Assembly (NCBI GenBank): GCA_035250245.1
Contig: DATFFH010000019.1
Span: forward strand, 14,167 to 78,166
Direction: 5' to 3'
Origin: Luteimonas sp.
GTDB taxonomy: Bacteria > Pseudomonadota > Gammaproteobacteria > Xanthomonadales > Xanthomonadaceae
Length of the DNA: 64,000 bases
Numbering within the stretch: position 1 is the first letter of the stretch; every line of letters begins with the position of its first letter. Position numbers and translations under genes: made by a program. Positions 1 through 64,000 of the stretch are shown piece by piece. Under the pieces are notes generated by a model. That model was not told where the DNA came from. It made no database searches and saw only the letters and a program-made list of their open reading frames with translations.

Positions 1-35
1 GCGCTTCGGGGGTTCGAATCCCCCTCTCTCCGCCA
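1..35 (+). tRNA. 3' end of a tRNA, probably tRNA-Ser (cut by window start; anticodon not visible)
   Basis: T-arm GGTTCGAATCC followed by acceptor strand CTCTCTCC-GCCA, similar to the tRNA-Ser at 7027. Confidence 0.75.
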
Positions 36-141
36 TATGCATACGCGGGTCCTTCCGCAAGAGCCTGGCCTTCCTTGGCCAGACTTTCCAATGCAAAAGC
101 CGACGACTGTCGGTAGTTGCAGCGGATGGACCACACTCAAT

Positions 142-249
142 GGTGGCCCCGTCGGCCCCTCGCGACGCTAGGTCGAAAATCCCGCCAGGGCCGGAAGGCA
201 GCAACGGTATCGATCGACGCGGGTGCCGAGGTCAGCCGGCGGGGTCATC
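142..249 (+). ncRNA. ffs: Signal recognition particle small RNA (4.5S)
   Basis: Domain IV motif CCAGGGCCGGAAGGCAGCAAC at ~184-204; closing stem GGCCCCGTCGGC (145-156) with GCCGGCGGGGTC (235-246); T-run follows. Confidence 0.85.
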
Positions 250-362
250 GCCTTTTTGGACGTCCTTGCAGGGCGGAACCGTCGCAGGCGATTCCGCCGA
301 CGCATTGGCGACGAGGTGGCGGTGGCGGAATCTGCTTCGCAGGGGTTCCGCCCTACGAGGTC

Positions 363-785
363 TCAAGTTTCCGGATGCAGCCAGCCGGCATCCCCTTCCG
401 CGTAGCGCTCGTGCTTCCAGATCGGCACTCGCGCCTTCACCTCGTCGATGACATAGCGGCTGGCGGCGAAGGCGGCGTCGCGATGCCCGGCGGACACGCC
501 GACCCAGACGGCCAGATCGCCGATCGCCAGATCGCCGACGCGATGCACGCAGCGGGCGTCGACGATGCCGAATTTCGCGATCGCCTCGTCCAGCACGCGC
601 TCGCCCTCGGCTTCGGCAAGTTCGGCATAGGCCTCGTAGCGCAACCCGAGCACGGCGCGGCCTTCATTGTGATCGCGGACCCAACCTTCGAAACTGGCGT
701 AGGCGCCGGCCTGGGCTGCGAGCAGATCCTGCCGCAGCGGTGCGATGTCGAAAGGTTCTACGGACAATCGGAAACGGCGCTTCAT
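363..785 (-). CDS. moaE: Molybdopterin synthase catalytic subunit
   Basis: GAYASFEGWVR, HRVGDL, VSAGHRDAAF, VPIWKHE motifs; last gene of moa cluster. Confidence 0.93.
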   Translation of the reverse strand: MKRRFRLSVEPFDIAPLRQDLLAAQAGAYASFEGWVRDHNEGRAVLGLRYEAYAELAEAEGERVLDEAIAKFGIVDARCVHRVGDLAIGDLAVWVGVSAGHRDAAFAASRYVIDEVKARVPIWKHERYAEGDAGWLHPET

Positions 786-790
786 GCTTT

Positions 791-905
791 CAAGCCGTCA
801 TCCCCGCGAAGGCGGGGATCCAGTGACTTGGATTCTGCCTTTTCTCACCCAAGGACAAAAGCAAAAGTCGCTGGGTCCTCGCTTTCGCGGGGATAACGGC
901 TAAAA
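791..905. repeat. CGTC-type REP doublet (copy A)
   Basis: AAGCCGTCATCCCCGCGAAGGCGGGGATCCAGTGACTT ... inverted AAGTCGCTGGGTCCTCGCTTTCGCGGGGATAACGGCT. Confidence 0.85.
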
Positions 906-906
906 A

Positions 907-1149
907 TTAACCTCCGCTCACCGGCGGTATGAACGCGACTTCGCTGCCTTCGCGCAACGCATCGTCCCAATCGGCGAAGGCGCCGTCCACCGCCACCCTC
1001 AAACGATCGACAGGCAGGACGAACCCGTAACGGCCGCGCAACTCGTCGTACAGGCGGCGTAGATCGCAGACATTCGATTCGACCGTCTCGTCGGCACGTC
1101 CCGCGGCGTCGCGCAGGCTGGCGAAATAAAGCACCTTGACTCGGATCAT
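907..1149 (-). CDS. moaD: Molybdopterin synthase sulfur carrier
   Basis: [17 protein letters not shown] ... [12 protein letters not shown]-terminal diglycine; real start inside the longer track ORF. Confidence 0.93.
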
Positions 1150-1637
1150 CGGTCCCCTTTCCCGAAATCGCGCTTGCCGCCGCGCTTGCCGAGCAATTTG
1201 GCCGGACCCAGCACGATCGCGTGCGACAGGGCCTTGCACATGTCGTACAGCGTCAGCGCCGCGACCGTGGCGCCGGTCAGGGCTTCCATCTCGACGCCAG
1301 TGCGGTGCGTAGTCTTCACTGCGCATTCGATCCGCAGTTCGCGCTCGCCGTTCCAGTCGATAGCGATGCGGCAACCGTCGATCGGCAGCGGGTGACAGAA
1401 CGGGATCAGCTCGTGAGTTCGCTTGACCGCCATCGTACCGGCGACGATCGCGGTTTCGACGATCCCGCCCTTGGCGCTTTTCAGCCCAGTCTTGCGCAGT
1501 TGCGCGGCGACGTCCGCGGGGAAGCGCACGCGGCATTCGGCGATGGCTTCACGCGCGGTGACGGTCTTGACGGAAACGTCGACCATCGCCGGGCGGCCTG
1601 CCGGGTCGATGTGGGTGAGCTTGCCGCCACGTTTCAT
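1146..1637 (-). CDS. moaC: Cyclic pyranopterin monophosphate synthase
   Basis: [33 protein letters not shown] motifs. Confidence 0.95.
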
Positions 1638-1648
1638 CCGACTCTCGC

Positions 1649-1799
1649 TTTAAGCCGTCATTCCCGCGAAGGCGGGAATCCAGTGACTTGGATTTTCGCG
1701 TTATTCCGACCGAAGAGCAAAGCGCCACGAACGTCAAGAATTAAGGAGCAAAGGCTTAAGTCACTGGATTCCCGCTGTCGCGGGAATGACGGCTTAAAA
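1649..1799. repeat. CGTC-type REP doublet (copy B)
   Basis: TTAAGCCGTCATTCCCGCGAAGGCGGGAATCCAGTGACTT ... AAGTCACTGGATTCCCGCTGTCGCGGGAATGACGGCTTAA. Confidence 0.9.
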
Positions 1800-1803
1800 G
1801 CGG

Positions 1804-2826
1804 CTACCCGCCAATCAAGAACATCTCGACGTGCTTGCGCGACACGTTCCGCCCGCCACGCAACTCGCTGTATCGGTCGGCGCGCCGCGACCACAGCTGC
1901 GCCACATACTCGGCGAACGCGGCTTCGCCCATCGCCAGCGCCGGCCGCAGATCGGTGCCCTCACCGGCGAACAGGCAGGTGTACAGCTTGCCGTCCGCAG
2001 AAACGCGGGCTCGATGGCAGTCGCCGCAGAACGGCGCGCTGACCGAGCTGACGAAACCGACCTCGCCCTGCCCGTCTTCGAACGCGTAGCGGGAAGCCAC
2101 CTCGCCGCGATAGTTCGGGTCCAGCGACCGCAGCGGCCAGCTCGCATGGATGGCGTCGCGCAGTTCGGCCGAAGGCACGACCCGCGCGCGATCCCAGCCG
2201 TTGCAGGTGCCCACGTCCATGTATTCGATGAACCGGACGATATGGCCGGTGCCGCGGAAGCGCTCGACCAAAGCCAGCGCTTCGCTGTCGTTGACGCCGC
2301 GCTGCACGACACAATTGAGCTTGATCGGCGTGAAACCTGCGCGCTCGGCCGCTTCGATGCCCGCCAGCACGTGGGCCACTTCGCCGCGGCCGCCGGAAAG
2401 CGTTCGGAACAAATCCGGATCCAACGCATCCAGACTTACCGTCAACCGGCGCAGGCCGGCGTCGCGCAGCGCCGTCGCGTGCTTGGCCAGCAACGAACCG
2501 TTGGTGGTCAAAGCCAAGTCGTCGATGCCTTCGATCGCCGCCAAACGCTCGATCAATCGCGGCAGATGCTTGCGCAACAAAGGCTCGCCGCCGGTCAGGC
2601 GCAGCTTGCTCATGCCTAGGCGGACGAAGCCGCGCACCAGCGTTTCGATTTCGTCGAAATCCAATCGCGATGCCGCATCCGTGCCGTGATCTTCGGGGAT
2701 GCGGTCGGCCGGCATGCAGTAGGGGCAGCGGAAATTGCAGGCGTCGATCACCGACAAACGCAGGTCGCGCAGCGGCCGGCCGAGCGCATCGACCGCAGAC
2801 GCCGCATTGCGCAACACCGCATTCAT
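1804..2826 (-). CDS. moaA: GTP 3',8-cyclase (radical SAM)
   Basis: LRLSVIDACNFRCPYCMP, RLTGGEPLLR, FCGDCHRARVSADGKLYTCLF, C-terminal MFLIGG. Confidence 0.96.
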   Translation of the reverse strand: MNAVLRNAASAVDALGRPLRDLRLSVIDACNFRCPYCMPADRIPEDHGTDAASRLDFDEIETLVRGFVRLGMSKLRLTGGEPLLRKHLPRLIERLAAIEGIDDLALTTNGSLLAKHATALRDAGLRRLTVSLDALDPDLFRTLSGGRGEVAHVLAGIEAAERAGFTPIKLNCVVQRGVNDSEALALVERFRGTGHIVRFIEYMDVGTCNGWDRARVVPSAELRDAIHASWPLRSLDPNYRGEVASRYAFEDGQGEVGFVSSVSAPFCGDCHRARVSADGKLYTCLFAGEGTDLRPALAMGEAAFAEYVAQLWSRRADRYSELRGGRNVSRKHVEMFLIGG

Positions 2827-3581
2827 GCCGATTCCGACCTCGGCGCCGTGGGTTCGTCCAGCGCCAGCGTTTCGCCCGGATGGGCGACCCGATAACCGCG
2901 CGCTGCCAACGCCTCGCCGTCGCTGCGGCTGGCGTAATGATAGAGCACGCAGCGTTCGAGCAAGCCGCGCGGATATTCGCGTTCCAGATCGTCGATGCCG
3001 CTGTGCGAAGGGTTGCCGTGCAGGGCGCAATCGTGGGCGATGCGCTCGCCGGCGTCGGCGAACTTGGCTAGAGCTTCCGGGATCGGACGCGTGTCGCCGG
3101 TCCACACCAGGCTGCCGCGCAGGCGCAGGCCGAAGGCGGTGTCGGGCCAATGATGGCGCGTCGCGAACGTCTCCAGGCGCAGACCGTCGTGCCAGAACGC
3201 GGCGCCGACCGGGATCACCTGGAACGCGTCCCAGAAATTGGCGCCGCCTTCGGCCAAGGCGTTCGGATAATCGCCCACGCGCTGGTGCAGCAGCGGCACC
3301 ACGTTCGCCGGCACGTATAAGCGCACGCGGCCGCGGCGCGCAGCGTCGAAATAGTTCGCCACGAACAGCCGTTCGAAACCGGCGACGTGGTCCAGATGCG
3401 TATGGGTGACGAACAGCGCGCGCGGCTTGTCGCCGTAGTGCGCCTGGTAGGCGGTGAGGCCTTCGCCGCCGCAGTCGATGGTCAGCCATGGCGCGCCATC
3501 GCGCTCGATGGTCGCCATCGGCGAGCCCAATTCGACCGCCGAAGCATTGCCCACACCATGGAAGCGCAGCGTCCAGCCCAT
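2823..3581 (-). CDS. MBL-fold metallo-hydrolase
   Basis: THTHLDH metal motif, TIDCG, GDT; start overlaps kdkA stop (TGATG). Confidence 0.85.
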   Translation of the reverse strand: MGWTLRFHGVGNASAVELGSPMATIERDGAPWLTIDCGGEGLTAYQAHYGDKPRALFVTHTHLDHVAGFERLFVANYFDAARRGRVRLYVPANVVPLLHQRVGDYPNALAEGGANFWDAFQVIPVGAAFWHDGLRLETFATRHHWPDTAFGLRLRGSLVWTGDTRPIPEALAKFADAGERIAHDCALHGNPSHSGIDDLEREYPRGLLERCVLYHYASRSDGEALAARGYRVAHPGETLALDEPTAPRSESA

Positions 3582-4336
3582 CAGTAACCCCGGTTCCAAG
3601 TGTTGTCGTAGGCGCGGCGCAAGCGTGCGAAATCCGCGTCGACGTCGGCTTCGGTGCGTTCGCCGCGCAGCTTCATCAGCGAACGGCGCAACCGCGACAG
3701 GTTCGCCTCGCGCCAGCGGGTGGCCGGGATCCTGATCTTGCTGCGATCCAGGTCGATCACCCAGCCGTTGCCGCGGCTATCGAATAGCAGATTGCTGGCG
3801 TTCAAGTCTGCGTGGTCCAAGCCGGCGCGATGGAAGCGCGCGATCAGCCGTCCGGTTTCCTCCCACGGCGCATCGTGTCCGGCGGTGGCGGCGCGTTCGG
3901 CCAACGAGCGTGCGCCTTCGATCCGTTCCAGCAGGATCGCCGCGCGATACCCCCAGCCTTCGCGCACATATTGCGCCGCCAGCGGACGCGGCACCGGCAG
4001 GCCGCGCCGGATCAATTCGCGCAGCAGGCGGAATTCGTCGAAGCTGCGCACTCGAGCGCTGCCGCGCCAGAAATGGCGGTCGCGGCTGAAAGCCGCCGCC
4101 CAGCCGCCGCGCAGGTACTGGCGCAGCACGGCCGGACCGAACGGGGACTCGACGAACCAGGCCCCGCCGCGCCCGCCGCTGCCGACGGGCCGGGCGTTTT
4201 CGCCCCAATGCGAGGGCACGAACCAATCGAGTTCGGCTTGCCGCATGCGCGTGCCGTCGAACAGAATCGCGCCATACCCCGTCCCGCGCTCGTCGCGGAA
4301 CGGCGTCAGGCCTTCGGTGGCGTCGAACCCGGTCAT
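3581..4336 (-). CDS. kdkA: 3-deoxy-D-manno-octulosonic acid (Kdo) kinase
   Basis: [30 protein letters not shown] kinase motifs; divergent from GT9. Confidence 0.88.
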
Positions 4337-4358
4337 CCCAGCGAGTCTAACAATCCCC

Positions 4359-5408
4359 ATGCCTCCATCGCCGTCGCCATTGCGTTCCGTCTGCCTGCTG
4401 CGGCTGTCTGCGCTGGGCGATGCCACGCACGTGGTGCCCCTGGTGCGCACCCTGCGCCGCGCCTGGCCGGATACGGCCCTGACCTGGGTCATCGGCAAGG
4501 GCGAATTCAAGTTGTTGGAGGGCCTGGACGGGGTCCGCTTCGAGACCTACGACAAGAACGCCGGCTTGAAAGGCATGTTCGATCTGCGCAAGCGCTTGGG
4601 CGGCGGCCGCTTCGACGCTTTGCTGCAGATGCAGGTCGCCGCACGCGCGAATCTGCTGTCGGCCTTCGTCCCGGCCGTGCGCCGGATCGGCTACGACCGC
4701 TCGCGTTCGAAGGATCTGCATGGACTCTTCATCAACGAACGGATCCCGGATCGGCCCGGCATCCATGTGCTGGACGCGATCGGCAGTTTTTGCGAACCGC
4801 TCGGGCTGAAACAGACCGAGGTCGTCTGGGACCTGCCGGTGCCGGACGAAGCCCGGGCCTGGGCGCAAGCGCAATGGCCGGACGATGGCCGCCCCACCCT
4901 GCTCATCTCACCCTGCTCCAGCCACGCGCTGCGCAACTGGCGCGCAGACCGTTATGCCGCAGTCGCCGACCATGCCGCCGCGCAGGGCTGGCGCATCGTG
5001 CTGTGCGGCGGACGCAGCGCGCTGGAGCGGGAAACCGCCGATGCGATCCTGGCGGCAATGCGTTCGCCGGCGCTCGACCTGGTCGGCAAGGACACGCTGA
5101 AGCAACTGCCAGCGCTGCTAGAACGCGCTGCGTTGGTGATGACGCCGGACTCCGGTCCGATGCACATCGCCAATGCGATGGGTACGAAAGTATTGGGCTT
5201 GCACGCCGCCAGCAATCCCGAACGCAGCGGACCCTATTCGGATCGGCGTTATTGCGTGGACCGCTACGACGACGCTGCGCGCAAATACTTGGGCAAACCG
5301 GCGTCGGCGTTGAAGTGGGGCGCGAAGATCGAACGCGAAGGCGTGATGGATCTAGTGACCGTCGATGATGCGGTTGCGGCGTTCGAGCGTTTTCGCCAAT
5401 CGCGATAG
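4359..5408 (+). CDS. Glycosyltransferase family 9 (LPS heptosyltransferase-like)
   Basis: [25 protein letters not shown] motifs. Confidence 0.9.
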
Positions 5409-5414
5409 AGCGCA

Positions 5415-5490
5415 GCCGTCGCGATTGGGATAGAGGCTTCCAAGCGAAAGTCGCTGGATCCCCGCTTTCGCGGGGATGACGGCTTAAAAG
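5415..5490. repeat. CGTC-type REP, intact right arm with degenerate left arm (copy C)
   Basis: AAAGTCGCTGGATCCCCGCTTTCGCGGGGATGACGGCTTAAAAG at 5446-5490. Confidence 0.75.
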
Positions 5491-5666
5491 CGGAGGCAAC
5501 CGCAATAGAGTTGGATAGCTCCAGGCTTGCGTTGAAACGAAGGCTTCCGACCTAAGCCGGATAAGGACTGCGACCTTCGGACGGTCCGAACGGGCGACCA
5601 TCGTCGGTTCCGGCCGCATCGCCAGGCGCGTAGCTTGCGCCGGTTCCTCGCCTGGATCCCCACACC

Positions 5667-6506
5667 ATGAACGAAGCGGCCGCCCCTGCCGTTTTTCCGC
5701 CTGCGCACGTGTCCTGGCACCAGGCCGTGCGATGGAGCGGCGCCGCACTGGCCGGCGTCGCCTGGCTCAGCGGTTGCCTGTTCGCGCTCTATATCCTCGC
5801 CTTCTACGGCGGCGCGCTGCTCGATGGCGCAACCGGCCAAGGACAGCCGGCGCGGATGTTCGATCCGGCCGCGCTCCGCGCCAGTATCGGCATCGGACTG
5901 CATCTGTTGGCCGGTGCGGTTTTGCTCTTGCTCGGCCCGATGCAACTTATCGGTGCATTGCGCAAGCGTTGGCCGGCGTTGCACCGTTGGAGCGGGCGGG
6001 TCTACGCCTTCGCGGCGATGCTCGCGGGCGCCGGCGGACTGGCCTTCATCCTCGCCAAAGGCACTATAGGCGGCACGCAGATGGATATCGCCTTCGCGAT
6101 CTACGGGCTCGCATTGATGCTGGCTGCCGGCAACGCGGTGCGGCATGCGCGTGCGCGCCGTTTCGATTCGCATCGCGCCTGGGCGATCCGCTTATTCGCG
6201 CTGGTGATCGGCTCGTGGCTGTACCGGATCGAATACACGGCTTGGCGCGTGTTCGCCGACGGCGCAGGCCATACGCCGACGTTCGACGGCCCATTCGACA
6301 CGGCGATGCTGTATTTCTTCTTCGTTCCGAATCTGCTGCTGGCCGAAGCCTTCCTGCGCGCCAAGAGAAACAGCGCCGGCCCGGCGATGCAGGCGACCGC
6401 TGCGTTGGCGATGGCAGGCGCGGCGGGCACGTTGGCCATGCTGACCTATTTTCTGGCGTTGCGCGCCTGGGGACCGCCGATCGTCGCCCGCCTGTTCGGC
6501 GCCTGA
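5667..6506 (+). CDS. DUF2306-like membrane protein
   Basis: Several TM helices; LHRWSGRVY and HRAWAIR motifs. Confidence 0.75.
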   Translation: MNEAAAPAVFPPAHVSWHQAVRWSGAALAGVAWLSGCLFALYILAFYGGALLDGATGQGQPARMFDPAALRASIGIGLHLLAGAVLLLLGPMQLIGALRKRWPALHRWSGRVYAFAAMLAGAGGLAFILAKGTIGGTQMDIAFAIYGLALMLAAGNAVRHARARRFDSHRAWAIRLFALVIGSWLYRIEYTAWRVFADGAGHTPTFDGPFDTAMLYFFFVPNLLLAEAFLRAKRNSAGPAMQATAALAMAGAAGTLAMLTYFLALRAWGPPIVARLFGA

Positions 6507-6510
6507 GCGC

Positions 6511-6918
6511 TCAGGGCGCCGCGCCGGTCTTGTAATCCTGGTAGGACTTCTCTTCGACGTAACTGGAGCCCAACGCGAGGTTAATGTCCTTCTTGATCCG
6601 CGCGCGCTCGTCGTTTTCGAAGTAGACGCTGCGCGCCAGGCGGACAAACTCGGCGTCGAAGGCCTGCGCCTTTTCCTTGATGCGGATGTCGTCCTCGATC
6701 TCCCACAGCCGCTCGTTCACGGCTTTCAGCTGCGCGCGCAGTTCGGCGATGTCCTGGCCCGCCGCAGGATGCGCCATCCAGGTCTTTTCCAGCGCCGAGA
6801 GTTCATTGCGCACGTTGGCCAGCTTGGCGGGGTCGGACATGCGCTCGGACTTGATCTGCAGGATCGCGATCTTGTCGAGCAATTCGCCGAAGGAGACGGG
6901 AACGAGGATTTCGGACAT
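6511..6918 (-). CDS. DUF6165-family protein
   Basis: VPVSFGELLDKIAILQIK, LWEIEDDIR, ARSVYFENDERARIK, EEKSY. Confidence 0.75.
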   Translation of the reverse strand: MSEILVPVSFGELLDKIAILQIKSERMSDPAKLANVRNELSALEKTWMAHPAAGQDIAELRAQLKAVNERLWEIEDDIRIKEKAQAFDAEFVRLARSVYFENDERARIKKDINLALGSSYVEEKSYQDYKTGAAP

Positions 6919-7026
6919 GGGTCTGGACCTGCTGGAAAGCGCCAGTTTAACCGCCCGCCTTGTCCGGCCAGGCGCGGCCCCGTATCATTGCGCCCCCGGC
7001 CGCATCACGCCTGCTGCCGGGCCACC

Positions 7027-7119
<93 letters not shown>

Positions 7120-7152
7120 CATAAAAAAGCGCCCCTCGCGGGCGTTTTTTTA

Positions 7153-7473
7153 TGTCTGACGGAGAGGGTGGACGTTGATGAGAACCCACGGTTCGACAAA
7201 TTCGTCTGGAACGAATTTGGACAGCCGAAGGCTGGCCCCGCAGGCGCTTGCGCCGGAGGGGCGAGGTCCATGGATGGGCCGAGCAATCCCACCCTCGTCC
7301 TACAGTGCCTACGAAAGGTATTTCTTTTGTCTGGCGGAGAGGGTGGACATTGACGAGAGCCCACGGTTCGACACATTCGTCCGGAGCGAATTTGGACAGC
7401 CGAAGGCTGGCCCCGCGGGCGCTTGCGCCGAAGGGGCGAGGCCCATGGATGGGCTGAGCAATCCCACCCTCGT
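7153..7473. repeat. Two tandem ~175-bp multi-hairpin units bounded by tRNA-Ser 3'-end-derived inverted repeats
   Basis: Units start TGTCTG(A/G)CGGAGAGGGTGG at 7153 and 7328 and end AATCCCACCCTCGT at 7298 and 7473. Confidence 0.9.
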
Positions 7474-7662
7474 TGCGTGTCGGTTGTCTTCGACGGCTTC
7501 GCCTGGAACGAATCAGGCCCAGCGATCCCTACCCCACAACCAGAGCCTCCGTTTCAGTCCGTTACATCCGCCTAGGGTCCGGCCCGCCTTGCTTCGCGTC
7601 CGGCCTGCCGCGATTATTCCGTTATCCGTCTGAAAGGCCCCCATCACCGGCATGATCGGCTC

Positions 7663-8367
7663 ATGATCGAGTTTGGACACCTCACCCATGTCGGGTTGCG
7701 GCGCGAGCTGAACGAAGACACGTATTACGGCGACAGCGAACTCGGCCTTTGGCTTGTGGCCGACGGCATGGGCGGCCACCAATACGGCGAAGTCGCCAGC
7801 GCGCTGGCACGCGAGACCATCGTCCGCGAAGTGCGCGAAGGCACGCCTCTCGCGCAGGCCATCCGCATCGCCGACGAGGAAATCATCCGCGCTTCCAAGC
7901 GCCGCAACGAAGCCTTGCCGATGGGTACGACCGTCGTCGCCGCGCGCGTGGCGGGCAGCCGTTTCGAAGTGGCCTGGGTCGGCGACAGCCGCGTTTACCT
8001 GTGGCGCGATGGCCAACTGGCGCAACTCTCGCAGGATCACAGCTACGTCCAGGAACTGATCGCGCAGGGCGCCATCACCAACGAACAGGCTCGCAGCCAT
8101 CCGCACCGCAACGTGGTGACCCAGGCGCTGGGCGTGACCGATCCGCAACAACTCAACGTCGAGACCATGACGGGCGAACTGCGGCCCGGCATGCAGCTAC
8201 TGCTGTGCAGCGACGGACTGACCGAGGAAGTGGACGACCGCGGCATCGCCCGCATCCTTTCCCACGGCGAGTGCAGCGCGCAGGAGTGCGTGGACGGCCT
8301 GGTCGCCGCGGCGTTGGACGGCGGCGGGTCGGACAACGTGACGGTGATTCTGGTACGGCGGCACTAG
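7663..8367 (+). CDS. PP2C-family Ser/Thr phosphatase
   Basis: NED, VADGMGGH, WVGDSRVY, QDHS, LLCSDGL, GGSDNVT. Confidence 0.93.
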   Translation: MIEFGHLTHVGLRRELNEDTYYGDSELGLWLVADGMGGHQYGEVASALARETIVREVREGTPLAQAIRIADEEIIRASKRRNEALPMGTTVVAARVAGSRFEVAWVGDSRVYLWRDGQLAQLSQDHSYVQELIAQGAITNEQARSHPHRNVVTQALGVTDPQQLNVETMTGELRPGMQLLLCSDGLTEEVDDRGIARILSHGECSAQECVDGLVAAALDGGGSDNVTVILVRRH

Positions 8368-8435
8368 CGATTCGGCGGATCGTCCGCGCGACGAACATCC
8401 ACGTCTAATTTGCAGAGCGAAGGCTATTGCTTTTC

Positions 8436-8563
8436 GTAGGAGCGGCTTTAGCCGCGAGCTCTTTCCTTCAAATCGCGGCATTGCAGCGATTCGGAGAAAA
8501 GCTCGCGGCTAAAGCCGCTCCTACGAAGAACAAGGCAGAGCAGTGGAGCAAGCTCCGCTCTAC
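8436..8563. repeat. GTAG-type REP doublet plus a single REP of a second GTAG family
   Basis: GTAGGAGCGGCTTTAGCCGCGAGCT / inverted copy ending 8524; CAGTGGAGCAAGCTCCGCTCTAC at 8541-8563. Confidence 0.85.
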
Positions 8564-8564
8564 A

Positions 8565-9296
8565 TCAGACAGGGACGAGTTCCGGCATCAGCGCGGCTTC
8601 GAGGGCATCCCAAACGCAGTGCCCCGCCTTGCCGCGGATCTTGGCCAAACGCGCCTCGTGGGCAGCCAGATCGGCTTCGTCGACATGCACGCGCGGACGC
8701 GGGCCGGCGGCCTGGTAACGGCGCTCCACCACCGCCTGCGAAGCAGCCGTCGACAGAGCGTCGAACCCGATTTCGCCCTGCCCCGCGGTCAACGCCAGAT
8801 AGGCTTCGGCCAGCAGTTGCGCGTCGAGCAGCGCGCCGTGCAATTGCCGGTGCGAATTGTCCACGCCGAGCCTTTTGCACAACGCGTCCAGCGAATTGCG
8901 CTGGCCGGGGTAACGTTGCCGCGCAAGTTCGAGCGAATCCTCCACACCGGCGCGTTCGCGGATTCGACCGAATTGCGCACCCAATCGCGCGAGCTCTGCA
9001 TCGAGGAAGCCGACGTCGAACGCGGCGTTGTGGATCACCAGTTCGGCGCCGTCGATGAAGGCGAGGAATTCTTCAGCGACTTCGGCGAATTTCGGCTTGT
9101 CGGCCAGGAATTCCAAAGTCAGGCCGGTGACTTCCTGCGCGCCGACCTCGAATTCGCATTCGGGATTGAGATAGCAATGGAAGGTGCGGCCGGTAGGGCG
9201 GCGCTCGAACAGTTCGACACAACCGATTTCGACGACGCGATTGCCTTTTTCCCAGGAGAGGCCGGTGGTTTCGGTGTCCAGGACGATTTGGCGCAT
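8565..9296 (-). CDS. dnaQ: DNA polymerase III epsilon subunit
   Basis: LDTETTG, HNAAFD, HGALLDA (DEDDh). Confidence 0.96.
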   Translation of the reverse strand: MRQIVLDTETTGLSWEKGNRVVEIGCVELFERRPTGRTFHCYLNPECEFEVGAQEVTGLTLEFLADKPKFAEVAEEFLAFIDGAELVIHNAAFDVGFLDAELARLGAQFGRIRERAGVEDSLELARQRYPGQRNSLDALCKRLGVDNSHRQLHGALLDAQLLAEAYLALTAGQGEIGFDALSTAASQAVVERRYQAAGPRPRVHVDEADLAAHEARLAKIRGKAGHCVWDALEAALMPELVPV

Positions 9297-9321
9297 GCGG
9301 CATTGTAACCGTCGGAGCGGC

Positions 9322-9439
9322 GTAGGGTGGGCCTCGGCCCACCATTGCCATTCCGCTCGCTTGCCGCAAACAAATCAGCGAGGTCGAAAAAATTGCCGCA
9401 TCGGATGAATGCGCGTCGGTGGGCCAAGGCCCACCCTAC
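9322..9439. repeat. GTAG-type REP doublet overlapping the rnhA stop
   Basis: GTAGGGTGGGCCTCGGCCCACC ... GGTGGGCCAAGGCCCACCCTAC. Confidence 0.85.
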
Positions 9440-9894
9440 GAGGTCGAAGCGGCTTGGCGCGATTTGAACGCGACCGCTTCGGCGCGCGCCAGTTCGTCGA
9501 CGCGCTCGTTGTCCGGATCGCCCGCATGGCCTTTCACCCAGCGCCAATCGATCTTGTGCTGCAGCGTGGCCGCATGCAGCCGCTCCCACAGGTCGCGGTT
9601 CTTCACCGGATCGCCGCCGGCGGTTTTCCAGCCGCGCCTCACCCAGTTCGGCATCCAATCGCAGATGCCCTGCTGCACGTACCGCGAATCGGTGTGCAAC
9701 GCGACTTTGCACGGTTCAGTCAGCGCTTCCAGGCCGGCGATCGCAGCCATCAGCTCCATGCGGTTGTTGGTAGTGAGCGCTTCGCCGCCGACCAGCTCTC
9801 TTTCGCGTTGGCCGTAGCGCAGCAACGCAGCCCAGCCGCCCGGGCCGGGATTGCCGAGGCAGGCGCCGTCGGTATGGATTTCGATGGACTTCAA
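9436..9894 (-). CDS. rnhA: Ribonuclease HI
   Basis: [36 protein letters not shown]. Confidence 0.96.
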
Positions 9895-9916
9895 ACGATC
9901 AATTTCCTGGGCAAAA

Positions 9917-10570
9917 TCATGGGGTAGGCAGGCTGGGCTGCCAGCGCAGCGCCGGCTGGCGGATGCGGGTCAGCGGGATCACCTGCTTCTCGCCGCGCAG
10001 CAGGTAGGCCGCCCGCGCGCCGGCGCCGGTCTGCGGGTCCGCCAGGGGCTGGGCGCGCCAGCGCGGGCCCAGCCCGATCGAGACCGCTTCAGGTTGCAAG
10101 CCATGGGCGCGCATCCGCCGCCGCCAAGTGACCGGCTCGCAGCTGCGCAGTCCGTTGCCGGACCAATGCCAGCGGTACAGGCCCAGCGGATTGAGGGCGA
10201 AGACCCAGAGCCGGCCGCCGGGCACCAGCACCCGGACGCACTCGCCCAGCAACTCGGCGACATCGTCCCCGGCTTCGGCCACGTGCTGCAGGATCACGGT
10301 TCCCACCGCCTCGCTGGCCACGGGCAGATCGGCGCCGCACCGGACATCTCCGCCGAAAATGCGGCCATTTCCGGCCAAACGCATGCAAAAACCGGTTTCG
10401 CCGTCGATCATGGCGTGTTCCGCGGCCATCCAAAGGCTCGGCAGGCCGGGACGTTCGTGCAAAGCTTGGCGCACGACGCCTTCCTCGCTTTGCAATACCG
10501 CCTGGCCTTCGGCGGTCTTGAACCAGGGGTGGCGGCCGTCGGGTTGACGGCTGGCGGAGCGGGCGGGCAT
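9917..10570 (-). CDS. SAM-dependent methyltransferase-like protein (YafS-like)
   Basis: Lies between gloB and rnhA; [18 protein letters not shown]; N-terminal part degenerate. Confidence 0.7.
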
Positions 10571-10610
10571 GGTCCGAATTCTGCGGGAAAGCTTACGGAG
10601 CGTCACCCCG

Positions 10611-11384
10611 ATGCGTTTGCAGGCCCTGCCCGCGTTCGAAGACAACTATATTTGGACCTGGATGGGCGATGGCGGCCGGGCGCTGATCGTGGATCCGGGC
10701 CAGGCCGAACCGGTGCTGGCGGCGGCCGGGCAAGGCCTGATTCCCGAAGCGGTGCTGCTGACCCATCATCACAACGACCACATCGGCGGCGTCCCCGAAC
10801 TCCTCGCGCGCTGGCCGGAACTGCCGGTGCTGGCGCCGGACGACGACCGGATCGTCGCCGCGACCGCACGGGTCGGCGGCGGCGACAGCGGCGAGCTGCT
10901 GGGACAAGGCTTCGAAATATTGGACATCCCCGGCCACACCCGCAGCCACATCGCCTTCCACTTCGGCGGCGCGGATCCGGTGCTGTTCTGCGGCGACACC
11001 TTGTTCAGCCTGGGCTGCGGCCGGATGTTCGAGGGCACACCTGAGCAGATGCTGGCCTCGCTCGACCGGCTGGCCGCTTTGCCCGATCCGGTCCGTGTGT
11101 GTTGTGGCCATGAATACACCTTGGCCAATGCCCGTTTCGCCGCCGCGGTCGAACCCGGCAACCCCGCCCTGGCCGCGCGCAGCGCCGAAGCCGTCGCGCA
11201 GCGCGAACAAGCCCGGCCGACCTTGCCGAGCACGCTCGCGCAGGAACGCGCCGCGAATCCCTTCCTGCGCGTGGACGAGCCTGCGGTGATCGCCGCCGTC
11301 GCCCGTCGCCTGGGCCGCGAGCCGGCGGATCGGATCGAAACCTTCGCCGAATTGCGGCGCTGGAAGGACGGCTTCCGCGCATGA
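10611..11384 (+). CDS. gloB: Hydroxyacylglutathione hydrolase (glyoxalase II)
   Basis: PAFEDNYIW, THHHNDHIGG, PGHT, FCGDTLF, CGHEYT, NPFLR. Confidence 0.95.
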   Translation: MRLQALPAFEDNYIWTWMGDGGRALIVDPGQAEPVLAAAGQGLIPEAVLLTHHHNDHIGGVPELLARWPELPVLAPDDDRIVAATARVGGGDSGELLGQGFEILDIPGHTRSHIAFHFGGADPVLFCGDTLFSLGCGRMFEGTPEQMLASLDRLAALPDPVRVCCGHEYTLANARFAAAVEPGNPALAARSAEAVAQREQARPTLPSTLAQERAANPFLRVDEPAVIAAVARRLGREPADRIETFAELRRWKDGFRA

Positions 11385-12556
11385 TCCGCACGGCGCTGCT
11401 CGCACTGGCGTTGACCGCGGCTGTACCGGCCATGGCGCAAACCGACGACGCGCTGCCGCTGCAGACCGCGCCGGCTGCAGACGCGCTCGCGACCCGCAGC
11501 GGCCTGGACATCTACCAGCGCTTCCGCGAACACCTCGCCGATCCCACTTGCGAAGGCGATGCAGTCAGCGCGCGTTGGCGCCAGCACTTCGCGGCCGCGC
11601 CGAAAAAACTCAGCAATCCCGACAGCGATGTGCTGCCGCTGTTCGGCTACGTGGTCGATGCTTTGATCGAAGCCGACCTGCCCACCGAGTTCGCGCTGAT
11701 CCCTTTCGTCGAAAGCGGCTATCAGCCCGGCGCACGCAGCGCGAGCGGCCCGGCCGGGCTGTGGCAGTTCATCGCGGTGACCGCGCGCAACCATCAGGTG
11801 CCGGTGCGCGCGGGCTACGACGGGCGTTTGTCACCGGTCGACTCCACCCGCGCCGCGGTGCGTTATTTGAAGACCCTGCACGGCATGTTCGCCGGCGACT
11901 GGCGCTTGGCTGTGATGGCCTACAACGCCGGCGAATACCGCCTGCTGCAATCGTTGCGGCGCAGCGGCCAGAACGCGCGCAATGCGCGTCCGGCCGAACT
12001 GGTGGGCTTGTCCGGCATCACCTACGCCTACGTGCGCAAACTGCATGCGCTGTCCTGCCTGATGGAACAGGCTGACGACCGCGCCGAATGGCTGCGTGCG
12101 ATCGATCGTCCGGTGCCGATGCTCACGGCGCAAACCTGGCCCGAAGGCGCCGGCAGCCTCGACGCCTGGGCGAAGATGCGCGGCCTGGATCCGGCGGCCT
12201 TGAAACGGCTCAATCCGGCGTTCGCGCAAGGGCGCGGCGATCGCGAACGCCGCGTGCTCGCGCCGGCCAGCGGCGCCGCGATGCCCGTGCTGGCCGAACT
12301 CGGCGATGCCGGTGCGGCGGCCGCGATGCCCGCCCTGATCGCCTCTGCGGCGGATACAAGCGCGCCACGGACGCACACGGTGGTGCGCGGCGATTCGTTA
12401 TCGAAGATCGCGCGCAAGTACGGCGTGGGCCTGGACGATTTGCGCAAACGCAACGGGCTGGGCGCGAAGAGCGCGATCAAGCCCGGCATGGTGCTGAAGC
12501 TGGACGAACAAACGGCTGCCTTTGCTATCCCTCCCCCTTTGAAAAAGGGGGATTGA
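11381..12556 (+). CDS. mltD: Lytic murein transglycosylase with LysM (MltD-like)
   Basis: Signal peptide, IPFVESGY, AGLWQFI, AYNAGE, C-terminal HTVVRGDSLSKIARKYGV; last residues lie in a REP. Confidence 0.88.
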   Translation: MIRTALLALALTAAVPAMAQTDDALPLQTAPAADALATRSGLDIYQRFREHLADPTCEGDAVSARWRQHFAAAPKKLSNPDSDVLPLFGYVVDALIEADLPTEFALIPFVESGYQPGARSASGPAGLWQFIAVTARNHQVPVRAGYDGRLSPVDSTRAAVRYLKTLHGMFAGDWRLAVMAYNAGEYRLLQSLRRSGQNARNARPAELVGLSGITYAYVRKLHALSCLMEQADDRAEWLRAIDRPVPMLTAQTWPEGAGSLDAWAKMRGLDPAALKRLNPAFAQGRGDRERRVLAPASGAAMPVLAELGDAGAAAAMPALIASAADTSAPRTHTVVRGDSLSKIARKYGVGLDDLRKRNGLGAKSAIKPGMVLKLDEQTAAFAIPPPLKKGD

Positions 12557-12635
12557 GGGGGATTTGCTTTTGCCGTTCGCCTAGCGGACAAGATCAAGAG
12601 CAAATCCCCCTTGATCCCCCCTTTTTCAAAGGGGG
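12528..12635. repeat. REP doublet of the CCCCCTTTGAAAAAGGGGG family
   Basis: Inverted pair; second copy of the family at 36811-36914. Confidence 0.85.
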
Positions 12636-12730
12636 AAACATCAAAGGCTACGAAAGTGCGGCCCGAAACTCGACTCGGCGCGCCCGCGGCGTCAAACTTG
12701 GCCCCTGCTCCGCAACCGACAAGGCTTCCC

Positions 12731-13525
12731 ATGGGCTTCCTGCAAGGCAAGCGCGCGCTGATCACCGGCATCGCCAGCCAACGCTCCATCGCCAACGGCA
12801 TCGCCGAGGCGATGCGCCGCGAAGGCGCCGAGCTGGCGTTCACCTACCAGAACGACAAGCTCAAATCGCGCGTCGAGGAAGCCGCGGCCGAATACGGTTC
12901 GGACATCGTCATCCCGCTCGACGTCTCCGACGACGCGCAGATCGAGGCGTGCATCGCCGAACTGGGCAAACGCTGGGACAGCCTGGACATCCTGGTCCAT
13001 TCGATCGGCTTCGCGCCGCGCGAAGCGATCGAAGGCGGATTCCTGGACGGCCTGACCCGCGAGAACTTCCGCATCGCCCACGACATCTCCGCCTATTCGC
13101 TGTCGGCGCTGGCCAAGGCCGCACGGCCGATGATGCAGGGCCGCAACGGCAGCATCCTCACGCTCAGCTACCTGGGCGCCGAGCGCGCGCTGGCCAACTA
13201 CAACGTGATGGGCGTAGCCAAAGCGGCGCTGGAAGCCAGCGTGCGCTACCTGGCGCTGAACCTGGGCCCGGAAGGCACCCGCGTCAACGCGATCTCGGCC
13301 GGGCCGATCAAGACCCTGGCCGCCGCGGGCATCGCCAACTTCCGCAAGATGCTCGGCCACGTCGAAAGCTATGCGCCGCTGCGGCGCAGCGTGACGATCG
13401 AGGACGTCGGCAACGTCGCCGCGTTCCTGTGTTCGGATCTGGCCGCTGGCGTGACCGGTGAGATCACCTATGTCGATGCCGGTTACAACATCCTCGGCAT
13501 GACCGGGGTCGGCGACGAGCACTGA
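12731..13525 (+). CDS. fabI: Enoyl-ACP reductase
   Basis: [39 protein letters not shown]. Confidence 0.95.
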
Positions 13526-13540
13526 CGTCGCTCCGCCTTC

Positions 13541-13635
13541 GTAGGTGCGAATTCATTCGCACGCTTTTGCCGCAAGAGCGTGCGAATAAATTCGCACCTA
13601 CGAAAAACAAAGCAGCGGAGCAAGCTCCGCTCTAC
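13541..13635. repeat. GTAG-type REP doublet (GTAGGTGCGAATTCATTCGCAC) plus single GTAGAGCGGAGC REP
   Basis: Inverted pair 13541-13601; CAGCGGAGCAAGCTCCGCTCTAC ending 13635. Confidence 0.85.
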
Positions 13636-13648
13636 AAAGCGAACTGGG

Positions 13649-15628
13649 TTACAGTCGGTCTTCGGCCACTTCCACCTTCATCCGCTTGCGCACGGCGCTG
13701 ACGTAGCCCTGCGAAGCGTCGATGCCCTTCATCTGCGCCATCTGACTGCGCATCTGCTCGCGCTGCGCCGGCTGCAGAGCGTCCTTCGAACCCGGCTCCA
13801 CCTTGCTGACCGCGAACACGGCATGGCTGCCGTCGGCCATGTCGGCTTTGCCCGCAGACACTTTGCCGGCGGCCGGTTTGGCCACGGCGAAGATCGCGTC
13901 GTTAGCCTCGGGGCTCGGGATCGGTGCGCCGCGCGGCAAGCCCGGGATCGTGGTCGCCTGCAAGCCTTGCGAAGCGGCCACCGCTTCCAGGGTTTCGCCC
14001 TTGGTCACTCGGGCGAGGAAAGCATCGGCCGCGGCCGCGGAGGCCTTGCGGGTGCGATCGGCACGGATCGCCGCGACGACGCGGTCGCGCACGTCGGCCA
14101 GCGGCTGCGCGCGTTCGGGCTTGTGGTCCACCACCCGGATCAGGACGCTGTGGTTGGGCGCGATCTCGATCGGATCGCTCACCGTGCCGTCCTGCACCAG
14201 CGTTTCGGAGAACGCCGCGCGCTGGATCGCCGGATTGGCGGCCAAACCGTCGCCGCCGCCGCGCGGGAACGGGCCCAGCTTCTGCACCGGCAGATTCATC
14301 TCGCGCGCCGCCGGCTCCAACGCCGTCGGATTCTTGTAGACCAGATCGACCAGCTTGCCGGCCATGTCGTTGAAGGTTTTCTCGCGGTCGGCTTCGGCCT
14401 GCTCCTGCGCGAGCTGGCCGCGCACCTGTTCGAACGGCAACTGCTGGCCGGTCTTGATCTCGCCGAGCTTGATGATGTGATAGCCGAACTCGGTCTTGAT
14501 CGGCGCGCTGACCTGGCCGGTTTGCATCGCGAACACCGCATCTTCGAACGGTTTGGCCAGGCCGGCGCCTTTCTCGACGAAGCCCAGATCGCCGCCCGCG
14601 GCCTTGGAGCCCGGATCGTCGGAATTGGCGCGGGCCAAGGCCGCGAAATCGGCGCCGGGCTGCTTCGCTTGCCCGGCGAGTTGCGTCGCCTTCTGCTCGG
14701 CCGCCTTCGCGGTGGCCGCATTGGCCTTGGGATCGACCGCGATCAGGATGTGCGCGGCCTGGCGCTGCTCGGTCGCCGCGAAGCGCGCTTTTTCCGCATC
14801 GTAGCGGCGGCGCAACTCGGCTTCGTCGGCCTGCGGCACGGGCAAGGTCGCGGCGTTGAGTTCTACGTATTCGATGCTGGAAGTTTCGGGCGCGCGGTAT
14901 TCGGACGCATGCTCGCGATACCACTTCTGCATTTCCGCACCGGTCACCGCACCGGTGTCCGGCGCCGGGGTCGGCAGCTGAACGACGGCGACGTCGCGCT
15001 TCTCGCCCAGCAGGGCCATCATCCGCTCCAGCTCGGAAGCGGTCACGAACGAGGATTCGGACAGGCGCATCGGCACCTGCGACTGCTGCAGGCTCTCGCG
15101 CACCAATTGCTCGAACTGCAACGGCGTGCGCGGCGGGTTGGTGGCCTGCAGCGCCAGCTGGTAGCGCTGCGCGTCGAACTTGCCGTCGACCTGGAATTCG
15201 GGCAACGACTGGATCGTGTCGCGCACTTCGGCGTCGCTGACCACGATGCCGGCGCGTTCGGCGTTGATCCGCATCACCCGCTCGTCGATCAGACGGTCGA
15301 GCACGGCGCGCTTGTTCTCGATGGTTTCGAACGCGCGCGCGTCGAAGGCTTCGCCCGCGGTCGCGCGTTGCTGCTCGCGCTGTTGTTCGAAACGGGCGCG
15401 GAAGTCCTCCACGCTGATCTCGTCGTGCTTCCACACCCACCACTTGAACGGGCCCCAATCCGGCGCCGACTTCCACCAGGTCGGCGGCGTGGACACGCGC
15501 GCGGCATAGTTGTCGACCCGCTGCTGCAGGTATTGCTCGACGCCGAAGAAGGCGAAGGGAATCAGCAGGAGCGCCAGGATGACTTTGGCGATCCAGCTCG
15601 AAGACTTGTCGCGGAGGCTCTGCAGCAT
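13649..15628 (-). CDS. ppiD: Periplasmic folding chaperone / parvulin PPIase
   Basis: MLQSLRDK..N-terminal TM, SurA-like domain, AAHILI..FAALARANSDDPGS..GGDLG..FGYHII. Confidence 0.93.
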   Translation of the reverse strand: MLQSLRDKSSSWIAKVILALLLIPFAFFGVEQYLQQRVDNYAARVSTPPTWWKSAPDWGPFKWWVWKHDEISVEDFRARFEQQREQQRATAGEAFDARAFETIENKRAVLDRLIDERVMRINAERAGIVVSDAEVRDTIQSLPEFQVDGKFDAQRYQLALQATNPPRTPLQFEQLVRESLQQSQVPMRLSESSFVTASELERMMALLGEKRDVAVVQLPTPAPDTGAVTGAEMQKWYREHASEYRAPETSSIEYVELNAATLPVPQADEAELRRRYDAEKARFAATEQRQAAHILIAVDPKANAATAKAAEQKATQLAGQAKQPGADFAALARANSDDPGSKAAGGDLGFVEKGAGLAKPFEDAVFAMQTGQVSAPIKTEFGYHIIKLGEIKTGQQLPFEQVRGQLAQEQAEADREKTFNDMAGKLVDLVYKNPTALEPAAREMNLPVQKLGPFPRGGGDGLAANPAIQRAAFSETLVQDGTVSDPIEIAPNHSVLIRVVDHKPERAQPLADVRDRVVAAIRADRTRKASAAAADAFLARVTKGETLEAVAASQGLQATTIPGLPRGAPIPSPEANDAIFAVAKPAAGKVSAGKADMADGSHAVFAVSKVEPGSKDALQPAQREQMRSQMAQMKGIDASQGYVSAVRKRMKVEVAEDRL

Positions 15629-15743
15629 GGGCGGTCTTGGGCCGTTAACTCACGTAGCCGCGCAGTTTAACCGCTTCCCTGCCCCGGGCGCCGCCGGGCC
15701 GCAAAAAAGCGAAGGCGCCCACGAGGGGCGCCTTCCGGTGTAG

Positions 15744-15820
15744 TGGCGGAGTGGACGGGACTCGAACCCGCGACCTCCGGCGTGACAGGCCAGCATTCTA
15801 ACCGACTGAACTACCACTCC
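15744..15820 (-). tRNA. tRNA-Asp(GTC)
   Basis: Reverse complement GGAGTGGTAGTTCAGTCGG...CTGTCAC...TTCGAGTCCCGTCCACTCCGCCA. Confidence 0.96.
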
Positions 15821-15927
15821 GCTGTTGAAGCTATTTTGCCCTGCTCCGCTCGAATCTCCAAGAACCGGGCTTTTCCTTGGAAAGTCCGCACATGGATGTG
15901 CGGGCTCTGGCAGAGGGACCTGCATAC

Positions 15928-16002
15928 TGGTGGGTGCTGAGGGTTTCGAACCCCCGACCCTCTCCGTGTAAAGGAGACGCTCTACCGCTGAGCTAAGCAC
16001 CC
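15928..16002 (-). tRNA. tRNA-Val(TAC)
   Basis: Reverse complement GGGTGCTTAGCTCAGCGG...TTTACAC...TTCGAAAC...GCACCCACCA. Confidence 0.96.
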
Positions 16003-16039
16003 GAGCGACCCCGGCTGGCCTAGACCCGCCGGGAGCCCG

Positions 16040-16312
16040 CTAGTTTACGGCATCCTTCAGGGCCTTGCCAGCCTTGAAGGCGGGATTCTTGGAGGCCGGG
16101 ATGTTGATCGGCTCATTGGTCCGGGGGTTGCGGCCGGTGCGCGCGCCGCGCTTGCGCACGGTGAACGTGCCGAAGCCGACGAGGGTGACGTCATCCCCTT
16201 TCTTCAATGCCTTGCTGACCACGGCGATGAATGCGTCGACTGCGCGGCCTGCATCGGCCTTCGACAGGTCGGACTCGCCGGCGACGGCATCGACCAATTC
16301 GCTTTTATTCAT
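16040..16312 (-). CDS. hupB: DNA-binding protein HU
   Basis: [40 protein letters not shown]; follows lon. Confidence 0.93.
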
Positions 16313-16573
16313 TATTTGGACTCCTGTGCGGTGTCTACCGCTGGATGAAATGACCGGACATCTCCCCGTTGCGGCGATGCCGCAAACGCATCCGGACGGA
16401 CGTGCCTCGATGCGCATCCACGCGCGCATCTCGGTTGCCGTCGTTATACCAGCGCGATTTTGGGGGCGCAACACGAAAACCGCGAAAAATATACGGTTTT
16501 CAGCGGGTTTTTCACGCTTTTCGCGCTTGCGCACGAGGCACGAGTGGTGTAACCGACGAATGGCACCGCTTTT

Positions 16574-16651
16574 GTGGGAGCGGCTTCAGCCGCGAGATCT
16601 TTCATGAGATCGCGATCATGTTGAAAAGCTCGCGGCTGAAGCCGCTCCCAC
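16574..16651. repeat. GTAG/GTGG-type REP doublet
   Basis: GTGGGAGCGGCTTCAGCCGCGA / TCGCGGCTGAAGCCGCTCCCAC. Confidence 0.85.
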
Positions 16652-16707
16652 AAAAGAAAAAAGAAGGCGCCCGCAGGCGCCTTCTTTTTTCGGATCGTCG
16701 CGCAGCG

Positions 16708-19143
<2,436 letters not shown>

Positions 19144-19198
19144 GAAAAACTCCGGGTAAATACACGCTGCGGCCGTTCGAGGCCGCCGTGGTCGATTT

Positions 19199-19225
19199 AT
19201 GGGGTTGGCGCCGGAGGGATGCAAG
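19199..19225 (-). promoter_or_regulatory. Sigma32-like promoter of lon
   Basis: Minus strand CTTGCA-N15-CCCCAT, close to the RpoH consensus CTTGAA-N13-17-CCCCAT. Confidence 0.7.
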
Positions 19226-19326
19226 CGCCTTTCGTTGGCGGAAACGGGCGTGTAACGCTGTAATCCTTGCGGATCAGGCGGTTGCGGCGTGTTTGAAACC
19301 TAGTGTTGCGCTGGGGCGCCGGCTTT

Positions 19327-19491
19327 CCTTCTCCCGTCGGGAGAAGGTGCCCGAAGGGCGGATGAGGGTTCGGCGGAGTTGCGCTTCGGCCAGATAGCGA
19401 CATCGAACGTCAGCCGACGCATTCCGTCGCGATCTTTGAATTTCGACGCTTCGCCGCACCCTCACCCCAACCCTCTCCCGATGGGAGAGGG
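19327..19491. repeat. REP doublet of the CCTTCTCCCnnnGGGAGAAGG..GGATGAGGG family
   Basis: Same family at 21575-21715 and 34176-34230. Confidence 0.85.
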
Positions 19492-19499
19492 AGCCGAAT

Positions 19500-20786
<1,287 letters not shown>

Positions 20787-20915
20787 GCCCCTATCGCCCA
20801 ATCATTCATAACGTTACGGTCCCGAGAATAGCACCGGACGGGCGGATTGCGCCCGTCCGGGAGGAAGGATCGGCCCCTGGCGGCCCCAAGGCCGCGCTGC
20901 AGGCCGCAAAGCGGC

Positions 20916-21551
20916 TCAGGCGGCCTGGACCGAATCGTCGGGACGCCGGTCCAGCACATGGTCGATCAGGCCGTATTCGCGGGCCTGTTCGGCGCTCATG
21001 AAACGGTCGCGTTCCATGTCCCGCTCGATCTGCTCCAGCGGCTGGCCAGTATGGTCCACGTAGATCTGGTTCAGGCGCTGGCGCAGGTAAAGGATTTCGC
21101 GCGCGTGGATCTCGATGTCGGTGGCCTGGCCGCGGGCGCCGCCCGAGGGCTGGTGGATCATCACCCGCGAGTTCGGCAACGCATAGCGCTTGCCCTTGGC
21201 GCCGGCCATCAGCAGCAACGAGCCGGCGCTGGCCGCCTGGCCGATGCAGATCGTGCTCACGTCGGGCTTGATGTACTGCATGGTGTCGTAGATCGCCAGG
21301 CCCGCGGTGACCACGCCGCCGGGGCTGTTGATGTACAGGCTGATCTCCTTCTCCGGATTCTCCGATTCCAGGAACAGCATCTGCGCGATCACCACGTTGG
21401 CCACGTGGTCGTCGATCTCGCCGACCAGGAATACCACCCGCTCCTTCAGCAGGCGCGAGTAGATGTCGTAGCTGCGCTCGCCGCGGCTGGTCTGTTCGAC
21501 CACCATCGGTACGAGGTTCAGGGCGGTGGTGCGGTCGTTCGTGTCGATCAT
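20916..21551 (-). CDS. clpP: Clp protease proteolytic subunit, second paralogue
   Basis: [35 protein letters not shown] (Ser), MIHQP (His), ERDRF (Asp). Confidence 0.95.
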
Positions 21552-21574
21552 TCGTGGCTCTTGTCTTTGCTTTT

Positions 21575-21715
21575 CCTTCTCCCGTCGGGAGAAGGTGGCG
21601 CGAAGCGCCGGATGAGGGTTCGGCGAAGCGAGGAGTTTGAAGCTCGCGGCGCGATCTGGAACAAGCGTCGCTTCGCCGAACCCTCACCCCAACCCCTCTC
21701 CCGGCGGGAGAGGGG
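21575..21715. repeat. REP doublet between the two clpP genes
   Basis: CCTTCTCCCGTCGGGAGAAGG...GGATGAGGG / CCCTCACCCC...CTCTCCCGGCGGGAGAGGG. Confidence 0.85.
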
Positions 21716-21722
21716 CTCTAGG

Positions 21723-22349
21723 TCACGCGGGCTGGATGCTTTCCTCGGCGCGGCGCTCCAGCACCTGATCGATCAACCCGTACTCGCGCGCGGCTTCGGC
21801 GCTCTTGAAGTTGTCGCGCTCGGTGTCGCGGGCGATGGTCTCCAAAGCCTGGCCGGTGTGCTTGGCCAGGATCTCGTTCAGGCGCTGGCGCATGCTCAGG
21901 ATCTCGCGCGCGTGGATGTCGATGTCCGTCGCCTGACCCTGGAAGCCACCCAGCGGCTGGTGGATCATCACGCGCGAATTCGGCAATGCGTAACGCTTGC
22001 CCTTGGTGCCGGCGGCCAGCAGCGTCGCGGCCATGCTCGCGGCCTGGCCGATGCACATGGTGCTGACGTCGGGCTTGATGAACTGCATGGTGTCGTAGAT
22101 CGCCATGCCCGCCGTGACGATACCGCCCGGCGAGTTGATGTACAGGCTGATCTCCTTCTCCGGGTTGTCCGCTTCAAGGAACAGCAACTGGGCCACGATC
22201 ACGTTGGCCATGTGGTCGTCGATGCCGCCGACCAGGAAGATCACCCGTTCCTTGAGCAGCCGCGAATAGATGTCGTAGGCGCGCTCGCCGCGGCTGGTCT
22301 GTTCGACCACCATCGGCACCAGGTTCAGGGCTTTGATTCGGTTGTCCAT
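21723..22349 (-). CDS. clpP: Clp protease proteolytic subunit, first paralogue
   Basis: [39 protein letters not shown]. Confidence 0.96.
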
Positions 22350-22391
22350 GTTCGGTTTTCCGGCAAAGGATTTTCGGAAGATGCGCCCAAG

Positions 22392-22418
22392 TTGGGGCCG
22401 AATCGGCCAGAGTGCAAG
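22392..22418 (-). promoter_or_regulatory. Sigma32-like promoter of clpP operon
   Basis: Minus strand CTTGCA-N15-CCCCAA, same architecture as the lon promoter. Confidence 0.6.
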
Positions 22419-22444
22419 TGGCAGCGGTCAGCCGCTGGACAGAC

Positions 22445-22646
22445 GTAGCCCGGGTGGAGCGAAGCGATACCCGGGGCCGCCATGTCTCGGAGCTAATCGA
22501 AGCTTCGCAACCATCGATTTGACTCCGTCCAAATGACCGTGGTGCCAACTGGCTTGTTGAGAATCCGTGTGTGGGACAGTCGCCGTCGTGTGGCTTCGAT
22601 TTTGGAGATGGCGATCCCGGGTATCGCTTCGCTCCACCCGGGCTAC
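22445..22646. repeat. GTAG-type REP doublet (GTAGCCCGGGTGGAGCGAAGCGATACCCGGG)
   Basis: Arms 22445-22475 and 22616-22646; single copy at 32699-32729. Confidence 0.85.
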
Positions 22647-22737
22647 GCGCCTCTAACGAATGCGACTGTCCCAAAAAACGACATCCCGGCAGAACCGGGA
22701 TGTCGTATTCGCGAGCTTGATCGGCGGTTCGGCGCGA

Positions 22738-24030
22738 TTACTGCCGGATCGCGTCGCTGAACGATAGCGCCTGCTCGGTGTGCTGGGCACGCTCGGCGAT
22801 CCAATCGATCACCTGCTCTTCCATCACCCGCGCCTGCAAGCCGGCCATCAGCTGGCGGTCGTTGCGGTACAGCTCGACCACCTGTTCGGGCTCTTCATAG
22901 GTCGAAGCGATCAGGCGCAGGGTTTCGTTCAAGCGGCGCGGCTCCAGGCGCAGGTCGTTGCGGCGGGCGATTTCGCCCACCAGCAGGCCCACCAGTACGC
23001 GCTTGCGAGCCGCGTCCATGTACGGGCCCGGCACCTGCTCGATGCGCTGGCCTTGTTGCGCGGCCTGCTGCGCGGCGTTGGCGGCCATCGCGCGCGCTTC
23101 GTTCTCGACCAGGCGCGGCGGCATCTCGACCTGCGCGTAGGCGGCGACCAGTTGCTCGCCCACTTCGCGGCGCAGCCGGTTCATCAGCGCGCCCTTCAGT
23201 TCGCGCTCCAGATTGCTGCGGATGTCGGCGCGGAAGCGGTCCATCTCGCCGCTCTTCACGCCGAAGCTGCGGATGAAAGCCTGATCGACTTCCGGCAGCC
23301 GGGCTTCGGCGACGTTCAACGCCTTCACATGCATCTTGGCGGCCTTGCCGGCCAGCTGCGGGACCGGCCAGTCGGCCGGGAAGTCGACGTCGACGGCTTT
23401 CTCATCATTCGACGCCAATCCGGCCAGCGCCGATTCCAGCGGCGCGAACATCATGCCCGAGCCGATCACGGTGCTGCCGCGCTCGACGCCTTCGGCGGGT
23501 AGGCGCGCACCGTCGGCTTCGGACCACATTTCCAGTTCGACCAGGTCGCCTTCCTTCGCGGCGCGGTCGGCCGGAATCCATTCGCGGCGCTGCAGGCGCA
23601 GGTTCTCGATCATGCGATCGATATCGGCGTCTTCCACCTCGGACGTGTGGCGGATGACCTGCAGCTTGGCCACGTCGATGTCGCCGAAATCCGGCACCAC
23701 TTCGAACGTCGCCACGTATTCCAGCTGGCCTTCCGCGGCTTCGGCGTTCGGCACGATCTGCGGATTGCCGGCGATGCGGAACGATTCGTTGCGCACGGCG
23801 TTGTCGAAGCCTTCGCGCAGCAGATTGTCCACGACTTCGTTGCGGACCTGGTCGCCGAAGCGCTGTTCGATCACCTTCGCCGGCACCTTGCCGGGGCGGA
23901 AGCCCTTGATCTTCGCGTTGCGCGCGATCTCGCGCAGGCGGCCGCCGACTTCGTTGTCGATGCTGTCCGCCGGCAGGCGGAAAGTGATGCGGCGTTCGTG
24001 GTTGCCAATGGTTTCGACCGAGACCTGCAT
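22738..24030 (-). CDS. tig: Trigger factor
   Basis: [15 protein letters not shown] ribosome-binding motif, FKBP domain. Confidence 0.96.
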
Positions 24031-24213
24031 GTGCGCTCCTGCCGCCGCGGCTTTGTCCGACCGCGGCGCGATGTTGGGGATTCGGACCGGACCGGCGCCG
24101 GCGTTCAGCCAGGCGCCCGCTTCCGGGCCAATCGAACGGATTATTTTGGCCGAAGACGGCGTCTGCCGCCAGTTTCCGCGTTGCGCGCGGCTGGACGGCT
24201 GCCAGGAATGGGC

Positions 24214-24299
24214 TGGTGCGAAAGGCGGGACTCGAACCCGCACGGGGGTTACCCGCTGGAACCTAAATCCAGTGCGTCTACCAATTCCGCCACTTTCGC
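24214..24299 (-). tRNA. tRNA-Leu(TAG)
   Basis: Reverse complement GCGAAAGTGGCGGAATTGG...GATTTAGGTT...TTCGAGTCCCGCCTTTCGCACCA. Confidence 0.95.
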
Positions 24300-24381
24300 T
24301 CCGAACCGGCCAGGCCGGCAGCCTAAGTTTAGGGGACTGGGCCTATTTTTCGTAGGCTGGGCCATTCGGGCAGCCGCTTTT

Positions 24382-24464
24382 GTAGGAGCGGCTTCAGCCG
24401 CGAGCTCTTCTCGGCACACTGCCGCGATCTGTAGGAGAAAGCTCGCGGCTGAAGCCGCTCCTAC
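24382..24464. repeat. GTAG-type REP doublet
   Basis: GTAGGAGCGGCTTCAGCCGCGAGCT / AGCTCGCGGCTGAAGCCGCTCCTAC. Confidence 0.85.
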
Positions 24465-24477
24465 AAAATCCAAACGG

Positions 24478-25026
24478 CTAGGACGACCGGGGCTCCATCA
24501 AGCGCAGCAGCGCGGAAGAAGCCTGCTCCGCCCCTTCCACCACCCCGGCTTTCGCATACAGCGTCCCCGCCTCGCGCCAGGAATCCACGGCGGCCTGGGG
24601 CCGCCCTTCTCGCTCGTCCAGCAGCGCCATCGGCCGCAGCGCATTCGCCACGTCCAGCGCAGGCGCCTGCGGCTGAGCCCGGTACAGGGCCAGGGCTTCG
24701 TCGTAGCAGGCCCGGGCCATGCCCAATCGTTCCGAATGCCGGTGCAGGTCGCCCAAATGGCGCAGAGCGTGCGCCAAGGCCAGCGGCTCGGCTACCCGGC
24801 GCCGGCACGAGACGGCTTCCTCGTACAGGGGCAACGCGCTGCCGTCCTTGCCCAAATCCCGTTCGATCTGAGCCCAGGCCATCAAAGCTTCGGCCAGATC
24901 GGCGGGATTTTCGGCTTCCCGCGCCAAACCGGCGGCTTGGACCAGGTCGCGCCGGGCGTCGGCCGGGCGATCCTCGCCGCGCGCTTGCCGGGCCTTATCG
25001 ATCAAATCCCGAGCGGTATCGGCCAT
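24478..25026 (-). CDS. Tetratricopeptide-repeat protein
   Basis: Repeated LA.AL..LG....A...YEEA helical pattern. Confidence 0.75.
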   Translation of the reverse strand: MADTARDLIDKARQARGEDRPADARRDLVQAAGLAREAENPADLAEALMAWAQIERDLGKDGSALPLYEEAVSCRRRVAEPLALAHALRHLGDLHRHSERLGMARACYDEALALYRAQPQAPALDVANALRPMALLDEREGRPQAAVDSWREAGTLYAKAGVVEGAEQASSALLRLMEPRSS

Positions 25027-25143
25027 GGGCCCTCCTCCCTCGCCGGCCATTCCGGATGACCGGCCGATTCTACGCACAGATCGATCGGCACCGGCGGCCG
25101 GACCAGCCCGCTATCCTCGGCCGACGGCGGAAGGAGACCGAGC

Positions 25144-26097
25144 GTGCGCGAGCTGTATCCCGAAATCGAGCCTTACGATCGGTTCCGCCTGAAGGTCGAC
25201 GGCCTTCACGATCTGCACGTGGAGCAATGCGGTCATCCCGACGGGCTGCCCGTCGTCTTCCTGCACGGCGGTCCGGGCGCGGGCGTGTCGCCCTATCACC
25301 GCCGCTTCTTCGATCCTCGCCGCTATCGCATCGTTTTGTTCGATCAGCGCGGCGCCGGCCAATCGACGCCGCATGCCGAACTGCGCGACAACACGACCTG
25401 GCACCTGGTCGCCGATATCGAAACGCTCCGCGAGCGGCTGGGGATCGATCGCTGGATCGTATTCGGCGGTTCCTGGGGTTCGACCCTCGCCCTGGCCTAT
25501 GCGCAAGCCCATCCGCAGCGCGCGCTCGCCTTGGTGTTGCGCGGCATCTTCCTGGGGCGGCCGCACGAAATCCGCTGGTTCAACGAACTCGACGGCTTCG
25601 CCCGCCACATTTTTCCCGAACGCTGGGCGCGCTATCTGGCGCATATTCCCGAGCAGGAACGCGGCGAAATGATCGAAGCCTATTGGCGCCGGCTCGACAG
25701 CGGCGATCCCGACGTGCGCCTGGCCGCGGCGCTGGCCTGGGGCAATTGGGAAGGCGGCAGCACCACGCTGATCCACGATCCCGACGAAGCCGGCACCCAG
25801 GAAGATCCACACGTCGCGATCAGCGTGGCGCGCGCCGAAGCCCATTATTTCCGCCACGGCGTATTCCTCGAGCCGGGACAACTGCTGCGCGACGTGGATC
25901 GCATCCGCCATCTGCCCGCGACGATCGTGCATGGCCGTTACGACATGATCTGCCCGGTCGACAACGCGTGGGAACTGGGCCAGGCCTGGCCGGAAGCGGA
26001 TCTGCGCATCGTCCTGGCCGGGCATAGCGCGGCGGATCCGGCGATCGTGGATGCGCTGGTGACGGCGACGGATGCGCTGGCCGGGCGATTCACTTGA
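25144..26097 (+). CDS. pip: Proline iminopeptidase
   Basis: FLHGGPG, FDQRGAG, GGSWGS, GRYDMICP, AGHS; GTG start. Confidence 0.94.
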   Translation: MRELYPEIEPYDRFRLKVDGLHDLHVEQCGHPDGLPVVFLHGGPGAGVSPYHRRFFDPRRYRIVLFDQRGAGQSTPHAELRDNTTWHLVADIETLRERLGIDRWIVFGGSWGSTLALAYAQAHPQRALALVLRGIFLGRPHEIRWFNELDGFARHIFPERWARYLAHIPEQERGEMIEAYWRRLDSGDPDVRLAAALAWGNWEGGSTTLIHDPDEAGTQEDPHVAISVARAEAHYFRHGVFLEPGQLLRDVDRIRHLPATIVHGRYDMICPVDNAWELGQAWPEADLRIVLAGHSAADPAIVDALVTATDALAGRFT

Positions 26098-26105
26098 ACC
26101 AAACG

Positions 26106-26133
26106 AAAAAAAGCGCCCGGGCCTCGGGCGCTT
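26106..26133 (-). terminator. Intrinsic terminator for arr
   Basis: Minus strand AAGCGCCCG-AGGCC-CGGGCGCTTTTTTT. Confidence 0.75.
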
Positions 26134-26178
26134 GGATTCGCTAGCCTCTTGGATTCGAGAATTATCGGATGGATGCAC

Positions 26179-26580
26179 TCACTCTTCGATCGCCTCAATG
26201 CCGAGTCGTTTGAGGTTCTCGAGATTGTCGTGCATTTCCTTCAGCTGCTCGGCCGAGTGCCCCTGCCAATCCGCCACCTCGCCGACCACGCGGAACGGCT
26301 CCCGCGAACGGTACGACTTCGTGGGATTCCCCGGAAATTTCTTGTCCGTCAGGTTCGGATCGTCTTCGATGGATCCTGTCGGCTCCACGATGTAGATCCT
26401 GCCGCGCCCCTCGCCGGCGGCCAGTTCGGCACCCCAGATCGCCGCCTCCAGCGTGGCGGAAAGGTAAACGAACTTCGCTTGCCTCCTCTGCCCGTAATTG
26501 GAGACGTAACCGGCTTCGATCAGGTCGCCCGCCTTCAGGTCGGCCTTGGTGCCGTGGTAGTAGGTTTGCGCATCGGTCAT
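26179..26580 (-). CDS. arr: NAD+:rifampin ADP-ribosyltransferase
   Basis: YHGTKADL..GDL, VYLSAT, WGAELA.G...RIY.VEPTG, EDDPNLTDKKFPGNPTKSYRS: Arr signature with His/Tyr/Asp. Confidence 0.94.
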   Translation of the reverse strand: MTDAQTYYHGTKADLKAGDLIEAGYVSNYGQRRQAKFVYLSATLEAAIWGAELAAGEGRGRIYIVEPTGSIEDDPNLTDKKFPGNPTKSYRSREPFRVVGEVADWQGHSAEQLKEMHDNLENLKRLGIEAIEE

Positions 26581-26637
26581 CGCATCGCTCCGGTAGCCCT
26601 GCCCTTTCGGCAGGCCGGCGATGCTGCATCATGCGCC

Positions 26638-26656
26638 GGGCCTTGCCGCAAGCCCC
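26638..26656 (-). promoter_or_regulatory. Rifamycin-associated element (RAE)-like 19-bp palindrome
   Basis: Minus strand GGGGCTTGCGGCAAGGCCC, 57 bp upstream of the arr ATG; identical to the RAE consensus as I recall it. Confidence 0.8.
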
Positions 26657-26671
26657 CGGGCGTTATATAAA
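26643..26671 (+). promoter_or_regulatory. Antisense sigma70-like promoter in the arr leader
   Basis: TTGCCG (26643-48) -17 nt- TATAAA (26666-71). Confidence 0.65.
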
Positions 26672-26680
26672 TTGGTTGTG

Positions 26681-26710
26681 GGAGGCGCTCGGCGCCTCCT
26701 TTTTTATTTT
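26681..26710 (+). terminator. Plus-strand intrinsic terminator just after the antisense promoter
   Basis: GGAGGCGC-TCG-GCGCCTCC followed by TTTTTTATTTT. Confidence 0.65.
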
Positions 26711-26734
26711 ATTGGCCGGCCCGCGGCACGGCAA
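26706..26734 (-). promoter_or_regulatory. Sense sigma70-like promoter of arr
   Basis: Minus strand TTGCCG (26734-29) -17 nt- TAAAAT (26711-06). Confidence 0.65.
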
Positions 26735-26760
26735 AGAAGCGGCCGATCCTCAAGAACCGG

Positions 26761-27270
26761 CTAATCCGGCAGATTCGAACGAATCAGATCTACGGTTGCG
26801 GTCATTTGCCCGGCAGACACTTGAACCCGCTGCCTGCGCTGCGCATCTCCGCCCGGATCGTGCGACGTACCCCTTTGACGTCCGGCGCCATCGAATGTGG
26901 CGAGTTGCGGAGGGCCTATCCCCCAATCGCTGCCCTTCTGCCGGGGCACGACGTGGAAATGGAAGTGCGGCGTTTCTTGCCCGCTATAGACCCCGTTGTT
27001 TTGGAACGCAAGTATTCCGAGAGGGTCATAAGTCTTGACGAGCGCCTCTGCGACTCTCTTCGCCGAAACCAGGATGGCCTCGCATTCTTGCCGGGAAAGA
27101 TCGAGCAGCGTCGCGACATGCCGGCGTGTGATGACGCAACACTGGCCGACCTCGAATTGCCAGGGATTGATCACGGTGAGCGTATGTTCGCCCTCCTCGA
27201 TGATCTTCCACTTTTCTTCGCGAGCCGCCACGCAAAGGTCGCACGGATCTCTAACGGGAAGTTCGATCAA
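26761..27270 (-). CDS. HIT-family nucleotide hydrolase
   Basis: CDLC, GQCCVITRRH, QNNG...GQETPHFHFHVVPR triad; TTG start after GAGGAG. Confidence 0.88.
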   Translation of the reverse strand: MIELPVRDPCDLCVAAREEKWKIIEEGEHTLTVINPWQFEVGQCCVITRRHVATLLDLSRQECEAILVSAKRVAEALVKTYDPLGILAFQNNGVYSGQETPHFHFHVVPRQKGSDWGIGPPQLATFDGAGRQRGTSHDPGGDAQRRQRVQVSAGQMTATVDLIRSNLPD

Positions 27271-27486
27271 TGGCCTCTCCTCGGGTCGACAAAAAAGAGT
27301 GTCCGTAGAGTTCGCTCGGGTCGGAAGCGGTCGCTGCATGCAGGACGCTTGACTCCGATGCCGGGCGTTCTCGATACGAGATCATGGGTGTAAGAGACCA
27401 AGGCCGCGCTACGTCTCCGATCGTCATCGGCTGGAATTGTCGGAAAAGAAACAGGCACTTGGATTGCTCCAAGTGCCTGCTTTAAT

Positions 27487-27562
27487 TGGTGGGCCGTCAA
27501 GGATTCGAACCTTGGACCTATTGATTAAGAGTCAACTGCTCTACCAACTGAGCTAACGGCCC
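27487..27562 (-). tRNA. tRNA-Lys(CTT)
   Basis: Reverse complement GGGCCGTTAGCTCAG...GACTCTTAATC...TTCGAATCC...ACGGCCCACCA. Confidence 0.96.
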
Positions 27563-27583
27563 CGAACATTTATTGTAACAAAT

Positions 27584-27661
27584 TGGGGTGGCTGAGGGGA
27601 CTCGAACCCCCGACATCTGGAATCACAATCCAGTACTCTAACCAACTGAGCTACAGCCACC
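27584..27661 (-). tRNA. tRNA-His(GTG)
   Basis: Reverse complement (G)GTGGCTGTAGCTCAG...GATTGTGATTC...CAGCCACCCCA; G-1/C73 His identity. Confidence 0.96.
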
Positions 27662-27847
27662 GTAGACCAGCCATTGTAGCGCAGGCGATAACCGAATTTT
27701 AAGCGTCCCGCTCTGATCGGGCCCCGAGCCGCCGGATTCCGGCCTCCGCGAAGCCTCGGCGCGGCCCGCCACGAGCCCTGACTACCGGCCGTTGCCGCGC
27801 CTCGGCGCTGCCCGCATAGTCTTCGGCCGCAATGCCGGACCCTGCCG

Positions 27848-28657
27848 ATGACCGCAACCAAGCACGCACCGATCGGCGCCCTGCTGCGCGAATGGCGGGC
27901 GATGCGGCGCATGAGCCAGATGGACTTGGCGCTGGAAGCGGGCATCTCCACGCGGCACCTGAGCTATATCGAAACCGGCAAAGCCAAGGCGAGCCGCGGA
28001 CTGGTCGCCGGACTCGCCGATGCCCTGGGCATGCCGCTGCGCGAACGCAACGCGCTGCTGCTGGCCGCGGGATTCGCGCCCCATTACTCCGAAACGCCGC
28101 TGGTGAAGCCCGAACTGGACCGCATGCGCGAAGCGATCGAGTTCATTCTGAAGCACCAGGAACCCTACCCCGCCTTCGTCATCAACCGGCGTTGGGAAGT
28201 GGTGCTGGCCAACGACGCGGCGGTCCGCATAAACCGCTTCCTGATGCAGGGCCGCCCGCTGCGGCATTCGAACATGCTGCACCAGGTCTTCGATCCGGAG
28301 GATTTCCGCCCCGTGATCGTGAACTGGCCGGAAGTCGCCGGCCGCTTCATCAGTCTGCTGCACGAGGAGATCGCGGCCGTGCCTTCCGATCCCGGACCTC
28401 GGCAACTGCTGAACGAAATCCTGGCCTATCCCGGCGTGCCGGAACATTGGCGCTATCGCGACCTGGAAAGCGAGGCGACGCCGATCCTCAACCTGGTTTT
28501 CCGCAGCGAACAGGGCGAAGTGCGTTTTTTCGAGACCATCACCACCTTCGCCGGCTCCAAGGACATCACCCTGGACGAATTGCGGATCGAGTGCTCTTTT
28601 CCGGTCGACGAGAGGACAGCCGAACTCTGCCGTCGCCTGCAAGCCGAAGAGGTTTGA
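27848..28657 (+). CDS. XRE-family HTH regulator with MmyB-like C-terminal domain
   Basis: SQMDLALEAGISTRHLSYIETG; RNALLLAAGFAP; EPYPAFVINRRW; ELRIE. Confidence 0.88.
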   Translation: MTATKHAPIGALLREWRAMRRMSQMDLALEAGISTRHLSYIETGKAKASRGLVAGLADALGMPLRERNALLLAAGFAPHYSETPLVKPELDRMREAIEFILKHQEPYPAFVINRRWEVVLANDAAVRINRFLMQGRPLRHSNMLHQVFDPEDFRPVIVNWPEVAGRFISLLHEEIAAVPSDPGPRQLLNEILAYPGVPEHWRYRDLESEATPILNLVFRSEQGEVRFFETITTFAGSKDITLDELRIECSFPVDERTAELCRRLQAEEV

Positions 28658-28669
28658 AACCGCGCGCCG

Positions 28670-29626
28670 TCAAGCCCAGAGCTTGCGCGCTTCCTCGACG
28701 ATGATCTCGGGATGTTCCTCGGGGAAGAACAGCCTGGCCTTCTCCACCAGGCGGACGCCGCGCGAACCGGGGAAGGTGCGATCCAGCCAATGCGCCGTTT
28801 CCACCGGGAACAGGTCGTCGTCCACGCCCCAGATCATCCGTACCGGCTTCTTGAAGGCGCGCAATTGCGGCCGCACCGACGGCAGCGGATTGGGGAACAT
28901 GTCCAGGCCGTACTCCTCGACCTGCTTGCGGCGTTTTTCGGGAGCGACCAGCGGGCGGAAGTAGGTTTCGATGAGCTCGTTCGTCAGCAGGCGCTCGGGA
29001 TCGTGGTAGGCGTTGCCGATCGCATCGCGCGAGCGCGCCCACGCCTTGTCCGCGAGGCTCTTGTCGAACCACAACCGGCCTTCGCCGCGGCGCGCTTTCT
29101 CCAGGAACGGCATCAGCTTCTCGGGCGGGCTGTTGGTGTCGACGTCGCCGTTGGTGAGCAGCATCGAACGGACCCGCTGCGGATGATGGGCAGCCATCAG
29201 CTGGGCGATGCCGGTGGAACTGTCGTTGGCGACGATATCGACTTCGGCGATCTTCAAATGGTCCAGCAGCGCGATCACCATCGTCGTCTGCGCTTCCGGC
29301 GAAAGATCGGCGTCCGCCGCGACATCGGTATAGCCCAGGCCCATCAGGTCGGGCGCAAGGCAGCGCCTTTCGCCGGCCAACGCAGCCATCGGCCCGCGCC
29401 ACTGGTAGCCGTTCAAGGGATAGCCATGCAGGAACAGCGCGACCGGCCCGCTGCCGCGCTCCACATAGGCGATCTTGCCTTGCGTGAGATCGGCGAAGCG
29501 CCGCGCGGCGTGGAATTGCGCGGGCGTCCAAACCGCCCCGCCCGCATCGGCGGCCCAAGCCATGCGCGTCGCCAATGAAACGGCCGCCGCCGCGGGGAAC
29601 AACAGGAGGAATTCGCGCCGGATCAT
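28670..29626 (-). CDS. Alpha/beta hydrolase with twin-arginine signal
   Basis: IRREFL Tat motif; FLHGYP, PDLMGLG, ANDSS nucleophile elbow, IWGVDD. Confidence 0.85.
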   Translation of the reverse strand: MIRREFLLLFPAAAAVSLATRMAWAADAGGAVWTPAQFHAARRFADLTQGKIAYVERGSGPVALFLHGYPLNGYQWRGPMAALAGERRCLAPDLMGLGYTDVAADADLSPEAQTTMVIALLDHLKIAEVDIVANDSSTGIAQLMAAHHPQRVRSMLLTNGDVDTNSPPEKLMPFLEKARRGEGRLWFDKSLADKAWARSRDAIGNAYHDPERLLTNELIETYFRPLVAPEKRRKQVEEYGLDMFPNPLPSVRPQLRAFKKPVRMIWGVDDDLFPVETAHWLDRTFPGSRGVRLVEKARLFFPEEHPEIIVEEARKLWA

Positions 29627-29727
29627 GCGACCACCTTCGAAGTGATGTCGGCCGCGAGTTAACTATTCTTTCGAGAATCGCTTCAATGACCAAAAAGGTC
29701 ATGCGGACTGGGCCACTGTCCGCGCCG

Positions 29728-30831
29728 TCAGCCGGCGTGCAGGATCCGGAAGCGATCGGGCTGCGCGGGATCGCGATCGACCACCTGGATCGGCGGCCAA
29801 GCCCATTGCCAAACGCCGATGCCGGGCACGCGGGAGAACCGGATCGAGCCGCGCGTGCCTTCCACTGCGAGCTGCGGCCAGGCTTCGGTAATGCGCGTTC
29901 GATCCGGGCCATGGGAACGCATCGCTTCGGCCAGAACGGCGATAGTGTCGTAGCCCTCGAAAGCGACGAACGAAGGCGCTTCGGCCAAGCGCTCGCGCAG
30001 CGCCGCCTCGACGCGCATGCCGAGCGGGCCGAGGCATTCGGGGAGATAGCGCACGAACGGGATCGCTGCGCCGTCGGCACCCAGCGCCGCCGTCCATTCG
30101 GCGAACTCCGGCTGTCCGGCCGGAGCGCCGATCAGCATGCCGGCCAGACGCGCATCGCCGCGAATTGCCTTGACGATCGGCACGGCCGGTTCCGGCACTC
30201 CGACCAGCAGCAGGAGCGCCGTTACTCGATGCGCGATGAGTTCATCGCACACGTCCGCAGGCGTGAGCGCGCTCATGTCGAGCTCGACGACGCTACCGCC
30301 GTGCGGCGCGAGATGCTCGTGCAGAATGCTCGTTCCCGAAGCCCAGTACACGCTCGGCGCAGCCGCCACGGCGATACGGCGATGGCCCGCACCGAGCAGG
30401 AAGTCGGCGTAGATCCGCCAGCCGCGCGATTGCGCCGGCGCGATGCGCGCCACCCATGCCGTCGGCTGTTCGGTGAGCGCGTCGAGCACCGCCGACGAGC
30501 AGAGGAATGGCAGGCCCAATGCGTCGGCCCGAGCGGCGGCGGCGCGCGCAACGACGCTGTGATATTCCCCGACCAACGCAGCCGCTCCCAGGCGGGCCAG
30601 TTCATCGACGGCAGCCACGGCTTTCTGCGGATCCGCCGCGGTGTCCCTGACTATCAACTCGAGCGGTTTTCCGGCGATGCCGCCTGCGTCGTTGACCTCG
30701 CGAACGGCCAATTCGATTCCGGCCAGCAAATGCCGTCCCGCTTCGACCCAACCTGGCCGAGTCAGCGGAACGAGTGCACCGATCAGGACCGGCGCTTCGC
30801 CGGTCCGTTCCGCTTCAGTTTGCATATTCAA
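29728..30831 (-). CDS. Periplasmic binding protein type 1 (LivJ/branched-chain-like), orphan
   Basis: IGALVPLT, AVREVNDAGGIAGKPLEL..RD, GEYHS, GYD; no signal peptide, no permease nearby. Confidence 0.75.
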   Translation of the reverse strand: MNMQTEAERTGEAPVLIGALVPLTRPGWVEAGRHLLAGIELAVREVNDAGGIAGKPLELIVRDTAADPQKAVAAVDELARLGAAALVGEYHSVVARAAAARADALGLPFLCSSAVLDALTEQPTAWVARIAPAQSRGWRIYADFLLGAGHRRIAVAAAPSVYWASGTSILHEHLAPHGGSVVELDMSALTPADVCDELIAHRVTALLLLVGVPEPAVPIVKAIRGDARLAGMLIGAPAGQPEFAEWTAALGADGAAIPFVRYLPECLGPLGMRVEAALRERLAEAPSFVAFEGYDTIAVLAEAMRSHGPDRTRITEAWPQLAVEGTRGSIRFSRVPGIGVWQWAWPPIQVVDRDPAQPDRFRILHAG

Positions 30832-30871
30832 AAGCCCGGCGTTTCCGCGGCGATTTCCATCCGGCCGACGA

Positions 30872-31402
30872 TCAGGCAGGAACGTAGGTCAATTTGATCA
30901 CGTCCTCGCCGATCCGATCATGGGCCACGAGGCGCAGCGGCGGACGGGGGCCGGCGAAATACGGCGTGCCATGACCCAGCACGACGGGATGCAGATAGAT
31001 CCGGTACTCGTCGACCAAGCCCAGTTCGGTGAGGCTTCGCGCCAAGTCCGGGCCGGCGACTTCGATCTCTCCGTCGCGCTCGGCTTTCAGCTTGCGCATC
31101 GCGCCCTCGAGATCGCCTTCGATAAGCGTGGCGTTGGGGCCGACCGACTTCAACGTGCGCGAAACGACCCATTTCGGCTGCTTGCGCCACATCGCCGCGA
31201 AGGCGTGTTCGTCCGCGCCCCAATCGGGCTGATCGTCGTCCCAGTAGCGCATGATTTCGTACATCTTGCGGCCGTACACGCTGCCCGTCTGATCCCGGGC
31301 TTCCTCGATGAAATGGCGGAAGAGCGTGGGGCTGGGCGCGAACGCCATGTGGTCGACGTAGCCGTCCAGGGACTGGTTCATTCCGAATACGAGCTTGGCC
31401 AT
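30872..31402 (-). CDS. Dihydrofolate reductase / RibD C-terminal family protein
   Basis: MNQSLDGY, YGRKMYE, PKWVVSRTL, GPDLA, DEYRIYLHPVVLG.G. Confidence 0.85.
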   Translation of the reverse strand: MAKLVFGMNQSLDGYVDHMAFAPSPTLFRHFIEEARDQTGSVYGRKMYEIMRYWDDDQPDWGADEHAFAAMWRKQPKWVVSRTLKSVGPNATLIEGDLEGAMRKLKAERDGEIEVAGPDLARSLTELGLVDEYRIYLHPVVLGHGTPYFAGPRPPLRLVAHDRIGEDVIKLTYVPA

Positions 31403-31451
31403 GCCGCATCCCTTTCTAGCGCGGCGCATCTGCGCGGCAGCGAACGGTGGT

Positions 31452-31528
31452 TGGCGCGCCCGACAGGACTCGAACCTGTAACCGCCGGCTTAGAAGGCCG
31501 GTGCTCTATCCGGTTGAGCTACGGGCGC
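31452..31528 (-). tRNA. tRNA-Arg(TCT)
   Basis: Reverse complement GCGCCCGTAGCTCAACCGG...CCTTCTAAGCC...CGGGCGCGCCA. Confidence 0.96.
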
Positions 31529-31560
31529 TCGCGGCGGATTGTCGCATCGCCGGGCCGGAA

Positions 31561-31637
31561 TGGTCGGGGTAGAGGGATTCGAACCCCCGACATCCTGCTC
31601 CCAAAGCAGGCGCGCTACCAGACTGCGCTATACCCCG
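31561..31637 (-). tRNA. tRNA-Pro(TGG)
   Basis: Reverse complement CGGGGTATAGCGCAG...CTTTGGGAG...TACCCCGACCA. Confidence 0.96.
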
Positions 31638-31781
31638 CCGACCGTACCGGTGCCGCGATGCCGCGGCGCGGCTATTCTCGGAACCGCCCGCGACGCTGTC
31701 AAACCGCAGCACGCCGCCATCGTCTGCGTGTATCCTCGGGTGGACGCGGCGCGGCCGCACGAACGAACCACAGGGGTTCCC

Positions 31782-32537
31782 ATGATCCGCAGCGGCAATC
31801 CGGCACTGAAAGAGTCCACTTTCCTCGACCTGGGCAGCGGCACCGTCGTCTCCCGCGACGGCGGCGCAATGACCCTGAACGGCACCGTGACCAAGACCGG
31901 CATCCTGGTGCTGCTGGCGGTGATCACGGCCACTTTCGCCTGGATGCAGGTGAGCAGCACGGCCGGCACCGGCAACGCGAGCGTCTACGTTTGGGGCGGC
32001 GCCATCGGCGGCCTGGTCCTGGCCCTGGTCACGGTCTTCAAGAAGCAATGGTCGCCGGTGACCGCGCCGATGTACGCGCTGGTGGAAGGCTTTTTCCTGG
32101 GCGCGATCTCGGCGCTGTTCGAAATGCGCTTCCCGGGCATCGTGTTCCAGGCCGTGCTGCTGACTTTCGGCACGCTGTTCGCGTTGCTGTTCGCCTACCG
32201 TTCCGGCCTGATCAAGGCCACCGAGAACTTCAAGCTGGGCGTGGTCGCGGCCACCGGCGGCATCGCTTTGGTGTATCTGGCCACGATCGTGTTGGGCTTC
32301 TTCGGCATCAAGATCCCGATGATCCACGACAGCGGCATCATCGGCATCGGCTTCAGCCTGTTCGTGGTGGTGATCGCGGCGCTGAACCTGGTGCTGGATT
32401 TCGACTTCATCGAAAACGGCGTCGAACAAGGCGCGCCGAAATACATGGAGTGGTACGGCGCGTTCGGGCTGATGGTCACCCTGGTGTGGCTGTACATCGA
32501 ATTCCTGCGCTTGCTGTCCAAGCTGCAGTCGCGCTGA
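31782..32537 (+). CDS. Bax inhibitor-1/YccA-family membrane protein
   Basis: RSGNPAL, MTLNGTV.KT, LVLDFD, WYGAFGLMVTLVWLYIE.LRLL. Confidence 0.88.
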   Translation: MIRSGNPALKESTFLDLGSGTVVSRDGGAMTLNGTVTKTGILVLLAVITATFAWMQVSSTAGTGNASVYVWGGAIGGLVLALVTVFKKQWSPVTAPMYALVEGFFLGAISALFEMRFPGIVFQAVLLTFGTLFALLFAYRSGLIKATENFKLGVVAATGGIALVYLATIVLGFFGIKIPMIHDSGIIGIGFSLFVVVIAALNLVLDFDFIENGVEQGAPKYMEWYGAFGLMVTLVWLYIEFLRLLSKLQSR

Positions 32538-32553
32538 GCCGGCTTCGGTGCGG

Positions 32554-32582
32554 AAAAAAGGGCGCTTCGGCGCCCTTTTTTT
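32554..32582. terminator. Bidirectional intrinsic terminator
   Basis: AAAAAAGGGCGC-TTCG-GCGCCCTTTTTTT between convergent genes. Confidence 0.8.
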
Positions 32583-32596
32583 GTCGATCTTTTTTT

Positions 32597-32729
32597 GTGG
32601 GAGCGGCTTCAGCCGCGAGCTTTCCACATGGCTTCGGTGCGAGCAAAAAGCTCGCGGCTGAAGCCGCTCCCACAAAAAGAAGCAAGCCGCGACTCGGTCC
32701 CGGGCATCGCTTCGCTCCACCCGGGCTAC
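32597..32729. repeat. GTGG-type REP doublet plus single GTAGCCCGGG REP
   Basis: 32597-32673 and 32699-32729. Confidence 0.8.
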
Positions 32730-34051
32730 GGATTTGCGGGCGCTTGCACCGGATTCGCGCGCCGGCCCGGCCACAGCATGAACCCGACGGTGATCGCGAT
32801 CAGCAACCAGCAGTAGTGCGCCTTGCCGATCAACGCGATCGGCGACAGATGCGCCAGCGACGCCGCCAGCAGGATCTGCGCGCCGTACGGCAGCAGGCTC
32901 TGCACGGCGCAGGCGAAGATGTCGAGTAGGCTGGCCGAGCGCGCCGGCGGCACGCCATGACGCTGGGCAATGTCGCGCGCCAGGCTGCCGCTGATCAGCA
33001 GAGCGACGGTGTTGTTGGCGGTGAACACGTCGGTGGCCGAAGCCAGCGCGGCGATGCTCCATTCGCCGCTGCGCCGGCCCGTGTTGCCGCGTGCCAGCCG
33101 CGAAATCTGGCGCGCGATCCATTCCAAGCCGCCACTCGCCTTGGTCAACGCGCCCAGGCCGCCGATCAGCAGCGCCAGCAGCATCACTTCGAACACGCTT
33201 TCGAAACCGTCGTAAGCCGCTTCGGCGTAAGCGGCGGTATCGAAGTCGGCGACCATGCCGTAGCCGAACGCGCCGGCCACCACCAGGCCGATGCTCAGCA
33301 CCACCAGCACGTCCCAACCGATCACCGCCAACACCAGCACCAGCACGTACGGCAGCACCAGCCACGGCGAGACCTGGTCGTAGCTTTCCACCGGCGACGC
33401 TTCGCCCAGATAAGCCAGCACGCCGAGCGTCAACAGCGCCGCTGGCAGCGCGATCTTGGCGTTTTCGCGGAACTTGTCGCGCATCGAACTGCCTTGCGTG
33501 CGCGCGGCGGCGATGGCGGTGTCCGAAATCACCGACAGGTTGTCGCCGAACGTCGCGCCGCCCAGCACGGCGCCGATCACCAGCGCGCGGTCCAGGCCCG
33601 ACGCTTCGGATACGCCCAGCGCGATCGGCGCGACCGCCGCGATCGTGCCCATCGAGGTGCCGATCGCCAGCGACAGGAAGCCGGCGACCAGGAACAGGCC
33701 GGGCAGGATCAGCGCCGGCGGCAGCGCGCCGATGCCCAGCGACACCACCGCATCGACCGCGCCGATCGCCTTGGTCACGTAGGCGAACGCGCCGGCCAAC
33801 AGGAAGATCAGGCACATCTGGATGATGTTCGCGTCGCCGATGCCGGCGTACAGCGTGTCCATGGCCTTGATGCCGCGCCGATGCGCGATCCACAACGCCA
33901 AAGCCAGCGCCGGCAGGATCGCCACCGGCGCGCGCAGTTGGTAGAAGCCCATTTCCTGGCCCTGCGCCGTGTAGTACAGGCCGGCGCCGAAGAACAGGGC
34001 CAGGAACAGCAGCAAGGGGGTCAGCGCGGAGGCGCTGGAACGCTTTTCCAT
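32726..34051 (-). CDS. NhaC-family transporter (MetT-like, putative methionine uptake)
   Basis: IGTSMGT, FGDNLSVISDT.IAA.RTQG, ANNTVA, LLPYGAQ; about 12 TM helices. Confidence 0.82.
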   Translation of the reverse strand: MEKRSSASALTPLLLFLALFFGAGLYYTAQGQEMGFYQLRAPVAILPALALALWIAHRRGIKAMDTLYAGIGDANIIQMCLIFLLAGAFAYVTKAIGAVDAVVSLGIGALPPALILPGLFLVAGFLSLAIGTSMGTIAAVAPIALGVSEASGLDRALVIGAVLGGATFGDNLSVISDTAIAAARTQGSSMRDKFRENAKIALPAALLTLGVLAYLGEASPVESYDQVSPWLVLPYVLVLVLAVIGWDVLVVLSIGLVVAGAFGYGMVADFDTAAYAEAAYDGFESVFEVMLLALLIGGLGALTKASGGLEWIARQISRLARGNTGRRSGEWSIAALASATDVFTANNTVALLISGSLARDIAQRHGVPPARSASLLDIFACAVQSLLPYGAQILLAASLAHLSPIALIGKAHYCWLLIAITVGFMLWPGRRANPVQAPANP

Positions 34052-34175
34052 CTCTTCATGCGGATATAAGGATTCGATCGATTGTGCAGTGCAGCAAGCC
34101 GCCTGTCCAGCGACCCGGATGGAACGGCGGTGCGGGCCGGTGGAACGATGGCGCGTCGCGAGCCTCGATCCCTAG

Positions 34176-34230
34176 CTTCGCCGAACCCTCATCCGGCGCT
34201 TCGCGCCACCTTCTCCCGGTGGGAGAAGGG
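34176..34230. repeat. Single REP of the GGGAGAAGG/GGATGAGGG family
   Basis: CCCTCATCCGGCGCTTCGCGCCACCTTCTCCCGGTGGGAGAAGG. Confidence 0.8.
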
Positions 34231-34367
34231 AAACAAAAAGAGCCCACGAATGACTTCGGGATCTGGCCGGTTCCTGGCCGAAGGCAGGCCAAACCGCTCG
34301 CGATTGCCACGGGCGGACCGATCGGATCGAACCCATGCTTTCCGATCCCCGCAAAACCTTCGCTCCC

Positions 34368-35039
34368 ATGTCCCGAACGATCGCTTCGCCCTTACCCGCG
34401 CGCCGAGAAACCGCCGCCGACCTAGTCCCGCGCCTGCTGCGAGTGGCTTGGCTCGGCGTGCTGCTCGGGCTGGCTATCGAACTGCTGGTGCTGCTCGCGC
34501 TTGGTCTAGCCGGCAAATTGCCGCCGCTGCTCACCATCGCCGCCGACACCGCGCAGAAAGTGACTTGGTCGACCTTGGTTTGCGCGGCCTTGGCCGCGGC
34601 GCAGACGCTGGTCCGGGTGCAGGCCCTGGGCATGGCCGCGGCGGGCCTATTGGGCGCGCCGATCGCACTATTGCTGGCCCGCTCCGTGCACAAAGCGGTG
34701 AATGCCGCCCTCGACGCCGCGCCGGCTGCACAAGCGGCGACGCCCTGGGTCCTGGCTGGATTGAAAGGCGCGGAATACGCCTTGCTGGGCCTGTTGCTGA
34801 TCCAACTGGCGAAGCGATCGCGCGGCTTGGGCGCGCACGTCGCGACCGGCGCAGGTCTGGGCACGGCCTTCTTCGGCGCGCTGAGCTGGCTGATGCCGCT
34901 GGACGGTTTCCAGCCGCAGTTGATGCGTGCGATCAACGAAATCCTGCACCCCACGGGTTGCGCCCTAGTGATTTACTTCGGGACGCAATTCGGTTCGCGG
35001 CTGGGTGCGCGCAAGGACGAAATCGCCGACGATAGTTGA
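34368..35039 (+). CDS. Hypothetical membrane protein
   Basis: Open frame with 5-6 hydrophobic segments; family not recognised; start uncertain (34335 or 34368). Confidence 0.6.
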   Translation: MSRTIASPLPARRETAADLVPRLLRVAWLGVLLGLAIELLVLLALGLAGKLPPLLTIAADTAQKVTWSTLVCAALAAAQTLVRVQALGMAAAGLLGAPIALLLARSVHKAVNAALDAAPAAQAATPWVLAGLKGAEYALLGLLLIQLAKRSRGLGAHVATGAGLGTAFFGALSWLMPLDGFQPQLMRAINEILHPTGCALVIYFGTQFGSRLGARKDEIADDS

Positions 35040-35069
35040 ACCGTCGCGGACGCATCGGAGGCGCAAGAC

Positions 35070-35486
35070 ATGGACAAACGTTACTGGCTGATTTGCGCGC
35101 TGGCGGGCAGCCTGGCCGCCTGCGCGACGACGCCGCTGCCGCCGATTCCGCAAGCCGGCACCGCCTGCAGCGAACGGCGGCTCGACAAGATGCTGTTCGG
35201 CATGAACAGCCCGGACGGGCCGGTCGACGAAACGCGGTGGCAGGCCTTCCTGGCCGATACCGTCACGCCGCGTTTCCCGGACGGATTGACGGTCTACCGC
35301 ACGCAGGGCCAATGGCGCGGCGCGAGCGGCCAAGTGGAACGAGAAGATTCGCGCGCAGTCGAGATCCTGCACGGCGACGATGCGGATGGACGCAAGCGCA
35401 TCGCGGAGATTTCCGCAGAATACAAGCGCCGCTTCAAACAGGAAGCGGTGCTGGTGATCAGCACCCGCGCCCAAGCCTGCCTTTGA
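35070..35486 (+). CDS. DUF3574-family lipoprotein
   Basis: LAAC lipobox; LFG, WQAFL...VTPRFPDGLTV, GQW, YK.RF.QEAV. Confidence 0.82.
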   Translation: MDKRYWLICALAGSLAACATTPLPPIPQAGTACSERRLDKMLFGMNSPDGPVDETRWQAFLADTVTPRFPDGLTVYRTQGQWRGASGQVEREDSRAVEILHGDDADGRKRIAEISAEYKRRFKQEAVLVISTRAQACL

Positions 35487-35541
35487 TTCGGCCGCGGCCG
35501 CCGTCGATTCGCCCGGCGGCGACACCGCCGCCTCGGCTTTT

Positions 35542-35629
35542 GTAGAGTCGAGCTTGCTCGACTGCTTTTCGTTCCGAGGCGAGATTCTCGCCGTGGGAGA
35601 AAGAGCAGTCGAGCAAGGCTCGACTCTAC
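35542..35629. repeat. GTAG-type REP doublet (GTAGAGTCGAGCTTGCTCGACTG)
   Basis: Same family at 47497-47567, 53686-53757, 63545-63615. Confidence 0.85.
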
Positions 35630-35663
35630 GAAAAGCGGCGAAATCCGCCGCGCGCGAGGCGGA

Positions 35664-36677
35664 TCAGAGCCGGCCGGCGATGGCTTTGGCGAACGACATC
35701 GTATTGCCCTCGCCGCCCAGATCCGGCGTCAGCGAGTCCTTGGCTTCCAGCGTGGCCACAATGGCTGCGCGCAAACGTTCGCCCTGCTCCGGCTTGTCCA
35801 GATGATCGAGCATCTGGCCCACCGCCAGCAGCAGCGCGCAAGGATTGGCGATGCCTTTGCCGGCGATGTCCGGCGCCGAGCCGTGCACGGCTTCGAAGAT
35901 CGCCGCGTCCGCGCCGATGTTCGCGCCCGGGGCCAGGCCCAGGCCGCCGACCAAGCCGGCGCACAAGTCGGAAATGATGTCGCCGAACAGGTTGGTGGTG
36001 ACGATGATGTCGAACTGCTCGGGCTTCATCACCAACTGCATGCAGCAGTTGTCCACGATCATCTCGTTGCACTGGATCTCGGGATATTGCGCCGCGACTT
36101 CGCGCGCCACTTTCAGGAACAGACCCGAAGTCGATTTCAGGATGTTGGCCTTGTGCACCACCGTGACTTTCTTGCGGCCGGTAGCGCGCGCCAGATCGAA
36201 AGCGTAGCGGACGATGCGCTCGGAGCCCTTGCGGGTGACCTTCTGGGTCAGCGTGGCGATCTGGCCGTCTTCGGACGTCATCTGGCCTTCGCCGATGTAG
36301 GCGCCTTCGGTGTTCTCGCGCACCGTGATCAGGTCCACGCCCGAGGGGAAGCGCGACTTGGTGTTCGGGAACGACTTGGCCGGACGCACGTTGGCGTACA
36401 GGTCGAAACGCTTGCGCAGTTCGACGTTGATCGAACTGAAGCCCTCGCCGACCGGCGTGGTGAGCGGACTCTTCAGTGCGACGCGGTTGCGGCGGATCGA
36501 ATCCATGGTCGCGGCGGGCAGCAATTCGCCGTGCTTTTCCAGCGCAGCCAGACCGGCGTCGGCTTCCTCGTACTGCAAGCCGAGCTTCATCGCATCGAGC
36601 ACGTACAAGGCGGCGTCCATGATCTCCGGGCCGATGCCGTCGCCACGGATGACCGTGATGGTCTGGTTCTGAGTCAT
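35664..36677 (-). CDS. Isocitrate dehydrogenase, short NAD-type (IDH/IMDH family)
   Basis: GDGIGPEI, RENTEG.Y, VHKANI, NLFGDI.SDL, FEAVHGSAPDIAGK. Confidence 0.9.
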   Translation of the reverse strand: MTQNQTITVIRGDGIGPEIMDAALYVLDAMKLGLQYEEADAGLAALEKHGELLPAATMDSIRRNRVALKSPLTTPVGEGFSSINVELRKRFDLYANVRPAKSFPNTKSRFPSGVDLITVRENTEGAYIGEGQMTSEDGQIATLTQKVTRKGSERIVRYAFDLARATGRKKVTVVHKANILKSTSGLFLKVAREVAAQYPEIQCNEMIVDNCCMQLVMKPEQFDIIVTTNLFGDIISDLCAGLVGGLGLAPGANIGADAAIFEAVHGSAPDIAGKGIANPCALLLAVGQMLDHLDKPEQGERLRAAIVATLEAKDSLTPDLGGEGNTMSFAKAIAGRL

Positions 36678-36810
36678 AAGGATTCCAAGCGGCAGGGCGC
36701 CGCGCATCGCGCGGAGCCGGGGAAAGTTAGCCGGAAATTATGCCGGAAAAGGCTTACATTTTCAGCTTCGGGGCTGCTACGCGGGTCCGACAACGGAGAA
36801 CCTCAGCCGT

Positions 36811-36914
36811 TCCCCCTTTGAAAAAGGGGGACTAAGGGGGATTTGCTTTTGGCCCTGACGCCGCGACTGCGACGACACGTAAATCCCCCTCTCTCCCCCT
36901 TTTTCAAAGGGGGA
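36811..36914. repeat. REP doublet of the CCCCCTTTGAAAAAGGGGG family
   Basis: Matches 12528-12635. Confidence 0.85.
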
Positions 36915-36930
36915 GGTCCTCCAGGAGGAA

Positions 36931-37326
36931 TCAGTCGTGATCGTGACCGAGTGGAGCTGAGGCCTCGCCCTGCTCCAGCCGATCCAGGAAATCCACCGCG
37001 CGGCGCAAATGCGGGATCACGATGCTCCCGCCCACCACCAGCCCGACCGAGAACGCCTCGAACATTTCGTCGCGGTTCACTCCGGCTTCCTTGCATTGCG
37101 CAACGTGGTAGCTGATGCAATCGTCGCAGCGCAACACCAAGGACGCGACCAGTCCCAGCAGCTCCTTGGTCTTCACGTCCAGCGCGCCGGCCTGGTAGGT
37201 CTGCGTATCCAAGGCGAAGAAACGCCGCACCACCTGGTTCGGTTCGGCCAGGATGCGTTCGTTCATGCGCTTGCGGAACGCGGTGAATTCGGCGACGCGG
37301 TCGTTTTCGCTCGAATCCGCGCTCAT
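36931..37326 (-). CDS. Carboxymuconolactone decarboxylase / AhpD-family protein
   Basis: GALDVKTKELLGLVAS.VLRCDDCISYH. Confidence 0.85.
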   Translation of the reverse strand: MSADSSENDRVAEFTAFRKRMNERILAEPNQVVRRFFALDTQTYQAGALDVKTKELLGLVASLVLRCDDCISYHVAQCKEAGVNRDEMFEAFSVGLVVGGSIVIPHLRRAVDFLDRLEQGEASAPLGHDHD

Positions 37327-37595
37327 TCGGCGGCTCCGGCCAGCAATGGCTCGAGCTTGCCGGCACGATGCAGCGCCATCATGTCGTCGTAACCGCCGAC
37401 GTGGGTCTGGCCGATGAATATCTGCGGCACGGTGGTGCGCCGGGTCAGGGTCATCATCTTTTCGCGCTGGGCCGGGTCGGTGTCGATCCGCACTTCGTTC
37501 CAGCTCAGGCCCTTGCTCTTCAGGAAATTCTTGGCGGCCACGCAATAGGCGCAGATGGCCGAGGTGTAGACGGTGATTTCGGGCTGCTGGCTCAA
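37323..37595 (-). CDS. grxC: Glutaredoxin 3-like
   Basis: CAYC, TVPQIFIG..HVGGYDD. Confidence 0.88.
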   Translation of the reverse strand: MSQQPEITVYTSAICAYCVAAKNFLKSKGLSWNEVRIDTDPAQREKMMTLTRRTTVPQIFIGQTHVGGYDDMMALHRAGKLEPLLAGAAE

Positions 37596-37764
37596 GGGAA
37601 CTCCGCTGAAACTTATCCGGTGGGTCTGCGGTCAATATGGGTCGCGCGACCGCGGTTTTCCACCCCTGCCGCCGCCGCGCGTAGGATTAACCCCCGATTC
37701 ATGCCGCCGCCGCCGGCGCCCGGCATCCTGCTGCACACTGTGTTGCGCCATCGTGGAGTTCGCT

Positions 37765-39411
37765 TTGCGTCGCACCCTGTCTCTCACCGCCGCTTTCACC
37801 TTCTTCCTGGCCGCCGGCCTGGCGCCTGCGCAGGAATCGCGCCTGCCGGACATCGGCTCGTCCGCGGGCGAAGTGATCAGTCCGGCGGAACAGGCCGAAT
37901 ACGGCGCGATGACGCTCGCCCAGCTGCGCCATTTCGACTACGTGCTGGAAGATCCGCTGATCGACGGCTGGCTGCAGTCGATGGGCAACCGTCTGGCAGC
38001 CTCCAGCGAAACGCCCAAGCAGCCGTTCACCTTCTTCATGCTGCGCGATCGGCAGATCAACGCGTTCGCCACGCTCGGCGGCTACATCGGCGTCAACGCC
38101 GGCCTGGTGCTGACCGCGCGGAGCGAGGACGAAGTCGCCGGTGTGCTTTCGCACGAGATCGCGCACGTCACCCAGGCGCACGTGCTGCGCGCGGTCGAGC
38201 GCGCGAAGAAAGACAGCATCCCGATCCTGCTGGCGATGCTGGGCGCGATCGCGGTCGCGCAGGCCAGCGGCGGCAATTCCAGCGACGATGCGACCATGGC
38301 CGCGGTGATGTCGGCGCAGGGCCTGATCGCGCAGCGCCAGATCGACTACACCCGCAGCAACGAAGCCGAAGCCGACCGCATCGGCATCCGCACGCTGTCG
38401 CGCAGCGGCTACGACCCAGAAGGCATGGCCTCGTTCTTCGAGCGCATGCAGGCCGCCAGCCGCGGCAATCAGGGCGGCGATCGCGATCGCGCTCCCGACT
38501 ACCTGCTCACCCACCCGGTCACTTCGCTACGCATCACCGAAGCGCGCGACCGGGCGGCCAAGCTGCCCAAACCCGTCGTGGCCAGCGCCGACGCCGGCAG
38601 GATCAGCAACAATCCGCTCCTGCCCGGCAGCCTGCGCCTGCCGACCACGCAGGCGCGCGGCGCCACCGGACAGTTCGACTGGGCGCGCGAACGGCTGCGC
38701 GCCTTTAGCGCCAATACGCCGGCGGCGGCGATCGCCGAATACGAGCGTATCGGCCGCGGCCAGAGCAACGGCCTCAACGATGCGCAGCGCTACGGCCTGG
38801 CCGTGGCCCGGCTCGAGGCCGGCCAAGGCGCAGGCGCGGCCTCCGAGTTGGCGCCGCTGTTGGCCAAGCATCCCGGCGATCTGTGGATCACCTTGGCGCT
38901 GGCCGAAGCCGAGGCGCGGGGCGGCAACGGCGCCGCTGCGGACAAGCGTTTCGAAGCCTTGGTCGACTCCCTTCCCAGCAACCGGGCCGTGGCCCTGACT
39001 TATGCCAAGGTGCTGGGCGAGCGCAACACGCCGGCTGCGGGCAAGCGCGCGCAGGCCATTCTGCGGCCGCTGTTGGCGCGTTCGGCCGAAGATCCGCTGT
39101 TCCAGCAGACCTTCGCCCGCGCCAGCGAAATCGCCGGCGATTCCGTCCGCGCGGGCGAGGCCTATGCCGAAGCCGCCTATCTCAACGGCCGTCCGGAACA
39201 GGCCCTGATCCAGCTCAACACCCTGAAAAAGCGCGCCGACCTGGACTACTACGCCCGGGCCCGGATCGACGCCCGGATCGCCGCGATCACGCCCACCGTG
39301 CTGGAACTGCGCCGGCAGGGGGTGAAGGACGAGGTGCTCAACCGTAGGCTCGACGCCTCCGACGGCAAGCGCGACCGCACCCGCGAAGGTTTCGACGCTT
39401 CGTACCGGTAG
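37765..39411 (+). CDS. bepA: M48 metalloprotease with TPR domain (BepA/YfgC-like)
   Basis: Signal peptide, QINAFA..GG, HEIAH zinc motif, EAEADRIG, LLTHP; TTG start after GGAG (inferred). Confidence 0.85.
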   Translation: MRRTLSLTAAFTFFLAAGLAPAQESRLPDIGSSAGEVISPAEQAEYGAMTLAQLRHFDYVLEDPLIDGWLQSMGNRLAASSETPKQPFTFFMLRDRQINAFATLGGYIGVNAGLVLTARSEDEVAGVLSHEIAHVTQAHVLRAVERAKKDSIPILLAMLGAIAVAQASGGNSSDDATMAAVMSAQGLIAQRQIDYTRSNEAEADRIGIRTLSRSGYDPEGMASFFERMQAASRGNQGGDRDRAPDYLLTHPVTSLRITEARDRAAKLPKPVVASADAGRISNNPLLPGSLRLPTTQARGATGQFDWARERLRAFSANTPAAAIAEYERIGRGQSNGLNDAQRYGLAVARLEAGQGAGAASELAPLLAKHPGDLWITLALAEAEARGGNGAAADKRFEALVDSLPSNRAVALTYAKVLGERNTPAAGKRAQAILRPLLARSAEDPLFQQTFARASEIAGDSVRAGEAYAEAAYLNGRPEQALIQLNTLKKRADLDYYARARIDARIAAITPTVLELRRQGVKDEVLNRRLDASDGKRDRTREGFDASYR

Positions 39412-39534
39412 GGTGGGCCTTGGCCCACCATTGCCTGTCGGCGCCCGCGAACAACCGTCGAAACTGGGGCCCAGACCTCGCCCATTGCCTGTCGAGGCGG
39501 CGAAATGGCGATGGTGGGCCAAGGCCCATCCTAC
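39408..39534. repeat. GTAG-type REP doublet overlapping the bepA stop
   Basis: GTAGGGTGGGCCTTGGCCCACC ... GGTGGGCCAAGGCCCATCCTAC. Confidence 0.85.
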
Positions 39535-39546
39535 GCCCTTGTAACA

Positions 39547-39575
39547 TGGTCATGAGACCGTCATAAAACCGTAGT
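39547..39575 (+). promoter_or_regulatory. Pho box upstream of phoB
   Basis: TGGTCAT-GAGA-CCGTCAT-AAAA-CCGTAGT: 11-bp-period repeats resembling CTGTCAT. Confidence 0.7.
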
Positions 39576-39626
39576 CTACTGGCGCCGCCCCCATCGCCAA
39601 GGACGCCCGCGGGCGCCCGGACCACC

Positions 39627-40331
39627 ATGCAGAAGAAAATCCTGATCGTCGACGACGAGCCCGCCATCCGCGACATGGTCGCCTTCGCCCTGCGCAAGGG
39701 CGAGTTCGACCCCATCCACGCCGGCGACGCGCGCGAAGCGCAGTCGGCGATCGCCGATCACGTGCCCGACCTGATCCTGCTCGACTGGATGCTGCCCGGC
39801 ACCAGCGGACTGGAACTCGCGCGGCGCTGGCGCAAGGATCCGCTGACTCGCGAGATCCCGATCATCATGCTGACCGCGCGCGGCGAGGAAAACGACCGCG
39901 TCGGCGGCCTGGAAGCCGGCGTCGACGATTACGTGGTGAAACCTTTTTCGGCACGCGAACTGCTGGCGCGGATCCGCGCCGTGATGCGCCGCTCGCGCGA
40001 GGACGACGAAGACGGCAGCGTCGCGATCGGCGCCCTGCGCATCGATGGCGCCGCGCATCGCGTATTCGCCGAAAACGGCGGCGGTGCGCCTTCGCCGGTG
40101 CCGATCGGGCCCACCGAATACCGGCTGCTGCATTTCTTCATGACCCATCCCGAACGCGTCTACACCCGTTCGCAGTTGCTCGACCATGTGTGGGGCGGCA
40201 GCGTGTACGTGGAGGAGCGCACCGTGGACGTGCACATCCGCCGCCTGCGCAAAACTCTGGAACCGCATCAGCTCGACGGCATGGTGCAAACCGTGCGCGG
40301 CGCCGGCTACCGATTCTCGGCGGCGCTGTGA
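39627..40331 (+). CDS. phoB: Phosphate regulon response regulator
   Basis: ILLDWMLPG, IIMLTARGEE.D, GPTEYRLL, VYVEERTVDVHIRRLRK. Confidence 0.96.
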   Translation: MQKKILIVDDEPAIRDMVAFALRKGEFDPIHAGDAREAQSAIADHVPDLILLDWMLPGTSGLELARRWRKDPLTREIPIIMLTARGEENDRVGGLEAGVDDYVVKPFSARELLARIRAVMRRSREDDEDGSVAIGALRIDGAAHRVFAENGGGAPSPVPIGPTEYRLLHFFMTHPERVYTRSQLLDHVWGGSVYVEERTVDVHIRRLRKTLEPHQLDGMVQTVRGAGYRFSAAL

Positions 40332-40396
40332 GCGCCGGCGGGATCGGCGAAGCGGCACGCGAATAACCTTTCCCCTTTCCCTGCCACAATCCACGC

Positions 40397-41731
40397 ATGC
40401 CGCCCCGCGCCCAAAACGCCTGGTTCCGTACTCTCGGCGCCCTGATTGCCGTCCTCGGCGCGGCGACTTTGCTGGGCCTGGCGATCGGCCACGTCTGGCC
40501 GGTGCTCACCATCGCCGCGCTGGGCATCGTCGCCTGGCATTACTGGAAACTGCGCGACGTGCTGCTGCGGCTCACCGCACGCCAGCGCCTGGCGCCGCCC
40601 AAGGGCGAAGGCATCTGGAACGAACTCGACCGCCTGCTGCATCGCGGCCAGGCCGAGATGCGCGGACGCAAGCGGCGCTTGTTGGACATGCTGCGCGCGT
40701 ATCGCGCCGCGGCCGCCGCGCTGCCCGACGCGGTGGTGGTGGTCGAACGCAACAGTCAGCGCGTGCAATGGTTCAACGAAGCGGCGACGGCGCTGCTGGG
40801 CCTGCAATACCCGCACGACATCGGTTCGCCGATCGGCCAACGCCTGCACAACCTGCCGATCTCGCGCTGGCTGGCCGCCGGCCGCAACGCCGAACCGCTG
40901 ATGGACGCACCCTCGCCGGTCAACGCCGAAACGAGGATCAGCCTGCGTTTGATTCCCTATTCCGAAGAGCTGTGGCTGCTGGTTGCGCGCGACGTCAGCA
41001 AGCTGATGCGGTTGGAACAGGTCCGCCGCGACTTCGTCGCAAACGTCTCGCATGAACTGCGCACTCCGCTGACCGTCGTCCACGGCTATCTGGAGATGCT
41101 GGACCCGTCCGAGAAACCCGAATGGGCGCCGATGCTGGCCGAAATGCAGCGCCAGTCCCAGCGCATGACCCAGTTGGTCGAGGATCTGCTGACATTGTCA
41201 CGATTGGAGGCGCAGGATCGGCTTCCCGACGAGAGCGTGGCGATGGCGCCGATGATGACCACCCTCAAGCGCGAAGCCGAGGCGCTGAGCCAGCAGCGCC
41301 ATCACATCGTGGTCGAGGACAACGCCCAATTGGATGTGTGGGGTTCGACCAAGGAACTGCACAGCGCGTTCTCCAACCTGGTCGCCAACGCGGTCCGCTA
41401 CACCCCGGCCGGCGGCAGCATCGGCATCCGCTTCGAGCGCGACGGCGAAGGCGCCGTGCTACGGGTCAGCGATACCGGCTACGGCATCCCGGCCGCGCAT
41501 TTGCCGCGCATCACCGAACGCTTCTACCGCGTCTCCACCAGCCGCACCCGCGAAAGCGGCGGCACCGGGCTGGGGCTTTCGATCGTCAAACACGTGTTGA
41601 ACCTGCACCAGGCCCGGCTCGAGATCCAGAGCGAAGTCGGCCGCGGCAGCACCTTCTCCTGCCACTTCGGCGCCGAGCGCGTGCATGCGCGCGACCGCGT
41701 CTCCCAACCCATATTGGCTACCGGCAAATGA
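40397..41731 (+). CDS. phoR: Phosphate regulon sensor kinase
   Basis: PAS, FVANVSHELRTPLT, NLVANAVRY, GGTGLGL. Confidence 0.95.
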   Translation: MPPRAQNAWFRTLGALIAVLGAATLLGLAIGHVWPVLTIAALGIVAWHYWKLRDVLLRLTARQRLAPPKGEGIWNELDRLLHRGQAEMRGRKRRLLDMLRAYRAAAAALPDAVVVVERNSQRVQWFNEAATALLGLQYPHDIGSPIGQRLHNLPISRWLAAGRNAEPLMDAPSPVNAETRISLRLIPYSEELWLLVARDVSKLMRLEQVRRDFVANVSHELRTPLTVVHGYLEMLDPSEKPEWAPMLAEMQRQSQRMTQLVEDLLTLSRLEAQDRLPDESVAMAPMMTTLKREAEALSQQRHHIVVEDNAQLDVWGSTKELHSAFSNLVANAVRYTPAGGSIGIRFERDGEGAVLRVSDTGYGIPAAHLPRITERFYRVSTSRTRESGGTGLGLSIVKHVLNLHQARLEIQSEVGRGSTFSCHFGAERVHARDRVSQPILATGK

Positions 41732-43821
41732 ACGCACAAGTCGACCTGCAGGTCTCTTCGCCCGATCTGGAAGCCTTGCGCGATCCCGGACTCTATTTCA
41801 ACCGCGAACTGTCGCAACTCGACTTCAACTTCCGGGTCCTGGCCCAGGCCCAGGACCCGCAGGTGCCGCTGCTGGAGCGGCTGCGCTACCTGTGCATTTC
41901 CTGCACGAACCTGGACGAATTCTTCGAGATCCGCGCCGCGACCGTGCGCCACGCGCAGGATTTCGGCATGGTCTCTGCCCAGGACGGGCTGTCGCCGGCG
42001 ACCGTGCTCAAGCATATCCACGACCGCGCCGCGTCGCTGGTCGATGCCCAGTACCGCTGCTGGAACGAAGACCTGCGCCCGGCGCTGACCGAAACGGGCA
42101 TCCGCGTGCTGGGCCGCAATTCCTGGAACGCCAAGCAATCGCGCTGGCTACGCGCCTATTTCCGCGACGAGATCATGCCGGTGCTGTCGCCGCTGGGCCT
42201 GGATCCCGCGCATCCGTTCCCCAAGATCCTCAACAAATCGCTGAACATCGTGGTGGTGCTGGAGGGCAAGGACGCGTTCGGGCGCGCCGGCCATCTGGCG
42301 ATCGTGCGCGCGCCGCGTTCGCTGTCGCGGATCATCCAGCTGCCGCAGGAAGTCTCCGGCGGCGAAAACGACTTCGTGCTGTTGTCCTCGGTGCTGTCGG
42401 CCTTCGTCGAGGAACTGTTCCCCGGCATGGAGGTGAAAGGCGCCTACCAGTTCCGCGTCACCCGTAATTCGGAGTTGATCGTCGACGAAGACGAAGTCGA
42501 GAACCTGGCTTTGGCCTTGCGCGACGAACTGGTCGGCCGCGGCTATCTGCGCGCGATGCGGCTGGAGATCGCCGAGGATTGCCCGCCGCCGATCGTGCGC
42601 ATGCTGCTGGAGAATTTCGACCTGCCCGAGAACGCGGTCTATCGCATCAACGGCCCGGTCAACCTGAATCGCGTGATCCAGATTTACGACCTGGTGCAAC
42701 GCCCGGATTTGAAATTCGTGCCGTTCCAGCCGCGCGTGCCCTCCGGCACGGAATCGCTGTTCGAGCGCATCTCCGGCGGCGACATGATGCTGCACCATCC
42801 GTACGATTCGTTCGTGCCCGTGCTGGAATTGGTGAAGCAGGCCGCCAGCGATCCGGGCGTGCTGGCGATCAAGCAAACGCTGTACCGCACCGGCCGCGAA
42901 TCGCAGATCGTCGAGCACTTGGTCCAGGCCGCGCGCAACGGCAAGGACGTGACGGTGGTGGTCGAGTTGCGCGCGCGTTTCGACGAAGAAGCCAACCTGG
43001 CCTTCGCCGATCGCTTGCAGGAAGCCGGCGTGCAGGTCGTGTACGGCGTGGTCGGCTACAAGACCCACGCCAAGATGCTGCTGATCGTGCGCCGCGAAGG
43101 CCGCAAGCTGCGCCGCTACGTGCACATGGGCACCGGCAACTACCACAGCGGCACGGCGCGCGCCTATACCGATGTCAGCCTGATCACGGCCGACCCCGAA
43201 ATCGGCAGCGACGTGCACCAGATCTTCCAGCAGATCTCCGGCTTGGCGCCGGCGATCGAACTCAAGCGCCTGCTGCAATCGCCTTTCACCCTGCATGCCG
43301 GCGTGCTGGAACGGATCGAACGCGAAGCGCGGCACGCGCGCGCGGGCCGTCCGGGCCGGATCATCGCCAAGATGAACGCTCTCAACGAACCGCAGGTGGT
43401 GCGCGCCCTGTATGCCGCCTCGCAGGCAGGCGTGCAAATCGACCTGATCGTGCGCGGCGCCTGCACGCTGCGGCCGGGCGTGCCGGGCGTATCGGAGAAC
43501 ATCCGCGTGCGCTCGATCGTCGGCCGTTTCCTGGAGCACAGCCGCGTGTACTGGTTCGGCAACGACGGTGATCCGGACTTGTTCTGCACCAGCGCCGACT
43601 GGCTGGAGCGCAATCTGCTGCGCCGGGTCGAAACCGCGTTCCCGATTCTGGACCCAGAGCTCGCCGCGCGCGTGCGCGACGAGGCGCTGGACAATTATCT
43701 GGCCGATAACCTCAACGCTTGGGAATTGCAAGCCGACGGCGGCTACCGCAAGCTCGCGCCGCAGGATGGCGCCGCACCGCATTCCGCACAGACCGCACTG
43801 TTGGCTAAAATCTGCGGATGA
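41728..43821 (+). CDS. ppk1: Polyphosphate kinase 1
   Basis: FNRELSQL.FN.RVL, NLDEFFEIR, HHPYDSF, KTHAK, IVGRFLEHSR. Confidence 0.97.
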   Translation: MNAQVDLQVSSPDLEALRDPGLYFNRELSQLDFNFRVLAQAQDPQVPLLERLRYLCISCTNLDEFFEIRAATVRHAQDFGMVSAQDGLSPATVLKHIHDRAASLVDAQYRCWNEDLRPALTETGIRVLGRNSWNAKQSRWLRAYFRDEIMPVLSPLGLDPAHPFPKILNKSLNIVVVLEGKDAFGRAGHLAIVRAPRSLSRIIQLPQEVSGGENDFVLLSSVLSAFVEELFPGMEVKGAYQFRVTRNSELIVDEDEVENLALALRDELVGRGYLRAMRLEIAEDCPPPIVRMLLENFDLPENAVYRINGPVNLNRVIQIYDLVQRPDLKFVPFQPRVPSGTESLFERISGGDMMLHHPYDSFVPVLELVKQAASDPGVLAIKQTLYRTGRESQIVEHLVQAARNGKDVTVVVELRARFDEEANLAFADRLQEAGVQVVYGVVGYKTHAKMLLIVRREGRKLRRYVHMGTGNYHSGTARAYTDVSLITADPEIGSDVHQIFQQISGLAPAIELKRLLQSPFTLHAGVLERIEREARHARAGRPGRIIAKMNALNEPQVVRALYAASQAGVQIDLIVRGACTLRPGVPGVSENIRVRSIVGRFLEHSRVYWFGNDGDPDLFCTSADWLERNLLRRVETAFPILDPELAARVRDEALDNYLADNLNAWELQADGGYRKLAPQDGAAPHSAQTALLAKICG

Positions 43822-45350
43822 GCCCAAGCCCTGCCATCGCCGCCCCGCCTCCGCTGCAGGACGGGGACATGCTGGCGGCGATCGACATGGGCTCCAACAG
43901 CTTCCATATGGTGGTCGCGCGCTACACGCTCGGCCAGCTGCGCATCGTCGACCGCCTGCGCGAGACCGTGCGCCTGGCCGAAGGCCTGGAAGGCAAAGGC
44001 GGCTTGAACGCCGAAGTGAAGCAGCGCGCGCTCGACTGTCTGGCGCGCTTCGGCCAGCGGATCCGCGACATTCCGCCGCAGCGCGTGCGCGCGGTGGCCA
44101 CCAATACCGTGCGCCAGTTGGCACAGCCGCAAGCGTTCCTGGTACCCGCCGAAACCGCGCTGGGCCATGCCATCGAAGTGGTGTCCGGCCGCGAAGAAGC
44201 GCGTCTGGTCTATCTGGGCGTCGCCCATGCGCAGCCACCCAAGCCGCAGCAGTTGCGTCTGGTGATCGACATCGGCGGCGGCTCCACCGAATGCATCATC
44301 GGCAGCGGCTTCGACGCGATCGAGCGCGAAAGCTTGCAGGTGGGCTGCGTGGCCAGCACCCGCCGCTTCTTCGGCAACGGCAAGCTGTCGAAGAAACGCT
44401 GGCGCGAGGCGCTGACCGAAGTCGCGGCCGAATTCCAGCAATTCACCGTCGCCTATCGCACGCTCGGTTGGCACGAAGCTTTGGGTTCGTCGGGCACGAA
44501 CAAGGCCATCGGCGACATCTGCGCGGCGATGAAGCTGACCAAGGGCGCGGTGACGGCGGAAGCCCTGCCGGTAGTGCGCGATCGGCTGTTGCAGGCCGAA
44601 CGCATCCAGGACATCGACCTGCCGGGCCTATCCGACGAGCGCCGGCCGATCATCGCCGGCGGCTTGTTGATCCTGGAAGCCGCCTTCGAAGTGTTGGGCC
44701 TGCAGCGCATGGCGGTGAGCAAAGCCGCGCTGCGCGAAGGCGTGCTGTACGACATGCTCGGCCGCGGAGGCGCCGACGATCCTCGCGAAGCCTCGGTGGC
44801 GGCGCTGATGCAGCGCTACGGCATCGACCCGCAACAGGCTGCGCGAGTGAAGCAAACGGCGCTGGCCTTGTTCGAACAAGCGGCCGAAGCCTGGTCGATG
44901 GACGCAGATGACGCCTACATGCTCGGCTGGGCCGCGCGTTTGCACGAGACCGGCCTGGCGATCGCGCACAGCCAGTACCACGTGCACGGCGCCTACGTGC
45001 TGGAGAATTCGGACATCGCCGGCTTCTCGCGCCAGGAACAGCAGGTGCTGGCCTCGCTGGTTCGCACGCACCGGCGCAACGTGTCCAAGAGCGCGTTCGA
45101 TGCCCTGCCCGACCGCTTGCTGCTCAGCGCCAAGCGCAAAGCGGCGCTGCTGCGCCTGGCGGTGTCGCTGCACCGCTCGCACGAAGCCGATCCGATTCCG
45201 AAGCTGGACCTGAGCGTGAACGGCGAGCGCATGGAACTGGTGCTGTCGCGCTCCTGGGTCGACGCCCGCCCATTGCTGCGCCAGGACATGCTGGGCGAAG
45301 TCGAAGGCCTGGCCGGATTGGGCATCAGCTTCAAACCCTTCCTCGCCTGA
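43818..45350 (+). CDS. ppx: Exopolyphosphatase
   Basis: AAIDMGSNSFH, SGREEARL, DIGGGSTE, ALREG, LHETG. Confidence 0.95.
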   Translation: MSPSPAIAAPPPLQDGDMLAAIDMGSNSFHMVVARYTLGQLRIVDRLRETVRLAEGLEGKGGLNAEVKQRALDCLARFGQRIRDIPPQRVRAVATNTVRQLAQPQAFLVPAETALGHAIEVVSGREEARLVYLGVAHAQPPKPQQLRLVIDIGGGSTECIIGSGFDAIERESLQVGCVASTRRFFGNGKLSKKRWREALTEVAAEFQQFTVAYRTLGWHEALGSSGTNKAIGDICAAMKLTKGAVTAEALPVVRDRLLQAERIQDIDLPGLSDERRPIIAGGLLILEAAFEVLGLQRMAVSKAALREGVLYDMLGRGGADDPREASVAALMQRYGIDPQQAARVKQTALALFEQAAEAWSMDADDAYMLGWAARLHETGLAIAHSQYHVHGAYVLENSDIAGFSRQEQQVLASLVRTHRRNVSKSAFDALPDRLLLSAKRKAALLRLAVSLHRSHEADPIPKLDLSVNGERMELVLSRSWVDARPLLRQDMLGEVEGLAGLGISFKPFLA

Positions 45351-45364
45351 CTAAGCCTGCTTGT

Positions 45365-45509
45365 GTAGAGCGGAGCTTGCTCCGCTGCCCTTGCTTGGCT
45401 TTGTAGAGCGAGGCTTGCTCCGCTGCTTTTGTATTTCGACCGCATTCGTCGATAAGGGGCAAGCCCCCGCTCTTACAAAGCCAAAGCAGCGGAGCAAGCT
45501 CCGCTCTAC
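45365..45509. repeat. Cluster of GTAGAGCGGAGCTTGCTCCGCTG REPs
   Basis: Two direct copies and one inverted copy. Confidence 0.85.
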
Positions 45510-45622
45510 ACAAGCGGGTGCGCCCTAGGGTCCGCCCCAGGATTGACGTCCGCCGCGGGACCCGGGAATTTAACCTCGGCGATGCGGACCTGGCAGGGCG
45601 CATCCCGCCGACACCCCGCGTC

Positions 45623-45658
45623 GAGGCGCATGCGTCCCCCAACGTATGCGCCTCTTTT
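45623..45658 (+). terminator. Intrinsic terminator after ppx
   Basis: GAGGCGCATGCGT-CCCCCA-ACGTATGCGCCTC-TTTT. Confidence 0.7.
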
Positions 45659-45682
45659 ATTGCCCGCTGAACGCCGCTACCG

Positions 45683-45700
45683 CTGTCATGCCGCGGTCAC
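45683..45700 (+). promoter_or_regulatory. Pho box upstream of the GT4-PAP2 pair
   Basis: CTGTCAT-GCCG-CGGTCAC, 72 bp before the ATG. Confidence 0.65.
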
Positions 45701-45772
45701 CGGCATGAAACCGCCGTTTCATCCCCCGCGCCCAGTATCCCTGGAACGTCCGGCAAGACGCCGGGGGATCGC

Positions 45773-46921
45773 ATGCGCTACGCCATCGTCACGGAGACTT
45801 ACCCGCCCGAGGTCAACGGCGTCGCCTTGACCATCGGCGGTTTGGAGAACGGATTGCGCGCGCGCGGACACGAGGTGAGCGTCGTGCGTCCGCGCCAGGC
45901 CGCCGACGCCGCGCCGAAGCCGCATGAAATGCTGGTCCGCGGTGCGCCGCTGCCGCGTTATCCCGGGCTGCGCTTCGGCTTTCCCGCCACGCGCAAACTG
46001 ACCGCCGCGTGGCGCAATGCCGCACCCGATGCGATCTACATCGCCACCGAAGGTCCGCTGGGCTGGTCCGCGCTGCGCGCGGCGCGGCGCCTGGGCATAC
46101 CGGCGGCGACCGGCTTCCATACGCGTTTCGACGAATACATGCGCGATTACGGCGCGAAGTTCCTGCAAGGCGTCGCGCTGAACTGGATGCGGCGCTTCCA
46201 CAACCGCGCCGACGCCACCCTGGTGCCCACCCTTGAGCTGGCCGGCTTCCTGCGCGGCTCTGGCTTCGACAATGTGCATCGCCTGCCGCGTGCGGTGGAC
46301 ACGCGCCTGTTCGACCCGGTCCGGCGCGATCCGGAATTGCGCCGTGCCTGGGGCGTGGACGACGACGGCCTGGCGGTGATCTACGTCGGCCGCATCGCGC
46401 CCGAGAAGAATCTGGAGCTCGCGGTGCGCGGTTTCCGCGAACTGCAGAAGCGCGTGCCGCGAGCGCGCTTCGTCTGGGTCGGCGACGGCCCCTCGCGTCC
46501 GAAACTGGCGCAGGAGAATCCCGATTTCGTGTTCTGCGGCGTGCAGCGCGGGGTCGAAGTCGCCCGCCATTTCGCCAGCGGCGATCTGTTCCTGTTTCCC
46601 AGCCGCACCGAGACTTTCGGCAACGTCACCTTGGAAGCGATGGCCAGCGGCCTGCCGACCGTCGCTTTCGACTACGGCGCCGCGCGCGAATACCTGCGCG
46701 ACGGCATCCATGGCGCCGCGATCCAGGACGGCGACGACGAAGGTTTCGTTTCCGCCGCCGCGCACATCGGCGCGGATCGCGAAATGCGCGCCACGATGGG
46801 CGCGGTCGCGCGTCAGGCGGTGGCCTCGCTGCGGCCCGAACAGGTCGCTTCCGATTTCGACGATTTGCTCATGCGCTTGGCCGACCTCAGGAGGGCTTAT
46901 GCATCCGCTGCCTCGGCGTGA
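45773..46921 (+). CDS. GT4 glycosyltransferase (Agt-like glycolipid synthase candidate)
   Basis: VTETYPPEVNGV, ATEGPLG, GFHTRF, ETFGNVTLEAMASG. Confidence 0.88.
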   Translation: MRYAIVTETYPPEVNGVALTIGGLENGLRARGHEVSVVRPRQAADAAPKPHEMLVRGAPLPRYPGLRFGFPATRKLTAAWRNAAPDAIYIATEGPLGWSALRAARRLGIPAATGFHTRFDEYMRDYGAKFLQGVALNWMRRFHNRADATLVPTLELAGFLRGSGFDNVHRLPRAVDTRLFDPVRRDPELRRAWGVDDDGLAVIYVGRIAPEKNLELAVRGFRELQKRVPRARFVWVGDGPSRPKLAQENPDFVFCGVQRGVEVARHFASGDLFLFPSRTETFGNVTLEAMASGLPTVAFDYGAAREYLRDGIHGAAIQDGDDEGFVSAAAHIGADREMRATMGAVARQAVASLRPEQVASDFDDLLMRLADLRRAYASAASA

Positions 46922-47462
46922 ACCGTTCGCTGCGCGCGGACGGCGTTTGGAATCGCATTGGTGCCTGCGCGCCAACCACTGGGCCGACCGGCAAGGCGCG
47001 CGCGCTTATTTTGCCGCGATCAGCCGGCTGGGCGATGGCGTGTTCTGGTATGTGCTGATGGCCGCGATGGTGCTGTTCGACGGCTACGAAGGCTTGAAGG
47101 CTTCGGCCCATCTTGCGTCGACCGGTGTCGTTTCGCTCGGTCTGTACAAACTGCTCAAAGGCTGGACCAAGCGTCCCCGCCCTTGCGCTTCGGACCTGCG
47201 CATCCGTGCCTGGGTGGCGCCGCTGGACGAGTTCAGTTTCCCGTCCGGGCATACCTTGCATGCCGTCGCGTTCACGCTGGTGGCCTTGGCCCACTATCCG
47301 GTGCTGGCCTGGGTGCTGATTCCGTTCACCGCCAGCGTCGCGGTGTCGCGCATCGTGCTGGGCCTGCATTATCCGAGCGACGTGCTGGCCGCGACCGGCA
47401 TCGGCACCACGTTGGCGGGCCTGTCGTTGTGGCTGGTGCCCGGCGTGTCCCTCTTCGCCTGA
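46899..47462 (+). CDS. PAP2-family phosphatase
   Basis: K...KRPRP, SFPSGH, SRIVLGLHYPSDV. Confidence 0.9.
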   Translation: MHPLPRREPFAARGRRLESHWCLRANHWADRQGARAYFAAISRLGDGVFWYVLMAAMVLFDGYEGLKASAHLASTGVVSLGLYKLLKGWTKRPRPCASDLRIRAWVAPLDEFSFPSGHTLHAVAFTLVALAHYPVLAWVLIPFTASVAVSRIVLGLHYPSDVLAATGIGTTLAGLSLWLVPGVSLFA

Positions 47463-47496
47463 TCCGCTCTTTTCGCCGACCTGTTTTTTTGTTTTT

Positions 47497-47567
47497 GTAG
47501 AGTCGAGCCTTGCTCGACTGCTTTTGTCGCAGCGGGTCGAAGAGCAGTCGAGCAGGCTCGACTCTAC
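47497..47567. repeat. GTAGAGTCGAGC REP doublet overlapping the hydrolase stop
   Basis: Stop TAG (47566-64) lies in the GTAG tag. Confidence 0.85.
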
Positions 47568-48445
47568 AAAAGCTCGACTTTTGCGGTGGCGAGGCCGGGC
47601 TTCAGCTGCCCGGGCCAATCGCGATCGTTCGCGACTTGCGCCCGCTCGCGGCTGGCCTCCAAAGCCTCGAAATCCAGATCGGCGAAAGCCCAGACCTGGT
47701 CGCCCTGCGTTTGCGCAACGATGCCGTCGGACGGGAACCCGACATCCATCGGCGCATACACCGTCGCTTCGCCGACGTTGAAATCCAGCGCCGGACTCCA
47801 CGGCGCTTCGCCCGCGGTCACCGACTGCGCCACATAGCAGCGGTTTTCCAAAGCCCGCGCCAGGCAGCCGACCCGCACCCGCGTCGCACCCGCCGCGGCT
47901 TCGGTGCAGCTGGGCACGATCAGCAGCTTCGCCCCGGCTTCGCATTGCGCGCGCACCGGCAACGGGAATTCGATGTCGTAGCAGACCGCGATCGCGCCAC
48001 GCACGCCGCCGATGTCGAACGCCTTCAACGCATCGCCACCGTGGATGGTGTTCGCTTTCTTTTCGAAGCCGGTCATCTGCAGCTTGTCCTGCCAGACGCG
48101 GCCGCCGTCGGGCGCGAACAGATACGAGCGGTTGCGATAACCGCCGTTGCCATCGGCCAGTAGAAAGGTGCCGGCGACGATCCGCATTCCGGTATCGCGG
48201 GCCAGGCCACTGAACAGCGCCAGCCAATCGTCGTGGTAACGCTGGATCCCAGCCAGCGAGCCCTGCAGATCGCTGCGCACCGGTTCCTCGAAGGTGGCGC
48301 CGAGCTCCAACGAGAGATATTCAGGCAGTACGGCCCATTGCGCGTCCTGCGCGGCCGCATGCTCAAGCAGGCGACGCTGTTTTTCGGCGAATTCGGCGAA
48401 GTCGCGCGGCGCTTCGACGGGATACTTGGCGACCGCGATCTTCAT
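47564..48445 (-). CDS. Carbon-nitrogen hydrolase (nitrilase superfamily)
   Basis: LPEY (Glu), QDKLQMT (Lys), AVCYDIEFP (Cys), ARALEN. Confidence 0.9.
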   Translation of the reverse strand: MKIAVAKYPVEAPRDFAEFAEKQRRLLEHAAAQDAQWAVLPEYLSLELGATFEEPVRSDLQGSLAGIQRYHDDWLALFSGLARDTGMRIVAGTFLLADGNGGYRNRSYLFAPDGGRVWQDKLQMTGFEKKANTIHGGDALKAFDIGGVRGAIAVCYDIEFPLPVRAQCEAGAKLLIVPSCTEAAAGATRVRVGCLARALENRCYVAQSVTAGEAPWSPALDFNVGEATVYAPMDVGFPSDGIVAQTQGDQVWAFADLDFEALEASRERAQVANDRDWPGQLKPGLATAKVELL

Positions 48446-49050
48446 TCGTTCTCCTGCGTCAGCGGACGTAGCCAGAAAGTCAGTTCATGTTCGCAATCGC
48501 CGCGGCCGATTTCGTTCCAATGAAGATGCATGGCCATACCCGGTTGCCTGCGATAGCCCCGCTTAACCCAGAACGCCTCGTTGCCGCGGTGATCGCGTGG
48601 CCGGCGCGGATCGTCCGCATCGCGGTCGACCGCGCAGAAAGCGGTCCAACGAAAGCGGCCGAGCGCTCGCGCATGCGCTTCGCGATGGTCGAAAAAGGCG
48701 TGGCCGACGCCCTGCCCGCGATAAGCCGGCAACAGCACCGATTCGCCGCAGTAAAAAACTTCTTCGACCGGCATACCGCGATCCAAGAATGGCGCCTGGA
48801 ATTCGGCGGCATCGTCCGCCAAAGGCAAACCGGTCGATGCGCCGATCACCTTGTCGCCGTCGAAGGCCAGGACGAATACGCTGTTCGGCGATGCGGCGTA
48901 AGCGGCCAGGTATTCACGTTCGTAGGCCCGACTGCCTTCGTACAGATAGGGCCAGTCGCGGAATACTGTCATGCGCAACTCGGCGACGGCGTCCAGATAA
49001 GGCGCGACTTCGGCTCCGCGAAAACGAGCGATGGCGAGGGTTGAGGACAT
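48442..49050 (-). CDS. GNAT-family acetyltransferase
   Basis: LR.TVFRDWPYLYEG, ESVLLPAYRGQGVG, FW.KRGY. Confidence 0.88.
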   Translation of the reverse strand: MSSTLAIARFRGAEVAPYLDAVAELRMTVFRDWPYLYEGSRAYEREYLAAYAASPNSVFVLAFDGDKVIGASTGLPLADDAAEFQAPFLDRGMPVEEVFYCGESVLLPAYRGQGVGHAFFDHREAHARALGRFRWTAFCAVDRDADDPRRPRDHRGNEAFWVKRGYRRQPGMAMHLHWNEIGRGDCEHELTFWLRPLTQENE

Positions 49051-49155
49051 CCTGCCCACTTTACCCTACGCCATCCATCAAACCGTTCGCGATCCGTAGG
49101 CTGGGTTGAAAACCCAGCATCGCCATGGTCCGTCAACGAGTAAGTCGCATCGAAA

Positions 49156-50478
49156 TCAGCGCAACGACGACCCCAGCTCGTACCAATCCACCTTGCGCGT
49201 CGCCCACATGATTCCGGCCAAGATCGCGAACAGCAGCACCGAACCCATCAACAGCGCGTTGTCCTCGGAGATCAGCAGCCCGTACAACACGCCGTACAGC
49301 AGGGTCAGCATCGCCGCGAACCCGAGCCCGCGCAGCCGGCTGCGCAGCACATGGCTCAGGTAGAAACCTTGCAGGCCGATGCAGGCCGCAGCCGAGGCCA
49401 GATACGCCTGCCAGAACGGGATGTGTTCGGATAGGCCGAGCAGCAGCAGGAAGAAAATCGCCAGAGCCAAGCCGACTAGCAGATATTGCAGCGGATGGAT
49501 CGGCAGCCTCTTGATCAATTCGAACATCGCGAAACCGACGAAAGTCAGCACGATGAAGAGAATGCCGTATTTGCTGGCGCGGTCGGCTTGGGAATAGATG
49601 TTGACCGGGTCGACCAGACTTACCTGCAGGCTATCCAGCGGCTTGTCGCCGGCGATGCCGTAACCGGTGGCCAGCTGTCCTTGCGCATCGCTCGCCAGAG
49701 AAGAAATATCCCAGCCCGCATCGAAGCCGTTGGCCGCGATCTTGCGCGTTTGCGGCAGGAAACGCCCGCCGAACTGCGGGTGCGGCCATGCCGAACGCAG
49801 CTGGATGCTATTGCTGTCGGCAACCGGCACGACGGAGAGCGACTCGGTCCCGGCGATCGCGAACTCGATGCGCACGTCGCGTCCGGGCACCAACCCCGGC
49901 GCCGCGGGCGGCAATTCGGCATGCACTCCACCGATCTGGCGCATTGCATCGCGCGTGCCGGGCGCGAAACGACCCGCCTGGCCGTCGATGGTGAGCTTGG
50001 GCGTGCCAACGAAGCCGCGCACATCCTGCACGCCCAGGATCAGGTAAGGCTTACCGTAGCTGCGCACGCCTTCGTCCGCAGGCAAGGGCTTGTCGAACGT
50101 CGCATTCAACGTGCCGCGCCAGGTGTAGATCCGCACCTCATGCAAACCCAGCTTGCGCGTTTCCGGCAGCAACTGGCCTTGCATGCGCACCGAACGCGGC
50201 GTCTGCAGCACGTAGCCTGTCACCGTCTCGGTTTTCTTCTGCGGAAAATTCCGCGCATCGACCGTGTCGACTTCGCGCGTCTCCGACCACGGGACCACGC
50301 GCAAGGGTCCGGCGATGGTCTGCGAGCCGGCGACGCTCTGCATGATCTGCTCCACCGCCTGATTGCGATACATCTGCCGTTCCTGGATAGAACCGCGGAT
50401 CATCGTCAACGGCACCAACAGCAACAGCACCAGACCGCCTACGGTCAGGAAACGCAGCAATAGACGCATGTTTTTCAT
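49156..50478 (-). CDS. creD: Inner membrane protein CreD
   Basis: W.HPQFGG.FLP, RASKYGILFI, HP.QYLLVGLAL..F.LLLL.LSEH, M..TRKVDWY. Confidence 0.93.
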   Translation of the reverse strand: MKNMRLLLRFLTVGGLVLLLLVPLTMIRGSIQERQMYRNQAVEQIMQSVAGSQTIAGPLRVVPWSETREVDTVDARNFPQKKTETVTGYVLQTPRSVRMQGQLLPETRKLGLHEVRIYTWRGTLNATFDKPLPADEGVRSYGKPYLILGVQDVRGFVGTPKLTIDGQAGRFAPGTRDAMRQIGGVHAELPPAAPGLVPGRDVRIEFAIAGTESLSVVPVADSNSIQLRSAWPHPQFGGRFLPQTRKIAANGFDAGWDISSLASDAQGQLATGYGIAGDKPLDSLQVSLVDPVNIYSQADRASKYGILFIVLTFVGFAMFELIKRLPIHPLQYLLVGLALAIFFLLLLGLSEHIPFWQAYLASAAACIGLQGFYLSHVLRSRLRGLGFAAMLTLLYGVLYGLLISEDNALLMGSVLLFAILAGIMWATRKVDWYELGSSLR

Positions 50479-50588
50479 GGAAGCGGCTCGAGATTGGACG
50501 CCGATAGCCTGTCCGCCGCCAATGAGGCCCCGAAGCGCCGGATTTGAAGCGAATGTGAAGTCTCGATCCCGAGCCTGGAGCAGCTCTT

Positions 50589-50657
50589 GTAGGTGCGAAT
50601 TCATTCGCACGCTGTTCGCTACGGGACGGTAAAGCGCGCGAATGAATTCGCACCTAC
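50589..50657. repeat. GTAGGTGCGAATTCATTCGCAC REP doublet
   Basis: Matches 13541-13601. Confidence 0.85.
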
Positions 50658-50678
50658 GAGAGCTTTCGGCGAACGGCG

Positions 50679-52112
50679 CTACGAAACTGCGGCAGGGATG
50701 CGCAATTCGGCCCACGTGCCGCCGCCCGTACGCGGCTCCAGTCGCACGCTGCCGCCATGCAACGACGTCACTTCGCGGACGAAGGTCAGCCCCAAACCAG
50801 TGCTGCGCGCACCCTGCGGGCGCGGCAATGAATAGAAGCGCTCGAACACACGTTCGGCAGCGAAATCCGGCACGCCGGGACCGCGGTCGCCGATGCGCAG
50901 CACGGCGTCGCGCCCGTCCGCGCCGCATTCGATGTCGATGCTGCCTTCGCGCGGCGAGAAGTCGATGGCGTTGTCGAGCAGGTTGCGCAGGGCTTGCCGC
51001 AATAGGAAGCGATCCCCCTCCACCGCGACCGGCCGCTCCGGATCGGCGAAATCCAAGGTCAAGCCGGCCTGCGCCAGCCGCGGCCCCAATTCTCCTGCCA
51101 CCTCGGCGACCAGCGCCGCGGCATCGATCCGCTCGCGCTGGCCGAGTTCGCGGCGATGCTCCACCGCAGCCAGCGCCAGCAGCTTCTCGATCATTTCCGT
51201 CAAGCGTTCGCTTTGCCCCTGCACATTGGCCGCGAAGCGCGCGCGGTCGGTTTCCGATAGCGGTTCCTGCAGGATCTCCGCCGCGCCGCGGATCGCCGCC
51301 AGCGGGCTCTTCATCTCGTGGGTCAGCGTCTGCACGTACTGCTCGACGTATTGCTTGCCTTCCAATTCCCGGCGCATCGTTTCCAGCGCGCGACCCAGAT
51401 CGCCGATCTCGTCGCGCCGGCGCGGCGGCGGCGGCGCGCGTTCACCGCGACTGACCGCCTGCGCGTAACGGTTGAGGCGGCCGATGCCGCGCGACAGCCA
51501 CCAGGCCATCGCCAATCCGATCAGCGCCGACAGGCCCAGCAACCATCCGCCTTTGCGCAGGATGTTGCGCTGGCTGCGCTCGATCACCGGCTCCATGGTC
51601 CGGTTGGCCTTGGCCACGGTCAGCACACCGATGATTTTTTCGCCATCCAGGATCGGCGCAGCCACATGCATCACCGTGTTCTGCCGATCGCCCGGCGTTT
51701 CGCCGCTGGAACGCGCACCGTATTCGCCGCGCAAAGTGCGATAGACATCATTCCAGCGCGAATAGTCTTTGCCGACCGCTTCGTTGCGCGAATCGTAGAC
51801 CACGATGCCGCGCGCATCGGAAACCAGGATGCGGCCTTCCAGCCGTTCCTTGCGCGTGCCCCAGATGTCCGCGCCCAAGCGTCGATTGCCGGCGGCTGCG
51901 ATGTTGCGGGCGAAAGCGCCGTCGGCGATGCGGCCTGCCTTCATGTCGTCGGCCGCAAGCGCGGCCAGCACGTTGGCTGTGTCCGCCAGGTTGGCTTCCA
52001 TCGCCTGGCGCACGCCCGGCTTCACTTCGTCGACGAATACCCGCATCACGAAGAACGCGGCCACGCCGACGATCAGGAAGAAGCCGAGGAACAGCCGCAG
52101 CCCGAGCTTCAC
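50679..52112 (-). CDS. creC: Sensor histidine kinase CreC
   Basis: VKPGVRQAME, DYSRWNDVYRTLRGEYGARS, LTHEMKSPL, NLLDNA. Confidence 0.93.
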   Translation of the reverse strand: MKLGLRLFLGFFLIVGVAAFFVMRVFVDEVKPGVRQAMEANLADTANVLAALAADDMKAGRIADGAFARNIAAAGNRRLGADIWGTRKERLEGRILVSDARGIVVYDSRNEAVGKDYSRWNDVYRTLRGEYGARSSGETPGDRQNTVMHVAAPILDGEKIIGVLTVAKANRTMEPVIERSQRNILRKGGWLLGLSALIGLAMAWWLSRGIGRLNRYAQAVSRGERAPPPPRRRDEIGDLGRALETMRRELEGKQYVEQYVQTLTHEMKSPLAAIRGAAEILQEPLSETDRARFAANVQGQSERLTEMIEKLLALAAVEHRRELGQRERIDAAALVAEVAGELGPRLAQAGLTLDFADPERPVAVEGDRFLLRQALRNLLDNAIDFSPREGSIDIECGADGRDAVLRIGDRGPGVPDFAAERVFERFYSLPRPQGARSTGLGLTFVREVTSLHGGSVRLEPRTGGGTWAELRIPAAVS

Positions 52113-52790
52113 TCAGACCTCGATGGAATAGCCGATGCCGCGATGGGTGCGGATCGGATCCGGATCCGCGCCGGCTTCGCGCAGCTTGGCGCGCAGCGTC
52201 TTGACGTGGGTGTCGACGGTGCGGTCGGCGCTGTCGCTGTCGCCGTCCCAAGCGCGGTCCAGCAATTGCGCGCGGCTCAGGATCGCGCCCGGCCGGCGCA
52301 GCAGTTCGGCCAACAGACCGTATTCGTAGCGGGTCAATTCCAGCGCGTGGCCGGCGTAACGGATGCGGCGGCCTTCGCTGTCCACCTCGAAACGGCCGTA
52401 GCTGCGCGTGCCCGTCGCCGGTGCGTGCCGGCGCAGGCGCGCACGCACGCGCGCGGCGAGTTCGCGCGGCGAGAAGGGTTTGGCCATGTAGTCGTCGGCC
52501 CCTAGTTCCAGGCCCAGGACGCGGTCGATCTCGTCGTTGCGGGCGGTGAGGAAGATCACCGGCAGGTCGCTGAAGGCGCGCAGGTTCTTGCAGACCTCGA
52601 AGCCGCTCACATCCGGCAGGCCCACGTCCAGCAGCAACAGATCGACGCCACCCGCGCGCACCCGCGGCAGCACCTGGCCGCCCAGCAGGCAATGCTCCAC
52701 CGCGAAGCCTTCGCTGCGCAGCGCATAGACCACCGCGTCGGCGATGGCGGTTTCGTCTTCGGCCAGCAGGATCGTCGGGTTCGTGGGCAT
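52113..52790 (-). CDS. creB: Response regulator CreB
   Basis: LLDVGLPD, IFLTAR, LTRYE, RTVDTHVKTLRAKL; upstream of creC. Confidence 0.92.
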   Translation of the reverse strand: MPTNPTILLAEDETAIADAVVYALRSEGFAVEHCLLGGQVLPRVRAGGVDLLLLDVGLPDVSGFEVCKNLRAFSDLPVIFLTARNDEIDRVLGLELGADDYMAKPFSPRELAARVRARLRRHAPATGTRSYGRFEVDSEGRRIRYAGHALELTRYEYGLLAELLRRPGAILSRAQLLDRAWDGDSDSADRTVDTHVKTLRAKLREAGADPDPIRTHRGIGYSIEV

Positions 52791-52821
52791 GGCGTCAGCA
52801 TAGCGGCTGTATGCTGCCGGC

Positions 52822-53679
52822 ATGAACTACCGCCACGCCTTTCATGCCGGCAACCATGCCGACGTGCTCAAGCACGTCGTCCTGCTCGCGGTCTGCGACG
52901 CCCTGACCGCCAAGCCGACGCCGGCCTTCGCCCTGGATACCCATGCCGGACGCGGCCTGTACCGGCTCAAATCGGGATCCGCGCAAAGGACCGGGGAAGC
53001 CGAACAAGGCATCGGTCGCCTGCTCGCCGCGCAACCGCGCGATCCGGCCATCGGCCGCTATCTGAAGGCCGTGGCCGCCTGCCGCGCTGCGCACGGGCAC
53101 GATGCCTACCCCGGATCGCCTTGGCTGCTGGCCCACGCGTTGCGCGAACAGGACCGGATCGCCTGCTGCGAAATGCAGCCGATCGAAGCTGACGCGCTGA
53201 AGGCGAATTTCGCCGGCGACGCGCGCGTGACCGTGCGCGCGAGCGACGGCTACGCGGCGATCAAAGCCCTGCTGCCGCCGAAAGCCGGTATAGCGAAGCT
53301 CGGACGCGGCCTGGTGCTGATCGACCCGCCGTACGAAGCGCAGCTGGAAGAATTCGACGCCGCCCTGGCCGCCTTGCGCGAAGGCCTGCAGCGCTGGCCG
53401 CAAGGCACGTTCGCCTTGTGGTATCCGATCAAGCTGCGTCGGCACTTGCAGCCTTTCTATCGCAAGGCCGCGAACCTGCAAGCCAAGTCCGCGCTGGTCT
53501 CCGAACTGCTGGTGCGCGCCGACGATTCGCCGCTGCGCATGAACGGCAGCGGCATACTGCTGCTCAATGCGCCATGGAAACTGGACGAGGCGCTGAAGAC
53601 CGTCTTGCCGACGCTGCGCAAAATCCTGGACGACGGCGGCGGAGCATCGGATCTGCGCTGGCTGCGCACGCCGGCTTAG
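52822..53679 (+). CDS. rlmJ: 23S rRNA A2030 N6-methyltransferase
   Basis: MNYRHAFHAGNHADVLKH, YPGSP, LIDPPYE, WYPIK. Confidence 0.95.
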   Translation: MNYRHAFHAGNHADVLKHVVLLAVCDALTAKPTPAFALDTHAGRGLYRLKSGSAQRTGEAEQGIGRLLAAQPRDPAIGRYLKAVAACRAAHGHDAYPGSPWLLAHALREQDRIACCEMQPIEADALKANFAGDARVTVRASDGYAAIKALLPPKAGIAKLGRGLVLIDPPYEAQLEEFDAALAALREGLQRWPQGTFALWYPIKLRRHLQPFYRKAANLQAKSALVSELLVRADDSPLRMNGSGILLLNAPWKLDEALKTVLPTLRKILDDGGGASDLRWLRTPA

Positions 53680-53685
53680 CTTTTT

Positions 53686-53757
53686 GTAGAGTCGAGCCTT
53701 GCTCGACTGCTTTTGCCTTGCGTGATCGAAAAGCAGTCGAGCAAGGCTCGACTCTAC
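53686..53757. repeat. GTAGAGTCGAGC REP doublet
   Basis: Inverted pair between convergent genes. Confidence 0.85.
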
Positions 53758-53767
53758 AAAAGCGATG

Positions 53768-54682
53768 TCACGCTCCGGCTTTGACGTCCGGTTCGAAGAA
53801 GCTCCACCGCACTTCCGGGAACTCGGCCTTGAACGCGCGTTCCACCGCGTTGATCTGCTCGGCCAAGGCGCGCGCGCTCTGCTGTTCGCTCATCTCGGCC
53901 TGCACCGACACCAGCGCTTCGTTGCCCAGCTGCAGCGTGATCAGGCTGATCACCCGGCCGATCTCGGCCCGGCCCTCGAGGAAGGCGCGCATCTGCACCT
54001 GCCGCTCAGGATCCACGCTCTGCCCGATCAGCATCGCCTTGACCTCGATCGCCACGAACACCGCGACCACGATCAGCAATACGCCGATGGCGACGGTGCC
54101 GATCGCATCCCAGGTCGGGTTGCCGGTGATCACGGCCAACATCACCGCGGCCAGCGCGAACACCAGGCCGAGCAGCGCCGCCAAATCTTCGCCGAAGATC
54201 ACCACCAATTCGGCCTGGCGGCTTTGCCGGAACCATTGCCACAACGAGCGTCCGCCGCGGGCCTTGTTCACCTCGTGCAGGCAGGCCCGCATCGAAACCG
54301 CTTCGGCCGCGATGCCGAACACCAGCACGCCGGCCGCCCACCACCACTGCTTCAGCGGCTCAGGATGCTGCAGTTTGTGGATGCCTTCGTACAGCGAGAA
54401 CATGCCGCCGACGGTGAACAGCATCACCGCCACCAGGAACGACCAGAAATAGATGGCCTTGCCGTAGCCCAGCGGGTAGTCCGGCGACGGTGGCCGCTTG
54501 GCCTGGCGCATGCCCAGCAACAGCAGCAATTGGTTGCCGCAGTCGGCCAGCGAGTGCACCGTCTCGGCCAGCATCGCGCTGGATCCGGTGAAAAACGCGG
54601 CCACGCCCTTGGCGCAGGCGATGGCGAAATTGGCGCCTAGGGCGAACAAGATCGCACGGGTGGAATCGCCGCTACCGGCCAT
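53768..54682 (-). CDS. Cation diffusion facilitator transporter
   Basis: SAMLAETVHSLAD..NQ, HPLGYG-like YPLGYG, EDLAAL. Confidence 0.9.
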   Translation of the reverse strand: MAGSGDSTRAILFALGANFAIACAKGVAAFFTGSSAMLAETVHSLADCGNQLLLLLGMRQAKRPPSPDYPLGYGKAIYFWSFLVAVMLFTVGGMFSLYEGIHKLQHPEPLKQWWWAAGVLVFGIAAEAVSMRACLHEVNKARGGRSLWQWFRQSRQAELVVIFGEDLAALLGLVFALAAVMLAVITGNPTWDAIGTVAIGVLLIVVAVFVAIEVKAMLIGQSVDPERQVQMRAFLEGRAEIGRVISLITLQLGNEALVSVQAEMSEQQSARALAEQINAVERAFKAEFPEVRWSFFEPDVKAGA

Positions 54683-54745
54683 GGACGGACCTACGTCTTC
54701 GGTGGGCCCGGAAGTCTAGCAAAGCGCTGCCCGCGGCCGCCGCCT

Positions 54746-55089
54746 TCAGTCGGCCAGCTCTCGCTGCAGCTTGCGGCTGAGCTTGGCGCGCACCAATTCG
54801 TAGCTGCGGCGGATCAGCGCCTTGATTTCGTCTTCGGACAGCGCCCCGGCCTCGTCCAGGCTGATCCAGTGCGCTCGCGCCAGATACGGCGCGGGAATGA
54901 TGCCGGGACGGTCGGTCAGTTCCAGGAATCGCGATTCTTCGACCTTGAAGGCCAGTCCGCGGCCGCTACGGGCCTCCATCGCGCAAAACATCTTGCCCGC
55001 GACCGAAAACACGAGGTCATTGTCCCATTTCCGTCCTCGCCGACGCCCGGCCAGGCGGCAACGAAGCGGCGAATCGCAGCAGGTTTCAT
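54746..55089 (-). pseudogene. MmcQ/YjbR-family gene with a 1-nt frameshift near 55032
   Basis: MKPAAIRRFVAAWPGVGED shifts frame into KWDNDLVFSVAGKMF...PAPYLARAHWI..SYELV; span 344 nt. Confidence 0.75.
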
Positions 55090-55133
55090 GCCGTAGAGGA
55101 TAGCTTCACTTTCGGCATGCCAGCATTAGCGAG

Positions 55134-55670
55134 ATGAGCCCCCGCAATCGCCTGCCGCCGTGGCACGAGCAAATGCGTCTGCCCAACGGCCGCGAAGTAT
55201 TGATCCGGCCGATCAGGCCAGACGATGCCTATCCGCTTAAGGCCGCCTTCCCGCTGCTCGAGCCCGACGAGATCCGTCAGCGGTTCCTGTTCGCAATGAA
55301 AGAACTCGGCGACGAACAGGCCGAACGCCTGACCCATCCCGATCCGCGCACCGAATTCGCCCTGGTCGCGGCCGAGCCGCTGCCTCCGGGCGAAGCTCTG
55401 GTCGGCGCGGTCGCCCGCGTATCGATCGTGCCGGGCAGCCGCGAGGCCGAATTCGCCATCCTGGTCAGCCATTACATCGCCGGCATGGGTCTGGGCCGGC
55501 AATTGATGCGCCGCCTGGTGCGCTGGGCCAAGGGCAAGAAGCTGGAACGCCTGTACGGCGACGTGCTCGAACACAACCAGCCGATGCTGCAGCTGGCGCA
55601 ATCGCTGGGCTTCCGCCGCGAGTCGGCCAATACGCCCGGCCTGGTGCGGGTCGCGCTCGATCTGCGCTGA
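55134..55670 (+). CDS. GNAT-family acetyltransferase
   Basis: IRPIRPDD, AEFAILV, GMGLGRQLM, GDVLEHNQPML.LAQSLGF. Confidence 0.88.
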   Translation: MSPRNRLPPWHEQMRLPNGREVLIRPIRPDDAYPLKAAFPLLEPDEIRQRFLFAMKELGDEQAERLTHPDPRTEFALVAAEPLPPGEALVGAVARVSIVPGSREAEFAILVSHYIAGMGLGRQLMRRLVRWAKGKKLERLYGDVLEHNQPMLQLAQSLGFRRESANTPGLVRVALDLR

Positions 55671-55677
55671 ACGGGCT

Positions 55678-55697
55678 ACACCGACTTTAGTCGGTGT
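55678..55697. promoter_or_regulatory. Perfect palindrome, candidate operator
   Basis: ACACCGACT-TT-AGTCGGTGT; 2-nt spacer is too short for an RNA hairpin loop. Confidence 0.45.
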
Positions 55698-55840
55698 CCG
55701 GCCGCCACTTCTGTGATTTGAGAGTGCTGTCCGTCGACAGCGCCCGTCCATTTTCTGTCCGCAGGCCAGCGCCGCCCCCGTTGCATGGATCGAAGGCAAC
55801 GGCATTCCGCCGCAGGGGCGAGGGGTCAACGGAGCATGAA

Positions 55841-56899
55841 ATGGCAAACGCGATCGATGAAAACCGTCTCAACGAATTCCTGGGCAAGGCCGTCGGCGAT
55901 CTGGGCGCGGCGATCAGCGCCAGCCTGATGCTGGTCGGCGACCGGCTGGGCTTGTACAAGTCGTTGGCCGCGCAGTCCGCGACACCCGCCGAGTTGGCCG
56001 AACGCACCGGCACCAGCGAACGCTATGTCCGCGAATGGTTGGGCAACCAGGCGGCCGGCGGATACGTTCAGTACGACTCGGCCAGCGGCCACTACTCGCT
56101 CAGCCCGGAGCAGGCGCTGTGCCTGGCCGATCCGTCCGGCCCGGTGGATTTGCCGGGCGCCTACAACTTCGTGGAAGCCGCCTTCCACGCGCTTGACCGC
56201 ACCACGGAGAATTTCCGCAGCGGCCGCGGCATGGAATGGGGCGAACATCATCCCTGCCTCTTCCAGGGAACCGAACGCTTTTTCCGCGCCGGCTACAACG
56301 CGCATCTGGTGACCGAATGGCTGCCGGCGCTGGACGGCGCCTTCGCCAAGCTCGAACGCGGTGCCAAGGTCGCCGACGTGGGCTGCGGCCACGGCGCCAG
56401 TACCGTGCTGATGGCGCGTACGTTCCCCAATTCGGAATTCGTGGGCTACGACTACCACCCCGATTCGATCCGCGTCGCCGCCGAGCGCGCCGCCGCCGCG
56501 GGCATCGGCAACGCGCGGTTCGAGGTTGCGGACGCGACCGGCTACGCGGAAGGCGATTTCGACCTCATCGCTTTCTTCGACTGCCTGCACGACATGGCCG
56601 ATCCGGCCGGCGCCGCGAAACACGCCCGGAATGCGCTCAAGCCGGATGGTCACTGCCTGCTGGTCGAACCCTTCGCCGGCGACAAGGTCGAGGACAACCT
56701 CAACCCGGTAGGCCGGGTCTATTACGGCGCTTCTTCGCAGATCTGCGTGCCCGTGTCGCTGGCGCGCAAAGGACCCGCGCTCGGCGCGCAAGCCGGCGAG
56801 GCGCGCTTGCGCGGCGTGATGGAACAAGCTGGCTACGCCCGCTTCCGCCGCGCGGCGCAGACGCCCTTCAACCTCGTGCTCGAAGCGCGCCCGCAGTAA
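55841..56899 (+). CDS. Class I SAM methyltransferase with N-terminal winged helix
   Basis: GDRLGLY, RYVREWL, VADVGCGHG, FFDCLHDM.DP. Confidence 0.88.
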   Translation: MANAIDENRLNEFLGKAVGDLGAAISASLMLVGDRLGLYKSLAAQSATPAELAERTGTSERYVREWLGNQAAGGYVQYDSASGHYSLSPEQALCLADPSGPVDLPGAYNFVEAAFHALDRTTENFRSGRGMEWGEHHPCLFQGTERFFRAGYNAHLVTEWLPALDGAFAKLERGAKVADVGCGHGASTVLMARTFPNSEFVGYDYHPDSIRVAAERAAAAGIGNARFEVADATGYAEGDFDLIAFFDCLHDMADPAGAAKHARNALKPDGHCLLVEPFAGDKVEDNLNPVGRVYYGASSQICVPVSLARKGPALGAQAGEARLRGVMEQAGYARFRRAAQTPFNLVLEARPQ

Positions 56900-56910
56900 A
56901 GGAGGCCTCT

Positions 56911-57186
56911 ATGCCCAGATATGTCATCGAACGCGATATCCCCGGAGCCGGTGCGCTGTCCGCGCAGGAGCTGCAGGCGATCTCCCAGAAATCCTGCGCC
57001 GTGCTCGGCCGGCTAGGCACGCAGATCCAATGGGTGCATAGCTACGTCACCGCCGACAAGGTGTATTGCGTCTATATCGCAGAGAACGAGGACATGGTCC
57101 GCGAACACGCGCGGCAAGGCGGATTTCCCGCGGATCGGGTATCCGAAGTGAAGGCGATCATCGATCCGGTGACTTCCGAGGGATAA
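56911..57186 (+). CDS. DUF4242-family protein
   Basis: MPRYVIERDIPGAG, IQWVHSYVT.DKVYCVY.A, HA..GGFPAD; GGAGG RBS. Confidence 0.88.
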   Translation: MPRYVIERDIPGAGALSAQELQAISQKSCAVLGRLGTQIQWVHSYVTADKVYCVYIAENEDMVREHARQGGFPADRVSEVKAIIDPVTSEG

Positions 57187-57210
57187 GCATCATCCTGCCG
57201 AACGACGTGC

Positions 57211-57231
57211 GGGAAGAGGGGCCCTCTTCCC
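57211..57231. terminator. Hairpin between convergent genes
   Basis: GGGAAGAGG-GGC-CCTCTTCCC. Confidence 0.55.
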
Positions 57232-57243
57232 GCATATACGCCG

Positions 57244-57465
57244 TCAGCCGATGATCACGCAGCTACCGACCACTTCCGGCCCGCCCGGATAGCCGCCCAC
57301 TTCATCGTAATAACCATTGCCTCTGCATAGGGCTGCCAGCTTGTCGCAGTCCTCCCGGGTGAAGCACATCAGCTTCGTAGTGGTGAGAGCATTGGCTTGG
57401 GGTGAAAACACCGCCGAAGAAGAGACTGCGGCGAGCGCGGCGGCAAGCACGAGGAATCTGCGCAT
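57244..57465 (-). CDS. Small secreted cysteine-containing protein
   Basis: Signal peptide ending ANA; 47-aa mature part with 4 Cys; AGGA RBS. Confidence 0.65.
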   Translation of the reverse strand: MRRFLVLAAALAAVSSSAVFSPQANALTTTKLMCFTREDCDKLAALCRGNGYYDEVGGYPGGPEVVGSCVIIG

Positions 57466-57577
57466 ACTCGGATCCTGATGATTCGCTCCACATGGAGCCG
57501 TCAGACAGACGGAATCCGAACTTCGGCACGGCCATCATCATTTTCGGCACCGCACACTCACTACCGTATTTCGGCGA

Positions 57578-58006
57578 TCAGACCACGGTCAGTACCACAT
57601 CGATATTCCCGCGGGTCGCGTTCGAATACGGGCAAACCTGATGCGTTTTATGCACCAGTGCTTCGACCTGCTGACGGTCGATGCCCGGCACGGATATCTT
57701 CAACTCGGCCTGCAGACCGAAACCGACCGCGATGGGGCCGATGCCGACGCTGGCGTCGATGCGCGTGTCCGCCGGCAAGGCGATCTTTTCCTGGCCGGCG
57801 ACCAATTTCAGCGCGCTGAGGAAGCAGGCCGAGTAACCGGCCGCGAACAGCTGTTCCGGATTGGTGCCGTCGCCGCCGGCGCCGCCGAGTTCGCGCGGCA
57901 TGCTGAGCTTGACGTCGAGCGCGTTGTCGGAAGAGACGGCGTGGCCGCCATCGCGGCCGCCGGTGACCGAAGCGTGGGCGGTATAGAGGACTTTATCCAG
58001 GGACAT
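57578..58006 (-). CDS. ohr: Organic hydroperoxide resistance protein
   Basis: [34 protein letters not shown]. Confidence 0.96.
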
Positions 58007-58055
58007 GGCGATTTCCTGTAGTGGGCGGAGGGAGCGGCATCGGCCGGCGGTATAA

Positions 58056-58077
58056 CGAAATTAAGCACTAAGTTTCG
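58056..58077. promoter_or_regulatory. Candidate OhrR site upstream of ohr
   Basis: AT-rich imperfect inverted repeat CGAAATTAAG-CA-CTAAGTTTCG. Confidence 0.4.
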
Positions 58078-58103
58078 AAACATTGGACGGCGCGTGCGCC
58101 GCT

Positions 58104-58568
58104 TCAAGCGTTCTTCATCAGATTGCCGCGCAGCGATTCCAATTGCCGCTTCATCGCGGCCAGATCGTCCGGCGCGCATTCCGCGGCGCAGAACACATCG
58201 GTGGGCACAGAGCGCGCGGTCGTTTTCAAGGCCCTGCCCTGCGCGCTCAATTCGACGACGACCTGGCGCTCGTCGCGCTTGGCGCGGGTGCGGGTGATCA
58301 GGTCCGCGGCCTCGAGCCGTTTCAGCAGCGGCGTGAGCGTGGCCGAATCCAAGAACAGGCGCTCGCCGATCTCGGACACGGTGAGTGCGTCGCGTTCCCA
58401 CAACACCAGCATCACCAGATACTGCGGATAGGTCAGGCCCAACGGCGCCAACAATTTGCGGTAGACCTTGTTCAAGGCCAATCCGGTCGAATACAAGGCG
58501 AAGCAGAGCTGTTCGTCGAGCTTCTGCGGGGCCTTAGCACGTAGGGTCTTGGTCGGGGCGGTCTTCAT
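58104..58568 (-). CDS. ohrR: MarR-family regulator OhrR
   Basis: [39 protein letters not shown]; next to ohr. Confidence 0.94.
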
Positions 58569-58575
58569 GCCCGCC

Positions 58576-58600
58576 AATTTATATAGCGCGCTATTTATTT
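58576..58600. promoter_or_regulatory. Candidate OhrR autoregulatory site
   Basis: AT-rich palindrome centred on ATAGCGCGCTAT just upstream of the ohrR ATG. Confidence 0.5.
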
Positions 58601-58759
58601 GCAAGCGATATTTATAGGCGGCCATGGAACGCTGCGGTTCGAGATCGCGGCGCGGCGACGGCCGAGCCCACCGCGGCCGCTCGCGTAAAATGGCCGCACT
58701 TTGCGCTGGGCCGATGGCTTCCGGCGCTGTTTTCGTTTTCTCTGCGAGCACCCTGATCG

Positions 58760-61700
58760 ATGCCGAACCCCGTTTTCAACGCCCCGCTCCTACCCAAAGC
58801 CGGCCAACAACGCGCCTGGTGGCGCGCACCGGCGTCCGCGTCCGCCTTGGCCTGGACGATCGCGCGCGCGGCGGAAACCCACGCCGGCCCCGTGCTGCTG
58901 GTGGCGCGCGACAACCAGAATGCGCATCAACTCGAGTCCGATCTGCGCACCCTGCTCGGCGATGCCGATTTGCCGGTGATGCCGTTCCCCGACTGGGAAA
59001 CCCTGCCCTACGACCAGTTCGGCCCGCACCCGGACATCGTTTCGCAACGCCTGGCCGCCTTGCACCGCTTGCCGTCGTTGAAGCGCGGCATCGTCGTGGT
59101 GCCGGTGCAAACGCTGATGCAGCGCCTGCCGCCGCTGCGTTACGTGGTCGGCAACACTTTCGACGTGCGGGTCGGCCAGAAGCTCGACCTGGACGCCGAG
59201 AAGCGGAGATTGGAAGCGGCCGGCTACCGGCACGTGCCGCAAGTGCTGGATCCGGGCGATTTCGCCGTGCGCGGCGGCCTGCTCGACGTGTATCCGATGG
59301 GTGCCGACGAACCCTACCGCGTGGAGTTGTTCGACGATGTCATCGACTCCATCCGCGCCTTCGACCCTGAAACGCAGCGCTCGCTGGACAAGACCGAAGC
59401 CGTGCGATTGCTGCCCGGCCGCGAGATTCCGTTGGACGAGGACGCCGCGCAGCGTGCGATGCAGGCGTTGCGCGACCGCTTCGACATCGACACCCGGCGC
59501 AGCGCGCTGTACCAGGATCTCAAGGCAGGCTTGGCGCCTGCGGGCATCGAGTATTACCTGCCGCTGTTCTTCGACGGCACGGCCACGTTGTTCGACTACC
59601 TGGGCGACGACGCACTGCCGGTGCTCGTCGATGGCGCCAACGAAGCGGCGGAGCATTTCTGGCGCCAGACCGGCGAGCGTTACGAGCAGCGCCGCCACGA
59701 CATCGAGCGCCCGCTGCTCGCGCCGACCGAGCTGTATCTGGCGCCGGATGCGTTGCGCGAACGGCTGAACCGCATGGATCTGGTCGAAGTCTGCAGTGCG
59801 GAGCATCCGCGTCGCGGCCAGGCCGCCTCCTTGGGCGATCAGCCCGCGCCGGATTTGCCGATCGCCGCCAAGGATGTCGAGCCTGCGGGCGCACTGAAGA
59901 CTTTTCTCGCCACGTATCCGGGGCGTGTGCTGATCGCCGCCGATACGGCCGGACGGCGCGAGGCTTTGCTGGAGGTACTCAACGCCGCCGGTCTGACACC
60001 CGACGTCCTGCCGGATTTCCAGGCTTTTGTTCTTAGCCGTCATTCCCGCGAAAGCGGGAATCCAGCGACTTCCGCTCTTGAAACCCCGAGAGATAGAAAA
60101 GCCAAGTCACTGGATCCCCGCCTTCGCGGGGATGACGGCTTAAGGGCACCGAGCCGCTTCGCCATCGCCGCCGCACCGCTCGACAACGGCTTCGCCCTGG
60201 ACGATCCGCAGATCGCGATCCTCACCGAGCGCCAGCTGTTCCCCGAACGCGCCGCGCAGCCGCGCCGGCGCAAGCGCGCCGGCCGCGAACCCGAAGCGAT
60301 CATCCGCGACCTGGGCGAGCTGAGCGAAGGCGCGCCGATCGTGCACGAGGATCACGGCGTGGGCCGTTACCGCGGTCTGGTCACGCTCGATGCCGGCGGC
60401 CAGCCCGGCGAATACCTGGACATCGAATACGCCAAGGGCGACCGCCTGTACGTGCCGGTCGCGCAACTGCATCTGGTCAGCCGCTATTCCGGCGCTTCGG
60501 CCGAAACCGCGCCTTTGCACTCGCTCGGCGGCGAGGCCTGGACCAAGGCCAAGAAGAGGGCCGCGGAGAAGGTGCGCGACGTGGCCGCGGAACTGCTGGA
60601 AATCCAGGCCAAACGCCAGGCGCGCGCGGGACTGGCGCTGGAACTGGACCGTGCCATGTACGAACCGTTCGCGGCGACCTTCCCGTTCGAAGAAACGCCG
60701 GACCAGCATGCGGCGATCGAAGCCGTCATCCGCGACTTGTCCTCCTCGCAACCGATGGACCGCGTGGTTTGCGGCGACGTCGGCTTCGGCAAGACCGAAG
60801 TCGCCGTGCGCGCCGCCTTCGTCGCGGCCAGCGCGGGCAAGCAGGTGGCGGTGCTCGTGCCGACCACATTGTTGGCCGAACAGCACTACCGCAACTTCGC
60901 CGACCGTTTCGCCGATTGGCCGATCCGGGTCGAGGTGCTGTCGCGTTTCAAATCCGCCAAGGAAATCAAGGCCGAACTGGAGAAGCTGGCCGAGGGCAAG
61001 ATCGACGTGATCGTCGGCACGCATCGTCTGCTGCAACCGGACGTGAAATTCCACGACCTGGGCCTGGTGATCGTCGACGAGGAGCAGCGCTTCGGTGTGC
61101 GCCAGAAGGAAGCGCTGAAGGCCTTGCGTGCGAACGTGCATCTGCTGACCCTGACCGCGACGCCGATCCCGCGCACGCTGAACATGGCCATGGCCGGACT
61201 GCGCGATCTGGCAATCATCGCCACGCCGCCGGCACACCGGCTGGCCGTGCAGACCTTCGTCGTACCCTGGGACGATGCCCAACTGCGGGAAGCCTTCCAG
61301 CGCGAACTGGCGCGCGGCGGCCAGGTGTATTTCCTGCACAACGATGTGGAAAGCATCGGCCGGATGCAGCGCGAACTGCAGGAGCTGGTGCCCGAAGCGC
61401 GGATCGGCATCGCTCACGGCCAGATGCCCGAGCGCGAACTGGAAAAGGTGATGCTGGATTTCCACAAGCAGCGATTCAATGTGCTGCTATGTTCGACCAT
61501 CATCGAATCGGGCATCGACATCCCGAACGCCAACACCATCATCATCAACCGCGCCGACAAATTCGGCCTGGCCCAGTTGCATCAGCTGCGCGGCCGGGTC
61601 GGCCGTTCGCATCATCGCGCCTACGCCTATCTGGTAATTCCGGATCAGCGTTCGATCACGTCGGATGCGCGCAAGCGGCTGGACGCGATCTCGGCGATGG

Positions 61701-62329
61701 ACGAACTCGGTGCCGGCTTCACCCTGGCCACCCACGACCTGGAAATCCGCGGCGCCGGCGAATTGCTAGGCGAGGACCAGAGCGGGCAGATGGCCGAAGT
61801 CGGCTTCAGCCTGTACACCGAGCTGCTGGAACGCGCGGTGCGTTCGATCAAGCGCGGCGAACTGCCCGATGCGGACGCGCCGCCCAGCCGTGGCGCGGAA
61901 GTCGAATTGCACGTGCCCGCGCTGATCCCGGAAGACTACCTGCCCGATGTGCACGCGCGGCTGACGTTGTACAAGCGGATCAGCTCCGCGCGCGACGCCG
62001 AGGAATTGCGCGAACTGCAGGTCGAGATGATCGACCGCTTCGGCCTGCTGCCCGATGCCGCCAAGCACCTGTTCGCCGTCGCCGAACTGAAGCTGCAGGC
62101 GACCCAGCTGGGCTTGCGCAAGATCGACCTGGGCGAAAAAGGCGGCCGCGTGCATTTCGAATCCAAGCCGAACATCGATCCGATGGCGGTGATCCGGCTG
62201 ATCCAGGGCCAACCCAAGCTTTATCAAATGGACGGCCCCGACAAATTGCGGGTGAAACTGGATCTGCCCGACGCACCGACGCGCTTCAACGCCGCGCGCG
62301 GCTTGCTCACGACATTGCGGGCCGCCTGA
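58760..62329 (+). CDS. mfd: Transcription-repair coupling factor carrying an in-frame repeat insertion
   Basis: [43 protein letters not shown]; extra segment at about aa 425-462. Confidence 0.97.
60032..60144. repeat. CGTC-type REP doublet inside the mfd reading frame (copy D)
   Basis: CTTAGCCGTCATTCCCGCGAAAGCGGGAATCCAGCGACTT ... AAGTCACTGGATCCCCGCCTTCGCGGGGATGACGGCTTAAG. Confidence 0.92.
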
Positions 62330-63027
62330 TGTCCTCACCGAAGCTCCCGGCGCACCCCGCATTCGCCGAATGGGACGGCAGCGTCGTCCATGCGCGCGCG
62401 ATGCAGGCCGAATTGGCCAAGCGCGTGGTGCTGCGCGACGGTTTCGCCAAACCGGCGCGCACGATCGCCGGTTTCGACGTAGGTTTCGAGGAAGGCGGCG
62501 AAGTCACCCGTGCGGCGGCGGTGCTACTGGATGCGCGGACGCTACAGCCGATGGAATCGCATGTGGCGCGGATACCGACGGTAATGCCGTACGTACCCGG
62601 GCTGTTGTCTTTCCGCGAACTGCCGGCGCTGCTGGATGCGCTGGCGATGCTTGCGAACAAGCCCGACCTGGTGTTCGTCGACGGCCACGGCATCGCCCAT
62701 CCGCGCCGGCTCGGCATCGCCGCGCATTTCGGCGTGGTCACGGATTTGCCCTGCGTTGGCGTAGCCAAGAAGATCCTGGTGGGCACCTCCGCCGAACTGC
62801 ACCAGATGCGCGGCGCCTACGTCACGCTGCGCCATCGCGGCGAGCAGATCGGCTGGCTGCTGCGCAGCAAGATCAACTGCAATCCGCTGGTGGTGTCGCC
62901 CGGCCATCGCGTGGCGATGGCCTCGGTGGGCGATCTGGTGATGCGGTACGTGACGACCTACCGCCTGCCGGAACCCACGCGTCTGGCCGATCGTCTGGCA
63001 TCGCGCAGGGACGCCGAACGGGGTTAA
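62329..63027 (+). CDS. nfi: Endonuclease V
   Basis: [48 protein letters not shown]. Confidence 0.95.
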
Positions 63028-63104
63028 GCGCCGGCGCCGTCGGTTCACGGCGCGCTCGGCCCAGGCCGGTTAGGCTTGCCGCGGACCCTTCGCAGGAGCG
63101 CCCG

Positions 63105-63533
63105 ATGTCCCTTCCGATCCTCGCCAGACCCGCCATGATCGCGATCGCCGCCTTCGCCATCGGCTGCAGTTCGACCAGCACGGCCGGCGATTCGGCTGCG
63201 CCCACGGCTTCGTCCGAACCGGCGACCGCATCGGTCGCGGTCGGACAAACCTTCGCCATGTCGCCGGGCCAGAGCGTCGCCCTGCCGGATCGCGGCACGC
63301 TGCGCTACGTCGGCGTGAAATCGGATTCGCGCTGCCCGCCCGACCGGCGCTGCGTGTGGGCGGGCGACGCGGAAGTCTCGTTCGAATGGAGCGCGGGCGG
63401 CGCGGCGGCGGAATCCTTCGTCCTGCATACCGGCTTCAGGGACAAGGCGAGCAAGTCCGTCGGCGGCCGCACCGTGACCTTGGTGTCGTTGGATCGCGGC
63501 GCGAAGCCGCAAGCGCAGCTGAAGCTGGATTGA
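63105..63533 (+). CDS. Hypothetical lipoprotein
   Basis: AIGC lipobox; SDSRCP...CVWAGDA motif; AGGAG RBS. Confidence 0.7.
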   Translation: MSLPILARPAMIAIAAFAIGCSSTSTAGDSAAPTASSEPATASVAVGQTFAMSPGQSVALPDRGTLRYVGVKSDSRCPPDRRCVWAGDAEVSFEWSAGGAAAESFVLHTGFRDKASKSVGGRTVTLVSLDRGAKPQAQLKLD

Positions 63534-63544
63534 CCGTCGCCTTT

Positions 63545-63615
63545 GTAGAGTCGAGCCTGCTCGACTGCTCTTACTCAACACGAACGGAAAAGCAGTCGAG
63601 CAGGCTCGACTCTAC
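63545..63615. repeat. GTAGAGTCGAGC REP doublet
   Basis: Inverted pair. Confidence 0.85.
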
Positions 63616-63622
63616 AAAAGCA

Positions 63623-63889
63623 TTAGGGGCTTGGCGTGGCGCGGGCACGCGCCGAGCGCACGATGCCGTACACGCTGATCGCTACCCACACCGTTTGCAC
63701 CACGAATACGGAGACGTTGAATTTGCCGTACAACGACGTCAGCAATCCTAGCGCGCCGAACAAATTCATCAGCTGGTAGATCAATCCCGTGCCCGCGATC
63801 CGGCGGGCCTGCAGCAGATAGAAAGCCGCCAGCACCAGCAAGGCCCCGGCGATGCCGACCCAGTCGTACCATTCCATATTGAGCGACAT
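63623..63889 (-). CDS. Small three-TM membrane protein (CBU_0592-like)
   Basis: DWVGIAG..LVLAAF.LLQ, YQLMNLFGA.GLL.SL, WVAISVYG. Confidence 0.75.
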   Translation of the reverse strand: MSLNMEWYDWVGIAGALLVLAAFYLLQARRIAGTGLIYQLMNLFGALGLLTSLYGKFNVSVFVVQTVWVAISVYGIVRSARARATPSP

Positions 63890-63920
63890 CGTTTCCCTCC
63901 CCTGCTCGACGAAAATCGGA

Positions 63921-64000
63921 TCAAGCCTGCCGCTGGCGCACGGCCTCGAACAAAGCTACGCCCGTGGCGACCGACACATTCAAACTCTCCACGCCAGACG
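63921..64000 (-). CDS. rlmB: C-terminus of a SpoU-family rRNA methyltransferase (partial)
   Basis: GVESLNVSVATGVALFEAVRQRQA-stop. Confidence 0.8.
   Translation of the reverse strand, partial: SGVESLNVSVATGVALFEAVRQRQA

Follow-up and report, generated by a model that had tools for sequence, protein, structure and literature searches.

The 64-kb stretch of metagenomic DNA analyzed here in full (the window) carries, judged by its 19-nt element and the sequence on either side, a genuine and complete rifamycin-associated element (RAE) promoter module in front of the rifamycin-inactivation gene arr of a gammaproteobacterium. The RAE of Actinobacteria is reportedly owed to Spanogiannopoulos and colleagues, and the question of how the drug is sensed there is said to have stood open since their work of 2014. 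The element has also been treated by Surette et al. (2022) and Hurst-Hess et al. (2022). The scan by Surette et al. covered Actinobacteria and Firmicutes, of which the Firmicutes gave no RAE; a search by Salamzade et al. was limited to Actinomycetota (bioRxiv 10.1101/2025.08.06.668190); and as of January 2026 the mechanism of the element was still to be elucidated (PMC12802891). Full-text searches of the searchable literature, from whose scope the 2014 paper falls and which may therefore miss cases mentioned there, retrieved no RAE outside Actinobacteria. Within that literature a complete RAE beyond Actinobacteria is new and, on the comparative evidence set out below, extends a known element to new phyla.

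An exact RAE upstream of arr

A first-pass annotation of the window had claimed an exact RAE on the minus strand, 57 bp upstream of arr, and sequence and pattern search agree with it in coordinates, strand, and spacing. The 19-mer GGGGCTTGCGGCAAGGCCC occurs as a single exact copy in the 64-kb window (Table 1), separated from the arr start codon by exactly 57 nt and so situated at -76 to -58. Reading the opposite strand retrieves this one site again, and the 64 kb contain no second match at up to three mismatches, of which 0.10 would be expected and of which none of 100 shuffles gave two. Base composition predicts 6e-6 exact matches per window and 2e-8 within the 100 nt upstream of arr. The view that a chance match is very unlikely is thereby upheld, and within the window the motif does not recur away from arr. 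No Rfam family matches the region 26000-26900.

The site fits the RAE pattern GGG[G/C]CTTGCGGCAAG[G/C]CCC, a 19-bp near-palindrome, and lies directly upstream of a rifamycin-inactivation gene. It also overlaps the -35 region of the predicted promoter of the downstream gene, as a review states for RAEs in general (PMC10719064): the hexamer CAGCAT at +12 to +17 past the element is in register with the consensus CAnAAT described below and with the mapped transcription start site (TSS) of Mycobacterium smegmatis, from which the start in the window is predicted. Homology of its flanks to those of other RAE sites, a property of our own choosing that lies outside the published definition, was found as well. 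The site departs from the published description, which has RAEs occur in Actinobacteria, in belonging to a xanthomonad, a descriptive and nonfunctional trait. RAEs are further defined by being needed for rifamycins to induce the gene behind them, a role that is predicted for the window site. The consensus itself, as given in the first-pass annotation, is confirmed in print. GGGGCTTGCGGCAAGGCCC is the first of four 19-mer RAE queries used by Salamzade et al. (bioRxiv 10.1101/2025.08.06.668190), and the sgRNA oligo table of Faulkner et al. places TGGGGCTTGCGGCAAGGCC at -74 to -56 of M. smegmatis arr (PMC7882622), from which it can be derived that the same 19-mer occupies -73 to -55 in that organism.

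The downstream gene is an intact arr. Its product matches Pfam PF12120 (Arr-ms) with E=6.9e-51 and 171 bits (cut-off 25) and NCBIfam NF033144 (rifampin_ARR) with 234.7 bits (cut-off 130), a full-length family match above the curated cut-offs, and can be aligned over its whole length with the solved structure of M. smegmatis Arr, 2HW2 (E=4.9e-49). The residues aligned to His19, Tyr49, and Asp84 of 2HW2, which we take to be the key residues of Arr, are all retained. The open reading frame, a GGAG ribosome-binding site, and a terminator-like hairpin with its T-run are all in place, in agreement with the earlier description of an intact gene with signals of its own. A leader peptide starting from an ATG at 26632 was considered and rejected, as its reading frame is out of frame with arr and overlaps it, and the ATG is missing in a related locus (L006). 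An MmyB-like gene at 27848-28657, considered as a local regulator, was found at no other compared locus and was likewise set aside.

The DNA derives from a rhizosphere (soil) metagenome, and the window was found solely in DNA metagenome runs. It carries tig-clpP-clpX-lon, of which ClpX shares a cluster formed at 90% identity with proteins of Xanthomonas, Stenotrophomonas, Pseudoxanthomonas, and Luteimonas, and Lon and Tig are singletons at 90%. By this placement the host is a Xanthomonadaceae/Lysobacteraceae bacterium without a close sequenced relative, and the gammaproteobacterial assignment in the first-pass annotation holds.

Table 1. Features of the arr promoter region and gene, with positions counted from the first nucleotide of the window
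Feature	Position	Strand	Basis and remarks
Terminator of arr, hairpin AAGCGCCCG-AGGCC-CGGGCGCTT and T-run	26101..26133	-	Terminator scan; region not conserved between loci
arr, NAD+--rifampin ADP-ribosyltransferase, 133 aa	26179..26580	-	Pfam, NCBIfam, 2HW2 alignment
ATG of arr	26580	-	Sequence
Ribosome-binding site GGAG	26588..26591	-	7 nt before ATG; retained in most aligned loci
5'-terminal stem-loop CCUGCC-GAAAG-GGCAGG	26598..26614	-	Stem kept via C-G, U-G, U-A pairs in Lysobacterales
Predicted arr start	26614 or 26615	-	Homology with M. smegmatis TSS
arr-facing -10-like CAGCAT	26621..26626	-	11 nt after RAE; 19-nt spacer from TTGCGG
RAE GGGGCTTGCGGCAAGGCCC	26638..26656	-	Overlapping -35-like hexamers TTGCGG (sense) and TTGCCG (antisense); pattern search and published 19-mers
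arr-facing -35-like TTGCGG	26651-26646	-	Within RAE
Outward -10-like AT box TATAAATT	26666..26673	+	120-context consensus; TAAATT 26668-26673 (19 nt after TTGCCG) or TATAAA 26666-26671 (17 nt)
Predicted outward start	26680	+	Homology; first base of terminator hairpin
Terminator GGGAGGCGC-TCG-GCGCCTCCT, then TTTTTATTTT	Hairpin 26680-26700, T-run to 26710	+	Antisense to arr; terminator scan; conserved in 12 proteobacterial loci, with stem pairs altered on both sides

The element as part of a larger promoter module

The flanks of the window site were compared with a reference set of 120 metagenomic RAE loci drawn from a contig scan with GGGSCTTGCGGCAAGSCCC. About 45 rox-type monooxygenases, 22 helR, at least 11 rgt, 11 arr, and 9 rph genes lie downstream of these loci, so the 120-site profile rests on the known RAE regulon; the HelR, Rph, and Arr representatives of the set exceed the NCBIfam cut-offs. 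The consensus of the oriented contexts runs, in order, from a hairpin through CCactttCAa..TAtagCgcac.gG and the RAE to.GGtcgTGccGCA.AATCgccggCcg. In the window, approximately 75 nt of flank fit this profile, and the flank-only score amounts to 32.7 bits, against a null of -47 +/- 11 with a maximum of 4.0 over 20,000 random positions; for true RAE contexts the interquartile range is 25-62. Because the score lies far above the null maximum, the whole promoter region is homologous to the general RAE module, and homology, by this measure, reaches well past the 19-mer into a module of some 130 nt.

The anatomy of this module is symmetric. Across the 120 oriented contexts, the sense hexamer at +12 to +17 after the RAE reads CAnAAT, with A2 at a frequency of 0.93 and T6 at 0.94, and on the antisense strand the hexamer 12-17 nt away from the opposite edge of the element is TAnnTT (A2 0.97, T6 0.90). 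Since A2 and T6 are the hallmark positions of -10 elements, the pattern suggests a pair of symmetric, back-to-back promoters facing away from each other, with the RAE lying midway between their -10-like hexamers, 11 nt from each edge. The element would then span approximately -42 to -24 of both predicted promoters, and the two -35-like hexamers within it, TTGCGG and TTGCCG, overlap by 3 bp. In a second Lysobacterales lineage discussed below, the arr-facing -10 position is occupied by TAGAAT or TAGACT.

Both starts predicted from the consensus coincide, when projected onto the M. smegmatis chromosome, with TSSs published for that one organism. There MSMEG_1221 (arr) starts at 1290581, which places the RAE at 1290508-1290526. 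The arr TSS, located 31 bp before the GTG by Faulkner et al. citing Shell et al. 2015 (PMC7882622), thus follows the RAE by 24 nt and CACAAT by 7 nt. On the minus strand, the TSS at 1290484, present in both data sets of Martini et al. (2019, supplement) and assigned by them to the divergent neighbor MSMEG_1220, precedes the RAE by 24 nt and lies 7 nt past the antisense hexamer TATAGT. For arr, their list contains no TSS on the plus strand. RNA reads over an M. smegmatis-like arr locus reach a depth of 3-20, too shallow for placing transcript ends. For helR of M. smegmatis, a review describes a further sense promoter that starts approximately 20 bp before the RAE (PMC10719064); the 120-context consensus shows no such promoter. 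As for an antisense promoter within the RAE, full-text searches retrieved no report of one from the searchable literature.

The palindrome could conceivably have been a hairpin in RNA or in DNA, a candidate that was rejected. Positions 4 and 16 are G/G in 49 contexts, compared to G/C in 54 and C/G in 15; a mismatch about as common as pairing argues that the RAE is maintained as double-stranded sequence. Furthermore, the mapped TSSs lie outside the element, which, being transcribed from neither promoter, would act as DNA.

A hairpin is instead found further out. It starts 23 nt from the RAE edge in 90 of 130 RAE contexts, and the region is more structured than controls (median folding energy -16.6 vs. 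-13.3 kcal/mol, p = 7e-7). A T-rich tail follows the hairpin in 45 of the 130 contexts on the antisense strand and in 11 on the sense strand, compared to 10 of 355 random segments. The antisense RNA also folds better than the sense RNA (90 vs. 32 loci, p = 8e-9), with twice as many G-U pairs. Among 12 proteobacterial loci, the two specified helices are 84% paired compared to 36-52% in slid controls, and 7 of their 14 pairs are altered on both sides. Behind the outward promoter, the window has a much stronger terminator than the actinobacterial module.

Distribution and spread of the module

The comparison covered 80 species-representative genomes, chosen for having the Arr closest to that of the window. 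All five related arr loci of Lysobacterales (L002, L003, L005, L006, and L009), which belong to one Xanthomonadaceae metagenome-assembled genome (MAG), Tahibacter, Pseudoxanthomonas, and two Rhodanobacteraceae MAGs, carry the RAE at the same distance with at most one mismatch, embedded in a conserved block of approximately 170 nt. Conservation ends at the arr stop codon, and the flanking genes are unrelated across these loci. At no compared locus, in any lineage, is a regulator gene linked to the module, and the flanking genes differ everywhere. The RAE, as this comparison has it, is the usual arr promoter region of Lysobacterales and not a peculiarity of the window genome. Indeed, a second Lysobacterales Arr lineage, only 48% identical to the first, carries the same module in the S. 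maltophilia type, Pseudoluteimonas, and Rhodanobacter (Table 2).

Table 2. Further loci carrying the RAE, or an RAE-like sequence, outside Actinobacteria
Locus	Host	Downstream gene	RAE
L129	Stenotrophomonas (SpeE identical to S. indicatrix)	arr	GGGCCTTGCCGCAAGGCCC
L209-212	S. maltophilia-type	arr	GGGCCTTGCAGCAAGGCCC
L213	Pseudoluteimonas lycopersici CP041742	arr	GGGGCTTGCGGCAAGGCTG
L214	Rhodanobacter sp. DHG33	arr	GGGACTTGCGGCAATGCGC
L215	Cognatilysobacter terrigena	arr	Core CTTGCGGCAAG only
L204	Dyella sp.	rox-like	GGGCCTTGCCGTAAGGCCG
L203	Proteobacteria MAG	rox-like	GGGGCTTGCGGCAAGCCCC
L206	Polyangium mundeleinium (Myxococcota)	rgt fragment, then rox-like	GGGGCTTGCGGCAAGACCC
L152	Bosea (four neighbors >=90% identical to Bosea proteins)	rgt-like	GGGGCTTGCGGCAAGCCCC

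Across Proteobacteria and Myxococcota, the module precedes three families of rifamycin enzymes, namely arr, rox-like, and rgt-like, the latter two of which score below the NCBIfam equivalog cut-offs, so that their substrates are presumed. No helR or rph partner was seen downstream of the proteobacterial examples. Upstream of arr, weaker variants of the RAE were seen in an Oculatellaceae cyanobacterium and in two MAGs, one of Rhizobium and one of Hyphomonadaceae. Throughout 12 proteobacterial loci the core reads CTTGCnGnAA without exception, and it corresponds to the two overlapping -35-like hexamers. The outer arms, on the other hand, can decay: they are degenerate in Rhodanobacter and Cognatilysobacter, and the center base is altered in the S. 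maltophilia type. Approximately 70 of the 80 nearest Arr loci are without an RAE, including those of Bacteroidota, Firmicutes, Betaproteobacteria, most Alphaproteobacteria, and three Actinomycetota MAGs, as is the arr of Chitiniphilus purpureus, whose protein is 85% identical. The module is equally absent from 1,660 plasmid records matching the window, all of which match the arr coding part alone.

These comparisons bear on the two routes by which the first-pass annotation sought to account for an RAE in a gammaproteobacterium, namely that the element was transferred along with arr or that it works across phyla. The window Arr shares 59-64% identity with the Arr proteins of mycobacterial type that are linked to an RAE, and 74-82% with those of many phyla, whether an RAE is present or not. 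Because it is nearer to the latter, a recent joint transfer of arr and RAE from mycobacteria-like donors is unlikely on these identities, and the first proposal fails in that form; neighbor-joining Arr trees are poorly resolved as to origin. The second proposal stands as far as persistence is concerned, the element being conserved in many labeled nonactinobacterial genomes, while its functioning across phyla is a prediction. Within a lineage, the upstream half of the module is nearly identical between the arr of a Rhodanobacteraceae MAG (L009) and three rox-like loci (L203, L096, and L189), which suggests that the module spreads among resistance genes.

How rifamycins might be sensed

The presence of the complete module in Gram-negative lineages and in a myxobacterium narrows the sensing question, since any trans-acting sensor of the drug at the RAE must be shared by the phyla concerned. 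An obvious candidate is RNA polymerase, the target of rifamycins, and the occurrence of the module in at least four phyla, never with a regulator gene linked to it, points the same way. Polymerase-based sensing of rifampicin has precedents in helD/pps of Bacillus subtilis (PMC12802891) and in rpoBC of M. smegmatis (PMC10719064). RNA polymerase is thus the most likely sensor in our estimation, although we would call it an even matter whether a polymerase-intrinsic switch at the RAE module does drive arr.

Such a switch might operate as follows. The RAE would serve as the common -35 region of two opposed promoters whose simultaneous occupancy would be excluded. Without drug, the better outward promoter, which in the window would offer TATAAA at a 17-nt spacing, would win, leaving the arr promoter, with its 19-nt spacer and poor -10 hexamer CAGCAT, nearly silent. 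The outward transcript, approximately 30 nt long, would start on the first base of the terminator and be stopped at once, so as to resemble a decoy. Once a rifamycin blocks part of the RNA polymerase pool, the balance would move to the arr promoter, a transcript beginning approximately 34 nt upstream of the ATG would be produced, and Arr would be made. In its most general form, the proposal would have the RAE be the shared -35 core of a self-contained, regulator-free bidirectional switch with a decoy arm, a module of some 130 nt that works in any phylum and can be attached to arr, rox, rgt, rph, or helR. We offer this wider version tentatively and think it, on the whole, rather unlikely to hold in every part.

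Several considerations weigh against a polymerase-intrinsic switch. A polymerase blocked by the drug at the outward promoter should deny access to the arr promoter, not open it. That all 19 positions are nearly invariant in Actinobacteria suggests the operator of a dimeric protein more than a pair of -35 hexamers. As caveats, the minus-strand TSS that marks the outward promoter is the one credited to MSMEG_1220 and comes from a single organism, and a T-rich tail follows the hairpin in about one third of the contexts.

The second of these considerations leads to a distinct explanation, in which the RAE is the operator of a dedicated rifamycin-responsive factor that binds the palindrome as a dimer and activates or de-represses the arr promoter. 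This is a possibility to be taken seriously, if one that we put below an even chance. A 19-bp palindrome conserved as double strand is typical of dimeric operators, 19-nt spacers are generally typical of activator-dependent promoters of the MerR type, and a back-to-back geometry by itself leaves induction unexplained. Reviews likewise favor an undiscovered factor (PMC10719064, PMC12802891). The factor would, however, have to be encoded elsewhere in the genome and be conserved in, or have moved to, Actinobacteria, Proteobacteria, and Myxococcota alike, and the loci themselves speak against it: none has a linked regulator gene, their flanks all differ, and in some Lysobacterales the outer arms of the palindrome have decayed while the core and both -10 boxes were retained. 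Nor has an RAE-specific factor been reported since 2014 in the searchable literature.

Less probable still, and in our judgment improbable outright, is that the proteobacterial module is a mere inherited promoter, which still drives arr, whether constitutively or in answer to other cues, lost its rifamycin response, and retains the RAE as a -35 region. Such a history would be in keeping with the knowledge of induction from Actinobacteria alone, with the degenerate arms and the differing center base noted above, and with the poor permeation of rifamycins into many Gram-negative bacteria (HelR preprint). It is difficult to reconcile with the 19-mer being kept at no more than one mismatch in six of six loci of the window clade while adjacent spacer bases vary, with the conservation of an outward promoter and terminator that would be useless for plain arr expression, or with the module standing before three families of rifamycin enzymes in two phyla. 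Finally, in a G+C-rich (65%) metagenome assembly where palindromes are common, one might suspect a chance palindrome, the terminator of the upstream HIT gene, some other repeated palindromic element, or mis-assembled actinobacterial DNA, all of which are effectively refuted already by the minute number of exact matches expected and the sole copy in 64 kb, the lack of a T-run after the 19-mer, the match of the flanks to the RAE profile, the same module in the same place in labeled Lysobacterales genomes, complete ones included, and the Xanthomonadaceae housekeeping genes on the same contig.

Implications

Together, these results indicate that the finding is real and that the interpretation given in the first-pass annotation was essentially right, with rifamycin induction in Proteobacteria as its prediction. 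The sensing question thereby becomes testable in tractable Gram-negative hosts, such as the S. maltophilia complex, Pseudoluteimonas lycopersici, and Rhodanobacter sp. DHG33. For the S. maltophilia complex, a drug-inducible intrinsic arr is predicted, which bears on how rifampicin combinations are judged from minimal inhibitory concentrations (MICs). RAE-guided mining for rifamycin resistance genes should likewise reach beyond Actinobacteria.

Comparison with known systems

The closest relative of the module is the actinobacterial RAE itself. The two have in common an identical 19-mer, its location ahead of arr (as compared with M. smegmatis), the flank consensus, including a -10 hexamer 11 nt downstream, and the families of downstream genes (arr, rox-like, and rgt-like). 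They differ in their hosts, which here are Gamma- and Alphaproteobacteria and Myxococcota, with a variant in a cyanobacterium; in the outer arms, which are relaxed in some Lysobacterales; and in inducibility, which here is predicted.

Promoters of the MerR family also combine a 19-nt spacer with a palindrome in the promoter core, and their operator is centered within the spacer. In contrast, the RAE is centered on the -35 region of two divergent promoters and has no linked MerR-type gene.

Two promoters of unequal rifampicin sensitivity also precede rpoBC of M. smegmatis, where they raise expression at sub-MIC drug (Zhu et al., 2018, via PMC10719064). Both of these promoters have the same orientation, however, and lack a palindrome, and their induction is approximately 2-fold compared to 15- to 50-fold for the RAE (PMC10719064).

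The dual-promoter alarm of B. subtilis helD/pps (Sudzinova et al., NAR 2026, PMC12802891) offers a further parallel; in that work the RAE is listed as a system apart, and as an unexplained one. The B. subtilis promoters are convergent, their starts lie 39 bp apart, and the antisense polymerase crosses the sense promoter (PMC12802891). This type of alarm is further defined by sensing through RNA polymerase itself, its induction being lost in a rifampicin-resistant rpoB mutant. The RAE module bears no sequence similarity to this arrangement; its promoters are divergent, share a -35 region, and have starts approximately 66 bp apart. Convergent promoters with overlapping transcripts, as in the B. 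subtilis type, are therefore not what is found here, as both -10 hexamers face outwards and the M. smegmatis TSSs are divergent. Nonetheless, in both systems two opposed and unequal promoters precede a rifampicin-resistance gene, both have unusually long, 19-nt spacers, and the B. subtilis alarm needs no dedicated regulator (PMC12802891). By analogy, the RAE module may work in the manner of this alarm.

Apparent Module Movement Among Resistance Genes

Within a lineage, the RAE module, the promoter region of about 130 nt built around the rifamycin-associated element, appears to have been copied, whole or by half, from one resistance gene to another. The upstream half of the module, consisting of the hairpin and CCACCATCAATATCCTAGCAGGGA, is near-identical between a Rhodanobacteraceae locus (L009:2380-2445) and L203 (3880-3942, from a Proteobacteria MAG), L096, and L189. 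Behind this shared half lies arr in L009 versus rox-like genes in the other three loci, and the downstream halves are unlike between L009 and these three. In Polyangium mundeleinium (L206:1166-2964), a fragment of an rgt-like glycosyltransferase, 80 aa long, lies between the module and an intact rox-like monooxygenase. This locus has the appearance of a two-gene RAE operon that has decayed. Locus L120 retains a canonical RAE upstream flank, followed by an unrelated downstream flank and a transposase-like ORF of 418 aa; here an insertion may have separated the module from its gene.

The arr coding region is matched at 60-80% identity by 1,660 PLSDB plasmids, mostly from Klebsiella, Escherichia, and Salmonella, none of which matches the RAE module. 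Clinical arr cassettes therefore move without the RAE control region.

Hairpins and Predicted RNA 5′ Ends

Across 120 metagenomic RAE contexts, the upstream hairpin, located 23-50 nt upstream of the RAE, almost always has a stem composed of AAGGAG-like and CTCCTT-like arms. These resemble Shine-Dalgarno and anti-Shine-Dalgarno sequences, a likeness that may merely reflect a convenient G+C-rich stem. In the window, the arr-facing and outward transcription starts predicted by homology, 26614 (-) and 26680 (+), each coincide with the first base of a hairpin, and both predicted RNAs would therefore carry a 5′-terminal stem-loop.

Genomic Neighborhood of arr

The small pip-arr-HIT segment is flanked on both sides by tRNA genes. 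The nearby pair formed by an MmyB-like regulator and an alpha/beta hydrolase (27848-29626) was not found at any other arr locus compared, and is thus unrelated to the arr module.

Features of the window in the vicinity of arr
Feature	Position	Strand	Remark
MmyB-like helix-turn-helix regulator	27848-28657	+	
Alpha/beta hydrolase	28670-29626	-	adjoins MmyB-like gene, convergent
tRNA genes (Leu, Lys, His, Arg, Pro)	24214-24299, 27487-27660, 31452-31637		

Arr Proteins With N-Terminal Extensions

The top-scoring Arr homologues (P0001-P0011) are cyanobacterial proteins of 215-233 aa from Leptolyngbya and Desertifilum, in which the Arr domain is preceded by roughly 95 additional N-terminal residues; large cyanobacterial plasmids bear several of these (plasmid matches H3-H7). 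A second kind of extension occurs in Thermoleophilia-type Arr (L051:2399-2899; L159), whose genes have a canonical RAE upstream. It contains two CxxCxGxG motifs and resembles a zinc ribbon.

Follow-up and report, generated by a model that had tools for sequence, protein, structure and literature searches.

The RAE upstream of arr in Luteimonas as a possible shared -35 core of two divergent promoters

We describe an RAE-like palindrome located upstream of arr, a rifampin ADP-ribosyltransferase gene of Luteimonas sp., and propose that it may be the palindromic -35 core shared by two back-to-back promoters of the sigma-70 type; we put the probability of this reading at roughly 45%. An outward (antisense) promoter would transcribe just its own terminator, and an inward promoter, P2, would transcribe arr. 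Comparison of RAE-carrying loci shows both predicted promoters, the terminator and a geometry that is symmetric and fixed, and this two-promoter architecture is much better supported than is either regulator-free sensing of the drug or control by a transcription factor. The interpretation offered in a preliminary description of the region is partly supported: the RAE very probably contains an antisense promoter with a micro-terminator of its own, but the conserved pair is divergent and shares a -35, and the helD mechanism of Bacillus subtilis is not transferable to it as it stands.

Searches for rifamycin resistance genes have relied on the RAE since 2014, arr and helR of Mycobacterium abscessus being among those found, and in the RAE literature searched (Spanogiannopoulos et al. 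2014; Surette et al. 2022; Hurst-Hess et al. 2022) the element is described as an actinobacterial element confined to Actinobacteria and is treated as a probable factor-binding site. Its mechanism is still called unknown in a 2026 paper on helD (PMC12802891) and in the other literature searched, in which we found no proposal of an antisense promoter within the RAE.

The arr region of Luteimonas

The window, by which we mean the whole 64 kb stretch of DNA analyzed here, contains arr between a convergent proline iminopeptidase-like gene and a co-directional HIT-family gene (Table 1), with 180 bp of intergenic DNA on its 5' side. The arr product matches the Pfam Arr-ms family (PF12120, E = 6.9e-51) and the structure of M. 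smegmatis Arr (2HW2, E = 4.9e-49), and its homologues carry the name NAD(+)--rifampin ADP-ribosyltransferase. An Rfam scan of positions 25500-28000 identifies two tRNAs only, the remaining hits being sub-threshold chance matches. The DNA of the organism derives from a rhizosphere metagenome.

The 19 bp RAE lies upstream of arr and matches the consensus with one mismatch (Table 1); it is present as a single copy in the window, where 0.09 are expected. Measured from the arr ATG (26580), the near end of the palindrome (26638) lies 57 nt upstream and the far end (26656), where the element starts when read in the direction of arr, 76 nt upstream. Two -35 hexamers are contained within it, TTGCGG (26651-26646, minus strand) for P2 and TTGCCG (26643-26648, plus strand) for the antisense promoter; they share 3 bp, and the center of the RAE coincides with them, at about -33 of either promoter. 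Promoters of the MerR type have a 19 bp spacer with a palindromic operator centered within it, between the -35 and the -10, and we rejected a MerR-type operator because the RAE is centered at the -35s and not in mid-spacer. A sigma-54 promoter in the RAE was also rejected, since the spacing is wrong and Actinobacteria are not known to have sigma-54.

Table 1. Coordinates of genes and predicted regulatory features in the arr region of the window
Feature	Position	Strand	Basis
Proline iminopeptidase-like gene, convergent with arr	25144-26097	+	
Intrinsic terminator of arr: hairpin, then TTTTTCGTTT	26111-26133	-	Terminator scan
arr, rifampin ADP-ribosyltransferase, 133 aa	26179-26580	-	Pfam PF12120, 2HW2, homologue names
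Shine-Dalgarno GGAG, 7 nt 5' of the arr ATG	26588-26591	-	Read from sequence
5'-UTR stem-loop CCTGCCGAAAGGGCAGG, predicted 5' end of arr mRNA	26598-26614	-	Minimum-energy leader fold
Predicted -10 of conserved sense promoter P2, CAGCAT, 19 nt from sense TTGCGG	26621-26626	-	Kept in RAE loci
RAE-like palindrome GGGCCTTGCCGCAAGCCCC	26638-26656	Palindromic	One mismatch to consensus GGGGCTTGCGGCAAGCCCC
Predicted antisense -10: TATAAA (26666-26671, N17) overlapping TAAATT (26668-26673, N19)	26666-26673	+	N19 conserved across phyla
GTGGG, predicted antisense start (G26678 or G26680)	26678-26682	+	Sequence conservation
Predicted micro-terminator: stem-loop GGGAGGCGC-TCG-GCGCCTCC and U-tract	26680-26710	+	Terminator scan, folding
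Face-to-face sense promoter candidate TTGCCG-N17-TAAAAT	26706-26734	-	Consensus scan, 9/12
HIT-family gene, co-directional with arr	26761-27339	-	

Distribution of RAE-arr loci

The comparison draws on 160 genomic and metagenomic arr loci and on L001, a Logan contig that is a duplicate of the window; mycobacterial arr loci were gathered through M. smegmatis-like Arr proteins. Of the 161 loci that include L001, 17 have an RAE 5' of arr, and the other 144 lack even a diverged copy. The carriers include all five of the sampled Xanthomonadales genomes, five metagenome contigs of the same type and L001, together with two Rhizobiales-like loci, one locus each from the Hyphomonadaceae and from a cyanobacterium, and two from Thermoleophilia. 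Among nine actinobacterial loci, five non-redundant mycobacterial ones have the RAE upstream of arr and two more are duplicates; it is lacking upstream of arr in the Actinomycetospora locus L166 and in contig L171. The Tsukamurella and Leptolyngbya plasmid arr loci do not contain an RAE, the plasmid matches to arr being mostly the integron genes arr-2 and arr-3, and a search of viral contigs for the RAE gave no match. The nearest relatives of the Luteimonas arr with the same module are in Xanthomonadaceae, Tahibacter, Pseudoxanthomonas and Rhodanobacteraceae, and the module is also found in Rhizobium, a member of the Hyphomonadaceae, and a cyanobacterium. A distribution of RAE-like elements beyond Actinobacteria, in Proteobacteria and a cyanobacterium, is documented by these matches, and this wider range bears on predicting which environmental and opportunistic bacteria have inducible resistance to rifamycins.

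The genes upstream of arr differ among these loci. The HIT-family gene of the window is co-directional with arr, L002 has a divergent DUF1254/DUF1214 gene, and L009 a gene with a metallo-beta-lactamase fold; in L006 the nearest identifiable gene is of the glyoxalase family and is about 840 nt away. None of the neighbor genes in the window recurs in any other locus, and no conserved regulator gene was found beside arr, the neighbors varying in every locus. We considered an MmyB-like regulator encoded at 27848-28657 as a regulator of arr and rejected it, its gene being missing from every other locus. The module is present in Gamma- and Alphaproteobacteria, a cyanobacterium and Actinobacteria, and a dedicated lineage-specific regulator is therefore disfavored.

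Predicted -10 hexamers on either side of the RAE

An ungapped alignment anchored on the RAE was constructed for 22 loci of six lineages (Xanthomonadales-type, Rhizobiales, Hyphomonadaceae, the cyanobacterium, Thermoleophilia and mycobacteria). Because the 22 loci are homologous, the counts that follow measure conservation and not independent events. On the antisense side the consensus reads T-A-n-A-n-T and then G-A-n-n-G-T-G-G-G, with a fixed 19 nt between this hexamer and the TTGCCG inside the RAE. The hexamer conforms to nAnnnT in 21 of the 22 loci and to TAnAnT in 18 (backgrounds of 3.5% and 0.064%, respectively, in the same loci); positions 3 and 5 and the 11 nt linker to the RAE are variable, and the constant positions are those that define a -10. 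At the mirror position on the sense side, 11 nt from the RAE edge and 19 nt from TTGCGG, nAnnnT is present in 19/22 loci, with the variants CAGCAT, CACAAT, CATAAT and TAGAAT, most of which have C as the first base; the antisense hexamer retains T as its first base. In 18/22 loci the better -35 (TTGCCG) falls to the outward promoter, owing to the central base of the palindrome. In the mycobacteria the antisense patch is not A+T-rich and the -10 pattern is retained.

The outer arms of the RAE, GGGG and CCCC, are conserved beyond the needs of a -35 hexamer; they can be read as the spacer starts of each promoter, and they also fit a dimeric protein site. In the Xanthomonadales-type loci the conserved unit spans about 125 bp, has the terminator T-tract at one end and the arr start codon at the other, and includes a predicted -10 on either side of the RAE; the loci are not alignable upstream of the T-tract.

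The predicted outward promoter and its micro-terminator

A preliminary description of this region had placed an antisense promoter, TTGCCG-N17-TATAAA, at 26643-26671 with its -35 inside the RAE, and had suggested that the RAE is the core of this promoter and that a micro-terminator ends its short RNA. The promoter motif is present and unique, occurring once in the 64 kb with 0.00 expected from shuffled sequences. The expectation that other RAEs would also have a -10 exactly 17 nt from the internal TTGCCG is borne out in 10 of 11 Xanthomonadales-type loci (as TATAAA or TATACA) and fails elsewhere, where the overlapping N19 hexamer is the one that holds. The GTGGG containing the predicted start is kept (as CCCAC on the sense strand) in the Xanthomonadales-type loci and in mycobacteria, and is altered at one position, to CCAC or CCAT, in Rhizobiales and Thermoleophilia; in the ungapped alignment of 22 loci the cyanobacterial and Hyphomonadaceae sequences have no counterpart.

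The plus-strand hairpin and U-tract that were also described previously are recovered by the terminator scan at 26680-26710. The hairpin (26680-26700) has nine base pairs, seven of them G-C, and a 3 nt loop, and is followed by TTTTTTATTTT; its fold has an energy of -17 kcal/mol (z = -3.1). The G+C-rich stem, short loop and adjoining U-tract are those of an intrinsic (Rho-independent) terminator, and the antisense RNA would have a length of about 28 nt (range approximately 27-31 nt). For comparison among loci we used folds of each sequence and a motif test, as MAFFT misaligned two divergent stems. In 9 of 10 Xanthomonadales-type loci the stem begins at +1 of the predicted antisense start, against a background of 18 in 820 windows, and the motif test detects no terminator motif on the sense strand of the module. 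Three different stem sequences are represented in all, with those of L009 and L082 unrelated in sequence and in the same place. Because the terminator keeps its register while the surroundings change, the best explanation is that transcription begins at the predicted antisense start.

Three other roles for the hairpin or its RNA were rejected. It has no repeat family within the window and is not a genomic repeat there; it is not the terminator of the HIT gene, for which its orientation is wrong and which has no U-tract on its strand; and pairing of the antisense micro-RNA with the arr leader is discounted by the variation of the stems between loci.

A start map of M. smegmatis bears on the same prediction. 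In drug-free cells it contains no sense start for arr (MSMEG_1221, 1290581-1291009), and at 1290484, which is 97 nt before arr, both data sets have a start on the minus strand that was assigned there as a second start of the divergent gene MSMEG_1220. The distance from the beginning of the RAE to the start codon is 67-68 nt in syntenic relatives, the Arr proteins of which are 95% and 90% identical. Placed through these 90-95% relatives, the M. smegmatis start is 26-30 nt upstream of the RAE, compared with a prediction of 23-26 nt, an agreement that is close, not exact, and made via relatives. Metatranscriptome contigs on L006 have a flat depth over the whole intergenic region and are uninformative for starts.

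With a -10 pattern conserved in six lineages, a terminator in register and an M. smegmatis antisense start mapped about where predicted, the earlier proposal of an antisense promoter built around the RAE is supported, and we think it quite likely that the predicted promoter and its terminator are both real. We doubt strongly that these features are incidental, with the TATAAA patch acting as an UP-like element for P2 and the hairpin stopping read-through from the downstream gene or protecting the upstream neighbor. The A+T-rich patch does fall at about -51 to -61 of P2, in the UP-element zone, and the arr terminator is poor in the plus direction, such that read-through from the gene at 25144-26097 is possible; the earlier statement that no plus-strand gene needs the micro-terminator is essentially right, in that arr lies between that gene and the terminator, and has to be tempered by this possible read-through. 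However, the conserved pattern is T-A-n-A-n-T and not an A or T tract, the mycobacterial patch is not A+T-rich, the terminator is in register with the predicted start although the genes on both sides differ, and the mapped M. smegmatis antisense start is beside the RAE.

The promoter of arr

P2 is the only conserved sense promoter in the alignment, and on balance we take it to be the promoter of arr. Its -10 is followed by a conserved CG, with a G+C-rich stretch after CAGCAT, and directly downstream of its predicted start at about 26614 come a conserved 5' stem-loop and the ribosome-binding site. The Shine-Dalgarno sequence is kept as ACCGGAGCG across the Xanthomonadales-type loci; other lineages have a stem at the same 5'-UTR position with differing sequences, as seen in the ungapped alignment with no statistical test. 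The mapped promoter P2 of M. smegmatis helD has a -35 that overlaps the RAE (PMC10719064), and the RAE of this gene is described elsewhere as overlapping the more downstream of two sense promoters (PMC12802891). In M. abscessus, deletion of half of the RAE abolishes complementation by helR, and the RAE therefore acts positively, in a promoter-like manner. The arr P2 is located across the RAE from the antisense promoter, and the conserved pair is therefore divergent (back-to-back) and not convergent.

This is not the arrangement that was described initially, in which a minus-strand promoter, TTGCCG-N17-TAAAAT at 26734-26706, faces the RAE antisense promoter, suppression of arr being relieved by a rifampicin-arrested antisense polymerase as in the helD type of interference. 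The helD precedent is experimentally established: in B. subtilis helD/pps (Sudzinova et al., NAR 2026, PMC12802891) there is a strong antisense promoter in the 5' UTR with a weak sense promoter upstream, and the helD and pps antisense promoters have 19 bp spacers and end at intrinsic terminators. The two starts are 39 bp apart and the antisense RNA is about 90 nt long, with an intrinsic terminator, and induction is lost in a rifampicin-resistant rpoB mutant or when the promoters are 17 bp closer (del17).

For the arr region, the minus-strand sequence is present as described, both motifs in the window have 9/12 matches, the antisense arm and terminator are well supported, and the arithmetic of convergent starts at 26678 and 26699, about 21 bp apart, is correct. 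The role of the minus-strand sequence as the arr promoter does not survive comparison, however. It has no counterpart in L002, L003, L005, L006, L009, L082 or L083, and L084 and L085 have just weak A-tract look-alikes, leaving no equivalent in any relative. The consensus scan finds two sites of its class in 4 kb versus 0.8 expected, so that on its own it is barely above chance, single 9/12 matches being close to the chance rate, and its TAAAAT falls within the stretch complementary to the terminator T-tract; we conclude that it is probably fortuitous. In L002 no upstream sense promoter is detectable and the upstream gene is divergent, and read-through therefore cannot supply sense transcription there. 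Polymerases at starts 21 bp apart would overlap, and the gap matches that of the del17 construct of B. subtilis, in which 39 bp are shortened by 17 to 22 bp and rifampicin inducibility is lost (PMC12802891). With the conserved sense promoter across the RAE, both the face-to-face architecture and the convergent interference invoked for it seem very improbable for arr.

Possible mechanisms of rifamycin sensing

If the RAE is the shared -35 core of a divergent pair, the outward promoter would be the one closer to consensus, combining TTGCCG with TATAAA or TAAATT and initiating at G26678 or G26680, and its only product would be the RNA of about 28 nt that contains its terminator. The inward P2 (TTGCGG-N19-CAGCAT) would be weak and would yield an arr mRNA headed by the stem-loop. 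As the -35 hexamers overlap by 3 bp, only one polymerase at a time could use the element, and as the outward promoter is the better of the two, with T as the first base of its -10 and TTGCCG in 18/22 loci, it would take most of the polymerase and arr expression would be low. We suggest that it could act as an insulated decoy that holds arr low without the drug; because its RNA self-terminates, RNA polymerase would be released before reaching the neighboring genes, which the terminator would protect. The two-way -35 would divide the polymerase supply, one share going to a sentinel promoter that is insulated and heavily used and the other to the promoter of the resistance gene, and rifamycin might be sensed through polymerase traffic at the pair and not by a dedicated regulator.

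Promoters with a common -35 exclude each other, and this is a problem for any regulator-free model. Competition alone predicts repression and not induction, because an arrested outward polymerase also blocks P2 and the P2 share is unchanged; we rejected plain competition as the induction mechanism, the sign of the effect being wrong. The del17 construct of B. subtilis, which loses induction once its two promoters are sterically exclusive, agrees with this. Induction needs either some extra property or a trans-acting factor. The extra property could be that the -35 contact is released after opening at promoters with 19 bp spacers, or that the arrested enzyme is removed. A polymerase-based mechanism is favored by the spread across phyla, the lack of an associated regulator gene and the selection maintaining the antisense -10, and we offer regulator-free sensing as a tentative suggestion. 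Equally speculative is its general form, in which RAE-controlled resistance would require no regulator protein in any phylum, the two-way -35 making the drug target itself the sensor.

A factor may be involved if the RAE is instead the operator of a rifamycin-responsive transcription factor, with ordinary -10s flanking it and an antisense promoter that is a by-product or the relic of a divergent region. We think this rather unlikely, to about the same degree as regulator-free sensing. The 19 bp palindrome, with its outer arms conserved too, would suit such a site, the literature views the RAE as a probable factor-binding site, and a trans-acting factor fills the gap left by simple polymerase competition, which cannot explain induction. 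But no regulator gene travels with the module, the neighbors of which vary in every locus; the module spans four phyla, so that the factor would have to be nearly universal; and no RAE-binding factor has been reported up to 2026 in the literature searched. A useless antisense promoter should decay, whereas the -10 is conserved and an in-register terminator has been acquired. Deletion of half of the RAE lowers expression and does not make it constitutive, which argues against a simple repressor, and the M. smegmatis antisense start is active in drug-free cells, when the RAE is consequently not blocked.

Recognizing the RAE as the shared -35 of a symmetric pair, if this is correct, would reduce the puzzle of its action to a few point-mutation and in vitro transcription tests. 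The regulator-free idea, if true, would explain why no regulator has been found and how a module of approximately 75-125 bp moves with arr among Actinobacteria, Proteobacteria and Cyanobacteria. It would also provide a second architecture, divergent and with a shared -35, for polymerase-based sensing of rifampicin beside the convergent helD type.

Relationship to other promoter systems

The arr pair as predicted here would resemble B. subtilis helD/pps in that a gene for rifampicin protection is preceded by a weak sense promoter and an antisense one that, judged from its sequence, may be stronger, with a 19 bp antisense spacer, a short antisense RNA with an intrinsic terminator and, as proposed here, no dedicated regulator. 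The B. subtilis promoters are convergent and both can be occupied, whereas the arr promoters are divergent, share a -35, and have starts about 65 bp apart that point away from each other; the antisense RNA is also shorter, at about 28 nt compared with about 90 nt in B. subtilis. Relief as published for B. subtilis, where a sense polymerase dislodges the arrested antisense enzyme, is not applicable to the arr pair in its present form.

The rpoBC genes of M. smegmatis provide another comparison. According to Zhu et al. 2018, as reported in PMC10719064, rifampicin shifts the balance between tandem interfering promoters with no regulator, and in that summary, as in our proposal for arr, the drug raises expression through the balance of two interfering promoters without a regulator. 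The rpoBC promoters differ from the arr pair in being, as given there, tandem and co-directional and without a palindromic shared -35.

Relative to the actinobacterial RAE, the Luteimonas element is the same 19 bp palindrome (one mismatch), is likewise upstream of arr, and overlaps the sense -35 as does the RAE at helD P2. It differs in its proteobacterial, Xanthomonadales-like host, in the predicted -10 on each side, and in the antisense micro-terminator of this clade.

Finally, Warman et al. reportedly described in 2021 bidirectional promoters that arise from -10 symmetry and have starts about 18 bp apart. The arr element is similar in that symmetry of the DNA would give divergent starts from one compact element, but those promoters share the -10 region, whereas the arr element would share a symmetric -35 and have separate -10s.

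Spread of the RAE and a mapped start beside it

According to the literature, the rifamycin-associated element (RAE) is an actinobacterial element. RAE-type elements are also found upstream of the rifampin ADP-ribosyltransferase gene arr in Xanthomonadales, Rhizobiales, Hyphomonadaceae and one cyanobacterium (non-actinobacterial loci L002, L003, L005, L006, L009, L010, L057, L066, L082-L085, L090 and L141), whereas no RAE was found upstream of arr in Bacteroidota, from which many arr genes were sampled. Comparison of 22 RAE-arr loci shows a bias at position 10 (26647 in the window), the palindrome's central base; in 18 of the loci this base gives the antisense promoter TTGCCG, the better -35, and the sense promoter TTGCGG.

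The Mycobacterium smegmatis start site 1290484 (minus strand), published in the supplement of Martini et al. 2019 and attributed there to a second, distal promoter of the divergent gene MSMEG_1220, adjoins the RAE upstream of arr and possibly belongs to that element's antisense promoter. The same start map records no start of arr's own without drug.

Transcript ends

In the window a stem-loop, CCTGCC-GAAAG-GGCAGG, would form the 5' end of the arr mRNA as predicted, and stem-loops of varied sequence occupy the equivalent position at L002-L009, L082-L085 and L164-L172, with mycobacterial versions such as CCGTCC...GGACGG and GTTCCG...CGGAAC. A hairpin would thus open both transcripts of the module. 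At the other end of arr, the terminator has a U-tract on the arr strand only, so that antisense read-through from the convergent gene is possible; its transcription may cross arr in the antisense direction, and read-through would then reach the plus-strand micro-terminator.

Features around arr in the window
Feature	Coordinates	Strand	Remark
tRNA-Leu	24214-24299		adjoins trigger-factor-like ORF
Convergent gene	25144-26097
arr terminator	26111-26133
arr 5' stem-loop	26598-26614	minus	5' end of predicted arr mRNA
Micro-terminator	26680-26710	plus
tRNA-Lys(CTT) and tRNA-His(GTG)	27487-27660		just upstream of HIT-family gene
MmyB-like regulator	27848-28657	plus	HTH and MLTR_LBD domains
alpha/beta-hydrolase gene	28670-29626	minus

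Neighbouring genes and extended Arr proteins

The MmyB-like regulator and the alpha/beta-hydrolase gene are convergent (tail to tail), 1.3 kb from arr. The regulator is absent near arr in all other loci compared, and for this reason is unlikely to be the arr regulator. There are tRNA genes on both sides of the arr-HIT pair, and sites between tRNA genes are a frequent location of acquired DNA.

An N-terminal extension, about 90 residues long, is found in some Arr proteins, namely those of the Thermoleophilia loci L051 and L099 and the cyanobacterial proteins P0001-P0020 (about 230 aa). The L051 extension contains two CxxC motifs (CPVCHGQGTINEQPCAACQG), and at both L051 and L099 about 250 nt separate the Arr domain from the RAE, which precedes the extension.

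Follow-up and report, generated by a model that had tools for sequence, protein, structure and literature searches.

A CGTC-1 unit consists of a CGTC tag, an 8-bp stem beginning with AT, a 4-nt loop and a CCA tail (Di Nocera, De Gregorio and Rocco 2013, BMC Genomics 14:522, PMC3733652). CGTC REPs often occur in inverted pairs, which together form a larger hairpin; dimers within genes encode 20-30+ residues, and a dedicated transposase is not known (PMC3733652). Intragenic copies are biased to the repair genes uvrABCD, recBCD, polA and dnaE2, and a non-chance role of REPs in repair genes has been speculated on (PMC3733652). Rickettsia palindromic elements (RPEs) are repeats of ~100-150 bp inserted without frame disruption into genes whose products are functional (Ogata et al. 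2000, Science 290:347; 2002, Genome Res 12:808; as summarized in PMC3733652 and PMC5896051); RPE-4 and RPE-6 carry the CGTC tag and belong to the same REP superfamily (PMC3733652). REPINs form within-genome populations with lineage-specific variants, vertical inheritance and long persistence, and are mobilized by RAYTs (Bertels and Rainey 2011, PMC3116915). In-frame fusions of MITEs include Coxiella QMITE2 in enhC (PMC5896051) and Correia/NEMIS in Neisseria.

In a 64,000-nucleotide stretch of Luteimonas DNA (the window), a palindromic element was found inside mfd, the gene for the transcription-repair coupling factor (Table 1). The element extends from an outer inverted repeat, CTTAGCC, to GGCTTAAGGGC. 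Its left arm is composed of a CGTC tag (60038-60041), stem ATTCCCGC (60042-60049), loop GAAA (60050-60053), stem GCGGGAAT (60054-60061) and tail CCA (60062-60064), while the right arm has its CGTC tag on the minus strand at 60137-60134 and its stem, loop and stem at 60114-60133, reading ATCCCCGC-GAAG-GCGGGGAT on its own strand. Both arms possess the CGTC tag, an 8-bp stem whose first two positions are A-T and a loop of 4 nt, and a CCA(G) tail follows the stem in every arm of this family in the window. Unit anatomy and inverted-dimer arrangement are identical to those of CGTC-1 REPs, but the host belongs to Lysobacteraceae (Gammaproteobacteria), whereas most CGTC families are found in Alphaproteobacteria (PMC3733652).

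Similarities to the other systems are partial. As in REPINs, two inverted REPs and a short spacer form a single long hairpin; classical REPINs, in contrast, consist of GTAG-type REPs, are tied to RAYTs and are described as extragenic. The RNA of the mfd element folds at -75.8 kcal/mol, compared to -38.6 +/- 3.9 in shuffles (z = -9.6), and a very strong hairpin is expected in the transcript, in agreement with the original prediction of a strong one. A link of this hairpin to the RNAP-rescue role of Mfd is purely speculative. RPEs were named as the precedent in the original prediction, and the CGTC superfamily common to RPE-4 and RPE-6 supports this choice. The mfd element likewise is inserted in frame in an intact ORF, and shares the CGTC tag with RPE-4 and RPE-6; the loop that it encodes in Mfd is predicted to be disordered. 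Different from RPEs, whose hosts are obligate intracellular, it resides in a free-living, GC-rich soil bacterium, and many species share its single insertion site in one protein. Like the MITEs, it is a non-autonomous element with terminal inverted repeats that adds residues to an annotated protein; unlike them, it is built from REP hairpins, is without a clear target-site duplication or parent insertion sequence, and occupies a loop inside a domain instead of the C-terminal end.

Table 1. Repeats, host gene and linker in the window (position 1 is its first nucleotide; F1 and F2 are repeat families defined in the text)
Feature	Positions	Strand	Basis and remarks
Dimer copy A, extragenic	789-906		Inverted repeats, arm pattern; sole spanning ORF at 117-896
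Dimer copy B, extragenic, longer spacer	1649-1799		Inverted repeats, arm pattern; spanning ORF without Pfam match
Solo F1 arm, extragenic	5448-5491	-	Arm pattern; spanning ORF without Pfam match
F2 composite palindrome, unrelated to F1, extragenic	21566-21717		Inverted repeat I1, pattern hits
F2 half copy	34171-34238	-	Pattern hits
mfd, transcription-repair coupling factor	58760-62329	+	1189 aa, intact ORF hosting the palindromic element; ORF list, translation, Pfam
Variable D3 linker, codons 424-465	60029-60154	+	Between invariant F423 and R466-F467; protein and DNA alignments
Palindromic element, CGTC-type REP dimer, REPIN-like	60032-60147		~116 bp; sequence, inverted-repeat pairs I3, I4 and I6-I8, RNA fold
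Left arm, REP unit 1	60036-60071	+	Pattern match, 0 mismatches; encodes 11-letter peptide
Spacer between arms	60072-60103		Encodes 11-letter peptide; own small hairpin
Right arm, REP unit 2, inverted	60104-60139	-	Pattern match, 0 mismatches; plus strand encodes 12-letter peptide

The family of the mfd-resident CGTC element is termed F1, and two other palindromic families are termed F2 and F3. The arm pattern GCCGTCATYCCCGCGAARGCGGGRATCCAG had seven matches in the window (794+, 871-, 1654+, 1764-, 5454-, 60036+ and 60110-) and none in 100 shuffles. These seven F1 arms, all bearing the CGTC tag or a one-base variant of it, are spread over four sites in the 64 kb, and more F1 copies were present in the flanks of relatives. 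The resemblance of the mfd arms to intergenic copies, originally placed at 791-905 and 1649-1799, was confirmed: complementarity between the mfd arms and those of copies A and B is 92-94%, the mfd right arm shares 0.93 identity with the left arms of both copies, and the mfd left arm shares 0.89 identity with the solo arm (at 5481). The mfd element appears to be one of several dispersed copies of a repeat family in this Luteimonas genome. Unrelated REP families share intergenic sites in the window as well, and the only intragenic ones among its ~43 REP-like arm matches of all families are the two in mfd. When ten stop-to-stop ORFs spanning repeats of the window were scanned against Pfam, only CreD matched, and the repeat there was counted as extragenic because it lies upstream of the CreD domain.

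The mfd ORF is the only long one in the ORF list across the element, and its translation is stop-free across the insert, so that the element lies in frame within an unbroken Mfd of 1189 aa, as the original prediction had stated. In the three window dimers, just one of the three frames is open through the arms, and mfd uses that frame. The open frame, RH(S/P)RE.G(D/N)P...SLD.R.RG(D/N)DG, is found on both strands of copy A and on the plus strand of copy B and of the mfd copy. Copy B had also been described, correctly, as stop-free in the frame equivalent to that of mfd (a 15-letter peptide...KSLDSRCRGNDGLKAA); its other two frames have stops in the arms, and one of the corresponding frames in the mfd copy stops only at the very end. 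Two details of the prediction were corrected. The insert is flanked by DFQAFV and a 12-letter right flank rather than by DFQAF and RFAIAAAPL, and the gain of ~38 residues is, more precisely, 35 aa relative to the nearest orthologue (1189 vs 1154 aa) and 37 aa relative to the native 5-aa linker.

Pfam analysis of Mfd gave UvrB_inter, MFD_D3, CarD_TRCF_RID, DEAD, Helicase_C and TRCF, all above the cut-off and in the Mfd/TRCF order of UvrB-interaction domain, D3, RNAP-interacting domain, superfamily-2 translocase core and TRCF C-terminal domain, and a sequence match to E. coli Mfd structures was found. Across 71 aligned sequences, hundreds of invariant or nearly invariant columns run along the whole protein, and Mfd outside the insert is intact and conserved. 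The MFD_D3 (PF21132) match is split into two stretches, the best of which (residues 382-426, profile positions 1-45 of 73) stops at the insert start. The alignment to E. coli Mfd breaks at ~residue 410 and restarts at 429, with the insert within the unaligned gap. The linker measures 42 aa in the window Mfd, compared to 5 aa in its native form and 7 aa in Luteimonas gilva, the closest orthologue (93-95% identity), which is shorter exactly at the insert. In an AlphaFold2 model of mediocre overall quality (full-length mean pLDDT 61), the element sits between helix 420-425 and strand 467-471 of D3, and residues 427-463 form a disordered coil with a pLDDT of about 26 (<50), whereas the adjoining blocks reach about 84-88. 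In place of a 5-7-aa linker, the window Mfd has 42 residues that are predicted to be disordered, matching the expectation of a loop before the RNAP-interacting domain, since the insert falls in D3 upstream of that domain. The L. gilva linker, VSATAKK, differs from the native 5-aa linker; we considered it as a remnant of the element and did not adopt this interpretation, an 8-mer CCGCGAAG and a loose spacer match being no more than suggestive.

The original prediction held that the repeat adds loops to proteins in the plural, but mfd alone was recovered as a host in the window, in the flanks of relatives and in peptide searches. No other intragenic copy was detected when ~6 kb of flanking sequence was examined for each locus in 80 relatives; an apparent one in a chromate transporter gene in these flanks was rejected as a chance 4-mismatch match inside the domain. 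A word-index search with the window peptide and with a consensus peptide returned no other host protein. An exhaustive HMMER search with the 42-aa peptide against 1.84 billion representatives yielded 28 hits, and these were rejected as hosts: the 20 longest were Pfam-scanned, and all seem to be spurious ORFs that run through arrays of REPs, with the peptide motif recurring along their length and only stray weak Pfam hits.

In total, 120 Lysobacteraceae Mfd cluster representatives were classified by the state of the site. It was empty in 58, occupied by F1 in 26, by F2 in 15 and by F3 in 4, and filled by unclassified inserts in 17, some of which look like decayed copies. Sixty of the 120 have at least 8 extra aa at the D3 site, and no comparable inserts were seen elsewhere in the protein; in a set of species-level genomes, 19 of 79 have a minimal 44-aa span and 29 of 79 are empty. 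Fitch parsimony on a neighbour-joining tree of the 120 Mfd requires at least 36 state changes. The clean gap anticipated in close relatives was seen in L. gilva, but about half of the related Mfd are filled at the same site. The site is therefore reused, and possibly old, rather than a one-off. In over one third of related Mfd, the D3 linker contains either F1 or a member of at least two further palindromic families. F2 and F3 are also palindromic at the DNA level, and mfd-resident F2 folds at -68 to -76 kcal/mol; hairpins at the site are strong in all three families (-46 to -81 kcal/mol), and the peptides that the families encode are unrelated. Collapsed, interrupted, degenerate or nested forms are common among the copies, and no conserved target motif is visible in the empty sites. 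While in-frame palindromes as such were already known, the reuse of one spot in mfd by at least three unrelated palindrome families is new: PMC3733652 describes no case in which several families occupy a single site in many species, and does not name mfd among REP hosts in its text or its searched supplements. Separately, a second variable site at residues 271-274 is lengthened by as many as 21 aa in 13 of the 120 Mfd and is not evidently palindromic.

We consider the insert to be, most likely, a tolerated selfish insertion of a CGTC-1-type REP dimer at a long-lived landing pad for palindromes. The element would have arrived as selfish DNA, probably via hairpin or single-strand transposition, and would have persisted because a floppy loop at the surface is tolerated in the D3 linker and because its frame and length were suitable by chance. 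The site may then have become a landing pad whose copies are inherited, with arms kept complementary and similar to the other copies of the genome by gene conversion, hairpin-templated repair or precise re-insertion. Such concerted behavior of the arms is supported by their closeness to the extragenic arms of the window, by the stem variant in L. cucumeris, by the paired changes in the arms and by arm conservation in a Pseudoxanthomonas group, all described below. Deletion between direct repeats within the two arms would lead to decay into collapsed forms such as RHPREGGNDGL, and copies may also gain nested palindromes or give way to other families. No transposase and no target-site duplication was identified for the mfd element (the sequences beside copy B and beside the solo arm would be compatible with a TA duplication, with none at copy A or the mfd copy), and we therefore infer mobility from copy number only. 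The encoded peptide is most likely without function; since D3 is repositioned on Mfd activation (PMC7385628), the neutrality of a 40-aa loop is an assumption.

It is possible, but rather doubtful, that the window copy was inserted recently in its own lineage, after the split from L. gilva, and that the shared position reflects a nucleotide-precise hotspot rather than descent. The insert is absent from the nearest relatives (L. gilva, P0003 and P0004, 93-95% identity), the window mfd arms are closest to the extragenic arms of the window itself (0.89-0.93), as is the outer inverted repeat TTAAGCC, and in L. cucumeris a CCGGC stem variant is common to the mfd copy and one extragenic copy of that genome. 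Several different junction offsets among F2 and F1 copies point in the same direction. IS200/IS605-type transposases insert beside a fixed short target, which would accommodate such a hotspot, but no such motif is visible in the empty sites. Moreover, the junction residues FV/A-L/F-S/G-RH and DDGL recur in the relatives P0005, P0007 and P0009 of the same clade, the window copy has the spacer start ATSAL in common with Pseudoxanthomonas copies, and the L. gilva linker differs from the native one and could be a deletion scar. The gap between the 23-nt REP cores is 54 nt in the window mfd copy and in the mfd copies of four other genomes (L006, L009, L024 and L055), five copies that span genera, whereas this inner length occurs in 0 of 10 extragenic dimers; the CGTC tag lies 9 nt past the Phe423 codon in nearly all mfd copies. 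The constant length and tag position are more readily explained by a single old insertion than by many separate ones. With one old insertion, the likeness of the arms to the copies of each genome would require concerted evolution.

It is improbable that the palindrome was selected by the host, either as a DNA or RNA hairpin acting as an intragenic pause or roadblock in Mfd autoregulation, or as a D3 loop tuning autoinhibition and mutation rate. In the Pseudoxanthomonas group with one shared junction, the arms are 0.86-1.0 identical, compared to 0.48-0.79 for third codon positions of the flanking mfd, and such conservation beyond the synonymous level, in a group with vertical inheritance, could also be selection on structure. 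Furthermore, 13 of 40 arm pairs changed on both sides and 86% of arm positions are paired across seven species, which 0 of 500 shuffles reached, so that arm covariation preserves the hairpin. Gene conversion or re-insertion of self-complementary variants, however, explains covariation and arm conservation equally. In half of the lineages a palindrome of one kind or another lies at precisely this site and at no other in mfd, and the three families each bring a strong hairpin; against this, 58 of the 120 relatives, the closest included, are without any insert, many copies are collapsed, interrupted or degenerate as in neutral decay, and the three families' peptides have nothing in common. One study reportedly describes Mfd action at regions with structured RNAs, which would favor a host role. 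The movement of D3 in Mfd activation (PMC7385628) and the reported over-representation of REPs in repair genes (PMC3733652) would do likewise. In the mfd element itself, neither a terminator-like nor a promoter-like site was found, and no Rfam family matched at its gathering score, with only generic long-hairpin (miRNA precursor) families below the threshold. A selected function of the insert is hence unlikely. We likewise give little credence to the D3 linker being a maintained slot, in which selection or active targeting or repair would keep a strong hairpin of any family; if it were one, a hard-to-transcribe hairpin or a D3-tuning loop would determine the amount or the activity of Mfd and, through it, the mutation rate.

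The site provides a natural allelic series in a conserved Mfd, comprising the empty state, three unrelated palindromes and collapsed, nested and degenerate forms, in dozens of species of Lysobacter, Luteimonas and Pseudoxanthomonas that can be cultured. This series makes it testable whether the inserts are neutral or modulate Mfd, which has been linked to mutagenesis, how REP-type repeats pick and keep their sites, and whether arms are homogenized by conversion. For annotation, the length variation of ~35-60 aa in D3 of Lysobacteraceae Mfd is repeat-derived and represents no new domain.

Finally, the left junction is crossed by a contig of run X1 (59700-60060, 0 differences), the right junction by contigs from X2 (60112-60304) and X3 (60110-60448), and the spacer is spanned by an X4 contig (60040-60128). 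Breaks and false joins at such repeats are frequent in short-read assemblies, and public contigs end inside the arms, but because both junctions and the spacer are covered by independent metagenome contigs, insert alleles are present in isolate genomes of several genera, and all 1189 codons are open in a protein conserved throughout, it is extremely improbable that the insertion is an assembly chimera at the repeat or the mark of an already non-functional mfd. Among metatranscriptomes, only four contain 4-7% of the words, probably from the arms alone.

The palindromic element (60020-60160; ...CAGGCTTTT GTT CTTAGCCGTCATTCCCGCGAAAGCGGGAATCCAGCGACTT-(spacer)-AAGTCACTGGATCCCCGCCTTCGCGGGGATGACGGCTTAAGGGC ACCGAGCCGCTTCGCC...) is crossed by a single long ORF in the ORF list, whose stop-free translation contains every Mfd domain (UvrB_inter, MFD_D3, CarD_TRCF_RID, DEAD, Helicase_C and TRCF in Pfam). 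The MFD_D3 profile matched this protein in two stretches, and its best match (residues 382-426, profile 1-45 of 73) stops where the insert begins. A 30-nt pattern for the arms of this repeat family, F1, had seven matches in the window and none in 100 shuffles. Complementarity between the mfd arms and arms of the extragenic copies A and B is 92-94%. Across the element, the mfd transcript was predicted to fold into a single long hairpin of -75.8 kcal/mol, compared to -38.6 +/- 3.9 for shuffles (z = -9.6). The element showed neither a terminator-like nor a promoter-like site, and no Rfam family came near its gathering score there.

Repeats and related features in the window
Feature	Position	Remark
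mfd ORF	58760..62329 (+)	1189 aa
F1 dimer in mfd	60032-60147	arm pattern matches
F1 dimer, copy A	789-906	arm pattern matches
F1 dimer, copy B	1649-1799	arm pattern matches
F1 solo arm	5448-5491	arm pattern match
Variable site in Mfd D1b	about 59570-59585	residues about 271-274
F2 composite palindrome	21566-21717	extragenic
F2 half copy	34171-34238 (-)	extragenic
GTAG-type REP dimers	8428-8569, 13533-13641, 16566-16656, 24374-24468, 32589-32730, 35536-35636	
GTAG-type REP dimers	45356-45518, 47492-47573, 50581-50661, 53679-53743, 63539-63621	
GTAG-type REP dimers, also	9322-9439, 22444-22647, 39408-39534	
Sites holding different GTAG REP families	8436-8563, 13541-13635, 32597-32729	intergenic
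G-rich palindromes	12530-12638, 36809-36916	paired copies
Similar stretches	20916-22245	two of ~300 nt, 76% identical, 807 nt apart, plus more matching segments
tRNA-Ser	7027-7117	
Direct repeat	7146-7473	153 nt, 92% identical, 175-nt spacing; directly downstream of tRNA-Ser
Eight tRNA genes	7027-31637	Ser, Asp, Val, Leu, Lys, His, Arg, Pro

Each F1 arm consists of CGTC, ATTCCCGC, GAAA/GAAG, GCGGGAAT and CCA(G). CGTC-tagged REPs have 8-bp stems in families 1 and 2, nearly always with A-T pairs first, a loop of 4 nt in family 1 and a short tail with the consensus CCA, and their units often form opposite-orientation pairs able to adopt a larger fold (Di Nocera et al. 2013, PMC3733652). Since the mfd element has all of these CGTC-1 features, we class it by sequence as a CGTC-1-type REP dimer. 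By architecture alone it resembles a REPIN, being two inverted REPs that make one hairpin, but its tag is CGTC and not GTAG. No target-site duplication was evident around it, and no dedicated transposase is known for CGTC REPs (PMC3733652). In-frame palindromic repeats are already established from Rickettsia RPEs, among which RPE-4 and RPE-6 are CGTC REPs (PMC3733652), from REPs in repair genes and from some MITEs (PMC5896051). Intragenic REPs are often dimers coding for 20-30 residues, and many lie in replication/repair genes, including uvrABCD, recBCD, polA and dnaE2 (PMC3733652). The text and searched supplements of that paper do not mention mfd; new here are mfd as the host and Lysobacteraceae as the lineage.

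Only one of the three frames is open across all three dimers in the window. The other two are closed by stops that fall within the copy B arms, and in the mfd copy one of the two alternative frames stops just at its very end. The open frame, RH(S/P)RE.G(D/N)P...SLD.R.RG(D/N)DG, lies on both strands in copy A and on the + strand in copy B and the mfd copy; as originally noted, copy B is free of stops in the equivalent frame (reading ...KSLDSRCRGNDGLKAA). With a single open frame in the three copies, about one insertion phase in three is readable, and this is the frame used by mfd.

The best named match to the window Mfd is that of L. gilva H23 (1154 aa, 93% identical, 95% over aligned columns), whose FVSATAKKRF aligns with FV-LSRHS... 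at the D3 site, the linker following F423 in domain D3. In relatives, the native linker from the invariant Phe (F423) to RFAIAVAPL is only 5 aa (e.g. LAGDT or RDGAA), so the original prediction of a REP doublet adding ~38 residues in frame is not undercut by an equally long homologous loop in repeat-free orthologues. Alignment with E. coli Mfd ends at about residue 410 and restarts at 429, and the insert falls in the unaligned gap. The AlphaFold2 model of the window Mfd is mediocre overall (mean pLDDT 61), with D3 confident either side of the insert (helix 420-425 and strand 467-471, pLDDT 84-88) and residues 427-463 as coil at a pLDDT of about 26. As the insert lies upstream of the RNAP-interacting domain (521-577 in the window Mfd), the loop predicted before this domain is supported as a low-confidence coil, which may lie at the surface. 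The function of D3 was long considered unknown, and DNA binding by Mfd shifts the position of the domain (PMC7385628). It is plausible that a loop in D3 is tolerated; its neutrality is our assumption.

We then scored the D3 site in the best 120 cluster representatives of Mfd, all with an identity of at least 80%. It is essentially empty in 58, and holds F1 in 26 (RHPREGGDP...SLGSRLRGNDG, or collapsed forms, e.g. RHPREGGNDGL), a second palindromic family, F2, in 15, a third, F3 (PLPLAGEGWGEG-like), in four, and other, unclassified inserts, some like decayed copies, in 17. The 79 species-level genomes comprise 29 empty sites, 14 clear F1, 4 F2 (taking locus L073 as F2) and 4 F3, the remainder having other extras. 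The DNA of F2 and F3 is also palindromic and folds at -46 to -76 kcal/mol. No comparable insert was found elsewhere in the 3.5-kb mfd of the 120 representatives, and no other intragenic F1 copy in the ~6 kb flank per locus of 80 relatives; the remaining REP families in the window are all extragenic. On a neighbour-joining tree of Mfd made without the variable region, which is approximate and open to recombination, the site states are interleaved and require at least 36 changes by Fitch parsimony. The window clade (at least 89% identity) alone contains F1 with CCCGC stems (the window), F1 with CCGGC stems (L. cucumeris and protein P0005), collapsed F1 (P0009), F2 (Luteimonas sp. SX5) and no insert (L. 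gilva, P0003 and P0004). We found no published description of three or more palindromic families reusing one 15-nt linker in roughly half of a bacterial family. The locus thus offers a useful natural series for testing inserts as passengers versus modulators.

We consider it likely that a selfish CGTC-type REP dimer sits in the D3 linker, readable by its frame and length and tolerated as a disordered loop. Such a dimer would have entered, or long been resident in, a short linker at the D3 surface; its insertion would be readable because it uses the single frame open in all examined copies and its length is divisible by three, and the product would be tolerated as a charged, disordered loop of about 40 aa.

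The evidence on whether the mfd F1 copies reflect an old insertion or repeated hits points both ways. Common descent of many copies is suggested by the position of the CGTC tag, which in almost every copy is exactly 9 nt past the Phe423 codon, by the exactly 54 nt between REP cores in five copies from different genera (0 of 10 extragenic dimers), by the spacer start ATSAL common to the window and some Pseudoxanthomonas copies, and by a junction, TCAGAT directly followed by CGTCAT, common to one Pseudoxanthomonas group. Lineage-specific renewal is suggested by the window mfd arms, with their outer inverted repeat TTAAGCC, being nearest to the extragenic arms of the window (0.89-0.93, versus 0.66-0.89 when compared with other species' mfd arms), by the CCGGC stem variant that, in the L. 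cucumeris genome, occurs both in mfd and in an extragenic copy, and by the several junction offsets of F1 and F2 alike. Across seven species the arms co-vary, with both-side changes in 13 of 40 pairs and 86% of cells paired, exceeding 500 of 500 shuffles and well beyond the slid controls. Arm identity within the Pseudoxanthomonas group is 0.86-1.0, compared with 0.48-0.79 at third codon positions in the flanking gene, indicating that the arms are not drifting as neutral sequence. Conversion by the many other copies in the genome, hairpin-templated correction between the two arms or precise re-insertion would each produce this pattern, as would selection on the hairpin.

That the insert instead bears a function, whether through selection on the hairpin or through tuning of D3, would suit the conserved arms and the specificity of the site; since many alleles are empty or decayed and the three families encode unrelated peptides, we regard it as improbable. 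An assembly artefact, which the original prediction had raised against itself, can be discounted given independent contigs covering both junctions and insert alleles in isolate genomes of several genera. Public metagenome assemblies contain the window organism or near relatives: a contig of run X1 (59700-60060, 0 differences) leads from mfd into the left arm, contigs of X2 (60112-60304) and X3 (60110-60448) lead from the right arm into mfd, and one of X4 (60040-60128) crosses the spacer. The contigs end inside the arms, as expected of a repeat, and both junctions are nonetheless seen independently.

Several routes of decay can be seen at the mfd site. Collapsed single hairpins (loci L023, L046 and L063, and P0009) would fit a deletion between the GCGGGRAT direct repeats that both arms contain. 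The element is tandemly expanded in L025, and small palindromes are nested in its right arm in L011, L055 and L080. The latter are CAGCC-N4-GGCTG at two different positions (about 4330-4370 in L011, about 4345-4390 in L055 and L080), and may be a fourth repeat family arriving at the D3 site. In L. gilva, the linker (about 4270-4300 of its locus) is the 7-aa VSATAKK, unlike the native 5 aa, and includes an 8-mer from the REP stem-loop, CCGCGAAG; this 'empty' allele may be the deletion scar of an earlier insert. In the window, unrelated REP families occupy common intergenic sites, and REPs are reported as IS insertion targets in Pseudomonas, Neisseria and Sinorhizobium (PMC3733652, background section). 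Both fit a landing pad, where the presence of one palindrome would help others to arrive or to be retained.

A second, smaller variable site lies in D1b, where 13 of 120 relatives have 8-21 extra residues (EAPREGLRGAGPQAST-like) and the DNA shows no evident palindromic repeat. In Lysobacter enzymogenes strain 521 (L075), tandem F1 dimers (352-1023; nine arms, ~150-nt period) lie about 2 kb upstream of mfd and a further dimer downstream (7307-7393), and the D3 site is empty. The F2 composite palindrome (TTCCTTCTCCCGTCGGGAGAAGGTGGCGCGAAGCGCCGGATGAGGG...CCCTCACCCCAACCCCTCTCCCGGCGGGAGAGGGG), found in frame at the D3 site in other Lysobacteraceae, also occurs in the window, where one copy is flanked by similar stretches that look like tandem paralogous genes. 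The ORFs tested across the G-rich palindromes (CCTCCCCCTTTGAAAAAGGGGGATTGAGGGGGA) at 12530-12638 had no Pfam match. GTAG-type REP dimers abound in the window and belong to at least four sequence families (GTAGGAGCGGCTTCAGCCGCGAGC; GTAGGTGCGAAT..ATTCGCAC; TGTAGAGTCGAGC..GCTCGACTGC; GTAGCCCGGGTGGAGCGAAGCGATACCCGGG / GTAGGGTGGGCCTTGGCCCACC), which all appear extragenic; a single intergenic site often holds different families, and several of the tRNA genes adjoin REP clusters.
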